41,243 nucleotides of DNA from positions 1 through 41,243 of the forward strand of contig JBNPEG010000082.1 in assembly GCA_051117555.1 (NCBI GenBank), read 5' to 3'. The notes beneath the pieces were generated by a model. It had not been told where the DNA came from and made no database searches. It saw nothing but the letters and a program-made list of their open reading frames with translations. Shown here one piece after another: positions 1 through 41,243 of this stretch. Each line of letters starts with the position of its first letter. Positions within the stretch are counted from its first letter, which is position 1. Made by a program: the position numbers and the translations under genes. This DNA comes from Elainellaceae cyanobacterium. Its GTDB lineage: Bacteria; Cyanobacteriota; Cyanobacteriia; CAZCXK01.

Positions 1-122
1 GCATCCTGTCCAACAGTTGGTAAATTAGCTCTTGGGCGTGGGCAAGGATCTTCATGAGACTTGCAATTTATTGGTTCCACGCCCTTTTTTCTCATTCCTG
101 CTGCCTAGGTGCAAGATATGAG
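1..122 (-). mobile_element. Left end of an IS701/IS4-like element, with the transposase N-terminus (55->1) running off the window
   Basis: ATG at 55 (minus) reads MKILAHAQELIYQLLDRM, resembling cyanobacterial transposases that start 'xILAHAQxLVYxLLxLMP'. Putative end CTCATATCTTGCACC at 122-108 (minus), with CTAG just outside it. Confidence 0.6.
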
Positions 123-198
123 TCTAGGAAAATTCACGCTGGACTCCCTAGAGACTCCTGATATTAATTCTTCAAATTCAGACTACACATCAATGCTC

Positions 199-233
199 GG
201 GTCTGGCAGTTCCTCTAACTGCCAGACCCTTTT
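199..233 (+). terminator. Rho-independent terminator-like hairpin
   Basis: Perfect 13-bp stem GGGTCTGGCAGTT / AACTGCCAGACCC, 5-nt loop, followed by TTTT. Confidence 0.55.
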
Positions 234-608
234 CAAATATTCCCTTAAAGCGCCAGCGTTTGATGTCAAAAGCTTACTGTTTGTTTAAGCTGGCGATCGC
301 ATGACGCGTCAAAGCCTTGCAGGATCGTATATTATGACTCCACTTAATTCATCCTTCATAGCGAAAGCATCCGAACTTTAAGGAATTAGAATTTAGACGA
401 CTTCACAAATGATTAATAATCAATTTTCTTTAAAGTTTCTCTAAAGATATTCACAGACTCTCGATCCAGCCTGCCAGCTTAATCATATTTCAGCTAAAAA
501 TGTAAGCAGTTAAGAAAATCTAGTTACCCTTAACGCTCCGTCTAGCAATTTCCGATAATTTTTTAGATGATTGCTTTTTGCTGCTTTAGGTTGTTTTATT
601 AGGCAACT

Positions 609-2102
609 ATGTACCCCACTACCTTACCCCTATCCATCTTTACTTCAATCCAGCTTCCTCTAATCCAGAGGATACTATTGGGGCTTGGTTTAATTGCCGC
701 AGGTATCGGCGTTGGGTTTCCCAATGGAGCGATCGCTGCGACTGACTCTGTCACAATTGAGCTCAATCAAACTTCTCCAGGTGCTCCATCGTCTCCGAGC
801 GATCAAGCTTATACGCTGGGTGCGGGCGATCGCCTGCAAATTGATGTGTTTCAGCTCACGCAGTATAGCGGTGAATTTGAAATCCTCGTCGACGGCATGA
901 TTAATTTACCGGTTGTCGGTGAGGTATATGTGGAAGGGATGACGTTAGAGGAAGCGACTGATGCGATTACAGCAACGTATTCTCAAATTCTTCGTCGCCC
1001 CATGGTTACCCTAAGTTTAGTTGCTCGTCGCTCTATTCAAATTGGCATTGCGGGTGAAGTTAATCGCCCCGGCTCATACACAGTTGCATTAGGCGATGCA
1101 GAATTTCCAACCATTACGCAAGTGTTGGAGCAAGCCGGTGGAATTCGCATGGCGGCTGACCTGAGTCAAGTGCAAGTTCGTCGCCAAAACGTCGGTTCAG
1201 AACAAGTCATTACAGTTAATCTTCAGCAGCTGCTGCGCACCGGTGACTTGAGTACCGACATTGTGCTTCGAGATGGCGACACAGTGTTTATCCCTACCTC
1301 AACCAATCCAGATATCGCAAGCGTTGCCGAACTCACAACTGCTAGTTTTGCGTCAGATGAAAATCAAGAAATTAACATCGCTGTAGTTGGAGAAGTATTT
1401 CGCCCTGGGCCGTATATCGTCACGGGTAGTGCTCGAACTGGGCAAGCAGGTTTGCCCGGAGGTACTAATGGTTCTGGGCAGCTACCTACAGTCACACGTG
1501 CCATTCAGGTTGCGGGTGGAATTAAGCCCTTAGCGGATGTTCGGCAGATTCAAGTACGCCGTGCCACTCGCTCCGGGACAGAGCAGGTCATTGAAGTGAA
1601 TTTATGGCAGTTGTTACAAGCGGGTGACCTCAGCCAAGATCTAGCCCTACAAGAGGGCGATACGGTGTTTATTCCAACTGCAACAGATGTCGATTTAGAA
1701 GAATCAGCTCAGCTAGCATCTGCCAGCTTTTCACCCGATACAATTCAGGTGAATATCGTTGGAGAAGTAGATCGACCCGGAACCGTAGACATTCCTCCCA
1801 ATACTCCTCTTAATCGAGCCGTATTATCTGCGGGCGGCTTCACAAACCGAGCGCGGCGACGCTCTGTAGAACTGGTTCGGTTGAATCCAAATGGTACTGT
1901 CTCTGCTAGAGAAATCCCTATTGATTTTGCTCAGGGTGTTAACGAAGAAAATAATCCAGCTCTCCGCAATAATGATGTAATTATTGTGAGGCGATCGGCT
2001 GCTGCCAGTGTGTCGGATACCTTAGAAGCGGTAGTCAGCCCAATCAGTCCGTTTCTAACACTATTTAACTTTCCATTCCAATTTTTGCGATTGTTTGATT
2101 GA
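609..2102 (+). CDS. wza: Polysaccharide export protein, Wza/OPX family with SLBB repeats
   Basis: Poly_export motif YTLGAGDRLQIDVF...DGMINLPVVGEV; three SLBB-like repeats (GEVNRPG, GEVFRPG, GEVDRPG); N-terminal hydrophobic segment. Confidence 0.9.
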   Translation: MYPTTLPLSIFTSIQLPLIQRILLGLGLIAAGIGVGFPNGAIAATDSVTIELNQTSPGAPSSPSDQAYTLGAGDRLQIDVFQLTQYSGEFEILVDGMINLPVVGEVYVEGMTLEEATDAITATYSQILRRPMVTLSLVARRSIQIGIAGEVNRPGSYTVALGDAEFPTITQVLEQAGGIRMAADLSQVQVRRQNVGSEQVITVNLQQLLRTGDLSTDIVLRDGDTVFIPTSTNPDIASVAELTTASFASDENQEINIAVVGEVFRPGPYIVTGSARTGQAGLPGGTNGSGQLPTVTRAIQVAGGIKPLADVRQIQVRRATRSGTEQVIEVNLWQLLQAGDLSQDLALQEGDTVFIPTATDVDLEESAQLASASFSPDTIQVNIVGEVDRPGTVDIPPNTPLNRAVLSAGGFTNRARRRSVELVRLNPNGTVSAREIPIDFAQGVNEENNPALRNNDVIIVRRSAAASVSDTLEAVVSPISPFLTLFNFPFQFLRLFD

Positions 2103-2202
2103 TAGTGATGTTCAGGTGCATCAGGGAACCATGACCATAACAGGACTTGATATTGTCCGACGGGAGTGAGAAACAGCATGTGCGATAAGTTTTGGGGGCA
2201 AG

Positions 2203-4428
2203 ATGAAGACTGAACAATCATTATCCGTATCTGGGATGCCCAGCGCCAATGATGAAGGAGGACTAGAACTCGGTCAAGTTGCAGCTGCACTGCGTCGTCG
2301 AGCGTTGATTATTGCAGGTGTCACAACTGTCGTCGCATCAGCCGCTGTCCTCAAGGCTCTTACCGATACACCTGTCTATCAATCAAACTTTGAAATTCTT
2401 ACAGAACCTGTTACCCTTGAAACTCGTATCATCTCGACTGCCAATCCAGAAACGTTAAGTAATCAAGAAGATTTTGTTGCAGTTTCCATCGATGAGGCAA
2501 AACTGAAGGTTCTCAAAAGCCCAAAAGTCTTAGCCCCCGTTTTGGAGACTCTCCAGCCCCAACACCCTAATCTCACCTACCAAAATCTATTTGATAATTT
2601 ATCGGTTAGCACGACCTCAGAAGATATTTTGACTGTAATCTATCAATCACCTGATCCAGACTTGGTTCAAGATGTGCTAGAAACAGTCGCAGAAGCGTAT
2701 GTAGAGTTCAGTCTCGAAGATCGACAAAGCGATATCCTTCGAGGCATTAAGTTTGTTGACGAGCAGCTACCTCAGCTTCGCGAGCGAGTTGATTCACTCC
2801 AGGAAGAGCTAGAGATATTACGCCGACAATATAACTTAATTGATCCCGAAGTTCAAAGTGATGAGCTTGCTAGACAAATTAGCGCCTTTAAGCAAGAACA
2901 GCTTAGTATTCAGGTTCAATTAGACGAAGCCCGGCGACTCTATGCTGACTTGCAACAAGAATTAGATCGGCAGGGCGAAACGGCGGTTGCCTCGGCGCTC
3001 ACAGAAGATCCTAGATATCAAAGCCTATTAGATCAAATTTTAGAATTAGATCGTCAAATCTCTCAAGACTCTGTACTGCTTCGTGAGGAAAGTCCGGAAA
3101 TTCAAATCTTGCAAGAAAGACGGCAAAGTCTTTTACCCCTGGTCGAGCAGCAAGGAGTCCGGGTTGAACGACAGGTTTCAAGCTATATTCGAGAATTGGA
3201 TGCCCGTAATCAAGCACTGGCCGATGCTATTAATTCGCTTAACACGCAGATTAAAGAGTTGTCGTCTGTTACCCGTCAATACAGCGATATCCAGCGAGAA
3301 CTTCAAATTGCTACCAACAATCTCAACGAGTTTTTATCAAAGCGAGAGGCACTGCGAATTGATGCGGCCCAACGGCAAGCCCCATGGGAACTGTTGTCTC
3401 AACCTGAAAAGCCTCGAGCGTCTGTAGCTAGCGCACGACGAAACTTATTGCTGGGAACAGCATTAGGATTAATTCTAGGTACTGGGATTGCTCTGTTTAT
3501 AGACAAACTAAGCAGTGTGATCCATACATCTAAAGAGATTAAGGACATTACTAGACTGCCTATTTTAGGGATCATCCCGCTTAATCGATATTTAGAGGCT
3601 GACAACATTTCTACGAATGCGGAGGCATGGCTAAGACAGTCAGCCTTTGATGTAGAACTAGCCAACAGTGAAGTATCAAATTCATATAGTTCGGTGCCCT
3701 TTACCGAAGCGTTTCGCTCTCTTTACACCAATATTCGATTAATTAATCCAGATGTGCCCATTCGCTCGCTCACCGTAAGTTCTTCTACCCCCAATGAAGG
3801 AAAGTCAACCGTTACGGTGCATCTGGCTCAAGCAGCAGCAGCAATGGGGCAACGAGTGCTTATCGTCGATGCCGATTTACGCCGTCCCAGCGTACATAAG
3901 CTGCTGGGTATGGAAAACAGCCAAGGTCTAATGGATTTGGTGGCAATGAATTTGCCACTCGAAGACGTCATACAGCAGTCGGTCTTTTATAAGAACTTAT
4001 TTGTTCTTTCAGCGGGGCACCCGCCGCCAGACCCTCCCACTATTTTGGCATCCAATGCGATGCAAACCTTGAGTGAACGAATTCAAGGCGCGTTTGACCT
4101 CGTCATTTATGATACTCCTCCATTGATTGGCTTTGCCGATTCGTTTCTAACTGCCTCCCAATCTCAGGGATTACTAATGGTCGTGGGGCTTGAAAAGATC
4201 AAACGAGCACAGCTAGAGCAGGGAGTTGAAGAAATCAAAGTGGCTGGAATTCCAGTGCTGGGGATTGTCGCAAACCGGTCTGAAGAGCAAGCCATTACGT
4301 CATACAGTTATTATCAGTACTATACTCATCAGGCACCTGAGCATAGCCTAGCTCATCAGACATCGCTTCAGAAATTCAAGGGGGATGCGACTAACTTTAT
4401 GAAAGACCTTTTATCGAAGAAGGATTAA
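2203..4428 (+). CDS. wzc: Polysaccharide co-polymerase / BY tyrosine autokinase (Wzc/GumC)
   Basis: Two TM segments flanking a coiled coil; Walker A SSTPNEGKST; DADLRRP and DTPP motifs; C-terminal Tyr cluster YSYYQYY. Confidence 0.9.
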   Translation: MKTEQSLSVSGMPSANDEGGLELGQVAAALRRRALIIAGVTTVVASAAVLKALTDTPVYQSNFEILTEPVTLETRIISTANPETLSNQEDFVAVSIDEAKLKVLKSPKVLAPVLETLQPQHPNLTYQNLFDNLSVSTTSEDILTVIYQSPDPDLVQDVLETVAEAYVEFSLEDRQSDILRGIKFVDEQLPQLRERVDSLQEELEILRRQYNLIDPEVQSDELARQISAFKQEQLSIQVQLDEARRLYADLQQELDRQGETAVASALTEDPRYQSLLDQILELDRQISQDSVLLREESPEIQILQERRQSLLPLVEQQGVRVERQVSSYIRELDARNQALADAINSLNTQIKELSSVTRQYSDIQRELQIATNNLNEFLSKREALRIDAAQRQAPWELLSQPEKPRASVASARRNLLLGTALGLILGTGIALFIDKLSSVIHTSKEIKDITRLPILGIIPLNRYLEADNISTNAEAWLRQSAFDVELANSEVSNSYSSVPFTEAFRSLYTNIRLINPDVPIRSLTVSSSTPNEGKSTVTVHLAQAAAAMGQRVLIVDADLRRPSVHKLLGMENSQGLMDLVAMNLPLEDVIQQSVFYKNLFVLSAGHPPPDPPTILASNAMQTLSERIQGAFDLVIYDTPPLIGFADSFLTASQSQGLLMVVGLEKIKRAQLEQGVEEIKVAGIPVLGIVANRSEEQAITSYSYYQYYTHQAPEHSLAHQTSLQKFKGDATNFMKDLLSKKD

Positions 4429-4515
4429 TAAAGCAGTATAATCTGGCTTTTGAGGCAAGCGTAAACATGCGATCGCTTCTCTTGCAGTAATCGTGAAGCT
4501 CACTAAATAATTCGT

Positions 4516-4803
4516 AAGAGGGAGTAGAGGGGGCAACGCTCCCTTCTTACGGACTTCGTCCCCAAACCCCTTTTGGTTTTTCCACCATTGCTTTGGGATT
4601 GCTATGTATCCGTATTTTCTAGCAACTATTCTTTTAAGTAAGGATAAAGGCAAAAGTAACTTTTTATAGATCGAGCGAAGCTATTCTAAATTCGTTTAAT
4701 GATACAACTATGACTGTTATTATACATTTAATGAAATATGAGACGGCGTGAGCAAGGCGGGCGGTGCTCGCCCTGCACAATATATAAAGACTTAGTATTG
4801 CTA
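4516..4803. repeat. Degenerate intergenic repeat / MITE remnants
   Basis: GGGATTGCTAT end at 4595-4605; short inverted ends TAGCAA...TTGCTA (4620-4803); GC-rich hairpins inside AT-rich DNA. Confidence 0.35.
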
Positions 4804-5040
4804 TGTCTTTATCCAAAGGGTCGCTACATTTACGCTGGGTTCTACTAAGGAGATACGATTGGCCTTCATCTAAAAAGGATAAATTCGCATCCTATATTCA
4901 GCTACATTACCTTGTTGATTTTTTTATTGTAGGACGATGTGATTAAGTCCTACCTAAATCAAGGCTAGATGAATGAATCTTGGGTCATTAACATTCGAAA
5001 TACTCAATAGAGTGTGAGGGCTTAATCAAGCTGTTTGATC

Positions 5041-6645
5041 ATGTCTAAGCGATCATTAAAAGCTTCCGTTGAGGGAGCTAAAACTAGCAGACGAGTGTTT
5101 GAGCGACGTGGTTGGACTCAAGAAAATCTGGCTGCCGAAGTAAACCTCAAAACTCGGCAACCAATTTGGCGTTTTTTTACAGGCCGTCCGATTGAGCGAC
5201 ATACATTTATCGAGATTTGTGATGTGCTGGATTTAAATTGGTGGGAGGTCGCTGACGAACTTCCAGAATCGGATTTGAGGATCACTCAGATGCCGGAAGA
5301 CACGATGTCTAAACATCTAAATCATAGTGACCCAAATCAGCTAGTTCAGCAGGTGCGGTTGCACCATCATGATAAAATTCAAGCCCAATGCGGACATATC
5401 GTTATCTTTAATAGCAATCAGATTTGGCATTTAGATGACATCTATGTAAATGTCAATTTCCTAAGGCAAGTCCGAAGTCAACGATGGTTTGAATCTGATA
5501 GTTTTCATCAGAAGGGGAATCAGGAACCTGATCATAGAAATGCGTCGTTGGACACATCTCTCAGAGGTTTCAATCAAGATGTTGCGAATCAGCTCATCTC
5601 TACGCTACAGATTTTTGAAACACATTCAAAACTTCGGATATTGGGTAAACCTGGATCTGGTAAAACAACGGTATTGCAACACCTAGCGCTCCAGTGTATT
5701 CGAGGACGAGTCTTGGCGGATCAAATTCCTATTTTTGTCACGCTTGAGAAGCTGACTCGATATTCAGGAGTAAGAGATGATTTTAATCTATTTGATTATC
5801 TCTGCAAGGAGCTCCAACCGTATCATATCAACTCAGATCAGGTTGAAAGCCTTCTGCAAAGCGGGAAATTTGCGTTGTTCTTAGATGGATTGGATGAAAT
5901 TAGCGATCGCCACGTCCAAACCTCGATTGCCAAAGAAATCGACTACTTTTCAGATGATTACTATCGAAACACCGTAATTATTACCTGTCGAACAGGTGCT
6001 CAAACGTTTCAGTTTCTAAGATTTAAGGATTTTGAAATCTCGGATTTAACGCCAACCCAGATTGATGAATTTGCAACGAAATGGTCTCGAAATTCATTCT
6101 CATCGGACGAAGAAGCTTCCAAATGGACGCAAGAATTTATCGATCAACTCAACTTACATGAAAATTGGCAAATTAAAGATTTGGTTCGTTCTCCTTTATT
6201 GCTTAGCCAAATCTGTGTAGCATTTCAACGCAATCAGACCTTTTTGAGCGATCAAGACGAGCTTTATCAACATTGTCTGAATATCCTCTTATTTCAATGG
6301 GATCAAGCCAGGGGTATTCAGAGATATACGCATCAGCCGACTATTCCGTTTGCTCTGGAACTTAGTATTCTAAACTGTTTGGCTGCTGATACGCTGAAGC
6401 AGAAGGCGTATTTATTTAGTAAGCGAAACATTGATATTTGCGTTGAAAAATGCATGAACAAACATACGAACAGTTTAATAAATTCAGAGTCTCTCTTGCT
6501 CGAACGAACGGCACTGTTAGAGTCAATGATCGCCCATCATGGAATGCTAGTGGAGCAAGCACAAGGGATCTATTCGTTTGCGAATGCTGCTTTTCATGAG
6601 CATTTTGCACTTCAACTGAAAGATTCGGGAGGCGCAGCAGTTTGA
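5041..6645 (+). CDS. XRE-type HTH plus NACHT (STAND) NTPase with a short C-terminus
   Basis: N-terminal HTH (GWTQENLAAEV..RQPIWRFFTG); Walker A GKPGSGKTT; Walker B LFLDGLDE; ITCR and PLLL motifs; ends shortly after YSFANAAFHEHF. ATG at 5041 preferred over TTG at 5035. Confidence 0.85.
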   Translation: MSKRSLKASVEGAKTSRRVFERRGWTQENLAAEVNLKTRQPIWRFFTGRPIERHTFIEICDVLDLNWWEVADELPESDLRITQMPEDTMSKHLNHSDPNQLVQQVRLHHHDKIQAQCGHIVIFNSNQIWHLDDIYVNVNFLRQVRSQRWFESDSFHQKGNQEPDHRNASLDTSLRGFNQDVANQLISTLQIFETHSKLRILGKPGSGKTTVLQHLALQCIRGRVLADQIPIFVTLEKLTRYSGVRDDFNLFDYLCKELQPYHINSDQVESLLQSGKFALFLDGLDEISDRHVQTSIAKEIDYFSDDYYRNTVIITCRTGAQTFQFLRFKDFEISDLTPTQIDEFATKWSRNSFSSDEEASKWTQEFIDQLNLHENWQIKDLVRSPLLLSQICVAFQRNQTFLSDQDELYQHCLNILLFQWDQARGIQRYTHQPTIPFALELSILNCLAADTLKQKAYLFSKRNIDICVEKCMNKHTNSLINSESLLLERTALLESMIAHHGMLVEQAQGIYSFANAAFHEHFALQLKDSGGAAV

Positions 6646-6783
6646 ACAAGGGTAATAGATTTTGGATACCCGATCAAATGTCATGAGGAACGACGCGATC
6701 GCATCCAAATCCTGTGAGATGACGTACTTCATTTGAGCCTTTGAAAAGGCACCCAAATGAACTCACCTCATAAAGGAACCATT

Positions 6784-7437
6784 ATGACCACGGAAAAAAG
6801 ACGGCTGAAAAATCTTGCATTGGCAATCTGCACCTGTCTGTTGGCAATTAGCCTTTATTCCCCGGCGTTCGCCAACATGATTGCCCTGTTGCCTATCCAT
6901 AACGCTTCCCTTCAAACATCGCAACTAGCCACAGTCGAACAATCCCTCGGAGAAGACTTGGATACCAGCCTTAGAGCGGCTACATCTACTTTATTAGCTC
7001 AAGGAATGTCGAGCGATTCGATTGTGCCCTACGTGGCGGTGATGAGCAAACAAAATGTTGTCCCCAATTCTCCGACGACATCTGCCTTTGGTGCAGTAGG
7101 TGCTGTTTTGGCGGGCGATCGCCTAATAGTTCGGGGTAGTTTTAGAAATCTAACGAGCCCGATGCGAAATTATGCAACCGATCCAGTCGATCCACCCAAT
7201 TCCAACATTACATCTGCATTCCACATTCACCAGGGGGATTCCTCGATGAATGGCCCCTTTCAATATGCTTTAAATGTCATGCTTGACGAAACAGAGCGGG
7301 GGGGGAGCGTCGCAGGTGAATATACGTTATCAGCAGACCAGTTGCAAGCTCTTTCTGAGGGACTATTGTATGTAGACCTTCATACGACACGGAATCGAGG
7401 AGGAGAGCTCCGTGGCATTTTGATGCCGTCGGCATAA
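6784..7437 (+). CDS. Secreted CHRD-domain protein
   Basis: Signal-peptide-like N-terminus; CHRD motifs AFHIHQG and LYVDLHT..GGELRG; AAGGA RBS before ATG 6784. Confidence 0.85.
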   Translation: MTTEKRRLKNLALAICTCLLAISLYSPAFANMIALLPIHNASLQTSQLATVEQSLGEDLDTSLRAATSTLLAQGMSSDSIVPYVAVMSKQNVVPNSPTTSAFGAVGAVLAGDRLIVRGSFRNLTSPMRNYATDPVDPPNSNITSAFHIHQGDSSMNGPFQYALNVMLDETERGGSVAGEYTLSADQLQALSEGLLYVDLHTTRNRGGELRGILMPSA

Positions 7438-7481
7438 CGTAGTAGGATGATCAAGGTCTAGCGTCTGAATGTCCTAATTCT

Positions 7482-8063
7482 ATGGATTCCAAGCAATCTA
7501 ACCTTGCTGAAAACTATAATCCTACTGACGTAGATTTGTGGTTGGCGCTTAGACAAGGGCAGACGGATGCCTTGGGGCAGATCTATGACCGTCATGCAAA
7601 ACTTGTGTATGGCATAGCGCTGAGGGTCTTGGGTAATACCCAGGAGGCAGAAGACCTAACTCAAGATATTTTTATCAAGTTAGCAAGTACATCGTCCTAT
7701 GATCCCAAGCGGGGCTCCCTTAGGACATTTTTAGGCATTCTGACTCGCTCTCGCGCAATTGACCGACTACGCGGAAGCAGAACCGCTCAGACCTCGATAG
7801 AACGCTGGCAGGTCAATCATCCAGAGAATCCGGCCAATACTCCGGCTGACACGATTGATCAAGATGAGCGGTCCCAAAAAGTTAGGGCAGCGCTGGCCCA
7901 ACTCTCTGAAAGTCAGCAGGAAATCCTCCGCATGGCGTATTATGAGGGATTAACTCAAACGGCCATTGCCAATCAGCTTGATACCCCTTTGGGGACTATT
8001 AAAGCCAGGGCTCGTCGAGGACTGCTGAAATTACGACAGATACTACAAGACTATTTAGATTGA
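7482..8063 (+). CDS. ECF sigma-70 factor (SigK/RpoE-like)
   Basis: Region 2 AEDLTQDIF..YDPKRGSLRTF; region 4 YYEGLTQTAIA..PLGTIKAR. Confidence 0.92.
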   Translation: MDSKQSNLAENYNPTDVDLWLALRQGQTDALGQIYDRHAKLVYGIALRVLGNTQEAEDLTQDIFIKLASTSSYDPKRGSLRTFLGILTRSRAIDRLRGSRTAQTSIERWQVNHPENPANTPADTIDQDERSQKVRAALAQLSESQQEILRMAYYEGLTQTAIANQLDTPLGTIKARARRGLLKLRQILQDYLD

Positions 8064-8070
8064 TGGCAGC

Positions 8071-8844
8071 ATGAGTGGGTCAACATCTCCAGAACAGTTA
8101 AAGCTTTTGATGGCAGGATATGTTCTCTGCGATCTCAGTCCAGATGAGGCGGTCGCCCTTGAACAACTGCTGTCTAATAATCCGGATCTCATGCGCGAAA
8201 TAGAACAGATGCAACAGGCGTTAGAGATGACATTTCCGTCTGAGGCTGAGCCTCCAGAGCATCTCAGATCCTCGATTTTGAGCGCTTATGATGTTGCTAG
8301 TCATCTCACATCTGATGCATCTGCGTCCCGTCAAGAAAGAGTACAATCCAATGTCTTAAGCTCTCGTTGGTGGATTAGAGGGCTAGGCGCAGCAGCAGCG
8401 GCGGTCATTCTAGGATTAAGTATCAGTAACTATGTTCTATGGCGATCGCTACAGGCTGAGCAGACTGACATGCAGTTACCTAATTTGCTGACGTTTTCGC
8501 TAGAACCCACTGAGGAGAATGTTTCTGGTTCTGTTAGAGTTGTGGCCAATCCTACCCGCTTAGAAGCTACCCTAGATGCGGACAATTTGCCACCTCTGGG
8601 GGAGGGAAAAGTTTATGCTCTGTGGACAGTAGTTGCCCCCAATGCTCCGATTACCACTGACGAAAAAAATGCAATTTTAACTGACGTTTTTACCGTTGAT
8701 GCTCAAGGACACGCATCGGAGCAGATCATACTACCGAGCGTTTTTCACAATCTCGGCTTGGTTGAAGCTATTGCCATCACCCAAGAAGATGCCGACGCTC
8801 CTCAGGCACATCGCGCGTCTCCGATTTTAATTGAGCGGCTGTAA
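8071..8844 (+). CDS. Anti-sigma factor, RskA-like
   Basis: 7 bp downstream of the ECF gene; N-terminal LMAGYVLCDLSPDE; single TM; C-terminal LPPLGEGKVYALW..AITQE. Confidence 0.88.
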   Translation: MSGSTSPEQLKLLMAGYVLCDLSPDEAVALEQLLSNNPDLMREIEQMQQALEMTFPSEAEPPEHLRSSILSAYDVASHLTSDASASRQERVQSNVLSSRWWIRGLGAAAAAVILGLSISNYVLWRSLQAEQTDMQLPNLLTFSLEPTEENVSGSVRVVANPTRLEATLDADNLPPLGEGKVYALWTVVAPNAPITTDEKNAILTDVFTVDAQGHASEQIILPSVFHNLGLVEAIAITQEDADAPQAHRASPILIERL

Positions 8845-8863
8845 GATCATTGGCAGCCTCGAT

Positions 8864-9073
8864 TTAGAGAATTGGTATGAAACGTGATTTGCGGGCAGTC
8901 CAATCGATGTATCCTTCTTGTCTCAGAATGGCTAGCATATTTTGAATCGAGGACGGAGAGCTGTATTCAAATGCTTCAGCCATTTCTCTGACGGTTGGCG
9001 AAATACGATTGCGACAGATAAAGTCTTCAATCCAGTCGAAGAGTTGTTGAGAGGTGATGCGAGAGAGTTTCAT
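8864..9073 (-). CDS. LexA DNA-binding-domain-only protein, or truncated lexA paralogue
   Basis: SPTVREMAEAFEYSSPSSIQNMLAILRQEGYIDW matches the LexA winged helix; no S24 autoprotease domain; ATG at 9073. Confidence 0.75.
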   Translation of the reverse strand: MKLSRITSQQLFDWIEDFICRNRISPTVREMAEAFEYSSPSSIQNMLAILRQEGYIDWTARKSRFIPIL

Positions 9074-9090
9074 AGGTTGATGCAAAAACT

Positions 9091-9104
9091 AGTACTAGAG
9101 TACT
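9091..9104. promoter_or_regulatory. Cyanobacterial LexA box
   Basis: AGTAC-TAG-AGTACT matches RGTAC-NNN-DGTWCB and lies just upstream of the LexA-like ORF. Confidence 0.7.
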
Positions 9105-9181
9105 ACATAGATAGATTCAGTGACTATCCGTAGAGTTCCTGAATTTCGTAAAATCAACCCTGAAACCTAACGTATGAATTT

Positions 9182-10177
9182 ATGAGCCAGATTTCTCCGC
9201 CCAAACCGCCAAATTCGCCCCAAGATGCCTCAAAACAGAATATTGTGCAGCGCTATGCTCCATGGCTCTACGCCTTCTGGAAATTTTCCCGTCCGCATAC
9301 CATTATTGGTACGAGCCTCAGCGTTTTGGGCATATGGGCGATCGCCCTCGCTACATCCCCGGGTTCAATCGTCGAGGGAGTTAATGCCGGTGCACCTCAA
9401 CCTATATATTCTTTATTGTTCGCCTGGTTTACCTGCCTCTGCGGCAATATCTATATCGTCGGCTTAAACCAGATGCAAGATGTTGCCATTGATCGGGTCA
9501 ATAAGCCCCACTTGCCGATTGCGTCTGGCGAATTCTCTCGCAAGACGGGATGGGGAATTGTTATCACTACCGGGCTAATTGCCCTGCTGTTGTCACCGCT
9601 GCAAGGGTTATTTTTAACGATCACCGTCTGGTCGAGCGTGTTGATTGGGACGGCCTATTCATTGCCTCCAATTCGGCTGAAGCGGTTTCCTTTTTGGGCC
9701 TCTGTTTGCATCTTTACGGTGCGTGGCGTGATTGTAAACCTGGGGCTATTTCTTCACTTCAGTCAACAATTTGGATCGCGCACCACGATTCCAGCACCCG
9801 TTTGGGGGTTGACGCTGTTTATCCTAGGGTTTACGTTTGCGATCGCCATTTTCAAAGATATCCCTGATCTGGAGGGCGATCGCCGCTATAACATCACCAC
9901 ATTTACGATTCGCCTTGGGCAAACAGCCGTGTTTAACCTAGCGCGATGGGTGATTACGGCTTGCTATGTGGGAATGCTCATTGCTGGATTGATGCTTCCC
10001 TCCATTCATGCTCTTTTTCTAGTGCTGAGTCACGGATTAGCTCTTGCCGCATTTTGGTTTTACAGCACTCAAGTTGATCTACGGCAAAAGCAGGAAATTA
10101 CTGACTTCTATCAACTGATTTGGAAGCTATTTTTCCTGGAGTATCTGATCTTTCCGATCGCCTGCCTGCTTGCTTAA
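9182..10177 (+). CDS. hpt: Homogentisate phytyltransferase (tocopherol synthesis, UbiA family)
   Basis: FSRPHTIIGT, GLNQMQDVAIDRVNKPHLPIASG, KDIPDLEGD and WKLFFLEY motifs. Confidence 0.93.
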   Translation: MSQISPPKPPNSPQDASKQNIVQRYAPWLYAFWKFSRPHTIIGTSLSVLGIWAIALATSPGSIVEGVNAGAPQPIYSLLFAWFTCLCGNIYIVGLNQMQDVAIDRVNKPHLPIASGEFSRKTGWGIVITTGLIALLLSPLQGLFLTITVWSSVLIGTAYSLPPIRLKRFPFWASVCIFTVRGVIVNLGLFLHFSQQFGSRTTIPAPVWGLTLFILGFTFAIAIFKDIPDLEGDRRYNITTFTIRLGQTAVFNLARWVITACYVGMLIAGLMLPSIHALFLVLSHGLALAAFWFYSTQVDLRQKQEITDFYQLIWKLFFLEYLIFPIACLLA

Positions 10178-10227
10178 TTCGTCGTTGGGTCGATTCTATC
10201 CCCAGCATCGCCGGGCATTAGAATCGT

Positions 10228-11130
10228 CTATCGTGCCCGGTAATGCCAGAAAAAATCGCCTGCTGCTAATAGTGCCCCACCTACAATTAACAGACAGGCG
10301 ATCGCAATGCTCCAACTTGGTTCAGCTAAGCCACACACTACAAGCAGAAGGGTTGATAACAACGGAGCGGCATAGGATAATGCTCCGAGTACTTTGATGT
10401 TTCCTTGCTTGACGCCATAATCCCACGTAAAAAAGGCAAGACCCACCGGGCCTAATCCTAGACACACCACTGCGATCCACTGCCATCCAGACGGGATGAC
10501 GGTGGATTCAAATAGGGCATGACAGAGCCACGCGAGCAGGGCGGTGACTCCGCAAAATCCGCCGACCGCGTTAGTGGGAATAGCGCCCAATCGCCTCGAT
10601 AATACTGAATAACTCGACCACGTTAACGCACATACCAATGCAGCGAGATAGCCTGTCAAATGGCGCGTATCAAACGCGAACGATTGCCCGTTGGTGAGGA
10701 GTAGTGCAGCTCCTCCAAAACCGGCGATCGCCCCCACGATGTGAAACCATTTCAACTGTTCGCCCGGAAGTAGCGCAGAAAACACCACAATCAGCAGAGG
10801 CCACAAGTAAGCAATCAGACTAGCTTCGACTGCGGGCGCATGTCTTAAGGCGATGAAGTAGAAAAAATGATATCCGAATAACCCGAGAACACCGATCGCC
10901 CATACCCTACGAGGTAGCCTGAGGTGATGAAGAATGCCGCCACCCTGCTTCAGCCACACGACGACTCCAATTAAAAAGGCGATCGTAAATGACATTGCTG
11001 TAAGCTGAAATGGAGGCACAGAGCCACTCAGCTCAGTCAAGAGAGCGAGGGTTGCCCACATTAAGACGGCAGTAAAGCCAATCAATGTGGGCGCAATGGT
11101 GGATGAAACCTGAATAGATGTTTGTTTCAC
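10228..11130 (-). CDS. DMT/EamA transporter, YddG-like
   Basis: About ten TM helices in two EamA halves; LIAYLWPLLIV and WDYGVKQG motifs; 4-bp overlap with the upstream gene. Confidence 0.88.
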   Translation of the reverse strand: MKQTSIQVSSTIAPTLIGFTAVLMWATLALLTELSGSVPPFQLTAMSFTIAFLIGVVVWLKQGGGILHHLRLPRRVWAIGVLGLFGYHFFYFIALRHAPAVEASLIAYLWPLLIVVFSALLPGEQLKWFHIVGAIAGFGGAALLLTNGQSFAFDTRHLTGYLAALVCALTWSSYSVLSRRLGAIPTNAVGGFCGVTALLAWLCHALFESTVIPSGWQWIAVVCLGLGPVGLAFFTWDYGVKQGNIKVLGALSYAAPLLSTLLLVVCGLAEPSWSIAIACLLIVGGALLAAGDFFWHYRAR

Positions 11131-12260
11131 AGCTGATAGTTTGCAACTCCCTCATCAGAATTAAATCCATGAAATGGACTGTATTTCTTCATAACATGGT
11201 TGAGCGTATCAATGGGAAGGGCATAGGCTATGTGACCTTGAAAGCCGGTCATGGTTTTAGCCGCAACCAGTGCATTGAGAATGGCTTCTTCAACGGCTTC
11301 TGAGAGGGCTTCGAAGAGGGCATCCATCTGCTCATGAGGCAGCATTTTGATGGGCGTTAGCTGAGATGGATGTGCAAGCACGTCGTTTCCGGTGGAAAAT
11401 GCAAGAAAAACGTCTCCACTGCTATTTTGTCCGATTCCGCCTGTTCGCGCTAAGCCAACGGTCGCACGCCGAGCCAGCCGTTTACACTGGACTGGAATCA
11501 GCGGAGCATCGGTGGCAATGATGACAATAATGGAACCACCTGAGGGAGGCGTTTCCCAAGGGAGGGGAATGTGGGTTGCGTTTAGTTCATAGCCAACGGG
11601 AACCCCTGCAATGCGGAGTGAATGCCGTCGACCATAGTTGGTTTGCACTAAAACTCCTAACACATATTGCCCTATCGAGGTTGGCACGAGGCGAGAGGCT
11701 GTCCCGATTCCACCCTTGAATTCGTGACAAATCATACCCGTGCCTCCCCCCACATTGCCTTCATCACACGGCCCGCTTTGGGCGATCGCCAATGCGGCTT
11801 TGACGTGATCTGGAGTCACATGAAAGGCATTGATATCATTGAGCCATCCGTCATAGGTTTCGGCGGCTACCGGCAAAAAACTGCCGCGCGGATTGCCTTG
11901 TTCTAGACAATAGGCATTGAGAGCATCTCGTACGACTCCCACAGAGTGCGTGTTGGTGAGGGCGATCGCCGAGGTCAGCAACCCAGATTCCTCTAGCCAG
12001 AGAAGTCCCGTCATTTCGCCATTACCATTGAAGCAATAACTTCCGGCAAAGGCATAATTAGTCCATATGTCTCCGTGGCGCGGAACGATTGCTGTGACCC
12101 CTGTTCTGGCAATACGAGGTTCATCTTTGATGATCGTGCTATGCCCGACTAAAACACCTGCCACGTCAGTAATAGCATTGTGCGGTCCCGGTGCAAAGTG
12201 ACCAATAGTGATTCCTACATCCCTGAGGCGAGTTCGGCCCATCTTTGTGTTCCTGTGCAT
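11127..12260 (-). CDS. P1-family (S58) DmpA/BapA-like self-processing aminopeptidase/amidase
   Basis: NAITDVAGVLVGH, NGNGEMTG, EGNVGGGTGM and FKGGIGTASR motifs; G-S cleavage motif GSIIVIIATDAP; SGDVFLAFST. Confidence 0.9.
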   Translation of the reverse strand: MHRNTKMGRTRLRDVGITIGHFAPGPHNAITDVAGVLVGHSTIIKDEPRIARTGVTAIVPRHGDIWTNYAFAGSYCFNGNGEMTGLLWLEESGLLTSAIALTNTHSVGVVRDALNAYCLEQGNPRGSFLPVAAETYDGWLNDINAFHVTPDHVKAALAIAQSGPCDEGNVGGGTGMICHEFKGGIGTASRLVPTSIGQYVLGVLVQTNYGRRHSLRIAGVPVGYELNATHIPLPWETPPSGGSIIVIIATDAPLIPVQCKRLARRATVGLARTGGIGQNSSGDVFLAFSTGNDVLAHPSQLTPIKMLPHEQMDALFEALSEAVEEAILNALVAAKTMTGFQGHIAYALPIDTLNHVMKKYSPFHGFNSDEGVANYQL

Positions 12261-12273
12261 GTTCGTTGACAGA

Positions 12274-13329
12274 CTACGTTACTCTGACAGCGAGCTCTTG
12301 ACAAAAGATATCCACAATCATTTGAGTGGATACCGAGCGATCGCGCCACTGGGACTTTTCAGAGCACAGGTCAGCCGTGCGATATCCCTTGACCAACACT
12401 CGCTCTTGTGTCTCCATGATAGTGTGTGCCGCCTTTAGTTCGCCCCACTGTTCGAGCATTAACACAATGCCTGCGAGTGTACCAAACGGATTGGCAATAC
12501 CTTTCTGGGCAATATCGGGGGCAGTACCATGAATGGCCTCATACATGCCAAAGCCTTGGGCATTGAGGCTGGCAGATCCTAACATCCCAATTGAACCGAC
12601 CAGGGCTCCGCCGATATCGCTCAAAATGTCGCCAAACAGGTTTCCTGCCAACACCACATCAAACCGCTGAGGATGGCGCACCATCTGCATCGCGAGGTTG
12701 TCTACTAACATCGGTTCAATCTGCACACCTGGAAAGGCTCGCGCTTCATCACAGACGAGTTGAACCCAGGATAGGCAGGGCAATGCATTCTCTTTGTGAG
12801 CAACAGTCAGCACCTGTTTGCGAGCCGATGCTTTTTCTAATGCGACCTTAGCAATGCGGCGGATTTCGTGATCATAGTAGCGCATGGTGTGATAGCCATA
12901 GTTGCCCTGCTGATCGCGCGATCGCCCTGAGGGGCCAAAATAGATGCCGCTCACGAGTTCTCGCACAAACAAAATATCAACTTCCTGAAGTAGTTCGGGT
13001 TTTAGAGGAGATGCGCTAAACAGGCTAGGAGACGGGCGCACCGGACGCAGGTTTGCGAAGAAATCAAAGTGTTTGCGGAGTTCAAGCAATCCCCCTTTAG
13101 AAACCGCTCCAAAGACGATCCCATCTGTGCCGTCGCAAAGCCGCGCTGTGGCATCTGGGAAATAGCTCCCAAAGGTTTGCATCGCAGGTTCACCGATTAA
13201 CCCATGGGCGATCGCCACTGAGAACCCGTGTAATTTGGCAACCTCTTGCAGGATAGTGAGTGCAGCATCTACTACTTCAGGACCAATTCCTTCACCGGGG
13301 AGGGCAGCAATGCGATAGGAGCGAGACAT
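12274..13329 (-). CDS. Beta-decarboxylating dehydrogenase, isopropylmalate/isocitrate family (atypical LeuB paralogue)
   Basis: GEGIGPEV, ANLRPV, VRELVSGIYFG, NLFGDILSD and EAIHGTAPDIA motifs; lacks the GGPKWD..RPE loop. Confidence 0.85.
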   Translation of the reverse strand: MSRSYRIAALPGEGIGPEVVDAALTILQEVAKLHGFSVAIAHGLIGEPAMQTFGSYFPDATARLCDGTDGIVFGAVSKGGLLELRKHFDFFANLRPVRPSPSLFSASPLKPELLQEVDILFVRELVSGIYFGPSGRSRDQQGNYGYHTMRYYDHEIRRIAKVALEKASARKQVLTVAHKENALPCLSWVQLVCDEARAFPGVQIEPMLVDNLAMQMVRHPQRFDVVLAGNLFGDILSDIGGALVGSIGMLGSASLNAQGFGMYEAIHGTAPDIAQKGIANPFGTLAGIVLMLEQWGELKAAHTIMETQERVLVKGYRTADLCSEKSQWRDRSVSTQMIVDIFCQELAVRVT

Positions 13330-13361
13330 AGGGAGACGCAGTAGATTAGAGTGTAATTTAA

Positions 13362-13540
13362 GAGGATGTTTTAAAAGTCCTGTTTTTTGTTGCCTTAGCG
13401 ACTAAAGTTCTCTTGACAGAGACGCTTCGCGAACGCAGGCTACACGGACAAAAAAACCGTTGGTTTTGCTGGAGTCCGCCGCGGCGGACTTTGTTTGTAT
13501 AGGCGCGGTTTTAACCGCCGGCCCCTTTTAAAGCATCCTC
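13362..13540. mobile_element. MITE with 16-bp TIRs and a TAA target duplication (IS5-like ends)
   Basis: GAGGATGTTTTAAAAG / CTTTTAAAGCATCCTC (1 mismatch); TAA at 13359-61 and 13541-43; palindromic REP-like cargo. Confidence 0.75.
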
Positions 13541-16500
13541 TAAGGGCGATCGCCTTCGAAGGGATTGGGCATATGCTTGATGTTGGCAATCTCCTGGGCG
13601 AGTGTATCTACGGTAAACTGAATCTGGTCTTTTGAATGCAGTGAGGTAATAAAAAACCTCAGCCGTGCAGCGTTATAGGGCACAGACGGATAGACCATCG
13701 GCTGCACGTTAATGCCGTGTTCAAATAGCACTTGAGAAAGCCGGACGGCCTTATAGGGTTCACCCACGATAATTGGAATGACAGGGGAATGGTTGCTATT
13801 GCCGGTATCTAAGCCGCTAACACGGGCAAGCGTTAAGAAAAACTGTGCCCGCTGATGAAGCTGCGCGACTCGATCCGGTTCAGCACGTAGAATGCGTAGT
13901 GCCTCCAGCGCTGCTCCTGCATTTGCTGGGGACATCCCGACGCTGAATACAAACCCCGGTGCCGTATATTTCAAATATTCGACAAGCTCTCGACAGCCCG
14001 CAACATAGCCGCCACAGCTTGCAAATGACTTGCTCAACGTCCCCATCCACAAATCAACATCGCTGGATGAAATACTGAAGTATTCTCCAATGCCTCGTCC
14101 CCGCTGCCCTAATACGCCGATGGAATGCGCTTCGTCGACCAACAGAAATGCCTTGTGTTGCCTCTTAACTTCAACGATTTCAGGGAGAGGAGCCAGGTCG
14201 CCATCAGTACTGTAGATCCCTTCGATGGCAATCAGTACTTTCTGATAGTCATGCCGGTGCTGCCGCAAAAGCCGATCAAGCTCACGCCAATCATTATGGG
14301 GAAACTCTATTGCAGTGGCACCCGACAAATTACACCCTTCACGAATGCTGTTGTGGCTCAGGGCATCATAGAGAATCAGATCTTTCTTGCCGAAGAGATG
14401 CCCGATTGTTGTGACATTGGTAGCGTGCCCGCCAATATAAGCGATGCAGTCCTCCGTGCCTAGCAGTGCAGCAATTTCTTGTTCTAATGCCCGATGAATT
14501 GGACGTTCGCCGGACACAACACGACTTGCAGAGACTGAGGTTCCATAGCGGGCGATCGCCTCTTGAGCTGCCCTGGACACTCTCGGATCACCGGATAATC
14601 CCAAGTAGTTATAGGTGGAGTAGTTGATTACCTCACGTCCACCTATGTAAGAAATATCCCGAGCGATGCCGTCATGAACGTCAAAGAAGGGATTGCCCAA
14701 TGTTTCAACCCGATTCAAATCTCCTCGGAGAGCTAGATATTCTGGTGTTTTGGTGAATTGGTAGTATTCGGGAGGGATGGGGGGATGAGTGGATGGGGGG
14801 AAGAGTGGATGGGTGAAATTGGAATCAGGATTAGCGGGGATGCTTGGGGTGCTGGCTGGGAGTTTGTCTGACCCGTTGATTGACGTATGCTCTAACGTGC
14901 TGGCTGATGATTTAGAACTGTTGATTGATAGATGACCTGACGGTGCTGAAAGATTAGCTGACGAACCGGCTGATGGATCGGCTGAAGTAATCGTTGAGAT
15001 GCTTGCTGAATCATTAATCGAAACCGCATTAGTGAGATGGGCCGCAAGGGCGTTGGTAGTTGGATGGTCGAACAATAGGGTTTGGGGAATCGGATAGTTC
15101 AAACTGGTTTGTAGCCGATTGGTGAGTTCTACTGCCATGAGTGAATCCATGCCGAGGTCGCTGAAGCGTTCATAGGGATCAATCAAGTCAGGGGAACTAA
15201 AGCCTAAAACGTTTGCAAGGTGTTGACAAATGTGGTGTTCTAGTAACGACAGGCGATCGCCAGGGGTAGCAGTTTCAATCTGCTGACGTAGATCTGATCG
15301 AGTCTGACGAGGCGTCGTCTGAACAGTAGGCTTGAGGGCGTTCAACATTGGAGATAAGGAAGCGTGGCGGAAAAAAGCATCCCACTCTACTAGGAAAATG
15401 CCGACTTGGGAGAATCCTTGGGTGAGGGCAGCATCGAGAGCTTGGATTCCTAAATCCGGGGCGATCGCCCGTAACCCCTGAGCTGCAAGTCGGTTTGAAT
15501 CTCGTTCATCTAGATTCGCCGCCATACCCACCGCCCACGGTCCCCAGTTGATTGTGGTTGCAGGCAATCCTAGGCTGCGCCGATGATGGGTCAGCGCATC
15601 CATATAGGCATTGGCGGCTGCATAGTTGCCCTGCCCTGGAGAGCCGAGTAATGCCGCGATCGATGAGAAGCACACAAAGAAATCGAGCGAATCATCCTGG
15701 GTAAGAGTATGCAGATTCCAAGCCCCTGCAATTTTGGGTGCTAATACTGTTCTGAATGCCTCCCAGGATTGGTTTTGCAACACGCCATCCTCCAAGACTC
15801 CGGCGGCGTGAATGATGCCACGGAGTGGATGGGTCGGGAGGGGCGAGTCAGACGTAGAGATGAACGATGAAATCAGGGCAGCAGCATCGGCTGACTTTGA
15901 AATATCTGCCTGAGCGGTGCGAATGTGGGCTCCCTGCTGCTCAAGCTGGCGAATTGCGGCAACGGCATCGGGGGAAGGGGGGCGGCGTCCGGCAAGTACA
16001 ACCTGAGTTGCGCCACGTTCGACCAACCATCGGGCGATATGGAGTCCGATTGCTCCCAGTCCACCCGTGATTAGGTAGCTGGCATCCTTGCGAATCGGCT
16101 GAGCAGGGGCGATCGCCGGCAATGAAATCACGACTTTGCCCACGTGTTTCGCCTGTGCCATATATCGAAATGCTGCGGGCACATCTTCAACTGGGAAGAC
16201 GGTGTGAGTCAGAGGTTTCAACGTACCCTGCTGAAACTGCTGTATCAGGTCTGTCAGCATAGCTGCCACAAGATGCGGAGCTTTCTGTGACACCGCCAGG
16301 AGATCAAACGGACAGTACAACACATCCGGTCTCGCTTGGTGAATTTTGCATGCGTCCCAGATGCCAATTTTGCCAATTTCAACAAAGCGACCCTGGGATG
16401 CCAATACGCTCAATGACTTGGGAATGAAATCTCCGTTAAGGCTATTCAGCACCACATCGACGCCTGCTCCTGCCGTGATGTCTAATACCTCATGGGCAAA

Positions 16501-19500
16501 ATCAAGGGTGCGAGAATTCATGACGTGAGTGACGCCCATTGAGCGCAGAACCTCCCACTTGCCGGGGCTGGCAGTAGCAAACACCTCTGCTCCGATGGAC
16601 TGAGCTAACAGCACTGCCGCTTGCCCCACTCCCCCAGCAGCGGCATGAATAAGGACGCGATCGCCCGGTTTGAGATTTGCCAAGTGACAGAGCCCATAGT
16701 AAGCCGTTAAGAAAGTCGTCGGAATGGTGGCGGCTTCGGAAAAACTGAGTCCGTTAGGCTTGGGCACCACAAATCGTGCATCGACAGTGACGTGCTGTCC
16801 TAAGCTACCCACCGCTTGAGCAGCAATGACGGTATCTCCTACTTGCAAGCCATCGACCCCGTCGCCCACCGCCGTCACGACGCCCGCACAGTCTCCACCA
16901 AACGGAACCTCGCTCGCCTTGGCAATGCCCATGTCTTCTAACACATCCTTCAGCATGCCCAAAGCGTTTAGCACGTCACGAAAGTTGATGCCTGCTGCCC
17001 GTACCTGAATTTCCACCTCGCCCGGTTGAGGTGAGCGGCGAGTAGTAGGTATCCACGTTAAATTGTCTAACACCCCATAGTCGGACAGACTCAACCGGAA
17101 TGACTCTGCCTTGGGAATCGACACCCGCTGGGTCAGGTATTGGTGATGGGGTAAAAGCCGCGCAACGTAGCGATCGCCCTGACGATAGGCAATCTGGTCT
17201 TCATCGTCTGATCTGCACAGTTCGTTCACTAAATCGGCTGTGGAGACAGCCCGATCCACATCGATGCAGGTGCAGTAGAGCTTGGGATATTCGAGCCGAA
17301 TGACTCGCGCCAGCCCCCATAGAGAAGCGTGGTCAATCTGTAACGGCATAGGAACGCCAACTGCCTGTGAATTCTGGGTGATCAGCCACAGCCGAATTGA
17401 GATCAAGGACTGCATAGAAGACTGTGCGATCGCCTGAATCAGGTATAAAACACTCCCACATCCGCGCTGCTGCACCTGTTCCCAGGTTGTTGAAACAGAC
17501 GAGTTTTCAATATGACTATCAATTCCCCAGAGATGAACGATATTCAAGTTCAGAGATAAATTCAGATTTGAAGTCTCTACTGCTAACTGCTCTAGTACCT
17601 GATAGAACTGATCAGGACATGACGGATTAATCGCGTAGACATCCTGTTTCAACGCGGTGAAGTCATCGCCGGGAACTACCATCACACAGCGATCGCCCCG
17701 GTGTCGTAGTGCTGTGGAAAGGTCTGCTCCAATGCTCTGAGCGTCGGCAAATAGCAGCCACATCGTTTGGGTCTGGCAATTCGCAGACGCGATATCGAGC
17801 GGCTTTGACTGCCAAGTCAGGTGATAAAACCACTGAATCTCGCTCTTGACTCCTAAAAGTTGCTGTAAGGACGGTTCGCTGATAGAGCGGAGCGTCAATC
17901 CTTGAAGATGAGCCGCGATCGCCCCGGACTCGTTCCACACGGACACATCAGCTTTGAGGATGGAAGAGGGAGTTGTGGATATCTCATCTCGAATATGAAT
18001 ATGGCACCACAGGGATTGCCCCAGCGGTGCAACCTGTCGCAGTGTTTCAATGCCCACAGGCAAATATGTTCCAGAGGTGCTGTCAGTGGCGATCGCCGCT
18101 CCCAGGGTTTGAAAGCAAGCATCAAGTACTACCGGATGGAGGTGATAGAAATTACTAATATACCTAACACTATCAACGAGCGCATCCGGTAGTTGAATCT
18201 GACTCAATGCCTCCTGATCGCCGCACCAAAGCTGACGAATGCCTTGAAACAGGGTGCCATACTCTAAGCCTTGCGATCGCAGCGTTTGATAGTAGTGGCT
18301 GACATCAATTGGGGTTGCAATCAAAGCAGTCTGGAGCTGAACGAGGTCTGGAGTGTGAGGCGGATTGGAATGGCTAGGGGCAATCGTTCCGCGGGCATGG
18401 CGAATTACTGTTTCATTACCATCTTTCTCAACGAGGATGCTGAAAATCTGTGCAGCATACCCCCCATTCTCATCAGGCATGAGAACAATCTGCACCGTCG
18501 TCGGAGCCGTGAACACGAGTGGCTGCTCGATGGATACATCCAAGATATCTACGTCAGCCCCGATTACGTCACCTCCAGCCGCCATCATCATTTCAACGTA
18601 GGCGGCTCCCGGCATGACCGGCTGACCCAGGATGCGGTGATCGGTCAAATAAGCAGGAGAGGTCGCCTCAAGCGTTACTTGAAAACGAATCTCGGAGGTT
18701 CCGGCTAGACGCAGGCGATCGCCCAATAATGGATGTCGGCACTGGGTAGAAGTATTAGACACTGGCGAAACGAAATTGCTGGCGATCGCCCCGTCCCACC
18801 AGTAGCGCTGCCGCTGGAAGGGATAGGTCGGCAGGTGAACATACTGCCGGGGTGAGTCGCCCAATGCATCTACGCCTTGCCAGTCAATAGGTACACCGCG
18901 AACGTAGAGGTCTCCTAAACTCTGAAGTAGGGTCTGCCAGTCAGATGCCCCCGGACGCAAACTCGGCAACCATATTGCTGATGGAGACGTCGCTAGTTGA
19001 GAAATCGCTGATGCAGCTCTATTCGTCCGTGTATTAGCAGCGAATTGCTGATCCCAACACTGTCGTCCCAGACCGAGCAGAATCGGCTTGGCTCCAATTT
19101 CTAAGAAGACTCGATAGCCTGCCTGCTTTAACGTCTCCATGCCCGCTGCAAAGCGCACAGGCTGACAGATATGCTGGCACCAGTAGTCGGGAGTGGCGAT
19201 CGCATCGGTTGCCCTGCCCGTCACGGTGGACACAAACGGAATGCGCGGAGCGGAGTAGGTCACCTGCTGAGCGGCCTTGGCAAAGTCGTGGAGCATAGGA
19301 GTCATCAACGACGAATGAAAGGCGTGGGACACATTGAGCCGCGTCGCTTTGATGCCCGTTGTTTCAAACGTAGACATGATATGGGCGATCGCCTCATCCG
19401 TGCCCGAAATCACAATATTCTGTGGGCTGTTAACCGCTGCGATCGCCACCTCATCCCCATAGGGTGCGATCGCCTCTCCAACCTGTTCGACAGATGCCAT

Positions 19501-21600
19501 CACCGCTACCATGCCCCCACCCGACGGCAGCGCTTGCATAAGTCGTCCCCGTTCTGCAATCAGCGTCAGCCCATCCTCTAGGCTAAAGACTCCCGCCAAG
19601 CACGCCGCCACATATTCGCCAATGCTATGCCCCATGACTACCGAAGGCTGAACGCCCCACGATTGCCAGAGTTGCGCCAGGGCATACTCGATGGCGAAGA
19701 GAGCGGGTTGGGTGTAAGCGGTTTGATCAAGGGAGTGGGGGGTGATTGAGTGAGATGACGAGAAGAGAATATCCAGGAGAGGCCGTCCCAAGAGAGGGCG
19801 CAGAATCTGATTGCAGCGATCGAGGGTTTGCCGAACGACTGGCTGAGTCGCATACAGGTCGCGCCCCATATCGACGTACTGAGACCCTTGCCCGGTGAAC
19901 AGAAAAGCGAGAGACGGCGGAGTTTCAGTCACAATTCCGTGAGATACGCCGACGAGGGTCTGCCCCGATATGTCTCGCCCGGATATTTCTGGCCCAGATA
20001 TTTCTTGCCCAGAGGCGACCTGCCCAGATGCGATCGCCCGTAATTGCGCACCCATCTGCTCAACCGACGATGCCACACATGCCAGCCGATGATGAAAGCG
20101 CGATCGCCCCGTATTGGCCGTAAAACACACATCCGCTAAACGACCCTCCCATCCGGCCAAAAACGCCTCATACCGTCCCGCCAGCTCTCGCAACGCCGTT
20201 TCATTCTTTGCCGACAGCGTCAGCACCTCGTGCGATCGCCCGACTTTCTCTCCATCTTGCATCGGCAGGTCGTCAAAGGTTGATGGCTGATCGCCCGCCA
20301 CTGACTGCTGACTCATTCCCTCCAACACCACATGGGCATTCGTTCCCCCAAACCCAAACGAGTTCACTCCTGCCAATGCCGGAGCACCATTGGTAATCCA
20401 CGGCTCCAGCGTGGTCTGCACCCGCAAGCCCAGCGATGCGAAATCAATGTGAGGATTGGGCGTCTGAAAATGCAGGCTCGGCGGAATTTGCCGATGCTTC
20501 AATGCCAACGCAGCTTTAATGAGTCCCGCAACTCCAGCAGCCGTTTCAGAATGACCGATATTGGTTTTCACCGAACCAATTGCACAGTCGTCACCCGGTT
20601 GGCGATCGCCTGACAACACCGCTCCTAGCGCCTGTGCCTCAACCGGGTCGCCAATTTTCGTGCCGGTGCCGTGTGCTTCGACATACTGTACCTGTCCGGG
20701 CGAGATGCCTGCCCGCTGATATGCCTCGCGCAGCACCGCCGCTTGCGCATCGGGATTGGGAGCCGCCATGCCGTTGCTAAAGCCATCTTGATTTACGGCA
20801 GTGCCTCGAATCACGGCATAAATCGGATCACCCCCCTCAAGCGCATGGGATAACGGCTTCAGCACGACGATGCCTGCGCCCTCGCTGCGTACGTAGCCGT
20901 TTGCACTCGCATCGAAGCTCTTGCAGCGACCCTGGGCTGACATAAACCCGCCTTTTGAAAACCCAGTCGTGATCGTGGGCAGCAGCAGAATATTCACACC
21001 GCCCGCTAACGCCATGCTCGATTCGCCAGTCCACAAGCTTTGACATGCCAGGTGAACCGCAACCAGCGACGACGAACAGGCAGTATCAACCGCAAGACTC
21101 GGCCCCTTAAAGTCAAACAAGTACGACAGGCGATTGGCGGCAATGCAGTTGCCCGTTCCGGTCGTCGCGTAGGGATCATTGACGGGCTGCTGCCACAGCA
21201 TGATGGAATAGTCGTGGGTGCCAATTCCGATAAACACTCCGGTCTTGGAGCCTTTGAGTGTTTCAGGAATATGTCCGGCATCTTCTAGCGCCTCCCACGC
21301 CACTTCTAGCAAGAGCCGCTGTTGGGGGTCCATTGTGCTGACCTCTCGCGGCGCGATACCAAAAAATTGGGGATCAAACTGGTCAATCTGGTCAAGAAAG
21401 CCTCCCCAGCGGGTATTCGCTTTATCGGGAGTTGTCGGGTCAGGGTCGTAAACCGCATCGACATCCCATCGAGACGGAGGGACTTCGGTAATGGCATCAA
21501 CGCCGGTTTGAATCAACTGCCAAAAGGCATCTGGATTGTCTGCACCAGGATATCGACATCCAATTCCAACGATCGCAATGGGCTCTTGCGTATGCAACAT
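13540..21600 (-). CDS. Type I PKS, KS-AT-DH-ER-KR-ACP, fused to a C-terminal PLP-dependent alpha-oxoamine synthase (AONS/SPT-like) domain
   Basis: KS: DTACSSS, EAHGTGT, KTNIGH. AT: GHSIG, HAFHS. DH: HRILGQPVMP, LDACFQ. ER: LIHAAAGGVG. KR: GGLGAIG, HAAGVLED, YAAAN. ACP: GMDSL. Oxoamine synthase: NYLGL, SHNS, DEAHS, GTLSKS. Confidence 0.95.
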   Translation of the reverse strand: MLHTQEPIAIVGIGCRYPGADNPDAFWQLIQTGVDAITEVPPSRWDVDAVYDPDPTTPDKANTRWGGFLDQIDQFDPQFFGIAPREVSTMDPQQRLLLEVAWEALEDAGHIPETLKGSKTGVFIGIGTHDYSIMLWQQPVNDPYATTGTGNCIAANRLSYLFDFKGPSLAVDTACSSSLVAVHLACQSLWTGESSMALAGGVNILLLPTITTGFSKGGFMSAQGRCKSFDASANGYVRSEGAGIVVLKPLSHALEGGDPIYAVIRGTAVNQDGFSNGMAAPNPDAQAAVLREAYQRAGISPGQVQYVEAHGTGTKIGDPVEAQALGAVLSGDRQPGDDCAIGSVKTNIGHSETAAGVAGLIKAALALKHRQIPPSLHFQTPNPHIDFASLGLRVQTTLEPWITNGAPALAGVNSFGFGGTNAHVVLEGMSQQSVAGDQPSTFDDLPMQDGEKVGRSHEVLTLSAKNETALRELAGRYEAFLAGWEGRLADVCFTANTGRSRFHHRLACVASSVEQMGAQLRAIASGQVASGQEISGPEISGRDISGQTLVGVSHGIVTETPPSLAFLFTGQGSQYVDMGRDLYATQPVVRQTLDRCNQILRPLLGRPLLDILFSSSHSITPHSLDQTAYTQPALFAIEYALAQLWQSWGVQPSVVMGHSIGEYVAACLAGVFSLEDGLTLIAERGRLMQALPSGGGMVAVMASVEQVGEAIAPYGDEVAIAAVNSPQNIVISGTDEAIAHIMSTFETTGIKATRLNVSHAFHSSLMTPMLHDFAKAAQQVTYSAPRIPFVSTVTGRATDAIATPDYWCQHICQPVRFAAGMETLKQAGYRVFLEIGAKPILLGLGRQCWDQQFAANTRTNRAASAISQLATSPSAIWLPSLRPGASDWQTLLQSLGDLYVRGVPIDWQGVDALGDSPRQYVHLPTYPFQRQRYWWDGAIASNFVSPVSNTSTQCRHPLLGDRLRLAGTSEIRFQVTLEATSPAYLTDHRILGQPVMPGAAYVEMMMAAGGDVIGADVDILDVSIEQPLVFTAPTTVQIVLMPDENGGYAAQIFSILVEKDGNETVIRHARGTIAPSHSNPPHTPDLVQLQTALIATPIDVSHYYQTLRSQGLEYGTLFQGIRQLWCGDQEALSQIQLPDALVDSVRYISNFYHLHPVVLDACFQTLGAAIATDSTSGTYLPVGIETLRQVAPLGQSLWCHIHIRDEISTTPSSILKADVSVWNESGAIAAHLQGLTLRSISEPSLQQLLGVKSEIQWFYHLTWQSKPLDIASANCQTQTMWLLFADAQSIGADLSTALRHRGDRCVMVVPGDDFTALKQDVYAINPSCPDQFYQVLEQLAVETSNLNLSLNLNIVHLWGIDSHIENSSVSTTWEQVQQRGCGSVLYLIQAIAQSSMQSLISIRLWLITQNSQAVGVPMPLQIDHASLWGLARVIRLEYPKLYCTCIDVDRAVSTADLVNELCRSDDEDQIAYRQGDRYVARLLPHHQYLTQRVSIPKAESFRLSLSDYGVLDNLTWIPTTRRSPQPGEVEIQVRAAGINFRDVLNALGMLKDVLEDMGIAKASEVPFGGDCAGVVTAVGDGVDGLQVGDTVIAAQAVGSLGQHVTVDARFVVPKPNGLSFSEAATIPTTFLTAYYGLCHLANLKPGDRVLIHAAAGGVGQAAVLLAQSIGAEVFATASPGKWEVLRSMGVTHVMNSRTLDFAHEVLDITAGAGVDVVLNSLNGDFIPKSLSVLASQGRFVEIGKIGIWDACKIHQARPDVLYCPFDLLAVSQKAPHLVAAMLTDLIQQFQQGTLKPLTHTVFPVEDVPAAFRYMAQAKHVGKVVISLPAIAPAQPIRKDASYLITGGLGAIGLHIARWLVERGATQVVLAGRRPPSPDAVAAIRQLEQQGAHIRTAQADISKSADAAALISSFISTSDSPLPTHPLRGIIHAAGVLEDGVLQNQSWEAFRTVLAPKIAGAWNLHTLTQDDSLDFFVCFSSIAALLGSPGQGNYAAANAYMDALTHHRRSLGLPATTINWGPWAVGMAANLDERDSNRLAAQGLRAIAPDLGIQALDAALTQGFSQVGIFLVEWDAFFRHASLSPMLNALKPTVQTTPRQTRSDLRQQIETATPGDRLSLLEHHICQHLANVLGFSSPDLIDPYERFSDLGMDSLMAVELTNRLQTSLNYPIPQTLLFDHPTTNALAAHLTNAVSINDSASISTITSADPSAGSSANLSAPSGHLSINSSKSSASTLEHTSINGSDKLPASTPSIPANPDSNFTHPLFPPSTHPPIPPEYYQFTKTPEYLALRGDLNRVETLGNPFFDVHDGIARDISYIGGREVINYSTYNYLGLSGDPRVSRAAQEAIARYGTSVSASRVVSGERPIHRALEQEIAALLGTEDCIAYIGGHATNVTTIGHLFGKKDLILYDALSHNSIREGCNLSGATAIEFPHNDWRELDRLLRQHRHDYQKVLIAIEGIYSTDGDLAPLPEIVEVKRQHKAFLLVDEAHSIGVLGQRGRGIGEYFSISSSDVDLWMGTLSKSFASCGGYVAGCRELVEYLKYTAPGFVFSVGMSPANAGAALEALRILRAEPDRVAQLHQRAQFFLTLARVSGLDTGNSNHSPVIPIIVGEPYKAVRLSQVLFEHGINVQPMVYPSVPYNAARLRFFITSLHSKDQIQFTVDTLAQEIANIKHMPNPFEGDRP
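19960..20034. repeat. Five degenerate 15-bp tandem units inside the PKS KS-AT linker
   Basis: Encodes SGQVA-SGQEI-SGPEI-SGRDI-SGQTL. Confidence 0.8.
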
Positions 21601-21781
21601 TCTGACTTTGTGATGGTTAAACGAACAAAATTAAGGATGCGGTGTTAAACCAGGTTCAACGCGACATTTAGAGCATTTCTTACAAACGCACCTGTTTTGG
21701 ACGTAGACCTGGTTTAATGGGCTTCTACTACGTAAACCAGGAAATTTGGCGCTGTCAAGATATCTGGCAAAAATACTTTAC

Positions 21782-23029
21782 TCATTTCAACGGGGTTGAA
21801 ATTGCTACGATCTGCGATTGCCAAACTGCGAGCAGCCTATCAACGGCTCGCGTCCAACTCATTGAATCCACCCATTCTCGTCCTCGATGCCCCATCGTGC
21901 GGCGCAGATCCGGCTCATGAATGAGTCGGTGTAGCGTTTGAATAAAATCGTCAACATCCTTTGGCGTAAAGAGAAATCCGTTCCATCCCTCTTGCACCGT
22001 CTCCACCACACCCCCCGCCCGCGGGGCAATGACGGGAATTCCGGCAGCAAATGCTTCTAATAGAGTTAATCCGCGAGTTTCTTTTTCAGAGGCAGTGATA
22101 TGAATGTCGCTATTGATTAGCAGATCAGGCACTGCATCTGGAGGGACGCGTCCCAAACAGCGGGCGTGAATTCCTAACTGCCGGAAACGGGTTTCAATTT
22201 CGCTGCGGCGATCGCCCTCTCCAGCCACGATGATCGCCACCCGATCGAGATCAAATTCAGACCGAGTTGCCAGCGTTGACCAGGCGTCTAGGGTAAATGC
22301 CCAGCCTTTATCGGCGGTTAATCGTCCCAGAAAAATCAGCTTGACGCGCCGATCGACATCGGGGATGCCGTAGGTTTTCTCAAAAAATCGATCATCCCGC
22401 TTCTCGACATTGAACCGAGTTAGATCAACCCCCAAGAAGTCGTCACAAATCGCGTTGCGAATTCCCATATGGGTCACATTCTCAGAGGTCACTCGGCTTG
22501 AGACGAGCGTTGCATCATAGGCATTAAACACGCGGCTGATGATGCGTTTTGAACCCCACTGGGCAAGGGCGATCGCCACAGGAGGCAAATTAAAATAGTC
22601 CTCGATGTAGTCCACAAAATTGGTATGAAAGAACGCGACGCAGGGAATCTGATGCTGCTTTGCAAAATCGACTCCCGGTGCGTTAAACAGGCTCAGAGAG
22701 AGGCGATCGGGTTCATCCACATGAATGATATCGGGCTGAAATGCGTCTAGTTCTTGTAACACCAGCCGATACGACGCGCGAGTCGGGTTTCGCTCAAACT
22801 CCAGCCCCATAAACGGTTCGCTGGCGAGGCTCACCACACGCACTCCCGGCAAAATGGCGCCCACGTATTCATGCCAGTCGGGATAGATCGAGGCAATGGG
22901 GCGATAGTCTGGGCACAGCAGAAGCACCTGATGACCCTGTTGACTCAATACCTTCAGCCGATTTGACAGGGTCACGGTGACTCCATCGACGACGGGTAAA
23001 AAGCCAGACGAAATGATAGCAATTTTCAT
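21782..23029 (-). CDS. GT4 glycosyltransferase (SqdX/PimA-like GT-B fold)
   Basis: MKIAIISSGFLPVVDGV, FLGRLTADKG and ETRGLTLLEAFAAGIPV motifs. Confidence 0.9.
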   Translation of the reverse strand: MKIAIISSGFLPVVDGVTVTLSNRLKVLSQQGHQVLLLCPDYRPIASIYPDWHEYVGAILPGVRVVSLASEPFMGLEFERNPTRASYRLVLQELDAFQPDIIHVDEPDRLSLSLFNAPGVDFAKQHQIPCVAFFHTNFVDYIEDYFNLPPVAIALAQWGSKRIISRVFNAYDATLVSSRVTSENVTHMGIRNAICDDFLGVDLTRFNVEKRDDRFFEKTYGIPDVDRRVKLIFLGRLTADKGWAFTLDAWSTLATRSEFDLDRVAIIVAGEGDRRSEIETRFRQLGIHARCLGRVPPDAVPDLLINSDIHITASEKETRGLTLLEAFAAGIPVIAPRAGGVVETVQEGWNGFLFTPKDVDDFIQTLHRLIHEPDLRRTMGHRGREWVDSMSWTRAVDRLLAVWQSQIVAISTPLK

Positions 23030-23045
23030 TGAATACCGTGAGTCG

Positions 23046-24680
23046 TTATAAACAATTCTCCGCTACAGGCGTCACCGTCCACAGAGAGAGCGATCGCTCG
23101 GCGGCAATGAGTCGTTTTGGCTGGTAGATTTCATCTAAATCAAGCTGGTGGTTTGCACGAATAGTCTGAATCGCAGACGATGATGGATTAAACACAAATG
23201 TCGAGTCACACGCCCTAGGCAAGAGAGAACTGATTTCGGATGATAGCGCGATGCGCACCGAGGAATTGAACATATAGCTGAGAGAAATCAGATCCAGAGT
23301 TTGGTCTGCCTCAGCGATCACGAGCGGCGACTCCGCCCGATTCACGATCGCCGCGATCGCCCCATTGCTGAGATTTCGGCTCTTTTGATATTTTGGCGGC
23401 ATGGACCAGTGGGTCAAGCACGACCCGATGCTAAGCGAAACTAGGGCGATCGCCACGCACCTCCATGTCAGGGCTTGAGCGTTGCTGAGGCTAAAACGCA
23501 TTGAATGAGTTAATAGGTGGGAGATCGCCAGCAATATCCCCAATTGGAGGGGCATCAGATATCGCGCCGCAGTCGAGGTTTGCCCATTTGAAACCAGATC
23601 CAGCAAAAGTAAGGAGATGGGCAGCGTTCCGGCAAACGTCACCACAAATAGCCAGACTGACGTTGGCGACTTTAGCCGCAAGACGTAGACGGCGTATCCC
23701 ATCAGTGCCAGCAGCACTAGAGAAACCGTCACCTTCGCAAACGTCGCCAGGGATAGATCCAACGACACAGGCACATCAAAAAACAGCACCGCAAGGTTGT
23801 AAATCAAAATTCCGGCGATCGCCCCGAAATTCATCGGTTCTCGCATCCAGGTCGTGTTGGTTTGCAGTGTCATCCATTGCTGGGCAATGATCAGCAGCCA
23901 GGGCGAGACGGCAAGCAAAGCCAATCCGGTTGCCATCCAATAGTGACGCACTCGACTTGTGCGTTTAAGAGGTGAGGATTTGGAGCGTGTCATGACTACG
24001 ACATAGATTCCTTGCCCAAGAGCAACAAACACTGACAGCAGCGAAGTATAAAGGGTGAGAGCTAACGTTAGCGCATAGACTCCCCAACTCAATCTCATAT
24101 CCAGCCGCATGGCTCGCAGCAAGGCAACTCCAGAAAGCAGCAGCGTCACCGACCAGAGGCTATACGGTCGGGCTTCCTGAGCATACGCCACAAAGAAGGG
24201 CGACACTGACAGCAAGCCCACTGCCATCCAACCCACGACTGGCGCTTTGAATAGTTCAACCGTCAGCCAGTAGAAACAGGGCAGTGCCACCACGCTACAG
24301 ACGACCGACAGCGAGCGAATCGCCACGACCGAACTGCCAAACATCTGCACCCAGAGTCGAGCCAGGATGAAGTAGAGCGGCGCATGTTCAGGACTTTGCC
24401 TGAGAGCGTCAAACGTGTCTGCCCAATCTCGATCAGCATTCAACTGCTGATAGTGCTGCACGTCTTCTATGGAGAGCACGTCGCCCGTTGCAATCTGCTG
24501 AACGACCTGCTCCTGGGTGTACCCCGATATTCGAATCGACGTAGCGACTTCATCCACCCAGTAAAACGGGTTATCCAGATTGATGAGTCGAAACGCAAGT
24601 CCAAGGCTCAACAACACCAGGCTTAAAACCAACCCTGGATGTGTCCAGTAGGGCGATCGCCTAATATCGCTTTTCTCCAT
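23046..24680 (-). CDS. GT39/PMT_2-like membrane (GT-C) glycosyltransferase
   Basis: YWVDE, PEHAPLYF and YAQEARPYSLW motifs, many TM helices. Start moved to ATG 24680 because the longer ORF extension translates repeat DNA. Confidence 0.85.
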   Translation of the reverse strand: MEKSDIRRSPYWTHPGLVLSLVLLSLGLAFRLINLDNPFYWVDEVATSIRISGYTQEQVVQQIATGDVLSIEDVQHYQQLNADRDWADTFDALRQSPEHAPLYFILARLWVQMFGSSVVAIRSLSVVCSVVALPCFYWLTVELFKAPVVGWMAVGLLSVSPFFVAYAQEARPYSLWSVTLLLSGVALLRAMRLDMRLSWGVYALTLALTLYTSLLSVFVALGQGIYVVVMTRSKSSPLKRTSRVRHYWMATGLALLAVSPWLLIIAQQWMTLQTNTTWMREPMNFGAIAGILIYNLAVLFFDVPVSLDLSLATFAKVTVSLVLLALMGYAVYVLRLKSPTSVWLFVVTFAGTLPISLLLLDLVSNGQTSTAARYLMPLQLGILLAISHLLTHSMRFSLSNAQALTWRCVAIALVSLSIGSCLTHWSMPPKYQKSRNLSNGAIAAIVNRAESPLVIAEADQTLDLISLSYMFNSSVRIALSSEISSLLPRACDSTFVFNPSSSAIQTIRANHQLDLDEIYQPKRLIAAERSLSLWTVTPVAENCL

Positions 24681-24737
24681 TAATGTTTGAGAGTCTATTC
24701 CAAGCAGTTCGTCACTACTATGCCTTAAAACTGGATA

Positions 24738-24943
24738 ATACCGATTCTCGATTTTGGATTTGCGATTTTGGATTGACAGTGCTGTAGATACTGGCGTGGC
24801 ACAGCTAAAATTGCGCATTAGGTAGGGTGTCGTTAGCGCAGCGGACGCTGTTGGCGAAATATCGCATCGACTATCAGCGGATGCTATCTCAATTAGGCAT
24901 GTCAGACCAGTAGGGTGCGTTGCTGTCAAGCGACGCACCCTAC
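24738..24943. repeat. Heptamer-repeat element plus GTAG-type REP palindromes
   Basis: ATACCGATTCTC end with (GATTTTG)-like heptamers at 24738-24787; hairpin GTAGGGTGCGTTGC..GCGACGCACCCTAC at 24910-24943. Related copies at about 30893-30975 and 32281-32350. Confidence 0.7.
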
Positions 24944-24982
24944 GAGGACTTTTACGAAAACCTAAACGCTCTCGTGTCGAGT

Positions 24983-25273
24983 CTATTCCACTAATCGATC
25001 GCGCTGGAGATATCGCAAGATGTCTCCTTGGTCGCGCTGAATCGTGATGCCGCCGTCAGGAATGGCGATCGCCCGACTCCATTCAAACCGTTCCGCGTAG
25101 CCTAATACGTGTAAGGTATCGACTGCGTTTTGAGTATCCGCCTGAGAGCCCACGATGTAAAGCCGCAACCGCCTCCGCCTCGGCTGGGGATGACGATACG
25201 GAGGGCGATCGCCCAGCAACGGCAGGGTCGTCCCCTCAATCGAGGACGAGCAAACATATTGAATTTTCAACAT
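24983..25273 (-). CDS. Small hypothetical protein, cyanobacterial-type
   Basis: Clean ORF with a GAGGA RBS. LYIVGS....V..LHVLGYAE..EWS resembles a recurrent cyanobacterial small-protein family. Confidence 0.7.
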   Translation of the reverse strand: MLKIQYVCSSSIEGTTLPLLGDRPPYRHPQPRRRRLRLYIVGSQADTQNAVDTLHVLGYAERFEWSRAIAIPDGGITIQRDQGDILRYLQRDRLVE

Positions 25274-25492
25274 AAGGGATTCCTCTTGTAAGTAGGGTAG
25301 GAATCCCCGAAAAGAAGGCCACCCTCCAACATTAACGAGAGTAGAGCGGCCTAAAATAAGACAGCCCTACCACAGGTGTGTTCTGTGGGCGGGTTAGCTG
25401 CCGGTTGGTGGGCAAACACCTTCCGGTGGCGTGAAGACCGACTGTTCGGGGAAAGCAAGCTGCATCGGAAACAGCTATAGCGCTCAATCATA
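25274..25492 (-). promoter_or_regulatory. Putative structured 5' leader RNA with an SD-sequestering hairpin
   Basis: TATGAT -10-like box at 25492-25487, then five consecutive hairpins; the last stem (GGGATTCCT/AGGAATCCC) includes the RBS. Confidence 0.5.
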
Positions 25493-25594
25493 GTGCATTT
25501 GATCCCAGGTTTCAAGGGATACACGTCATAAGTTCGAGAAAAGAAGAAAAGCAAGTAGATTAAGAACAGGAAGATTTCATAGTCAAGGAGGAGA

Positions 25595-25864
25595 GTGATG
25601 ACAGAAGAATACGGCACTAATCCTAACCAACCTATTGAAAGCTTCACTGTCGCTGACCTGGAAGCACTTGTGACATCAATCGTAAAAAATCTATTGAAAA
25701 GCGATACATCCCTAGCTGTTTCAGGGGAGTGCTTGAACTTAGAACATCCACCTGCTGCTTTTCTAGAAACCTTTGGCACCTGGGAAGATGCACAATCTGC
25801 CGAAGCGTTGGTGGATGACATTTATACCAGTCGAACATCTACTGAGTATGAGTCTGGTTTATGA
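25595..25864 (+). CDS. Putative antitoxin
   Basis: Small acidic protein overlapping the PIN gene by 4 bp; FGTWED..SAEALVDDIYTSR tail is typical of PIN partners. Confidence 0.7.
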   Translation: MMTEEYGTNPNQPIESFTVADLEALVTSIVKNLLKSDTSLAVSGECLNLEHPPAAFLETFGTWEDAQSAEALVDDIYTSRTSTEYESGL

Positions 25865-26259
25865 GTTACCTCTTAGACACAGACATTTGCATTTACTGGT
25901 TGAAGGGCCGTGAGGCGGTTAGACAAAATATTTTGTCTCAATCCTGGAATACTCTGGCAATCTGTGTCATTACCGTTGCAGAGTTATATTATGGGGCTTA
26001 CAACTCTCAGAGAGTTGATACAAATCTGGCAAAAGCTGAGCAATTCATTGCAGGATTGCAGGTTTTATCACTAGAGATGGCTTCTCTGAAAGTTTATGGC
26101 AAACTCAAAAGTCAACTCCGTCAAGCAGGGCAACCTCTTGCTGACCTGGATCTATTGATTGCAAGTATTGCCTTGGCACACAATCGAGTTCTCGTAACCA
26201 ACAATCTACGGCATTACGAGCGTATACCTGATTTACAGTTACAGAACTGGGCTGTTTAG
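25861..26259 (+). CDS. vapC: VapC PIN-domain ribonuclease toxin
   Basis: YLLDTDICI, AELYYG, DLLIASIAL and LVTNNLRHY motifs. Confidence 0.92.
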   Translation: MSYLLDTDICIYWLKGREAVRQNILSQSWNTLAICVITVAELYYGAYNSQRVDTNLAKAEQFIAGLQVLSLEMASLKVYGKLKSQLRQAGQPLADLDLLIASIALAHNRVLVTNNLRHYERIPDLQLQNWAV

Positions 26260-26465
26260 CTGCGATCGCCCTTTAGGTCTTAATCCGTGCGATCGCCCGC
26301 TAATCATGTAAGGGCGATGCATTCGGTCAAGGAGTGCTGGAATCACCAAAACCTTGCCTGCCAAATACATCGCCCCCCACAGTCGCCCTGCATCCTGACT
26401 GTAGGAGAAAAAGCGAGTAGATTAGGAGATGCGGATTCGAAATCTCGATTAGGAGCGATCGCCCC

Positions 26466-26582
26466 ATGGCTGAGCAATTTGATGCCTTTCTGGCCCACAA
26501 CAGCGTAGACAAAGAGAGCGTTGAAATCATTGCTGAACAGCTTCACGTTAAGGGTTTCAAAAACACATTTACAGCCGTTTAA
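26466..26582 (+). pseudogene. TIR-domain N-terminal remnant (38 aa)
   Basis: MAEQFDAFLAHNSVDKESVEIIAEQLHVKG matches the TIR_2 box-1 pattern; the frame ends in repeat-like DNA. Confidence 0.7.
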
Positions 26583-26886
26583 CTTAATTTGAGCGATTGC
26601 TATTAATCGATATGAATGAACTCGCTTCAGAAAAAAGCATTGACTACACGCGCCTGCGTGACATGCCCAATAGCTGAAATGCCGACCTATACTCGCTACT
26701 GCGACATCGCCGCTCTAAGCTGCTGCTCAAGCTGCGTCAAATCAAGGCTCCATTTCTCTTCCAAGATGCGAATAGCTACTCCTCTATACCTGGTTGACTG
26801 ACAAAAGATCAGAGGCTGGCGGTTGACGAATTAATCCTAGAACCTGACGTTACGTGAGGTGCAAGGGCAATCTTCGATCTGATTGG

Positions 26887-27141
26887 TCAGATCCAAGGAA
26901 GATTATCCATCACCGCGTTCAGCATGGCCTGAAAATTTTTGCGAAGCAGTACGGCTAAGAGGCCGCAGGAAACTGACGTTGCGACCATTACTCCCCAAAA
27001 GTGGTTGACCTGCCAGATTCCACCAAACAAGGCAAAAGCTATGAGCCCAGCGCCCGCCCCTCCTGAAAACAAAAGGACTACTGCTTTAAATGTGGGCGGT
27101 TTAGATTCTAACGAGTTGGATTCGGTTGACTTAGGTTCCAT
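26887..27141 (-). CDS. Small two-TM hypothetical protein
   Basis: ORF with two hydrophobic helices. Confidence 0.6.
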   Translation of the reverse strand: MEPKSTESNSLESKPPTFKAVVLLFSGGAGAGLIAFALFGGIWQVNHFWGVMVATSVSCGLLAVLLRKNFQAMLNAVMDNLPWI

Positions 27142-27200
27142 ACTTTGAAGTGTGTCAGTTTGGTTAATGAATGCAGACTTCGTAAAGTGCAGAGTTTCAG

Positions 27201-27335
27201 GTATATGTTTAGCGCATATGTAAGATCCCCCGCTGTCGCTGCCCCCTTGAAAAGGGGGCTATCTACAGGTTGCTGAAGTCCCCCTTTTTAAGGGGGATTT
27301 AGGGGGATCTCTAGGGCGTTACGCTAAATACATAC
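27201..27335. mobile_element. 135-bp MITE with an 8-bp target duplication
   Basis: Ends GTATATGTTTAGCG / CGCTAAATACATAC (12/14 match); AGTTTCAG at 27193-27200 and 27336-27343; CCCCC..GGGGG hairpin cargo. Confidence 0.85.
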
Positions 27336-27490
27336 AGTTTCAGTGATAGGAGCTTGGTAGTGGCAAACCCGTACAAATGTAACTCTCCAATGGTATTTCA
27401 TTCATGCTCCTAAAGTCATTCAATTTCCCATTTTGGATTTCCGATTTTGGATTGACTTAAATTTCCTCAAGCAAATGAATGGGAATCTGG

Positions 27491-28477
27491 TTACTCATTT
27501 TTGAGCAATGGCTGACGCCGGAGGCAATAGGTAATTAGTAGCGCAAACAGTATCAACCCTGTCAAATATTTCAGAGCATCTGGAATCACAGGACTCGGAG
27601 AGAAAAAGCCTTCAATTACGCCAGCGATCGCCAGCATTGGAATAATGCCATAGATCAGCTCGGCGGCCTGTCCGCCATAGAACTTCAGTGCATCAACGCG
27701 GCGAAACCGACCTGGAAACAGTAGCGCTCTGGCAATCAGCAACCCTGCCCCTCCTGCTAAGAAAATGGCAGGTAACTCTAGCGACCCATGGGGGCACACA
27801 AACGCCCAAAACGGATATGCCAAATTGTTTTGACCAACCAGAGTAGCGATCGCCCCGATGAGAATGCCGTTGAGAAACAAGACATAGACCGTGAAAATGC
27901 CCGCCGTGATGCCCCCAGCAATCACGTTAAATGAGACTCTCAGATTATTCGTCATAATCTCAGAGGAGGCTTTGGGTTCAGTGCCCAAGATTGACCCCAT
28001 CCACAACTCGCCGCGATCGCGCACCATTTCAATCAGGTCTGGCGGGGCAATCAGCGCCAAAAATGAAGGATCTCGCCACGAAAACCACCACGCAATCAGC
28101 GCACCGAGCAAGAAAATAGACGTGGCGATCGCCGTATATGCCCAGTTTCTTTGCACGGTTGCCGGAAATCCCCAGCGATAGAACGTCAATACCGCTTGCC
28201 AATTTTGCCGTTGCGACCCCTGATAAATCTGGTTATAGGCACGAGAGGTTAACGCCTGTAAGTCTTGGACGACGACCTCACCGACTTGATGGGTGCGGGC
28301 ACGTGCTAAATCGGCTGACACCGAGCGATAGAGACTCGACAATTCTCGAATTTCTTGAGCCTGAAGAGACTTTAGGCCGAGCGTCTCAATTTGGGTCAAA
28401 AGCGCATCTAATCGCTTCCAGCTCGATTCTCGTCGTCCCATCCAGCGTTGAATATTCATACGAGTTACGACAGCCAC
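27491..28477 (-). CDS. SpoIIM-family (DUF95) membrane protein
   Basis: LYRSVSADLARART, IMTNNLRV, PHGSLELPAI and AGVIEGFFSP motifs. Confidence 0.9.
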   Translation of the reverse strand: MAVVTRMNIQRWMGRRESSWKRLDALLTQIETLGLKSLQAQEIRELSSLYRSVSADLARARTHQVGEVVVQDLQALTSRAYNQIYQGSQRQNWQAVLTFYRWGFPATVQRNWAYTAIATSIFLLGALIAWWFSWRDPSFLALIAPPDLIEMVRDRGELWMGSILGTEPKASSEIMTNNLRVSFNVIAGGITAGIFTVYVLFLNGILIGAIATLVGQNNLAYPFWAFVCPHGSLELPAIFLAGGAGLLIARALLFPGRFRRVDALKFYGGQAAELIYGIIPMLAIAGVIEGFFSPSPVIPDALKYLTGLILFALLITYCLRRQPLLKNE

Positions 28478-28569
28478 AAGATCTCAATAACGGCTTTGCT
28501 TAAGGTAACTTAAGATGGCATTAATTTGGTTCTGTGCCGTTTAAACACCGTCTGGTGAGGCAAGTTAAG

Positions 28570-29502
28570 ATGTCAGGTTCCTATCCATCTGGAAAACGTG
28601 ATCATCCATCGAGTGCGCAATCCATCATCCGACCGCTCGGCGTCGGGAACGTGGTCAACGCCGGATTAAGTCTGTATCGATCGCACCTCAAAGCCTACCT
28701 GAGTCTTTCGCTACGCGCCCATCTGTGGTCACTCATTCCGATTTATGGATGGGCAAAGTTTCAAATGCTGAGTGCTGCGATCGCGCGGCATGCATTTCAA
28801 GAGATACTAAGCCAGCCAGAATCGCTGAGAGAGGCAGAAAGGCAGGTTCGTCCTCACCTGTGGCTATTCTTTGCGTTGCAGATCCTGGTGGGTCTTATCC
28901 TGCTTGGCATCAACATCGCGTTGAGCGTGGTGCAGTTTGTGGTGGTGACGCTGCCGTTCTTAGCAATTATCGAAACGACGATCGGGGATAGCGCCCTCTT
29001 TATCGGGATTCGGCTAGTTATTAACGTAATCTTCTACATCGCGTATTTGTGGTTTTGGTCACGGCTGTTCATTCCTGCACTGCCGCTTGCCATCGACGGA
29101 CACACCGACATCGTTGATAACATTGGGCGCAGTTGGCAACTTACCAGTGGCTTAGCCGTTCGCGTTCTCGTCATCATCAGCATCGTCACCCTGATTACGC
29201 TCCCGCTTTATCTCTTGGCATTGCTTCCGGTGGTTATCCTGTTCCTCATGTCGGTACCCTTCGCGGTTTCAGGAACGGAGGGATCATTCAGCGGCACTGC
29301 CATTATTGCACTGCTGTTGTTGGTGCTCCTGATTGGCATCGTGATGTTTCTTCTGGTGAGTACCTTGATCATGCCCATCTGGCAGGCAACCAAGGCAGTC
29401 CTATATTGTGATGTCCGGAGCCGTCGCGAGGGATTTGGCTTGCGCTTGCGTTACGGTGCACTAGCCTCTCCGAACGATTCGCCTTCAGCCCCCTCCTCAT
29501 GA
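28570..29502 (+). CDS. Multi-pass membrane protein of the type associated with RDD/SpoIIM genes
   Basis: IRPLGVGNVV N-terminus; RSWQLT and LYCDVRSRREG motifs; ATG at 28570 preferred. Confidence 0.8.
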   Translation: MSGSYPSGKRDHPSSAQSIIRPLGVGNVVNAGLSLYRSHLKAYLSLSLRAHLWSLIPIYGWAKFQMLSAAIARHAFQEILSQPESLREAERQVRPHLWLFFALQILVGLILLGINIALSVVQFVVVTLPFLAIIETTIGDSALFIGIRLVINVIFYIAYLWFWSRLFIPALPLAIDGHTDIVDNIGRSWQLTSGLAVRVLVIISIVTLITLPLYLLALLPVVILFLMSVPFAVSGTEGSFSGTAIIALLLLVLLIGIVMFLLVSTLIMPIWQATKAVLYCDVRSRREGFGLRLRYGALASPNDSPSAPSS

Positions 29503-29550
29503 TGCATTCTTGCTGCCCATGTGCTACTGACCACTCGCTATCGTCTCGCC

Positions 29551-30345
29551 ATGCAATACTTAAATCATTTCACCGTCCAAACACCGGAGAGCGTTGAGTT
29601 AGAGTTTACGCTGGCAGGGCTAGGCAATCGAAGCTTAGCGGCTCTGATCGACTATGCGCTTTGGAGCTTGACCCTTAGCATTCTGCTGACGCTGCTTTCG
29701 CGGGCAGACTGGCTGACTGAGCGTCTCTTTGATTGGGTAGGCAATACGGATGCCGTTGAACTGTGGTTTTCGGCGCTGCTGATTTTGATTAGCTTTGTTG
29801 TCTACGTCGGGTACTATGGGGTCTTTGAAACAGTCTGGCGAGGACAAACGCCCGGAAAGCGACTCGCTAAAATTCGCGTGATTCGAGATGACGGACGACC
29901 GATTAGCATATTGCAAGCCACGCTGCGATCGCTCCTGCGCCCCATCGATGAGTTTCCGCCCTTCTACATTGGGGCATTTCTCGTCTTTTTTAATCATCAA
30001 GAAAAACGCATTGGCGATATTGTCGCGGGCACCATCGTCATTCAAGAAGAACGGGCGATCGCCCCGGCTGATTTCGCGGTATTGGAAGACTCTCATGCTC
30101 TGGCGAGAAAGCTTCAGCAAACGACTCATCTGTCTCAACTGAGTCCCGATGACTTCGCAACGATTCGAGAATTTTTGCAGCGACGCACTGATATGAAACG
30201 CGATGCGAGGGAACAAGTCAGCGAAGAATTGGCGCAACACGTCAAAGCTGCCCTGTCCCTCAACGACGATCTCGAAGAACCTGCTCCAGAAGTTTTCCTA
30301 GAGGCAACCTATTTGGCATATCAGCAGGAGTCGGAGAGGCCATGA
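29551..30345 (+). CDS. RDD-family protein
   Basis: TPESVELEFTLAGLGNRSLAALID, GQTPGKR and KRIGDIVAGT motifs; ATG at 29551. Confidence 0.9.
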   Translation: MQYLNHFTVQTPESVELEFTLAGLGNRSLAALIDYALWSLTLSILLTLLSRADWLTERLFDWVGNTDAVELWFSALLILISFVVYVGYYGVFETVWRGQTPGKRLAKIRVIRDDGRPISILQATLRSLLRPIDEFPPFYIGAFLVFFNHQEKRIGDIVAGTIVIQEERAIAPADFAVLEDSHALARKLQQTTHLSQLSPDDFATIREFLQRRTDMKRDAREQVSEELAQHVKAALSLNDDLEEPAPEVFLEATYLAYQQESERP

Positions 30346-30397
30346 GGAATGGCACCAGTGCGATCGCTCCTCAAATTTCTCATAGTGAAGTTCAAAG

Positions 30398-30527
30398 CTG
30401 ATTGACTGACAAACTTACCAGAACCCAGGCCATTCAAAGGATCAGGGAGCCTGACCCCTACATTGTCCGAAATTCCGTAGGGGCAAGATTTCCTCGCCCA
30501 ATGCAGCATCTTTTATCAGTCAATCAG
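30398..30527. mobile_element. 130-bp MITE with 16-bp TIRs and a 9-bp target duplication (IS4-like ends)
   Basis: CTGATTGACTGACAAA / TTTATCAGTCAATCAG (1 mismatch); AGTTCAAAG at 30389-97 and 30528-36; internal CCCCTAC..GTAGGGG. Confidence 0.88.
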
Positions 30528-30528
30528 A

Positions 30529-30680
30529 GTTCAAAGACTCTCCAGACACGCTCGAACACTCTTTAAAGAGGTTCGGAGACTCTCACGACAAACTCAGAGA
30601 CTCTTTAAAGAGGTTCAGAGACTCTCCAGACACGCTCGAACACTCTTTAAACAGGCTCAATCACTCTCTCGACACCCTCA
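30529..30680. repeat. Degenerate 21-bp tandem repeat array (about 7 units)
   Basis: Alternating GTTCARAGACTCTCCAGACAC-like and GCTCGAACACTCTTTAAAGAG-like units with no spacers. Confidence 0.8.
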
Positions 30681-30867
30681 GGGGTGCATGTCACTTTTGT
30701 AGCCCACTCCAAGAGAAGCCGCTGCGCGTCTACACCCTAAATCCCTCTCCCAAAGCGGGAGAGGGACTTCAATCCGGCTCCCCTTCTCCCTGCTTGGGAG
30801 TAGACCGTAGGGCGCGCGAAGCAGGGGTTGGGGGATGAGGGCACATTTGCAAAGGTGACATGTTCCC
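30681..30867. mobile_element. MITE with ISKra4-type ends
   Basis: GGGTGCATGTCACTTTTG / CAAAGGTGACATGTTCCC resemble the IS end GGGAGCATGTCACTTTTGC at 41119; hairpin cargo CCCTCTCCC..GGGAGAGGG. Confidence 0.8.
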
Positions 30868-30976
30868 CATTCTCAAAGACCCTCCAGCCTTGCAGGGCGG
30901 TACGTTATGGCTGCGCCTAACAGCACCCTACAGCGCTGTCAATCTAAAATCTAAAATCTAAAATCTAGAATTGGCA

Positions 30977-31654
30977 CTACTGATACGGATTTCCAAACGT
31001 GTCTACAAACACATTATGATTCAGCGGCAGACGACCCGGATTTGAGCGGGGTTCGGCGCTATAGCCGATAGGAAGCAACACGGCGATCGCCAGTTCGGGC
31101 TGATCCGCCACGCCGATCACCTCTTTCACCTTGTCTTCGAGCCAGCCATTCATAAAACAGCTTGATAGACCCAAGCTCTCAGCGGCGAGTGAAAGGTGAG
31201 TTGCCGCAATCATGGCATCTTTGATGGCATATTCTCGGTTTTTATTTCCCAGATTTTCTTGAAAGCCCGGAATCGAAGACCTGAAATATTCGACCGTTTG
31301 CTCTGTCCATGCGCCTTGCTGAAGGGCTTCTTCAAAGATCATCGGCAAGTCTGTTTGCCATGCCGTTGCATCGGCTGCAAACACAAAGGTAACCGGGGCT
31401 TGCACAATCTGCTGCTGTCCCCAAGCCGCGTCTGCTAAGGCTTGCTTCTGCTCATCACTCTGCACGATTACAATCCGCCAGTCTTGCAGGTTCCAGCTAC
31501 TCGGTGCAGCGATGGTGAGTTCGACGAGTTGCTTGAGTAAATCGGAGGGAATGGGGTCAGATTTGAAGTTTTTGATGGAACGACGCTGCAAAATAGCGGT
31601 CGGAACATCGAGTGCTGTGACTTGCAAATTTGGGTCTATGGTTGGTACAGGCAT
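30977..31654 (-). CDS. Nitroreductase family protein
   Basis: RRSIKNF, APSSWNLQDW and LAAESLGLSSCFMNG motifs; ATG at 31654 preferred. Confidence 0.9.
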   Translation of the reverse strand: MPVPTIDPNLQVTALDVPTAILQRRSIKNFKSDPIPSDLLKQLVELTIAAPSSWNLQDWRIVIVQSDEQKQALADAAWGQQQIVQAPVTFVFAADATAWQTDLPMIFEEALQQGAWTEQTVEYFRSSIPGFQENLGNKNREYAIKDAMIAATHLSLAAESLGLSSCFMNGWLEDKVKEVIGVADQPELAIAVLLPIGYSAEPRSNPGRLPLNHNVFVDTFGNPYQ

Positions 31655-31724
31655 GAAGGATATTCCTATTCGATGAAACGCAATAATTATCGCAGAGTTG
31701 CATGAATCGCAGATTAAGAACCCC

Positions 31725-32312
31725 ATGACGGTCATTGTTTTCGGCAGCATCAATATGGATCTGGTGGCGCTATCGCCCCGCCTGCCCATGCCGGGTGAAA
31801 CCATCGTCGGGCATCAGTTTGAAACCATTCCGGGTGGCAAAGGTGCCAATCAAGCCGTGGCGGTGGCTCGGCTTGGCATTCCAACTCAAATGGTCGGGCG
31901 AGTGGGAGGAGACAGCTTTGGGCACGAGTTAATTGCCAAGCTTCATGAATCGGGGGTAGGGTGCGATCGCATCGTAATCGATTCTGAGACAACCTCCGGC
32001 ATTGCCGTAATTGAGGTTGACGATCAGGGTGAAAACCATATTGTCATCATCTCAGGAGCTAACGGTCGCTTTGATGCAACCGATATTGAACGCCTTCGGG
32101 CAATTCTGCCGGGTGCCCGTGCTCTGATGCTTCAGCTCGAAATTCCGCTGCCGTCGGTCGTCGCTGCCGCTCATGCCGCGCACGTAGGGGTTCCGGTCAT
32201 CCTTGATCCGGCTCCGGCTCGCGCTGATGTGCCTCCAGACCTCTATCCGCTCATTGATGTTCTTACGCCCAACCAGATAGAATCGCAAATCCAAAATCGA
32301 GAATTGGTATAA
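31725..32312 (+). pseudogene. rbsK: Ribokinase, C-terminally truncated
   Basis: VFGSINMD, GGKGANQAVA, LQLEIP, LDPAP and LTPN motifs are present. The frame then enters repeat DNA and stops, without the C-terminal DTxxAGD motif. Confidence 0.85.
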
Positions 32313-32480
32313 GTGGGTGGTTCGTTACGGCTACGCCCAACAGCACTCTACAGCACCGTTTTTTTATGTCCACCTACTTAGCGGTTTCAACCGCGCCTAA
32401 ACAAGCGAGGTCGGCCTCTACCGATTCTCATAACCCGCGAAGGCGGGTTTGGTTTGTATAGCAGCGGTTTCAACCGCCAA
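32281..32480. repeat. Nested repeat cluster (heptamer element, 71-bp IR element, REP-like palindromes)
   Basis: 32281-32310 is 29/30 identical to the reverse complement of 24738-24767; TAAGTGGGTGG / CCACCTACTTA at 32310-32380; GCGGTTTCAACCGC palindromes. Confidence 0.7.
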
Positions 32481-32666
32481 TCGTCCTCCGACTCTGGGCT
32501 AAAATCATGTCTTGATTCCCCCTCTCCGGACTTGTGCCTCATCTCAGTGAATTTATAGGTATCGCCTTACGCTCTCGCGTTAGGACGCTGAAGGTGTGTA
32601 GCCGCGCGGCGCGGGGGCTCACCACACAAACCTGAGTCCGTAGGACTATAGTTGCACGAGGGGATT

Positions 32667-33485
32667 ATGGCACAGCAAGAACTACTCGATCGTCTTACCC
32701 ACGGGGTCGATGCGTGGAATGAGTGGCGACAAGTCCTAGCCAATCATCGACTCCCTCTGGATCTAAGCGGCGCAGACCTAAAAGAAAGCGAATTAGCCGG
32801 TATAGATCTTAACTATGCCAATTTGACGAATGCAATGCTGGCGGGTGCAAATCTTCAAGGTGCGCGGTTAAATCGAGCCAATTTAGTGAAAGCCAACCTC
32901 AATGGCGCAAATCTGCATCACGCCGATCTCTATCATGCTGACTTGCGTTATGCATCCTTGCTCAAGGCAAATTTGAGCGCAGCGACCCTCGAAGACTGCA
33001 CGTTTACGGATGCCCTCCTACGAGGCGTCAAATTGAGAAACGCAGTCCTAAATCGTGCCGATCTACGCAGCGTCGACTTGCGAGGCATCGATTTACAGTC
33101 AGCCAAACTGATTGAAGCCAATCTTCAGCAAGCCAACCTCTGCCTTGCAGATTTAAGGCAAGCGGATCTCTACAAAGTAGATGCCCAACAGGCAATTTTG
33201 ACTGGCGTGGATCTGAGTGAGGCGAACCTCAGCGAGGCGATTTTGAGCGGTGCTGATTTGGTGGAGGCGTATTTGTATCAGGCGTGTTTGCAAAACAGCC
33301 TCCTCATCGAGACGAATTGCCGCCACGCAGATTTTAATGCCGCTAATTTAATGGGAGCGAATTTTAAGAATGCCAATCTCTACGGGGCAGATTTAAGCGA
33401 CGCCCAGTGGCAAGGCATTAACCTAGATGGCACCAACTGGAAGGATGCCAAACTTCCGCGTAAATCGGTTAAGACGCTTGCCTAA
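32667..33485 (+). CDS. Pentapeptide repeat protein
   Basis: GVDAWNEWR N-terminus followed by continuous A(D/N)Lxx repeats. Confidence 0.92.
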   Translation: MAQQELLDRLTHGVDAWNEWRQVLANHRLPLDLSGADLKESELAGIDLNYANLTNAMLAGANLQGARLNRANLVKANLNGANLHHADLYHADLRYASLLKANLSAATLEDCTFTDALLRGVKLRNAVLNRADLRSVDLRGIDLQSAKLIEANLQQANLCLADLRQADLYKVDAQQAILTGVDLSEANLSEAILSGADLVEAYLYQACLQNSLLIETNCRHADFNAANLMGANFKNANLYGADLSDAQWQGINLDGTNWKDAKLPRKSVKTLA

Positions 33486-33503
33486 ATCAAATGGTGAGTT
33501 TGA

Positions 33504-34055
33504 TTATTCATCAAATCGCCTCATTAAATAGGCCACTCCAAAGTCCCCATTGGGATGCTGCTCAAGGAGTTCCGCCAGTTCAAACACCCGCAGCGCTAAC
33601 CCTTCACCGAGCTTATCAATCGTCGCTTGGCGTTCTCGATTAGCCAGCTCAACCTCTTTAACTCGGCTCTGCCAATCACTTGAAAACAACTGCTCGATCG
33701 CCACATGTAGCCCAAGCATTTCTAAAATTTCCCATTCGCCGCGATCGCACCAGATTCCACCACAATTGCTGCATCGCTCGACATAAAACGGCGTCCGCAG
33801 AGCGACCTTTGCCCGCGATAAAAAACATCCACAGGCGGGGCAAAGCGCCCCCTGAGCATCATTCGGGGACGGCTCACACTTGACATTGAGCATTTGTTGC
33901 GGAACCTCAATCACATTGGGAGGCTCGCCACGCCATCGCTGATACTCGGTTGGCGGAATCCAATTTCCCTGACATTGAGGACAGTGTTGAACGGCTAACT
34001 GATCGGATAGCCAGCCATCGACAAGCTCGATCTCTCGGTCTTTGGGGCACTGCAT
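33504..34055 (-). CDS. zf-TFIIB-type zinc-ribbon protein
   Basis: CPKD..CPQCQGNW and CPAC..CSNCGGIWCDRGE motifs. Confidence 0.85.
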   Translation of the reverse strand: MQCPKDREIELVDGWLSDQLAVQHCPQCQGNWIPPTEYQRWRGEPPNVIEVPQQMLNVKCEPSPNDAQGALCPACGCFLSRAKVALRTPFYVERCSNCGGIWCDRGEWEILEMLGLHVAIEQLFSSDWQSRVKEVELANRERQATIDKLGEGLALRVFELAELLEQHPNGDFGVAYLMRRFDE

Positions 34056-34161
34056 GAGGGGCTTTCTCCATTACGCACCTTCAATTAAACCACTGAGCCT
34101 GAATGAGAAGGGAGACGGTCAGAAGAGATTGACTGACAAATTTTTCAGGACAATGCCCGAT

Positions 34162-34521
34162 TCAAATCGCTTCTAAGATTTGACTACAAAATTGGAGCAA
34201 TTGGCTGATGCGATCGCCAATTTGCTGTTGACGCTGCTGGGAAGTTGCCGATCGACGCGCTGCCCGAAGAAATGTAATATCGACTCCAAGTAAGCGCATC
34301 TGCTTATTCATCTCAGTGTGCATCGATTGAACCACCGAAATGTGCTGAGGCGGCAGGTCACTGAGATCTAGAGCCATCACCTGTTGAAAATGATACTGCA
34401 CCGTTTGAAACGTGGTTTGCAGACCATTAATATCAAAGTCATTCTCCGTAATCACGTCTTGGAACTGCTGAAGCGCGGCATACAAGTCGTGATGGCGATC
34501 GCGGAACACGTCTAGCGGCAT
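34162..34521 (-). CDS. patD: PatD-family protein
   Basis: QSMHTEMNKQMRLLGVDITFLRAARRSATSQQR motif; divergent from rel, the arrangement known in cyanobacteria. Confidence 0.8.
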   Translation of the reverse strand: MPLDVFRDRHHDLYAALQQFQDVITENDFDINGLQTTFQTVQYHFQQVMALDLSDLPPQHISVVQSMHTEMNKQMRLLGVDITFLRAARRSATSQQRQQQIGDRISQLLQFCSQILEAI

Positions 34522-34961
34522 AACTCTCCGAACTCAATCTACATAATGTTAACCGTTTGAAGATCATGAAGAAGTTTGTATGTATCATGGAGACAATAAG
34601 CATCTATGGTAGAGGGCATTATCTCGACCCTCACATCCCGACGCACTGTTTGATTTCAGGCGCGTCGTCCACTGGGATGTAGCCTTACTGCATTTGAGAC
34701 ACGACTGGGTGGTGTGAGTGAATGGGGTCATCCAGATGTTAATTTGTTTATCCAGATCTGATCTGGATTGGCACTGTTCAACTCACATCGTCATCTTAAA
34801 AATGGAGAGTCCCTAGTTTTTTGGGTCTTTAAGGTATGTAAGGCTACCTGTAGAATTCGTATATTTACGAGTTTTTAGTCTGATACCGTTTAAAATCAAC
34901 AGAATTCATTCGTAGCACATCTACCCCCTAGCTCTGGCGTATTCCAGGCTCAATTTATTTT

Positions 34962-37235
34962 ATGAACGTAGCAGCTCCTGCACTAAAACACGTTGATCTC
35001 CAGCTTCCTACTTGGCTAAACGACTGTCTGATTGCCGAGCAGTCATCTGATCATGACACGCCCGGCGATTCTCATTCGGATGTTTCTCTTGTGTGTCGAG
35101 CCTTTGAATTTGCGTATTTGCTCCATGAAGGGCAATATCGAGCATCCGGTGAGCCTTATATCTGCCATCCCGTTGCCGTTGCTGGACTGCTTCGTGATTT
35201 GGGAGGGAGTAGCAGCATGATTGCGGCTGGGTTCCTGCACGATGTCGTCGAAGACACGGACGTGACGCCAGACGAAATTGAGCAGCACTTTGGCACCGAT
35301 GTGCGACGGTTGGTTGAGGGAGTCACCAAGCTCTCAAAATTTAACTTTTCCAGCAAGATGGAAAGCCAAGCTGAAAACTTTCGGCGCATGTTTTTGGCGA
35401 TGGCTCAAGACATCCGCGTGATTGTGGTCAAGCTGGCAGACCGCCTCCACAATATGCGCACGCTCGAACATCTGCCCGATGCAAAACGCCGTCGCATCGC
35501 CCTAGAAACCCGAGAAATTTTTGCGCCCCTAGCGAATCGCTTAGGAATCGGACGATTTAAGTGGGAATTAGAAGATCTAGCCTTTAAGTATTTAGAGCCG
35601 GAGGCATACCAAAACATTCGCCAGCTTGTTGCCGATAAGCGCGTCGACCGAGAAGATCGGCTTAAACAGGTTGTCGAATTATTAAAACGTCGCCTTGATG
35701 ACATTGGCGTTCGGCATGTCGATATTAGCGGACGCCCCAAGCATCTATATGGCATCTATCAAAAGATGCAGCGACAGCAAAAAGAATTTCAAGAAATCTA
35801 CGATATTGCGGCAATTCGCATCATCGTTCGCAACAATGACGAATGCTATCGCGCGTTGGCCGTGGTTCATGATGCGTTTCGCCCCATCCCAGGCCGGTTT
35901 AAGGACTACATCGGGTTACCCAAGCCCAACCGCTATCAGTCGTTGCATACGGTTGTCATTGGTAACGCAGGGCGACCGATTGAGATGCAGATTCGGACGT
36001 TAGAAATGCATCACATTGCCGAATATGGAATTGCTGCTCACTGGAAATACAAGGAAGCGGGATCAAGCGCCCGAATTACGGCAGAAGACGAAAAATTTAC
36101 GTGGTTGCGTCAGCTTCTCGAATGGCAAAGTGACCTAAAAGATGCTCAAGAGTATCTTGAAAATATTAAATTTAATCTGTTTGAAGACGAGGTGTATGTG
36201 TTTACGCCCAATGGGGATGTAATTCCGTTGGCGCGTGGCGCAACGCCGATTGATTTTGCCTACCGCATTCACACCGAAATCGGAAATCATTGCTCAGGAG
36301 CCAAGCTGAACGGACGCATCGTGCCCCTCGATACGCCGTTGCAGAATGGTGATATTGTCGAAATTCTGACGCAGAAAAATTCGCATCCCAGCCTTGATTG
36401 GCTTAATTTCGTCGTGACAGCAAGCGCTCGTAATCGAATTCGTCAGTGGTATAAGCGATCGCACCGTGACGAAAATATTGCCCGAGGGCGCGACATGCTG
36501 GAGCGGGCATTAGGCAAAAACGGGTTTGAATCGTTGCTAAAATCTGACCCCATGCAAGCCTCCGCCGAGCGATGCAATTACTCCACTGTCGATGATTTAT
36601 TAGCCGGATTGGGCTATGGCGAGGTTACGCTCAATCTGGTCGTCAACCGACTTCGAGAGGCCATCAAGGCTCAGCAACCCATTGCTCCTGCTGATGAAGA
36701 AGCTATCGAAGCCGAAGAAGAGCTTCTACTCTCTCCCAGCACGACCACCGATCGACAGTCCTATCGCGCGGGAGATTCCCCGATCGCAGGCGTCGAAGGT
36801 TTGCTATATGGCATTGCCGGGTGCTGTCATCCTGTTCCAGGCGAATCCATTATTGGAGTGGTGACGATGGGCAGCCGAGGAATTTCGATTCACCGTCAGG
36901 GATGCAAGAACGTAGACAACATACCGGGCGATCGCCTGATCCCGGTTAGTTGGAACCCGACTGAGCAAACCCTGAGGCGATCGCAAACCTATCCGGTTCA
37001 GGTTCAGGCTGAGGTGATCGACCGCGTTGGAGTGCTCAAAGATGTGTTATCTCGTCTCAGTGACCACAAGATTAATGTCAGGAGTGCTCAGGTCAAGACT
37101 GCGCCGGGGCGTCCAGCGTTTATCAATTTAGAAATTGAGATTCGAGACTCGTATCAGCTTGAGCGGATTATGGCTCAAATTCGTAAAATGAGTGATGTCT
37201 TAAATCTGCGTCGGGTAGGTCAGAGTAATGCCTAA
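34962..37235 (+). CDS. spoT: Bifunctional (p)ppGpp synthetase/hydrolase (long RSH)
   Basis: HD motif LHDVVED; KLADRLHNMRT; RFKD; YQSLHT; EMQIRT; TGS and ACT domains. Confidence 0.96.
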   Translation: MNVAAPALKHVDLQLPTWLNDCLIAEQSSDHDTPGDSHSDVSLVCRAFEFAYLLHEGQYRASGEPYICHPVAVAGLLRDLGGSSSMIAAGFLHDVVEDTDVTPDEIEQHFGTDVRRLVEGVTKLSKFNFSSKMESQAENFRRMFLAMAQDIRVIVVKLADRLHNMRTLEHLPDAKRRRIALETREIFAPLANRLGIGRFKWELEDLAFKYLEPEAYQNIRQLVADKRVDREDRLKQVVELLKRRLDDIGVRHVDISGRPKHLYGIYQKMQRQQKEFQEIYDIAAIRIIVRNNDECYRALAVVHDAFRPIPGRFKDYIGLPKPNRYQSLHTVVIGNAGRPIEMQIRTLEMHHIAEYGIAAHWKYKEAGSSARITAEDEKFTWLRQLLEWQSDLKDAQEYLENIKFNLFEDEVYVFTPNGDVIPLARGATPIDFAYRIHTEIGNHCSGAKLNGRIVPLDTPLQNGDIVEILTQKNSHPSLDWLNFVVTASARNRIRQWYKRSHRDENIARGRDMLERALGKNGFESLLKSDPMQASAERCNYSTVDDLLAGLGYGEVTLNLVVNRLREAIKAQQPIAPADEEAIEAEEELLLSPSTTTDRQSYRAGDSPIAGVEGLLYGIAGCCHPVPGESIIGVVTMGSRGISIHRQGCKNVDNIPGDRLIPVSWNPTEQTLRRSQTYPVQVQAEVIDRVGVLKDVLSRLSDHKINVRSAQVKTAPGRPAFINLEIEIRDSYQLERIMAQIRKMSDVLNLRRVGQSNA

Positions 37236-37310
37236 ACTGGCTCGATGTTGGGCAAAAAGAATCTCAATGGACGTGCATGGGGTTCTGTTGATCGTCTTTG
37301 GTCACGTTAA

Positions 37311-37886
37311 ATGCGTTCTCAGCTTCCTGTTCTTAACACACCGCATCTGCTCATTCGGCTTGCCAGCCTAGATGATGTGTCTGCGATCGCCCACTATTAT
37401 TGCGAGAATCGCGCCTTCCTCAAACCCTTCGAACCCCTCCGACCTCAGGAATTTTTTACCGAGCCGTTTTGGCATGCTCAAGTGGAGGCAAATCTTTGGG
37501 AATTTCACTGCAAACGGTCGTTCAAGACATTCATATTCAAACGGTCAGACCCCACTCGTGTGATTGGGAGCATCAATCTGAATCAAATTATTCGCGGAGT
37601 TGCGCAATATTGCATGCTTGGATATAGCCTCGCCGAAGCTGAACAAGGTCAAGGCTACATGACAGAAGCCCTGCATGAGGCGATCGCCTATGGATTTGAC
37701 ACCCTCAATCTGCATCGAATCATGGCAAATTATATGCCTCACAATACGCGCAGCGGCAAGTTGCTAAAACGATTGGGCTTTATTGTAGAAGGATATGCTC
37801 GTGATTATTTAATGATTAATGGCAAATGGGAAGATCACATTCTCACCAGTCTCACCAATCCGAATTGGGTCTCTAAGTCCCGATGA
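37311..37886 (+). CDS. rimJ: RimJ-like GNAT N-acetyltransferase
   Basis: LGYSL..QGQGYMTEAL, LHRIMANYMPHN and YLMINGKWEDH motifs. Confidence 0.85.
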   Translation: MRSQLPVLNTPHLLIRLASLDDVSAIAHYYCENRAFLKPFEPLRPQEFFTEPFWHAQVEANLWEFHCKRSFKTFIFKRSDPTRVIGSINLNQIIRGVAQYCMLGYSLAEAEQGQGYMTEALHEAIAYGFDTLNLHRIMANYMPHNTRSGKLLKRLGFIVEGYARDYLMINGKWEDHILTSLTNPNWVSKSR

Positions 37887-37984
37887 TGGTTTGGTTTCTA
37901 TTAGATTCATCATTGAGCATAGCGTGATCAATCCGCATCGATCACCATCGAACCACACGACGAAAGAGCAGAAACTATACCCTC

Positions 37985-39430
37985 GTGAATCCCTTTTTTT
38001 CACTCAATTACGAACCCGCATTTGAGTCTCTAGGCGGTGACTACTACGATGTCGTCTCAGCGGCTCAATATCCTCAGCACATTCTTCGCTTTCGCAATGA
38101 CGATCTCTTGCGAACCCTTGGGTTAGACCCTCAAACGGTGGGCGATCGCGATTTTATTGAAGCATTTGGTCAATTCTGCGATCGCGCTCCTTTGCTTGCG
38201 ATGCGCTATCACGGCTACCAGTTTGGTGAATACAATGCCTTCTTAGGAGACGGGCGCGGGTTTTTATATGGACAACTCCGTGGGATCGATGGCGAACTCT
38301 ATGACCTGGGCACTAAAGGATCGGGAACCACACCCTACTCGCGAGGTGGAGACGGTCGCCTGACGCTCAAAGGAGGCGTGCGCGAAGTATTAGCCGCAGA
38401 AGCGCTCCATCGACTTGGGGTTCGCACCTCACGATGCCTAAGCCTAATAGAAACGGGCGAACAGCTTTGGCGAGGCGATGAGCCCTCTCCCACTCGCTCC
38501 TCCGTCATGGTGCGCGTGAACCGTTCCCACATTCGCTTTGGCACCTTTGAACGACTCCATTATTTAGGACGTCCTAACTTAATCTCGCCCCTGCTAGACC
38601 ACGTCATTGATTATTACTATCCTCATCTCACGGATAGGGCGGATCGCTATGCCCGGTTTTATGCAGAACTGGTGCAACGAGTCGCTCGACTAGTCGCCCA
38701 GTGGATGTCGGTCGGGTTTTGTCATGCCGTTCTCAACACCGACAATATGTCAATCACGGGGGAGAGCTTTGACTATGGCCCCTACGCCTTTATTGATCGC
38801 TATGACCCGCGATTTACAGCGGCCTATTTTGACTATTCTGGCCGTTATCGATACGCCAATCAGCCCCTCATCTGCCGCTGGAATTTAGAAATGCTGCAAT
38901 TGCCCTTAGGCAGCGTGATCCCTCAAACAGACATGGATGCCGCACTGGCGCAGTTTGATGATGAGTATGCTGATATCTATCATCGTCGAATGCTCAATAA
39001 GCTTGGGTTTGACGCGCTGCCAGACACCATTGCTCACGAGTTGCTAAATCTGACCCTCCAACTGCTTCAAGCAACGAAAATGGGCTACCACGACTGGTTT
39101 CTAATGCTTCGTCAGCAATTCTCTCCAGAATGGCGAGATCAGGCTCATCTTATTCTTCAAGACGAAACTTTTGAAGCGAATAATGTCCTCGATGCGTCTG
39201 ATGATATCCAGGCATTGACTCAGAGATGGCGCGATGCCTATCATCGCGCCCTTAACGTCGTTTCTCAACAAGAATTAGGGGCAATCAAACACCGATTAAG
39301 TCAGCACAACCCTACGATGGTGCTCGTGCGACCCGAAATCGAAATGATTTGGGAACCCATTGTGGTCAAAGACGACTGGCAACCGTTTTATGAGTTGCTC
39401 AAGCGAATTCATGAATCCGTCGAAGACTGA
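37985..39430 (+). CDS. selO: Protein adenylyltransferase SelO/YdiU
   Basis: [34 protein letters not shown] and [16 protein letters not shown] motifs. Confidence 0.93.
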
Positions 39431-39441
39431 TACAGCTTCAA

Positions 39442-39714
39442 TTGAAGAGGGGGGATGAGTTGTCAGGGCTACGAGCTGAATATGGCATTACTCATGCCTT
39501 TATATTTGGGTCTGTCAGTCGGCCAGGACACGTCCACGAAAACTCTGATGTCGATGTTGCAGTAGAGTCAATTGCGGGCGATCGCTACTTCATGGCAATC
39601 AGCTTACTGTCATCGTGGTTGGAGCACGACGTCGATCTGATAGAACTAAATCAGTGTCCGTTTCAACATCGCATTCGAGAAACCGGAATTGTATGGACAG
39701 CGCCGCACGACTAA
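39442..39714 (+). CDS. Minimal nucleotidyltransferase (MNT), probably N-terminally truncated
   Basis: FGSV......SDVDVAV and VDLIEL motifs; weak TTG start. Confidence 0.7.
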   Translation: MKRGDELSGLRAEYGITHAFIFGSVSRPGHVHENSDVDVAVESIAGDRYFMAISLLSSWLEHDVDLIELNQCPFQHRIRETGIVWTAPHD

Positions 39715-39726
39715 TCTTCACGCTCT

Positions 39727-39778
39727 TTAGTCGACGCAGGTCGACTTTGTACGTGTAGGCGCGGCTTTAGCCGCCAGC
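39727..39778. repeat. REP-like palindromic element; inverted copy at 40335-40386
   Basis: 44/52 identity to the reverse complement of 40335-40386. Confidence 0.8.
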
Positions 39779-39907
39779 CGTCTCAGTGATGCAAATTAGG
39801 CAATATGTAAGTTGAGGAGATACCTTGAATCCGGTCATAATAGACTCAGTTAATAAGCTCGGTCACTTAAAACATTATCTTGTGCAACGGCATATCGTTT
39901 ACTTGTC

Positions 39908-40240
39908 ATGCTCTCTAAGACAAATATTCAAGAGATTGCCAATAAAGTCGCTGAGTGCTTTAGCCCAGAGAAAATTATCCTTTTTGGCAGCTATGCTCGT
40001 GGCGATGTGCACGACAACAGTGACCTCGACCTTCTCGTTGTGATGAACTCAGAGGCTCCTCTGGGTAAACGCAGCGCCCCAATTATTAAGATGCTGGCAG
40101 AACATTACGCTGAACCTATTGATGTTATTGTGCGTTCCTCAAAAAGCTTGACCAAATGGAAAGATACGCCAGGCAGCTTTGCACATCAGGTATTCAGTGA
40201 AGGAATTGTGCTCTATGACGAACAAGAGCAATCTGCCTGA
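39908..40240 (+). CDS. Minimal nucleotidyltransferase (MNT antitoxin)
   Basis: PEKIILFGSYARGD..SDLDLLVV motif; EGIVLY C-terminus. Confidence 0.9.
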   Translation: MLSKTNIQEIANKVAECFSPEKIILFGSYARGDVHDNSDLDLLVVMNSEAPLGKRSAPIIKMLAEHYAEPIDVIVRSSKSLTKWKDTPGSFAHQVFSEGIVLYDEQEQSA

Positions 40241-40313
40241 AGCCTGGTTTGCAAAAGCGGATGCCGATTTGCGAGCGGCTGAGCTGGTGATTGATATAGA
40301 TTCGCTTCTCTAA
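40215..40313 (+). pseudogene. HEPN-domain N-terminal remnant (32 aa)
   Basis: MTNKSNLPEAWFAKADADLRAAE overlaps the MNT 3' end and stops at a CTAATTGACTGACAAA element end. Confidence 0.75.
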
Positions 40314-40334
40314 TTGACTGACAAAACTCTCAAT

Positions 40335-40386
40335 GCTGGCGGCTAAAGCCGCACCTACACAGACAACGTCGGAATGCGTTGACTAA
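40335..40386. repeat. REP-like palindromic element; inverted copy of 39727-39778
   Basis: See the partner copy at 39727-39778. Confidence 0.8.
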
Positions 40387-40425
40387 GAAAACCTGAGTGG
40401 GCCGATTTTGCCTATATAGCAGCGT

Positions 40426-40953
40426 TTAACCGCTAACTAAAAGAAAAACATTGCAAATCGCAAAAATCCCAACCATAAGGTACAAAAGCATAAATATTAT
40501 GGCTACTCTTGATTCCACCTTAGCCATTGACCGATACTTCTTGGGATCTTTTCCTTCTCCTAAGGCTATCCATTCACCTAGAAAAAGGGCAATGGGTAGT
40601 TTCTTTTCCAAAGCATGAATTACACTAAACTTTGCTTGATTCATAAGTCCATAATACTTATTTAGCCTCAACCAAATTGCCGATAATAAGACACCTGAAA
40701 TTGATATTCCTATCAAGGAGAATATTTTACTAGATTCACTCGAATCGTCTATATTTCCAATGGAAAATCCCGACAACGTAATTAGAAATGCATTAGCTGT
40801 GAGGAAGAAACTGTTAGCAACTTGTCTTCGCTCAACAAGCTTTTCCATGGTTTCTACATATAGCTTATATTGTTCAAACATTATCTGTGAATTGCCAGAA
40901 ACTTCTTCATGATTTAAATCATGATTGAATAGAGTTTGACGAAATTTGTCCAT
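40426..40953 (-). CDS. Three-TM membrane protein, RipA/SLATT-like
   Basis: EQYKLYVE..E..RRQ.AN.FF and KF.VI..LE..LP..F..EW pattern; AT-rich gene. Confidence 0.7.
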   Translation of the reverse strand: MDKFRQTLFNHDLNHEEVSGNSQIMFEQYKLYVETMEKLVERRQVANSFFLTANAFLITLSGFSIGNIDDSSESSKIFSLIGISISGVLLSAIWLRLNKYYGLMNQAKFSVIHALEKKLPIALFLGEWIALGEGKDPKKYRSMAKVESRVAIIFMLLYLMVGIFAICNVFLLVSG

Positions 40954-41010
40954 AATAATAAAATCTCAGAAATATAAATGCTCAAATTCCTGGCAAAGAT
41001 AACACTGAAT

Positions 41011-41118
41011 TCAGTCCAAAAAATGTTCCTTTAAAAAATGAATTAGGAAGGTAGCTGCAGCCTTACACGCATAGTTCCTAAAATGCCTATTTCTTCCGCG
41101 TCCTGAATCTCCATAGTC
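41011..41118 (-). pseudogene. C-terminal remnant of a nucleoside phosphorylase (PNP_UDP_1/MTAN-like) gene cut by the IS
   Basis: The open frame from the IS junction reads DYGDSGRGRNRHFRNYACKAAATFLIHFLKEHFLD*, matching the 'SDYAD..K....YAA..AA.F' tail of this fold. Confidence 0.6.
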
Positions 41119-41243
41119 GGGAGCATGTCACTTTTGCGCCCCAATCATGCCATTGAGGTAAGCGCAACGATGAGCCAGGACTTGTGGAACGTTGTTTTCA
41201 TTCCACTGAGCACCTGAGATTTTGACGCGACGACCAATCTGCT
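41119..41243 (-). mobile_element. Right end of an ISKra4-family IS with the transposase C-terminus (stop at 41128-41130)
   Basis: QIGRRVKISGAQWNENNVPQVLAHRCAYLNGMIGAQK*; the stop codon lies inside the terminal repeat GGGAGCATGTCACTTTTGC. Confidence 0.85.

Follow-up and report, generated by a model that had tools for sequence, protein, structure and literature searches.

A cyanobacterial polyketide synthase fused to an alpha-oxoamine synthase as part of a dispersed pathway predicted to build a sugar-bearing amino-alcohol lipid

The DNA analysed here, a window of 41,243 nucleotides from an Elainellaceae cyanobacterium (contig JBNPEG010000082.1), contains six ORFs on the minus strand, at 23046-24938, 21782-23029, 13540-21600, 12274-13329, 11127-12260 and 10228-11130 in its ORF list, which together raise a question: How many of these genes belong to one pathway, and what would that pathway make? 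Their Pfam matches are, in the same order, PMT_2; Glycos_transf_1 plus Glyco_transf_4; KS-AT-DH-ER-KR-ACP-Aminotran_1_2; Iso_dh; Peptidase_S58; and EamA. An earlier note had taken them for a single cluster making a glyco-aminolipid, and its description of the layout was accurate: the six genes are co-directional, 16 bp separate the GT-C from the GT4 gene (23030-23045) and 13 bp the dehydrogenase from the DmpA gene (12261-12273), while DmpA and DMT share 4 bp (11127-11130). The interval between the polyketide synthase (PKS) and dehydrogenase genes, put at about 30 bp once a MITE is removed, measures 210 bp in the window and 28 bp at the empty site of a genome of the same genus (G002), which reads ...CGC CCC TAA GTTACAC. 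The element itself (13359-13541, about 183 bp, unstranded) is short and non-coding, has inverted ends of about 17 bp and 49 matches in its own genome, and was inserted with a TA target duplication at the TA in the stop codon of the PKS, so that the stop in the window, TAG, is formed by the duplicated TA and the first G of the MITE. The spacer between the GT4 and PKS genes (21601-21781, 181 bp, unstranded) is single-copy, matching only itself in a DNA search of its own genome, and a scan of it for promoters and terminators returned nothing exceeding shuffled controls.

The central gene (13540-21600, minus strand) encodes a type I fully reducing PKS of 2686 residues fused to an alpha-oxoamine synthase (AONS). 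Its Pfam domains, in window coordinates and on the same strand, are KS (20467-21585), AT (18910-19905), DH (17863-18735), ER (16126-17028), KR (15532-16083), ACP (15034-15231) and AONS (13618-14634). All of their motifs are intact (DTACSS, HGTGT, NIGHS, GHSIG, HAFH, HRILGQPVMP, AAGGVG, YAAAN, GMDSL, LSKS); the module thus retains the Cys-His-His set of the KS, the GHSxG of the AT, the HxxxGxxxxP of the DH, the nucleotide motifs of ER and KR and the serine of the ACP, and the HAFH of the AT is a motif that we take to be of malonyl type. Full-length orthologs are present in G002 (89%), G001 (82%), G003 (58%) and G019 (54%). With the C-terminal linker plus the PLP-dependent AONS domain (13543-14886, minus strand) as query, the best solved match was the Sphingobacterium serine palmitoyltransferase (SPT) 3a2b (246 bits), against which the PLP lysine (LSKS), the stacking His (SHNS), the DxxH motif (VDEAHS) and the carboxylate Arg (RLRF) are all conserved. 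From its sequence, then, we conclude that the PKS terminates in a catalytically complete AONS. With the specific equivalogs it scores below the NCBIfam cut-offs for bioF (355 vs 426), SPT-CFB (320 vs 640), SPT-beta (295 vs 500), SPT-alpha (209 vs 670) and KBL (297 vs 460), and also below that for ALAS. The species-level genome collection contains at least 589 relatives, and orthologs are found in 20 of the 201 cyanobacterial genomes that formed our co-occurrence sample.

What would a LeuB-like dehydrogenase do immediately downstream of such an enzyme? Within a glyco-aminolipid cluster it could be taken for a lipid-tailoring enzyme, a role that we reject: lid loss, kinship with genes flanking apt-like, or anabaenopeptin-like, NRPS clusters and the partner genes all point to a 3-(aryl)alkylmalate dehydrogenase of HphB type, which catalyses the final step in a trio that homologates 2-oxo acids. 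The gene (12274-13329, minus strand; 351 residues, Iso_dh 312 bits) scores 309 with the leuB model, under the cut-off of 353, and its product shares 42% identity with the housekeeping LeuB of the genome, encoded on another contig. Aligned with the isopropylmalate dehydrogenase (IPMDH) 3u1h, it keeps the catalytic Arg, Tyr, Lys and Asp and matches along LRK, NLRP, VREL..Y, HKEN, LVDN and GDILSD, with a gap of 13 residues at the position of the lid. It shares this absence with HphB of the homophenylalanine pathway, of which the loss of a lid of about 14 residues conserved in IPMDHs is the hallmark (bioRxiv 10.64898/2026.06.15.732371, section 8). The HphB-like protein is 65-68% identical to its counterparts flanking apt-like NRPS clusters in two genomes, whose layout matches the published one in so far as the available part of PMC9564503 gives it; the other two trio genes show 71-72% and 57-58%. 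These partners lie on two other contigs of the genome, a short HMGL-type synthase resembling HphA on C187 and, on C247, a fused small-plus-large-subunit isomerase resembling HphCD. The gene in the window is assigned to the HphB type, with 3-benzylmalate or its 4-hydroxy analogue as a possible substrate.

The trio differs from the known Hph system in accompanying PKS genes and in being spread over three contigs. Each of its members was found in 16 of the 201 genomes and all three together in 15, of which 14 also have the AONS; 13 pair the trio with the PKS/AONS system, in three sampled families only, and the remaining two carry it around an apt-like NRPS instead. The published substrate-selecting position of HphA, D157, is Cys or Ser in the PKS-linked HphA-like proteins and Asp or Glu in the apt-linked copies, so that the 2-oxo acid may not be phenylpyruvate. 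Four of the six PKS-linked trio genomes tested (G000, G002, G003 and G019) yielded no NRPS condensation domain, and the trio would therefore feed no peptide there.

A candidate recipient lies beside the HphA-like gene on C187, and the two adjoin in nine genomes. It is a second PKS, the loading domain of which resembles McyG and not a fatty acyl-AMP ligase (FAAL): its first 700 residues align end to end with the A-PCP didomain of McyG (4r0m; residues 68-700, 532 bits), the equivalent of Val227 is kept (PLEHV vs PLDHV), and a keto-acid-selecting A domain (6ulw) scores 484 bits. The portion of PMC11209926 available to us presents McyG as activating phenylpropanoids and is our source for the role of Val227. 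A McyG-like loader is present in 12 of the 13 PKS-linked trio genomes vs none of the six AONS genomes lacking the trio; it was not found in G003, a fragmented genome, where part of the first-look candidates were scored. The likeness to the loading didomain that supplies the Adda starter of microcystin covers these first 700 residues, whereas what follows is different, namely a fully reducing module and finally an AONS instead of an NRPS, with no methyltransferase, on a PKS encoded outside the window. A supply of keto-acid starters has been suggested for isopropylmalate-type trios adjacent to clusters, according to the parts of PMC13252402 and bioRxiv 10.64898/2026.06.02.729631 at hand. The cyanobacterial PKS-NRPS lines in the latter source, as far as that part describes them, likewise have a LeuA/LeuCD/LeuB-like trio next to an assembly line, the A domain of which would load what the trio makes, but their loaders have a KR and feed peptides, while the loader described here lacks a KR and belongs to a line that terminates in an AONS. 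The missing KR counts against the explanation that we favour, as the step from a 2-oxo acid to a plain acyl starter is left unexplained, just as it is for McyG.

Could the trio serve the other end of the synthase? It might make homophenylalanine or homotyrosine as the amino-acid co-substrate of the AONS, which would place an aryl-ethyl side chain beside the amine and leave an ordinary acid to the loader. AONS enzymes for large amino acids exist, a homo-amino acid is the published end product of the Hph pathway, and in ten genomes the HphB-like gene comes directly after the part of the PKS gene that encodes the AONS. Yet trio-linked AONS sequences differ consistently from those of trio-less genomes, which use FAAL, ACP and AONS, at only five positions, all of them conservative, which argues for the same amino-acid substrate in both; moreover, the trio tracks the McyG-like loader and its HphA-like gene adjoins the loader PKS, as detailed above. 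We thus consider a homo-amino-acid co-substrate unlikely and retain the homologated acid as the probable starter. The trio-less relatives, for their part, resemble acyl-ACP-dependent SPT systems.

The two glycosyltransferase genes pose a question of a different kind: Do they belong to the synthase at all? The upstream ORF stays open to 24938 (630 residues), but its extra N-terminal stretch is not conserved, relatives aligning only from residue 86-106 or so; with an ATG at 24680, this places the gene for the GT-C-type membrane glycosyltransferase at 23046-24680 (minus strand, 544 residues), in agreement with the end given in the earlier note. Membership of the GT-C superfamily is supported, while the label GT39, the protein O-mannosyltransferase family, would go further than its sole Pfam match, PMT_2 (PF13231; 36.9 bits, cut-off 26.1), as there is no GT39-specific model among the hits; no NCBIfam family matched, and no solved relative was found by sequence. 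The adjacent gene (21782-23029, minus strand, 415 residues), 16 bp downstream, has the Glyco_transf_4 N-domain (54 bits) and Glycos_transf_1 C-domain (104 bits) of a GT-B fold, its nearest solved relatives being GT4 enzymes of BshA/MshA type (47-66 bits). GT-C enzymes of this family are found in 99 of the 201 genomes at E<=1e-50, with several paralogs each, the window has polysaccharide export genes at other positions, and the GT4 gene is not adjacent to the PKS in many genomes, all of which would suit an unrelated envelope polysaccharide as the purpose of both enzymes, placed beside the PKS by accident. To this possibility we give hardly any credence. GT4 orthologs (E<=1e-90; 47-90% identity) occur in 16 of the 201 genomes, every one of which is among the 20 with an AONS ortholog, and both glycosyltransferase genes cluster with PKS-AONS in further families (G019, G076 and G157); matches to the GT-C protein at 45% identity or more outside its own genome are in genomes with PKS or Hph-like genes. 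No GT4 ortholog was found in G013, again a fragmented genome with part of the first-look candidates scored.

The last two genes fare differently. The DmpA/S58 aminopeptidase-family gene (11127-12260, minus strand; Peptidase_S58, 397 bits) is probably co-transcribed here, and the DMT/EamA transporter gene (10228-11130, minus strand) matches the YddG aromatic amino-acid exporter equivalog NF050091 (411 bits vs a cut-off of 300), a function that would suit an aromatic pathway. Together with the tight spacing at this end of the gene set and an order and content conserved within the genus, this is what speaks for all six genes forming one operon-like glyco-aminolipid cluster, in which the LeuB-like enzyme would oxidise or decarboxylate the lipid, DmpA process it and DMT export it. 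Outside the genus the arrangement dissolves: DmpA was found in none of the five cluster-bearing genomes and DMT in one, on a different contig, and among 80 related loci the former is near the AONS in one, from the same genus, and the latter in none. With the dehydrogenase being of HphB type and having its partner genes elsewhere in the genome, a six-gene cluster is very improbable, and we regard DmpA and DMT, on their distribution, as local passengers that travel with the other four genes in this genus only. Clustering beyond chance thus survives, by synteny and genome co-occurrence, for GT-C, GT4, PKS-AONS and the LeuB-like gene, and is lost for these two.

Nor is the whole pathway contained in the window: the loader PKS, an AT-less KS and a ketoreductase-type SDR lie on other contigs, as do the HphA-like and HphCD-like genes. 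Orthologs of the SDR occur in 18 of the 201 genomes, 17 of which also carry the AONS ortholog. The clearest picture comes from G019, a complete genome of another family, in which one 34-kb cluster unites PKS-AONS, GT4, two GT-C, OlsC/LpxO-like and PagL-like genes with those for a PPTase, the HphCD-like, HphB-like and HphA-like proteins, a hydrolase, the loader PKS, the AT-less KS and the SDR; PagL-like and OlsC-like genes are within the cluster in some genomes only. In most genomes the pathway genes are dispersed, for which reason their co-occurrence among related genomes overstates independence.

Drawing upon domain content, intact motifs, HphB-type features, synteny and genome-level co-occurrence, we infer a route whose individual reactions are all predicted, as are the aromatic starter, the choice of amino acid, the length of the chain and the location in the cell. 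The Hph-type trio would add one carbon to an aromatic 2-oxo acid, and the first reducing PKS would adenylate the homologated acid, or a close derivative, and load it at its McyG-like A-ACP head. Chain extension and full reduction might then proceed on the AT-less KS and subsequently on the KS-AT-DH-ER-KR-ACP module of the window, after which the fused AONS would join the acyl chain on the ACP to a common amino acid, with loss of CO2, and release an alpha-amino ketone. The co-occurring SDR could reduce this ketone to a sphingoid-like 2-amino-3-ol head, to which GT4 would attach a sugar in the cytoplasm and one or more GT-C enzymes further sugar at the outer side of the membrane, from a polyprenyl-phosphate donor. 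No N-acyltransferase was recognised among the conserved neighbours, and a ceramide-like lipid is accordingly not supported. The likeness to bacterial SPT and sphingoid-base pathways resides in the best solved relative of the AONS and in the SDR and GT4 genes that co-occur with it; the differences are that the AONS is fused to a PKS and below every NCBIfam SPT cut-off, that the starter is probably aromatic and that no ceramide synthase was identified. Fumonisin- and sphingofungin-type pathways and the rkp-1 and wcb loci follow the same logic, in that an amino acid condenses decarboxylatively with a reducing PKS chain and thereby releases it, but with an AONS separate from the PKS in the fungal-type systems, whereas here it is fused and an Hph trio, a McyG-like loader and GT4/GT-C enzymes are included.

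Of the original glyco-aminolipid idea, therefore, the complete AONS and the association with GT4, GT-C and SDR remain, while lipid tailoring by the LeuB-like enzyme, the roles of DmpA and DMT and the single locus do not. The long-chain base of a membrane lipid likewise finds no support: the starter is probably aromatic and the chain length unreadable from sequence. Would the product then be a lipid of the envelope? The same chemistry could yield a diffusible specialised metabolite, a short aryl-alkyl amino-alcohol glycoside, if two or three modules work non-iteratively; the patchy distribution of the AONS and the presence of a McyG-like loader and Hph genes, typical of cyanobacterial secondary metabolism, are in its favour. 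We hold this possible but doubtful, as the genes are chromosomally scattered in most genomes and do not form one BGC, GT-C enzymes work at the outer side of the membrane, the G019 cluster includes OlsC/LpxO-like and PagL-like genes, and the AONS family retains 56-75% identity from one phylum to another. Our preferred reading, to which we assign a probability of roughly 0.55, is that the window holds the central part of a multi-locus pathway to a glycosylated, aryl-primed amino-alcohol amphiphile, of which we found no published description in the literature. In evolutionary breadth, four of the six genes are, as judged by their conservation, part of a cyanobacterial pathway dispersed over several loci, which is predicted to build, probably, a sugar-bearing amino-alcohol lipid.

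The six genes that an earlier note had placed in one co-directional cluster are indeed six consecutive open reading frames on the minus strand: a PMT_2 gene of the GT-C type (ORF 23046–24938), a GT4 glycosyltransferase with the Pfam domains Glycos_transf_1 and Glyco_transf_4 (21782–23029), a PKS of 2686 aa with the order KS-AT-DH-ER-KR-ACP-Aminotran_1_2, which ends in the alpha-oxoamine synthase (AONS) domain (13540–21600), a dehydrogenase of the Iso_dh family (12274–13329), a DmpA-family protein (Peptidase_S58; 11127–12260), and a DMT transporter (EamA; 10228–11130). The spacings given for this row are also right, with gaps of 16 bp between the glycosyltransferase genes and 13 bp between dehydrogenase and DmpA, a 4-bp overlap of DmpA and DMT, and a PKS–dehydrogenase gap of 210 bp that is short without its MITE, being 28 bp at the empty site of G002, a genome of the same genus. 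Every catalytic motif of the PKS is intact in the window protein. The DMT protein lies above the cut-off of the NCBIfam equivalog for the aromatic amino-acid exporter YddG (411 vs. 300). A scan for promoters and terminators returned fewer sites than shuffled controls, and the GT-C protein found no match among solved structures by sequence search. For the GT-C gene, the ATG at 24680 is the most likely start, because its relatives align only from residue ~86–106 of the long ORF; the frame runs on for 86 codons 5' of this conserved start (24681–24938), in a stretch that has no counterpart in relatives, holds a short CAAAATCG-type repeat and is probably a 5' leader rather than coding.

The MITE (13359–13541), which fills the PKS–dehydrogenase gap, has 49 matches in its own genome and ends that are inverted over ~17 bp. 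Comparison with the empty site of G002 places the insertion in the TA of the codon that terminates the PKS, which is TAA in G002 and TAG in the window; the latter is composed of the duplicated TA and the first G of the MITE, so that the protein ends in the same FEGDRP with or without the insertion. Within the element lies a GC-rich hairpin and, ~15 nt beyond it, a T-run on the gene strand, a combination that could dampen read-through into the dehydrogenase gene.

Which of these genes travel together? In the same-genus genomes G001 and G002, gene order and content are as in the window, including DmpA, DMT and the convergent tocopherol gene. In G003, of the same family, the Iso_dh gene comes after the PKS-AONS, and behind it lies a gene of the aconitase family that fuses small and large subunits, with no glycosyltransferase close by. 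In the complete genome G019, from another family, the pathway genes lie within one stretch of ~34 kb, which contains a PPTase, the fused aconitase-type gene and the Iso_dh gene; a hydrolase, two GT-C genes, an OlsC/LpxO-like hydroxylase (271 bits to the OlsC model, under its cut-off of 450) and the GT4; a PagL-like barrel, the PKS-AONS and a short HMGL-type synthase; and a 2905-aa A-ACP-KS-AT-DH-ER-KR-ACP synthase, an AT-less KS and an SDR. The pieces missing from the window sit on other contigs of its own genome: the HMGL-type gene on C187 (64% identity), beside a 3096-aa loader PKS, a 661-aa AT-less KS, a START-like protein, the SDR and a 610-aa membrane protein; the fused aconitase-type gene on C247 (69% identity); OlsC-like and PagL-like genes on C54 and C69; and another GT-C, from the subclade of the window protein, on C202. 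DmpA was found in none of the five cluster genomes searched and DMT in one, there on a different contig, while within 10 kb of AONS in 80 related loci they occur once and never, respectively; their inclusion in the cluster is thus not borne out.

Several neighboring features can be recorded here. The UbiA gene at 9182–10177, considered as a polyprenyl-sugar link, was ruled out, being a homogentisate phytyltransferase equivalog. A CHRD protein with an ECF sigma/anti-sigma pair lies at 6757–8844, a group that also adjoins the tocopherol prenyltransferase in a same-genus genome, and it is preceded by a NACHT STAND NTPase (5035–6645) and by Wza-like and Wzc-like polysaccharide export genes (609–4428). 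A same-genus genome has a tandem pair of GT-C paralogs upstream of GT4, beside an IF-3 gene. In the genome studied here the first paralog (56% identical) is at C202:21077–22633, with an ORF of equal size to the IF-3 gene (134 aa) at the corresponding place, the window copy being 23046–24680; two unassigned small ORFs (24983–25273, 25351–25821) and a PIN-domain gene (25861–26259) occupy the place of the first paralog/IF-3 region, and the split of the paralogs between the window and C202 is a local rearrangement. An 89-codon ORF (25595–25864) overlaps the start of the PIN gene, and 25595–26259 is probably a VapBC-type toxin–antitoxin pair.

The dehydrogenase, which the earlier note took for LeuB-like, is by its sequence of HphB type, and the role assigned to it is not supported. 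It scores 309 with the NCBIfam leuB model (cut-off 353), is 42% identical to the LeuB of its own genome, and shows a 13-residue gap against the isopropylmalate dehydrogenase 3u1h in an active-site region that is otherwise well aligned. According to the accessible text of a preprint on HphB (bioRxiv 10.64898/2026.06.15.732371), the conserved 14-residue 'lid' of isopropylmalate dehydrogenases is absent in HphB, the closest structures of which are 3U1H and 3VMK; these are also the top structure matches of the window protein. Its partners complete a trio with an HphA-like (HMGL-type) and a fused HphCD-like (aconitase-type) protein. In G202 and G168, orthologs of the trio (65–68%, 71–72%, and 57–58% identical, gene by gene) lie on both sides of a four-gene NRPS (A-T-C-A-T, C-A-T, C-A-T-C-A-MT-T, C-A-T-TE) and an ABC transporter, which is the arrangement published for apt clusters, with aptABCD flanked by hphB and hphCD at one end and by hphA and aptE at the other, as far as the available portions of PMC9564503 and PMC6562525 describe it. 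The HphA-like partner keeps A159 and S242 in the alignment and has Cys or Ser at the position of D157, mapped via the numbering of an apt-linked homolog rather than of the N. punctiforme protein, with position 73 unplaced. This distinguishes it from homocitrate synthase, with Arg, and isopropylmalate synthase, with Glu, at what the accessible part of PMC12961565 presents as a variable, substrate-selecting position.

Co-occurrence was evaluated in 201 genomes evenly drawn at class level, own genome included, with the identical set for each query and strict E-value limits. AONS is found in 20 genomes, the Iso_dh, fused aconitase-type, HMGL-type and GT4 genes in 16 each, the SDR in 18, and the A-ACP head of the loader PKS in 21 for any match with E≤1e-100, 13 of which reach through the ACP. 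The complete trio occurs in 15 genomes, 14 of which have AONS; in two (G168 and G202) it flanks an NRPS and not a PKS. Among the other 13, GT4 is found in 12 (not in G013) and the loader PKS also in 12 (not in G003), vs. a loader in none of the six AONS genomes that are devoid of the trio (G061, G066, G094, G115, G124, and G167), counts that do not represent independent events given that the genomes share kinship and the PKS-linked trio appears in three sampled families only. All 16 GT4 genomes and 17 of the 18 SDR genomes fall within the 20 with AONS. The Iso_dh gene adjoins AONS in 10 genomes, and the HMGL-type gene adjoins the loader PKS in nine. The GT-C family is large and rich in paralogs (99 of 201 genomes at E≤1e-50), and matches of at least 45% identity, own second copy aside, come only from genomes with PKS or Hph-like genes.

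In functional terms, these results raise a question: Where does the product of the trio go? The first 700 residues of the loader PKS, a partner PKS outside the window, align over their whole length with McyG A-PCP (4r0m, 532 bits), retaining the equivalent of McyG Val227, and next best with a keto-acid-selecting A domain (6ulw, 484 bits); its identification as a fatty acyl-AMP ligase (FAAL) was dropped after this PDB search. McyG activates phenylpropanoids, according to the consulted sections of PMC11209926. Alternatively, the trio might supply the co-substrate of AONS instead of a starter. Eight trio-linked AONS sequences are separated from 43 of FAAL type by five positions only, all conservative, and as judged from this alignment AONS does not change with the presence of the trio. 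A third destination, an NRPS, was ruled out for the own genome, in which no condensation domain was found, as in G002, G003, and G019; a homo-amino acid would therefore have no peptide sink there. The accessible part of PMC13252402 proposes the same for further assembly lines of cyanobacteria, where a neighboring trio of isopropylmalate type would feed a starter selected by an A domain. We favor a trio that supplies an aromatic starter over the AONS co-substrate reading, because the McyG-like loader tracks the trio, AONS remains constant, a peptide sink is absent and this precedent exists. In the same locus on C187, the active-site motif of the KS after the McyG-like loader (L044:3761–13051) reads QTACST rather than DTACSS, and the 661-aa KS (L044:13048–15033) has an intact Cys-His-His and a post-AT linker motif, without AT or ACP. 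The 610-aa protein next to the SDR was dropped as a specific partner, since its family is large and rich in paralogs, with members in 82 of 201 genomes. A protein of ~551 aa with no Pfam match (L044:16475–18307 on C187) adjoins the SDR in 10 cluster genomes, and members of its family often lie beside PMT_2 paralogs; language-model features offer a lead, and only that, to a GT-C of PMT_2/STT3 type.

The AONS domain itself falls under every NCBIfam equivalog cut-off, and its best solved relative is bacterial serine palmitoyltransferase (SPT), with every PLP-site residue aligned. An AONS-alignment scan with one genome per species confirmed at least 589 relatives among the 600 pattern matches listed. 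The best 80 of these (56–88% identity) derive from cyanobacteria, including Trichodesmium erythraeum, Lyngbya, Arthrospira, Moorena, Scytonema, Nostoc, Xenococcus, and Chroococcus, and from MAGs labeled as Planctomycetota, Desulfobulbaceae, Syntrophobacteraceae, Myxococcales, Chloroflexaceae, and Gemmatimonadaceae. Two architectures recur in these 80 loci: AONS fused to a PKS (KS-AT match in 24, ~20 at ≥50% identity) and FAAL, ACP and AONS encoded separately or in fusion (AMP-binding neighbor in 47). Recurrent neighbors are an SDR (15/80), an OlsC/LpxO-like hydroxylase (10/80) and, in the loci examined, a B12-radical-SAM gene. Single FAAL-ACP-AONS proteins of 1217 and 1139 aa (L086:7613–11266 and L120:7823–11242) occur in Planctomycetota and a deltaproteobacterium, near genes for an NAD-epimerase-family reductase, GNAT, PIG-L deacetylase and B12-radical-SAM protein; they may constitute a compact sphingoid-base-like pathway. 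In the trio-less G167, the GT4 ortholog (L134, C1:950000–964000) accompanies an MFS transporter, a PF04116 fatty-acid-hydroxylase-family gene, a second GT4 and a B12-radical-SAM gene, 3.6 Mb away from the FAAL-ACP/PKS-AONS/SDR locus.

The idea of a glyco-aminolipid cluster is partly supported: a glycosylated PKS-AONS product is, given the confinement of GT4 to AONS genomes, but its dehydrogenase step and the membership of DmpA and DMT are not. A ceramide-like product is not supported, because no acyltransferase was recognized. The pattern across the AONS family fits a general route in which acyl-carrier-protein and AONS, then ketoreductase, then glycosyltransferase would lead to amino-alcohol lipids, and we propose that the window encodes an aromatic-primed, PKS-extended variant of it, the order of events being one we infer from domain logic. 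In broader terms, we would give a probability of about 0.3 to the following scenario: cyanobacteria, together with members of Planctomycetota, Desulfobacterota, and Myxococcota that have this carrier-protein-linked AONS (56–75% identity), make a so far unrecognized class of sphingoid-like amino-alcohol glycolipids, which in Elainellaceae and some other filamentous lineages would be primed by an Hph-derived homologated aromatic acid, not a fatty acid, thereby yielding omega-aryl 'long-chain bases' that GT4 and GT-C would decorate in the cell envelope. In the searchable literature, which leaves most subscription papers outside, no PKS-AONS with Hph genes or glycosyltransferases is described in cyanobacteria. 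The nocuolin A cluster was dropped as a match, AONS, isopropylmalate and GT terms being absent from PMC5333925; the review of FAAL enzymes in PMC11837247 mentions neither AONS nor PLP; and TamD, from the part of its description available, is an unrelated system.

The system combines known kinds of elements, namely PKS/AONS amino-ketone synthesis, Hph homologation and McyG-type priming. To our knowledge, sphingoid-type lipids are not known from cyanobacteria and Hph homologation genes have so far been tied to peptide building blocks. The pathway is split over at least three loci, and therefore cluster-based genome mining would overlook or mis-assign it. An SPT-like synthase together with ketoreductase and glycosyltransferase is present in about one-tenth of the sampled cyanobacterial genomes and reaches the well-studied genera Trichodesmium, Arthrospira, Lyngbya, and Moorena, thus offering a concrete target to lipidomics and natural-product discovery. 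On the reading of the trio as starter supplier, Hph genes would serve a PKS in genomes that have no NRPS condensation domain, and the McyG-type loader would be in use beyond toxin pathways.

Follow-up and report, generated by a model that had tools for sequence, protein, structure and literature searches.

A polyketide synthase fused to an alpha-oxoamine synthase as the probable chain-terminating enzyme of an uncharacterized cyanobacterial amino-lipid pathway

In a 41,243-nucleotide stretch of DNA from an Elainellaceae cyanobacterium (contig JBNPEG010000082.1; the window below) we identify a large open reading frame that is, on balance, probably the chain-terminating synthase of a widespread, uncharacterized cyanobacterial amino-lipid pathway, whose products would be glycosylated sphingoid- or ceramide-like molecules. 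Its domain anatomy, its phylogenetic placement and its gene linkages were established directly, and every chemical step proposed below is inferred.

The reading frame codes for a single protein of 2686 residues, in which Pfam searches recovered the module order KS-AT-DH-ER-KR-ACP followed by an alpha-oxoamine synthase (AOS) domain. Given that it is an 8-kb open frame with matches to 21 Pfam families, it is not a chance feature. The protein and its conserved neighbors are arranged as follows:

12274..13329, minus strand: LeuB paralogue (HphB-like 3-substituted-malate dehydrogenase), 210 bp downstream of the PKS-AOS gene
13540..21600, minus strand: whole KS-AT-DH-ER-KR-ACP-AOS frame, 2686 aa
13543..14730, minus strand: AOS domain, aa 2291-2686; PLP lysine in TLSKS, YNYLGL loop
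14731..15033, minus strand: Ser/Pro-rich low-complexity linker from ACP to AOS, aa 2190-2290
15034..15231, minus strand: ACP, aa 2124-2189; GMDSL
15532..16083, minus strand: KR, aa 1840-2023; GGLGAIG and YAAAN
16126..17028, minus strand: ER, aa 1525-1825 (Pfam)
aa 1289-1458: structural pseudo-KR (Pfam)
17863..18735, minus strand: DH, aa 956-1246; HxxxGxxxxP at 988
18910..19905, minus strand: AT, aa 566-897; GHSIG and HAFH
20467..21585, minus strand: KS, aa 6-378 (Pfam E 7e-100); Cys172, His310 and His347 present
21782..23029, minus strand: GT4 glycosyltransferase, 181 bp upstream of the PKS
23046..24938, minus strand: PMT_2/GT39-like polytopic membrane glycosyltransferase, 16 bp upstream of the GT4 gene

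A motif search of the translation located DTACSS (172), HGTGT (310) and NIGH (347) in the KS, GHSIG (657) and HAFH (759) in the AT, HRILGQPVMP (988) in the DH, GGLGAIG (1846) and YAAAN (1993) in the KR, GMDSL (2150) in the ACP, and SHNS (2415), DEAH (as DEAHS, 2489) and TLSKS (2521) in the AOS region, which is recognized in Pfam as Aminotran_1_2 (aa 2323-2661, E 1.6e-46); the nucleotide motif LIHAAAGGVGQAA of the ER is likewise visible. By these positions the catalytic residues are intact in every domain of a type I fully reducing PKS module. This bears out the first-pass annotation of the window, which had described intact motifs from KS to ACP, a PLP lysine motif in the AOS and a malonyl-type specificity; the last depends on HAFH, which we take to be the malonyl-type rather than the methylmalonyl-type motif.

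The PLP lysine, the PLP-stacking histidine, the Asp-x-x-His and the C-terminal arginine of the AOS align with those of the structures 3a2b, 8guh and 8s1y, and the domain was also aligned with annotated SPT, KBL, BioF and ALAS proteins. It is by sequence a member of the alpha-oxoamine synthase family (PLP fold type I), with a predicted condensation activity. Its best solved relatives are the serine palmitoyltransferases 3a2b and 8guh (3.7e-72), and the alignment shows YNY, DEAHS and SKS to be common to it and one Sphingomonas SPT, whereas BioF of E. coli, KBL of Ralstonia and ALAS of S. meliloti lack them. Counting against the pathway proposed below, none of the three curated SPT models reaches its cut-off with this domain (NF047600, 319.7 vs 640 bits; NF047599, 294.5 vs 500; NF047603, 208.6 vs 670). 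According to the accessible part of one report, SPT recognizes serine mostly via waters and the PLP phosphate (PMC10196870), a mode not readable from sequence. In the phylogenetic tree, an ACP-linked clade is split from BioF, KBL, SPT and ALAS (SH-aLRT 99); within it the PKS-fused forms constitute one clade (99), which lies inside the FAAL-type forms and has as its sister group the FAAL-ACP-AOS proteins accompanied by an SDR (97). A grouping with BioF, raised earlier as a possible objection, is thus contradicted both by the tree and by a bioF score below cut-off, and we place the domain in an ACP-linked clade of its own, which has SPT-like motifs and lies within the FAAL-ACP-AOS enzymes. Counting AOS relatives of at least 46% identity (BioF reaches ~38%), we found holders in 24 of 401 sampled cyanobacterial genomes, five of which carry the AOS fused to a full PKS. 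A scan of genome contigs recovered 590 relatives, and the AOS matches on proteobacterial plasmids are only 30-35% identical.

Uncharacterized cyanobacterial clusters coding for FAAL-ACP-AOS (with or without an SDR), or for FAAL, ACP, AOS and a B12-radical-SAM protein, belong to the same AOS clade as the window protein (60-65% identity) and occur in Lyngbya PCC 8106, Trichodesmium IMS101, Moorena, Planktothrix PCC 11201 and Nostoc C117. Like the window AOS they always use an ACP-bound acyl donor, and they share with it GT4 (~50% identity), LpxO-like hydroxylases and an SDR. They would employ a FAAL-activated fatty acid without PKS extension, whereas the window has a fully reducing PKS module where they have the FAAL-ACP loader.

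Among the 26 other reading frames of at least 100 aa in the window, Pfam detected no TE, FAAL, ACP, PPTase or SDR. This agrees with the earlier claim that the window lacks a TE, a loader, a PPTase and an SDR; its one acyltransferase-type gene, a GNAT, lies at 37311-37886, 16 kb away. Of 36 fully reducing PKS-AOS loci, 11 have a GT4 orthologue (45-90% identity), as do 8 of 66 other AOS loci; the PMT_2/GT39-like gene occurs in 9/36 and 0/66 respectively, and the LeuB paralogue follows the AOS in 8 of the 36. These three constitute the conserved neighbors. The same 36 loci include PagL-like genes in five cases, HMGL-like genes in four and McyG-like A domains in four. The S58 peptidase and the YddG-like exporter of the window are not conserved. 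The window LeuB paralogue scores under the leuB cut-off, and the true leuB lies on contig C248. Counting against the proposed pathway, GT4 or PMT_2 was seen within the examined flanks, many of them cut short, in only 12 of the 36 loci.

The remainder of the genome supplies candidates for several of the missing functions. Contig C187 codes for a McyG-like A-ACP-KS-AT-DH-ER-KR-ACP protein that ends in a docking motif; next to it comes a KS-only protein whose N-terminal docking helix fits that motif and whose catalytic residues are intact. C187 also codes for an SRPBCC protein, an IPMS-like (HphA-like) gene and an SDR; a PPTase is found on C203, and an ACP-less FAAL on C24, next to a paralogue of the protein unk610. 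The C187 SDR is 61% identical to the SDR directly following the AOS in loci L050, L054, L099, L127, L086, L089 and L078, and the next-best SDRs of this genome reach ~30%. An SDR adjoins the AOS in only 2/36 fully reducing PKS-AOS loci, which again counts against the proposed pathway. The initial description of the enzyme as stand-alone and without a loading module is accordingly valid for the window alone, given the C187 A-ACP-PKS and the C24 FAAL elsewhere in the genome, and the supposed lack of a separate reductase gives way to the candidate SDR of C187. The C187 PKS is also a partner module of the kind that the first-pass annotation had named as evidence against its own view. The PKS-AOS probably does not work alone but with further genes of a set that is spread across the genome. 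The chain made by the C187 PKS may go elsewhere than to the window PKS, because a docked KS-only partner follows it and the window KS, being preceded by only 5 residues, has no N-terminal docking helix.

Relatives of the McyG-like A-ACP-PKS are encoded directly upstream of orthologous PKS-AOS genes, on the same strand, in genomes G403, G406 and G202, and adjoin PKS-AOS genes in G017, G014, L079, L106 and on plasmid p3 of Planktothrix agardhii. They are present in 4 of the 5 fused-AOS holders, as against 17 of 396 other genomes, and in 7 of 8 further holders. The fifth fused holder (G014) has an adjoining PKS with a related A domain (35% identity). Counting against the pathway, no McyG-like A-ACP-PKS was found in G402 at E <=1e-60. 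Plasmid p3 brings together within ~29 kb a FAAL, two GT39 proteins, the PKS-AOS, the unk610 protein, GT4, SRPBCC, the KS-only protein and the A-ACP-PKS. In L114 and L072 the PKS-AOS is succeeded by the LeuB paralogue and a fused aconitase, whose orthologue in this genome (71%) is on C247; HMGL-like genes are also paired with the LeuB paralogue in NRPS clusters of G154 and G212. Since 10 of 14 holders of the HMGL-like gene and 17 of 21 holders of McyG-like A domains do not have this AOS, neither is a specific marker of the PKS-AOS.

Going by the chemistry of these families, the malonyl-specific fully reducing module would extend an acyl chain to a saturated acyl-ACP, and the fused AOS would join this thioester to a small amino acid, of which L-serine is the likeliest, in a condensation that expels CO2 and frees a 2-amino-3-keto lipid. 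Release by decarboxylative condensation with an amino acid, as previously suggested, appears the most likely outcome for this intact module. The gene linkages suggest that the C187 SDR would reduce the ketone, that the GT4 and GT39-like membrane transferases encoded just upstream would attach sugars, and that the ACP-less FAAL of C24 may add a second acyl chain, so that the combined steps would end in a cell-envelope glycolipid of sphingoid- or ceramide-like type. Within this pathway the most likely supplier of the chain would be the McyG-like A-ACP-KS-AT-DH-ER-KR-ACP protein of C187, an assignment that we regard as evenly poised; its starter acid would come from 2-oxo-acid homologation genes of HphA-, HphB- and HphCD-like type, which are distributed over C187, the window (LeuB paralogue) and C247. 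A starter plus two C2 units would be a short chain unless a module iterates, a point that counts against the pathway as drawn.

[quoted passage not shown] There, as in the window, a monomodular type I PKS passes its acyl chain to an AOS of SPT-like structure; a short-chain reductase acts on the 3-keto product and the sphingoid base later receives a head group (PMC12134224). By Pfam anatomy the window protein presents the same combination of a monomodular reducing PKS and an AOS, here fused. As far as the same text describes, the Pseudomonas PKS and AOS are separate proteins with the reductase in the cluster, whereas the window has the two in one polypeptide and its candidate SDR is encoded on a different contig; the Pseudomonas head group is phosphoglycerol, whereas the window-linked genes are GT4 and GT39 glycosyltransferases; and serine use and iteration are shown in that system, while here the former is predicted and the latter may occur. 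The present genome further differs in its McyG-like A-ACP-PKS, KS-only protein and homologation genes. A bacterial SPT with a dedicated ACP, as encoded at the Sphingomonas locus in L165 and treated in the accessible part of one report (PMC9386255), catalyzes a decarboxylative PLP condensation with an ACP-delivered acyl chain, as predicted for the window. The two enzymes have the above three motifs in common, but the window AOS falls in a different clade and below the SPT cut-offs, and has a PKS ACP in cis. In the RedL/PigH (prodiginines) and SxtA (saxitoxin) lines a C-terminal PLP AOS fused to carrier proteins also releases the chain with an amino acid, but the terminal module is not known to contain a full DH-ER-KR set and the products are pyrroles or guanidine alkaloids, not glycosyltransferase-linked lipids. 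The rkp-1/wcb capsule-lipid operons (RkpA/RkpG, WcbR/WcbT) similarly tie polysaccharide genes to a PKS resembling FAS, to an AOS and to an SDR, but are proteobacterial, encode separate proteins and are linked to KpsC/KpsS capsule priming.

Other modes of chain supply merit consideration. The module might prime itself and run many FAS-like cycles, its AOS then releasing a long-chain 3-keto-sphinganine, with the C187 genes forming another, often nearby pathway; we consider this unlikely. It would accord with PfSgaA, a monomodular PKS described as iterative in the accessible text and feeding a separate AOS (PMC12134224), with the lack of a docking helix, of a cis loader and of any loader for at least 13 kb on either side of the window PKS, and with the docked KS partner that the C187 PKS already has. 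The best full-length NCBIfam match of the protein is moreover the Pks2 model (1284.5 bits over aa 7-2190), although this is well short of the 2400-bit cut-off for the mycobacterial MAS/Pks2-like family (NF041183). Pks2, the mycobacterial phthioceranic acid synthase, is iterative. However, the orthologues in G403, G406 and G202 have equally short N-termini and yet lie directly downstream of an A-ACP-module protein, locus L097 has a FAAL-ACP loader directly upstream of its PKS-AOS, and homologation genes are shared by the two loci, that of the PKS-AOS and that on C187; the sequence tests applied do not tell an iterative from a single-pass KS. Also improbable in our view is a one-step extender in the manner of mycobacterial FadD/Mas, whereby a fatty acyl group, taken from the FAS ACP or else activated by the C24 FAAL, would be loaded and lengthened by one C2 unit before AOS release. 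This is consistent with the nesting of the fused clade among enzymes that use fatty acids directly, with the FAAL-ACP preceding the PKS-AOS in L097, with the cluster FAALs of p3 and G202, and with the C24 FAAL beside the unk610 paralogue. Against it, the FAALs of C24, p3 and G202, which have no ACP, show a slightly higher identity to the 'second' FAALs present in FAAL-type clusters (49-54%) than to loader FAALs (45-49%), only 2 of the 36 loci with a fully reducing PKS-AOS have a FAAL nearby, and the G202 FAAL is not needed as a loader because an A-ACP-module sits directly upstream on the same strand. A biotin route, in which the PKS would make pimeloyl-ACP and the AOS act as BioF with alanine to give 8-amino-7-oxononanoate, is close to refuted: bioF is the top-scoring NCBIfam AOS model (355-361 bits) and neither this genome nor its congener G158 has a BioF above cut-off, but the score is under the TIGR00858 cut-off of 426.45, bioB was not found in this 100%-complete genome, G017, G014 and G202 carry a true BioF (427-465 bits) alongside the PKS-AOS, the clade stands apart from E. 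coli and cyanobacterial BioF (SH-aLRT 99), the BioF-type motifs NDY, DDAHG and GKG are replaced by YNY, DEAHS and SKS, and the linked genes are glycosyltransferases rather than bio genes.

Returning to the amino-lipid pathway, we tentatively suggest, with distinctly less confidence than in the role of the window enzyme itself, that ~6% of sampled cyanobacteria (24/401) make unrecognized glycosylated sphingoid- or ceramide-like envelope lipids. Assembly of the long-chain base on an ACP would draw on suppliers that can replace one another, namely a FAAL alone, a FAAL with a partial PKS, or, as in the window version, two fully reducing PKS modules, primed in McyG-like fashion and terminating in the fused AOS. 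A dedicated SDR would then reduce the base and a second FAAL would serve its N-acylation; LpxO-like enzymes would hydroxylate it, GT4 and GT39 enzymes would add sugars and a PagL-like outer-membrane protein would remodel it. The HphA/B/CD-like genes might provide the window system with an aryl- or branched-alkyl starter and hence an unusual omega-substituted base. To our knowledge, sphingolipid-type lipids are treated as confined to a few bacterial phyla, cyanobacteria are not known makers, and a PKS route to such lipids was demonstrated only in 2025, in Pseudomonas (PMC12134224). When a cluster is spread across the genome, a 'stand-alone' call based on a single window can be artefactual; the cultured P. 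agardhii NIVA-CYA 126/8 carries the complete cluster on a plasmid, where its function is testable. If correct, the proposal would provide a natural example of acyl-supply units being swapped before one releasing enzyme, and the conserved, modular family of ACP-dependent AOS enzymes, with its glycosyltransferases and its LpxO-, PagL- and ArnT-like modifiers in the style of lipid A, would point to a new class of cyanobacterial envelope lipids.

The window makes up the entire contig C132 of an Elainellaceae genome that is rated 100% complete in 256 contigs, and it contains a single open reading frame that combines a polyketide synthase (PKS) module with an alpha-oxoamine synthase (AOS):

13540-21600, minus strand: PKS-AOS, 2686 residues

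The Pfam models place in it, in order, the KS, the KS-AT linker, AT, DH, a structural pseudo-KR, ER, KR and ACP domains, after which a Ser/Pro-rich linker of about 100 residues leads into a domain with the class I/II aminotransferase fold. All the catalytic motifs that we sought were found, and as only five residues precede the KS, the protein lacks an N-terminal docking helix. A Pfam survey of the 26 other window ORFs of at least 100 residues recovered no TE, FAAL, ACP, PPTase or SDR. The feature is thus real and intact, and the first-pass annotation was right that the window itself has no TE, FAAL, PPTase or SDR gene beside it. A promoter and terminator scan of 9900-25900 returned counts below the shuffled means (9 versus 12.4 and 9 versus 14.8) and is uninformative on operon structure.

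To place the AOS domain we compared it with solved structures, curated models and annotated reference enzymes. Its top structural matches are serine palmitoyltransferases (SPTs) of Sphingobacterium (PDB: 3a2b and 8guh; e-value = 3.7e-72), followed by a Thermus BioF/KBL enzyme and the plant and human SPT subunits, and after them KBL, BioF and ALAS. All the NCBIfam AOS models scored below their cut-offs: bioF at 355 bits against 426, KBL at 297 against 460, and three SPT models at 320 against 640, 294 against 500 and 209 against 670. In a tree of 38 cyanobacterial AOS domains with E. coli BioF, Ralstonia KBL, S. meliloti ALAS and the Sphingomonas SPT that adjoins its ACP, the window domain groups with ACP-linked cyanobacterial AOS domains; this clade is split from all four references (SH-aLRT 99), and the grouping with BioF, which the first-pass annotation had named as counting against its reading, is not seen. 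Given the long reference branches and the single sequence per family, the tree supports "not BioF, not KBL" and no positive sister relationship. Two further members of the clade are the AOS of an Acidisoma SDR-AOS-GT1 cluster and an AOS of Bacillus mycoides. Its motifs YNY(L/M)G, DEAHS and T(L/F)SKS are common to the Sphingomonas SPT, the counterparts in BioF, KBL and ALAS being NDY or NNY, DDAHG, DECHA or DEVHA, and GKG, GKA or AKA. According to a structural study, SPT recognizes serine mainly via waters and the phosphate of PLP (PMC10196870), so that the amino-acid substrate is not legible from the sequence; we infer that the window AOS uses serine.

A role for the domain as the biotin enzyme BioF is all but excluded by the tree, the cut-off and the genome content: no BioF above cut-off was found in the window genome or its congener G158, bioB was not detected in the former, and true BioF proteins (427-465 bits) coexist with PKS-AOS in three other genomes (G017, G014 and G202). 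The window genus may be a biotin auxotroph or use another route.

More than 100 full-length proteins share the same Pfam set, mostly with 53-64% identity over the ACP-AOS region. Those with organism names are cyanobacterial, except for one labelled Candidatus Gracilibacteria and a shorter Corallococcus KS-ACP-AOS protein. Among 401 genomes sampled evenly across the phylum, an AOS of at least 46% identity (BioF level being about 38%) occurs in 24, in 5 of them within open frames of at least 2465 residues, and a scan of genome contigs confirmed 590 relatives. The AOS is preceded by distinct types of acyl supply: 1) a single FAAL-ACP-AOS protein, then an SDR; 2) FAAL, ACP, AOS and a B12-radical-SAM enzyme with a second FAAL, two LpxO-like hydroxylases, a Rieske oxygenase and a GT4, as in Lyngbya PCC 8106, Limnoraphis, Planktothrix and Moorena; 3) FAAL-ACP-KS-AT-DH-KR-ACP, then AOS; 4) FAAL-ACP-KS-AT, then AOS; 5) the fully reducing fused PKS-AOS, as in the window. 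The fused forms constitute one clade (SH-aLRT 99) inside the FAAL-type forms, with the FAAL-ACP-AOS proteins followed by an SDR as sister (97); a PKS module has thus taken the place of the fatty-acid loader before a conserved releasing enzyme.

Several metagenome-assembled genomes labelled as non-cyanobacterial also contain AOS loci, namely L067 and L121 (Candidatus Gracilibacteria), L138 and L142 (Pirellulales) and L071 (Alphaproteobacteria bacterium). Over ACP-AOS these share 57-64% identity with the window protein, and the two Pirellulales sequences placed in trees fall within the cyanobacterial clade, suggesting mis-binned contigs or horizontal transfer. The nearest non-cyanobacterial relatives (44-46% identity) lie on an Acidisoma plasmid (L164) and the B. 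mycoides plasmid p362 (L163), in glycolipid-like clusters. The former codes for an SDR, the AOS, a sterol-desaturase-family protein, two GT1 enzymes, capsule genes and an LTA-synthase-family protein, and the latter for a glycosyltransferase, an ACP-AOS, a methyltransferase, an ABC exporter, a KAS and a PPTase. The window genome has a second, highly divergent AOS-like gene (462 residues, 27% identical, 235 bits to bioF) within a gene run at about 54500-63600 of contig C54 (L159 6500-15581). Encoded alongside it are a Rieske oxygenase, an MFS transporter, a GH3-family adenylating enzyme, an O-antigen-ligase-like protein and an LpxO-like hydroxylase, the last 57% identical to its counterpart in the G017 PKS-AOS cluster; orthologues of the AOS-like gene occur in G158, G014 and G017.

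We then compared the gene-neighborhoods of the fused, fully reducing loci with those of the other AOS loci.

Neighbors of AOS loci: 36 fused loci (window included) versus 66 others, flanks often being ended by contig ends
GT4: 11/36 versus 8/66
PMT_2 or GT39-like: 9/36 versus 0/66
GT4 or PMT_2: 12/36 fused loci
LeuB paralogue: 8/36 (7/29 with at least 1.5 kb downstream) versus 2/66
PagL-like: 5/36 versus 1/66
LpxO-like: 3/36 versus 13/66
S58 peptidase: 3/36 (close kin only) versus 0/66
YddG-like exporter: 2/36 (close kin only) versus 0/66

Clusters of the Pleurocapsales and Chroococcales type instead have a GT2, a DAO-family oxidoreductase and a protein of 745-767 residues with no Pfam match, which from its N-terminus reads as a probable membrane protein. 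The common theme across the clusters is glycosyltransferases. An FAD oxidoreductase on contig C187 of the window genome was considered as a link to the DAO-family enzyme and discarded, as the two are not homologous at an e-value of 1e-5. The S58 peptidase and the YddG-like exporter were likewise rejected as pathway members, their few loci all being close kin. Other genes around the PKS-AOS in the window are:

10228-13329, minus strand: LeuB paralogue, S58/DmpA-type peptidase and YddG-type exporter (411 bits to NF050091, cut-off 300), in a compact arrangement in which 13 bp separate one pair of genes and the other pair overlaps by 4 bp; of these the LeuB paralogue alone is conserved with PKS-AOS
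609-4428, plus strand: Wza-like protein for polysaccharide export and Wzc-like chain-length/tyrosine-kinase protein, 9 kb from the PKS and opposite to it in strand; homologues also lie near an AOS in L108
25351-25821, minus strand: 156-residue ORF with no family match
25861-26259, plus strand: PIN-domain gene, divergent from the preceding ORF, the pair being just upstream of the window's GT39-like gene

Beyond the window, other contigs of the genome code for further putative components of the pathway:

C187: IPMS-like (HMGL) gene, divergent from the C187 PKS
C187: A-ACP-KS-AT-DH-ER-KR-ACP protein (A-ACP-PKS), 3096 residues
C187: KS-only protein, its Cys-His-His residues intact and a docking helix at its N-terminus
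C187: SRPBCC protein, SDR and unk610, a 610-residue protein without a family assignment
C203: PPTase
C24: FAAL, adjoining an unk610 paralogue
C54: LpxO-like gene
C69: PagL-like gene

Hence, the first-pass annotation's picture of a stand-alone enzyme does not hold genome-wide: that appearance reflects dispersal of the cluster, the lack of a separate reductase applies to the window only, with a candidate SDR on C187, and a candidate partner PKS is present on the same contig. The A domain of the latter has as its nearest matches the McyG A-PCP structure (PDB: 4r0m; 4e-139) and 6ulw, an NRPS module that selects a keto acid, and the protein's C-terminus has the same docking type as where both PKS genes are in tandem. 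The unk610 family has copies of 580-610 residues at C187 24474-26303, C24 3731-5377 and C173 16389-18065, the last adjoining a PMT_2 paralogue, and may be a partner of GT39-like transferases. It was dropped as a co-occurrence marker because it is multicopy, with representatives in 61 of the 401 genomes, three copies in the window genome and often several per genome elsewhere.

In other genomes the same genes lie together. G017 has the HMGL, PKS-AOS and PagL genes on one strand and the A-ACP-PKS, KS-only, SRPBCC, SDR and unk610 genes divergent from them, flanked by a GT4, an LpxO-like and two PMT_2 genes; L079 and L106 again have a divergent A-ACP-PKS, with HMGL leading into PKS-AOS. In Chroococcus FPU101 (G403), G406 and G202 the gene for the A-ACP-module protein immediately precedes PKS-AOS in the same orientation, 6-145 bases separating the two, and G014 has a convergent PKS whose first domain is a related A domain with 35% identity. 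Within about 29 kb, the P. agardhii NIVA-CYA 126/8 plasmid p3 combines genes for FAAL, GT39, an alpha/beta hydrolase, PKS-AOS, GT39, unk610, GT4, SRPBCC, KS-only and A-ACP-PKS proteins. Its KS-only gene (L162 26487-28333) gives two overlapping matches that differ in reading frame, and no CDS is listed for it; a frameshift may have made it a pseudogene, and pseudogenes are left out of the PLSDB tables. A McyG-like A domain (e-value at most 1e-90) was recovered in 4 of the 5 fused holders in the sample versus 17 of the 396 other genomes, related genomes not being independent and two of the five being congeners, and in 7 of 8 further holders.

In other clusters of cyanobacteria, sets of 2-oxo-acid homologation genes supply the loading domains of the McyG type. 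The LeuB paralogue of the window scores 307 bits against a cut-off of 353, the true leuB being on C248, and is 63-67% identical to those beside HMGL-like genes in the NRPS clusters of G154 and G212. Leptolyngbya JSC-1 (L114) and L072 share the order PKS-AOS, LeuB paralogue, fused aconitase, the former also having an HMGL-like gene, and an orthologue of the aconitase (71%) is found on C247 of the window genome. By analogy with hphA/B/CD of Nostoc punctiforme (PMC12961565), the HMGL-like, LeuB-paralogue and aconitase genes would constitute a 2-oxo-acid homologation set. In the window genome they are split three ways, with one part by PKS-AOS and another by A-ACP-PKS, an arrangement that has no easy explanation other than a common pathway for the two PKS genes. 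The HMGL-like gene itself was rejected as a co-occurrence marker, since 10 of its 14 holders among the 401 genomes lack a window-type AOS, most of these occurrences being in NRPS clusters; the same search revealed its pairing with the LeuB paralogue.

Several observations speak against a simple two-module line of these proteins. The C187 PKS has a docked partner of its own in the KS-only protein, and PKS-AOS lacks a docking helix, although its orthologues directly downstream of the A-ACP-module protein likewise lack one. Moreover, HMGL-like genes and McyG-like A domains are not limited to AOS holders, no A-ACP-PKS was recovered from the genome G402 at e-values up to 1e-60, and an SDR is adjacent in just 2 of the 36 fused loci. 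A starter and two C2 units also make a short chain unless some module iterates. ACP-less FAALs recur in clusters of the fused type (p3, G202, and C24 in the window genome) and are slightly nearer to the "second" FAALs of the FAAL-type clusters (49-54%) than to the loaders (45-49%). This similarity suggests a second acyl chain and a putative ceramide-like product; no N-acyltransferase for such a chain was identified.

Among characterized systems the nearest is P. fluorescens MYb115 PfSgaAB(C), which combines an iterative monomodular PKS, a separate AOS of proven serine specificity and a KDSR-like SDR to make C24-C28 sphinganines and phosphoglycerol sphingolipids (PMC12134224). The window protein would act like a fused version of this PKS and AOS pair, but its partner genes differ and its AOS falls below every curated SPT and BioF cut-off. 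Our literature search found no published description of a cyanobacterial PKS-AOS lipid cluster; the passages covered of the two Planktothrix genome papers refer just to "unknown NRPS/PKS genes" or orphan PPL clusters, and their supplements might name the p3 cluster. The window PKS-AOS is a new fused, glycosyltransferase-linked form of the known PKS-plus-AOS route, putatively to sphingoid-type lipids, and it sits within a widespread orphan cyanobacterial cluster.
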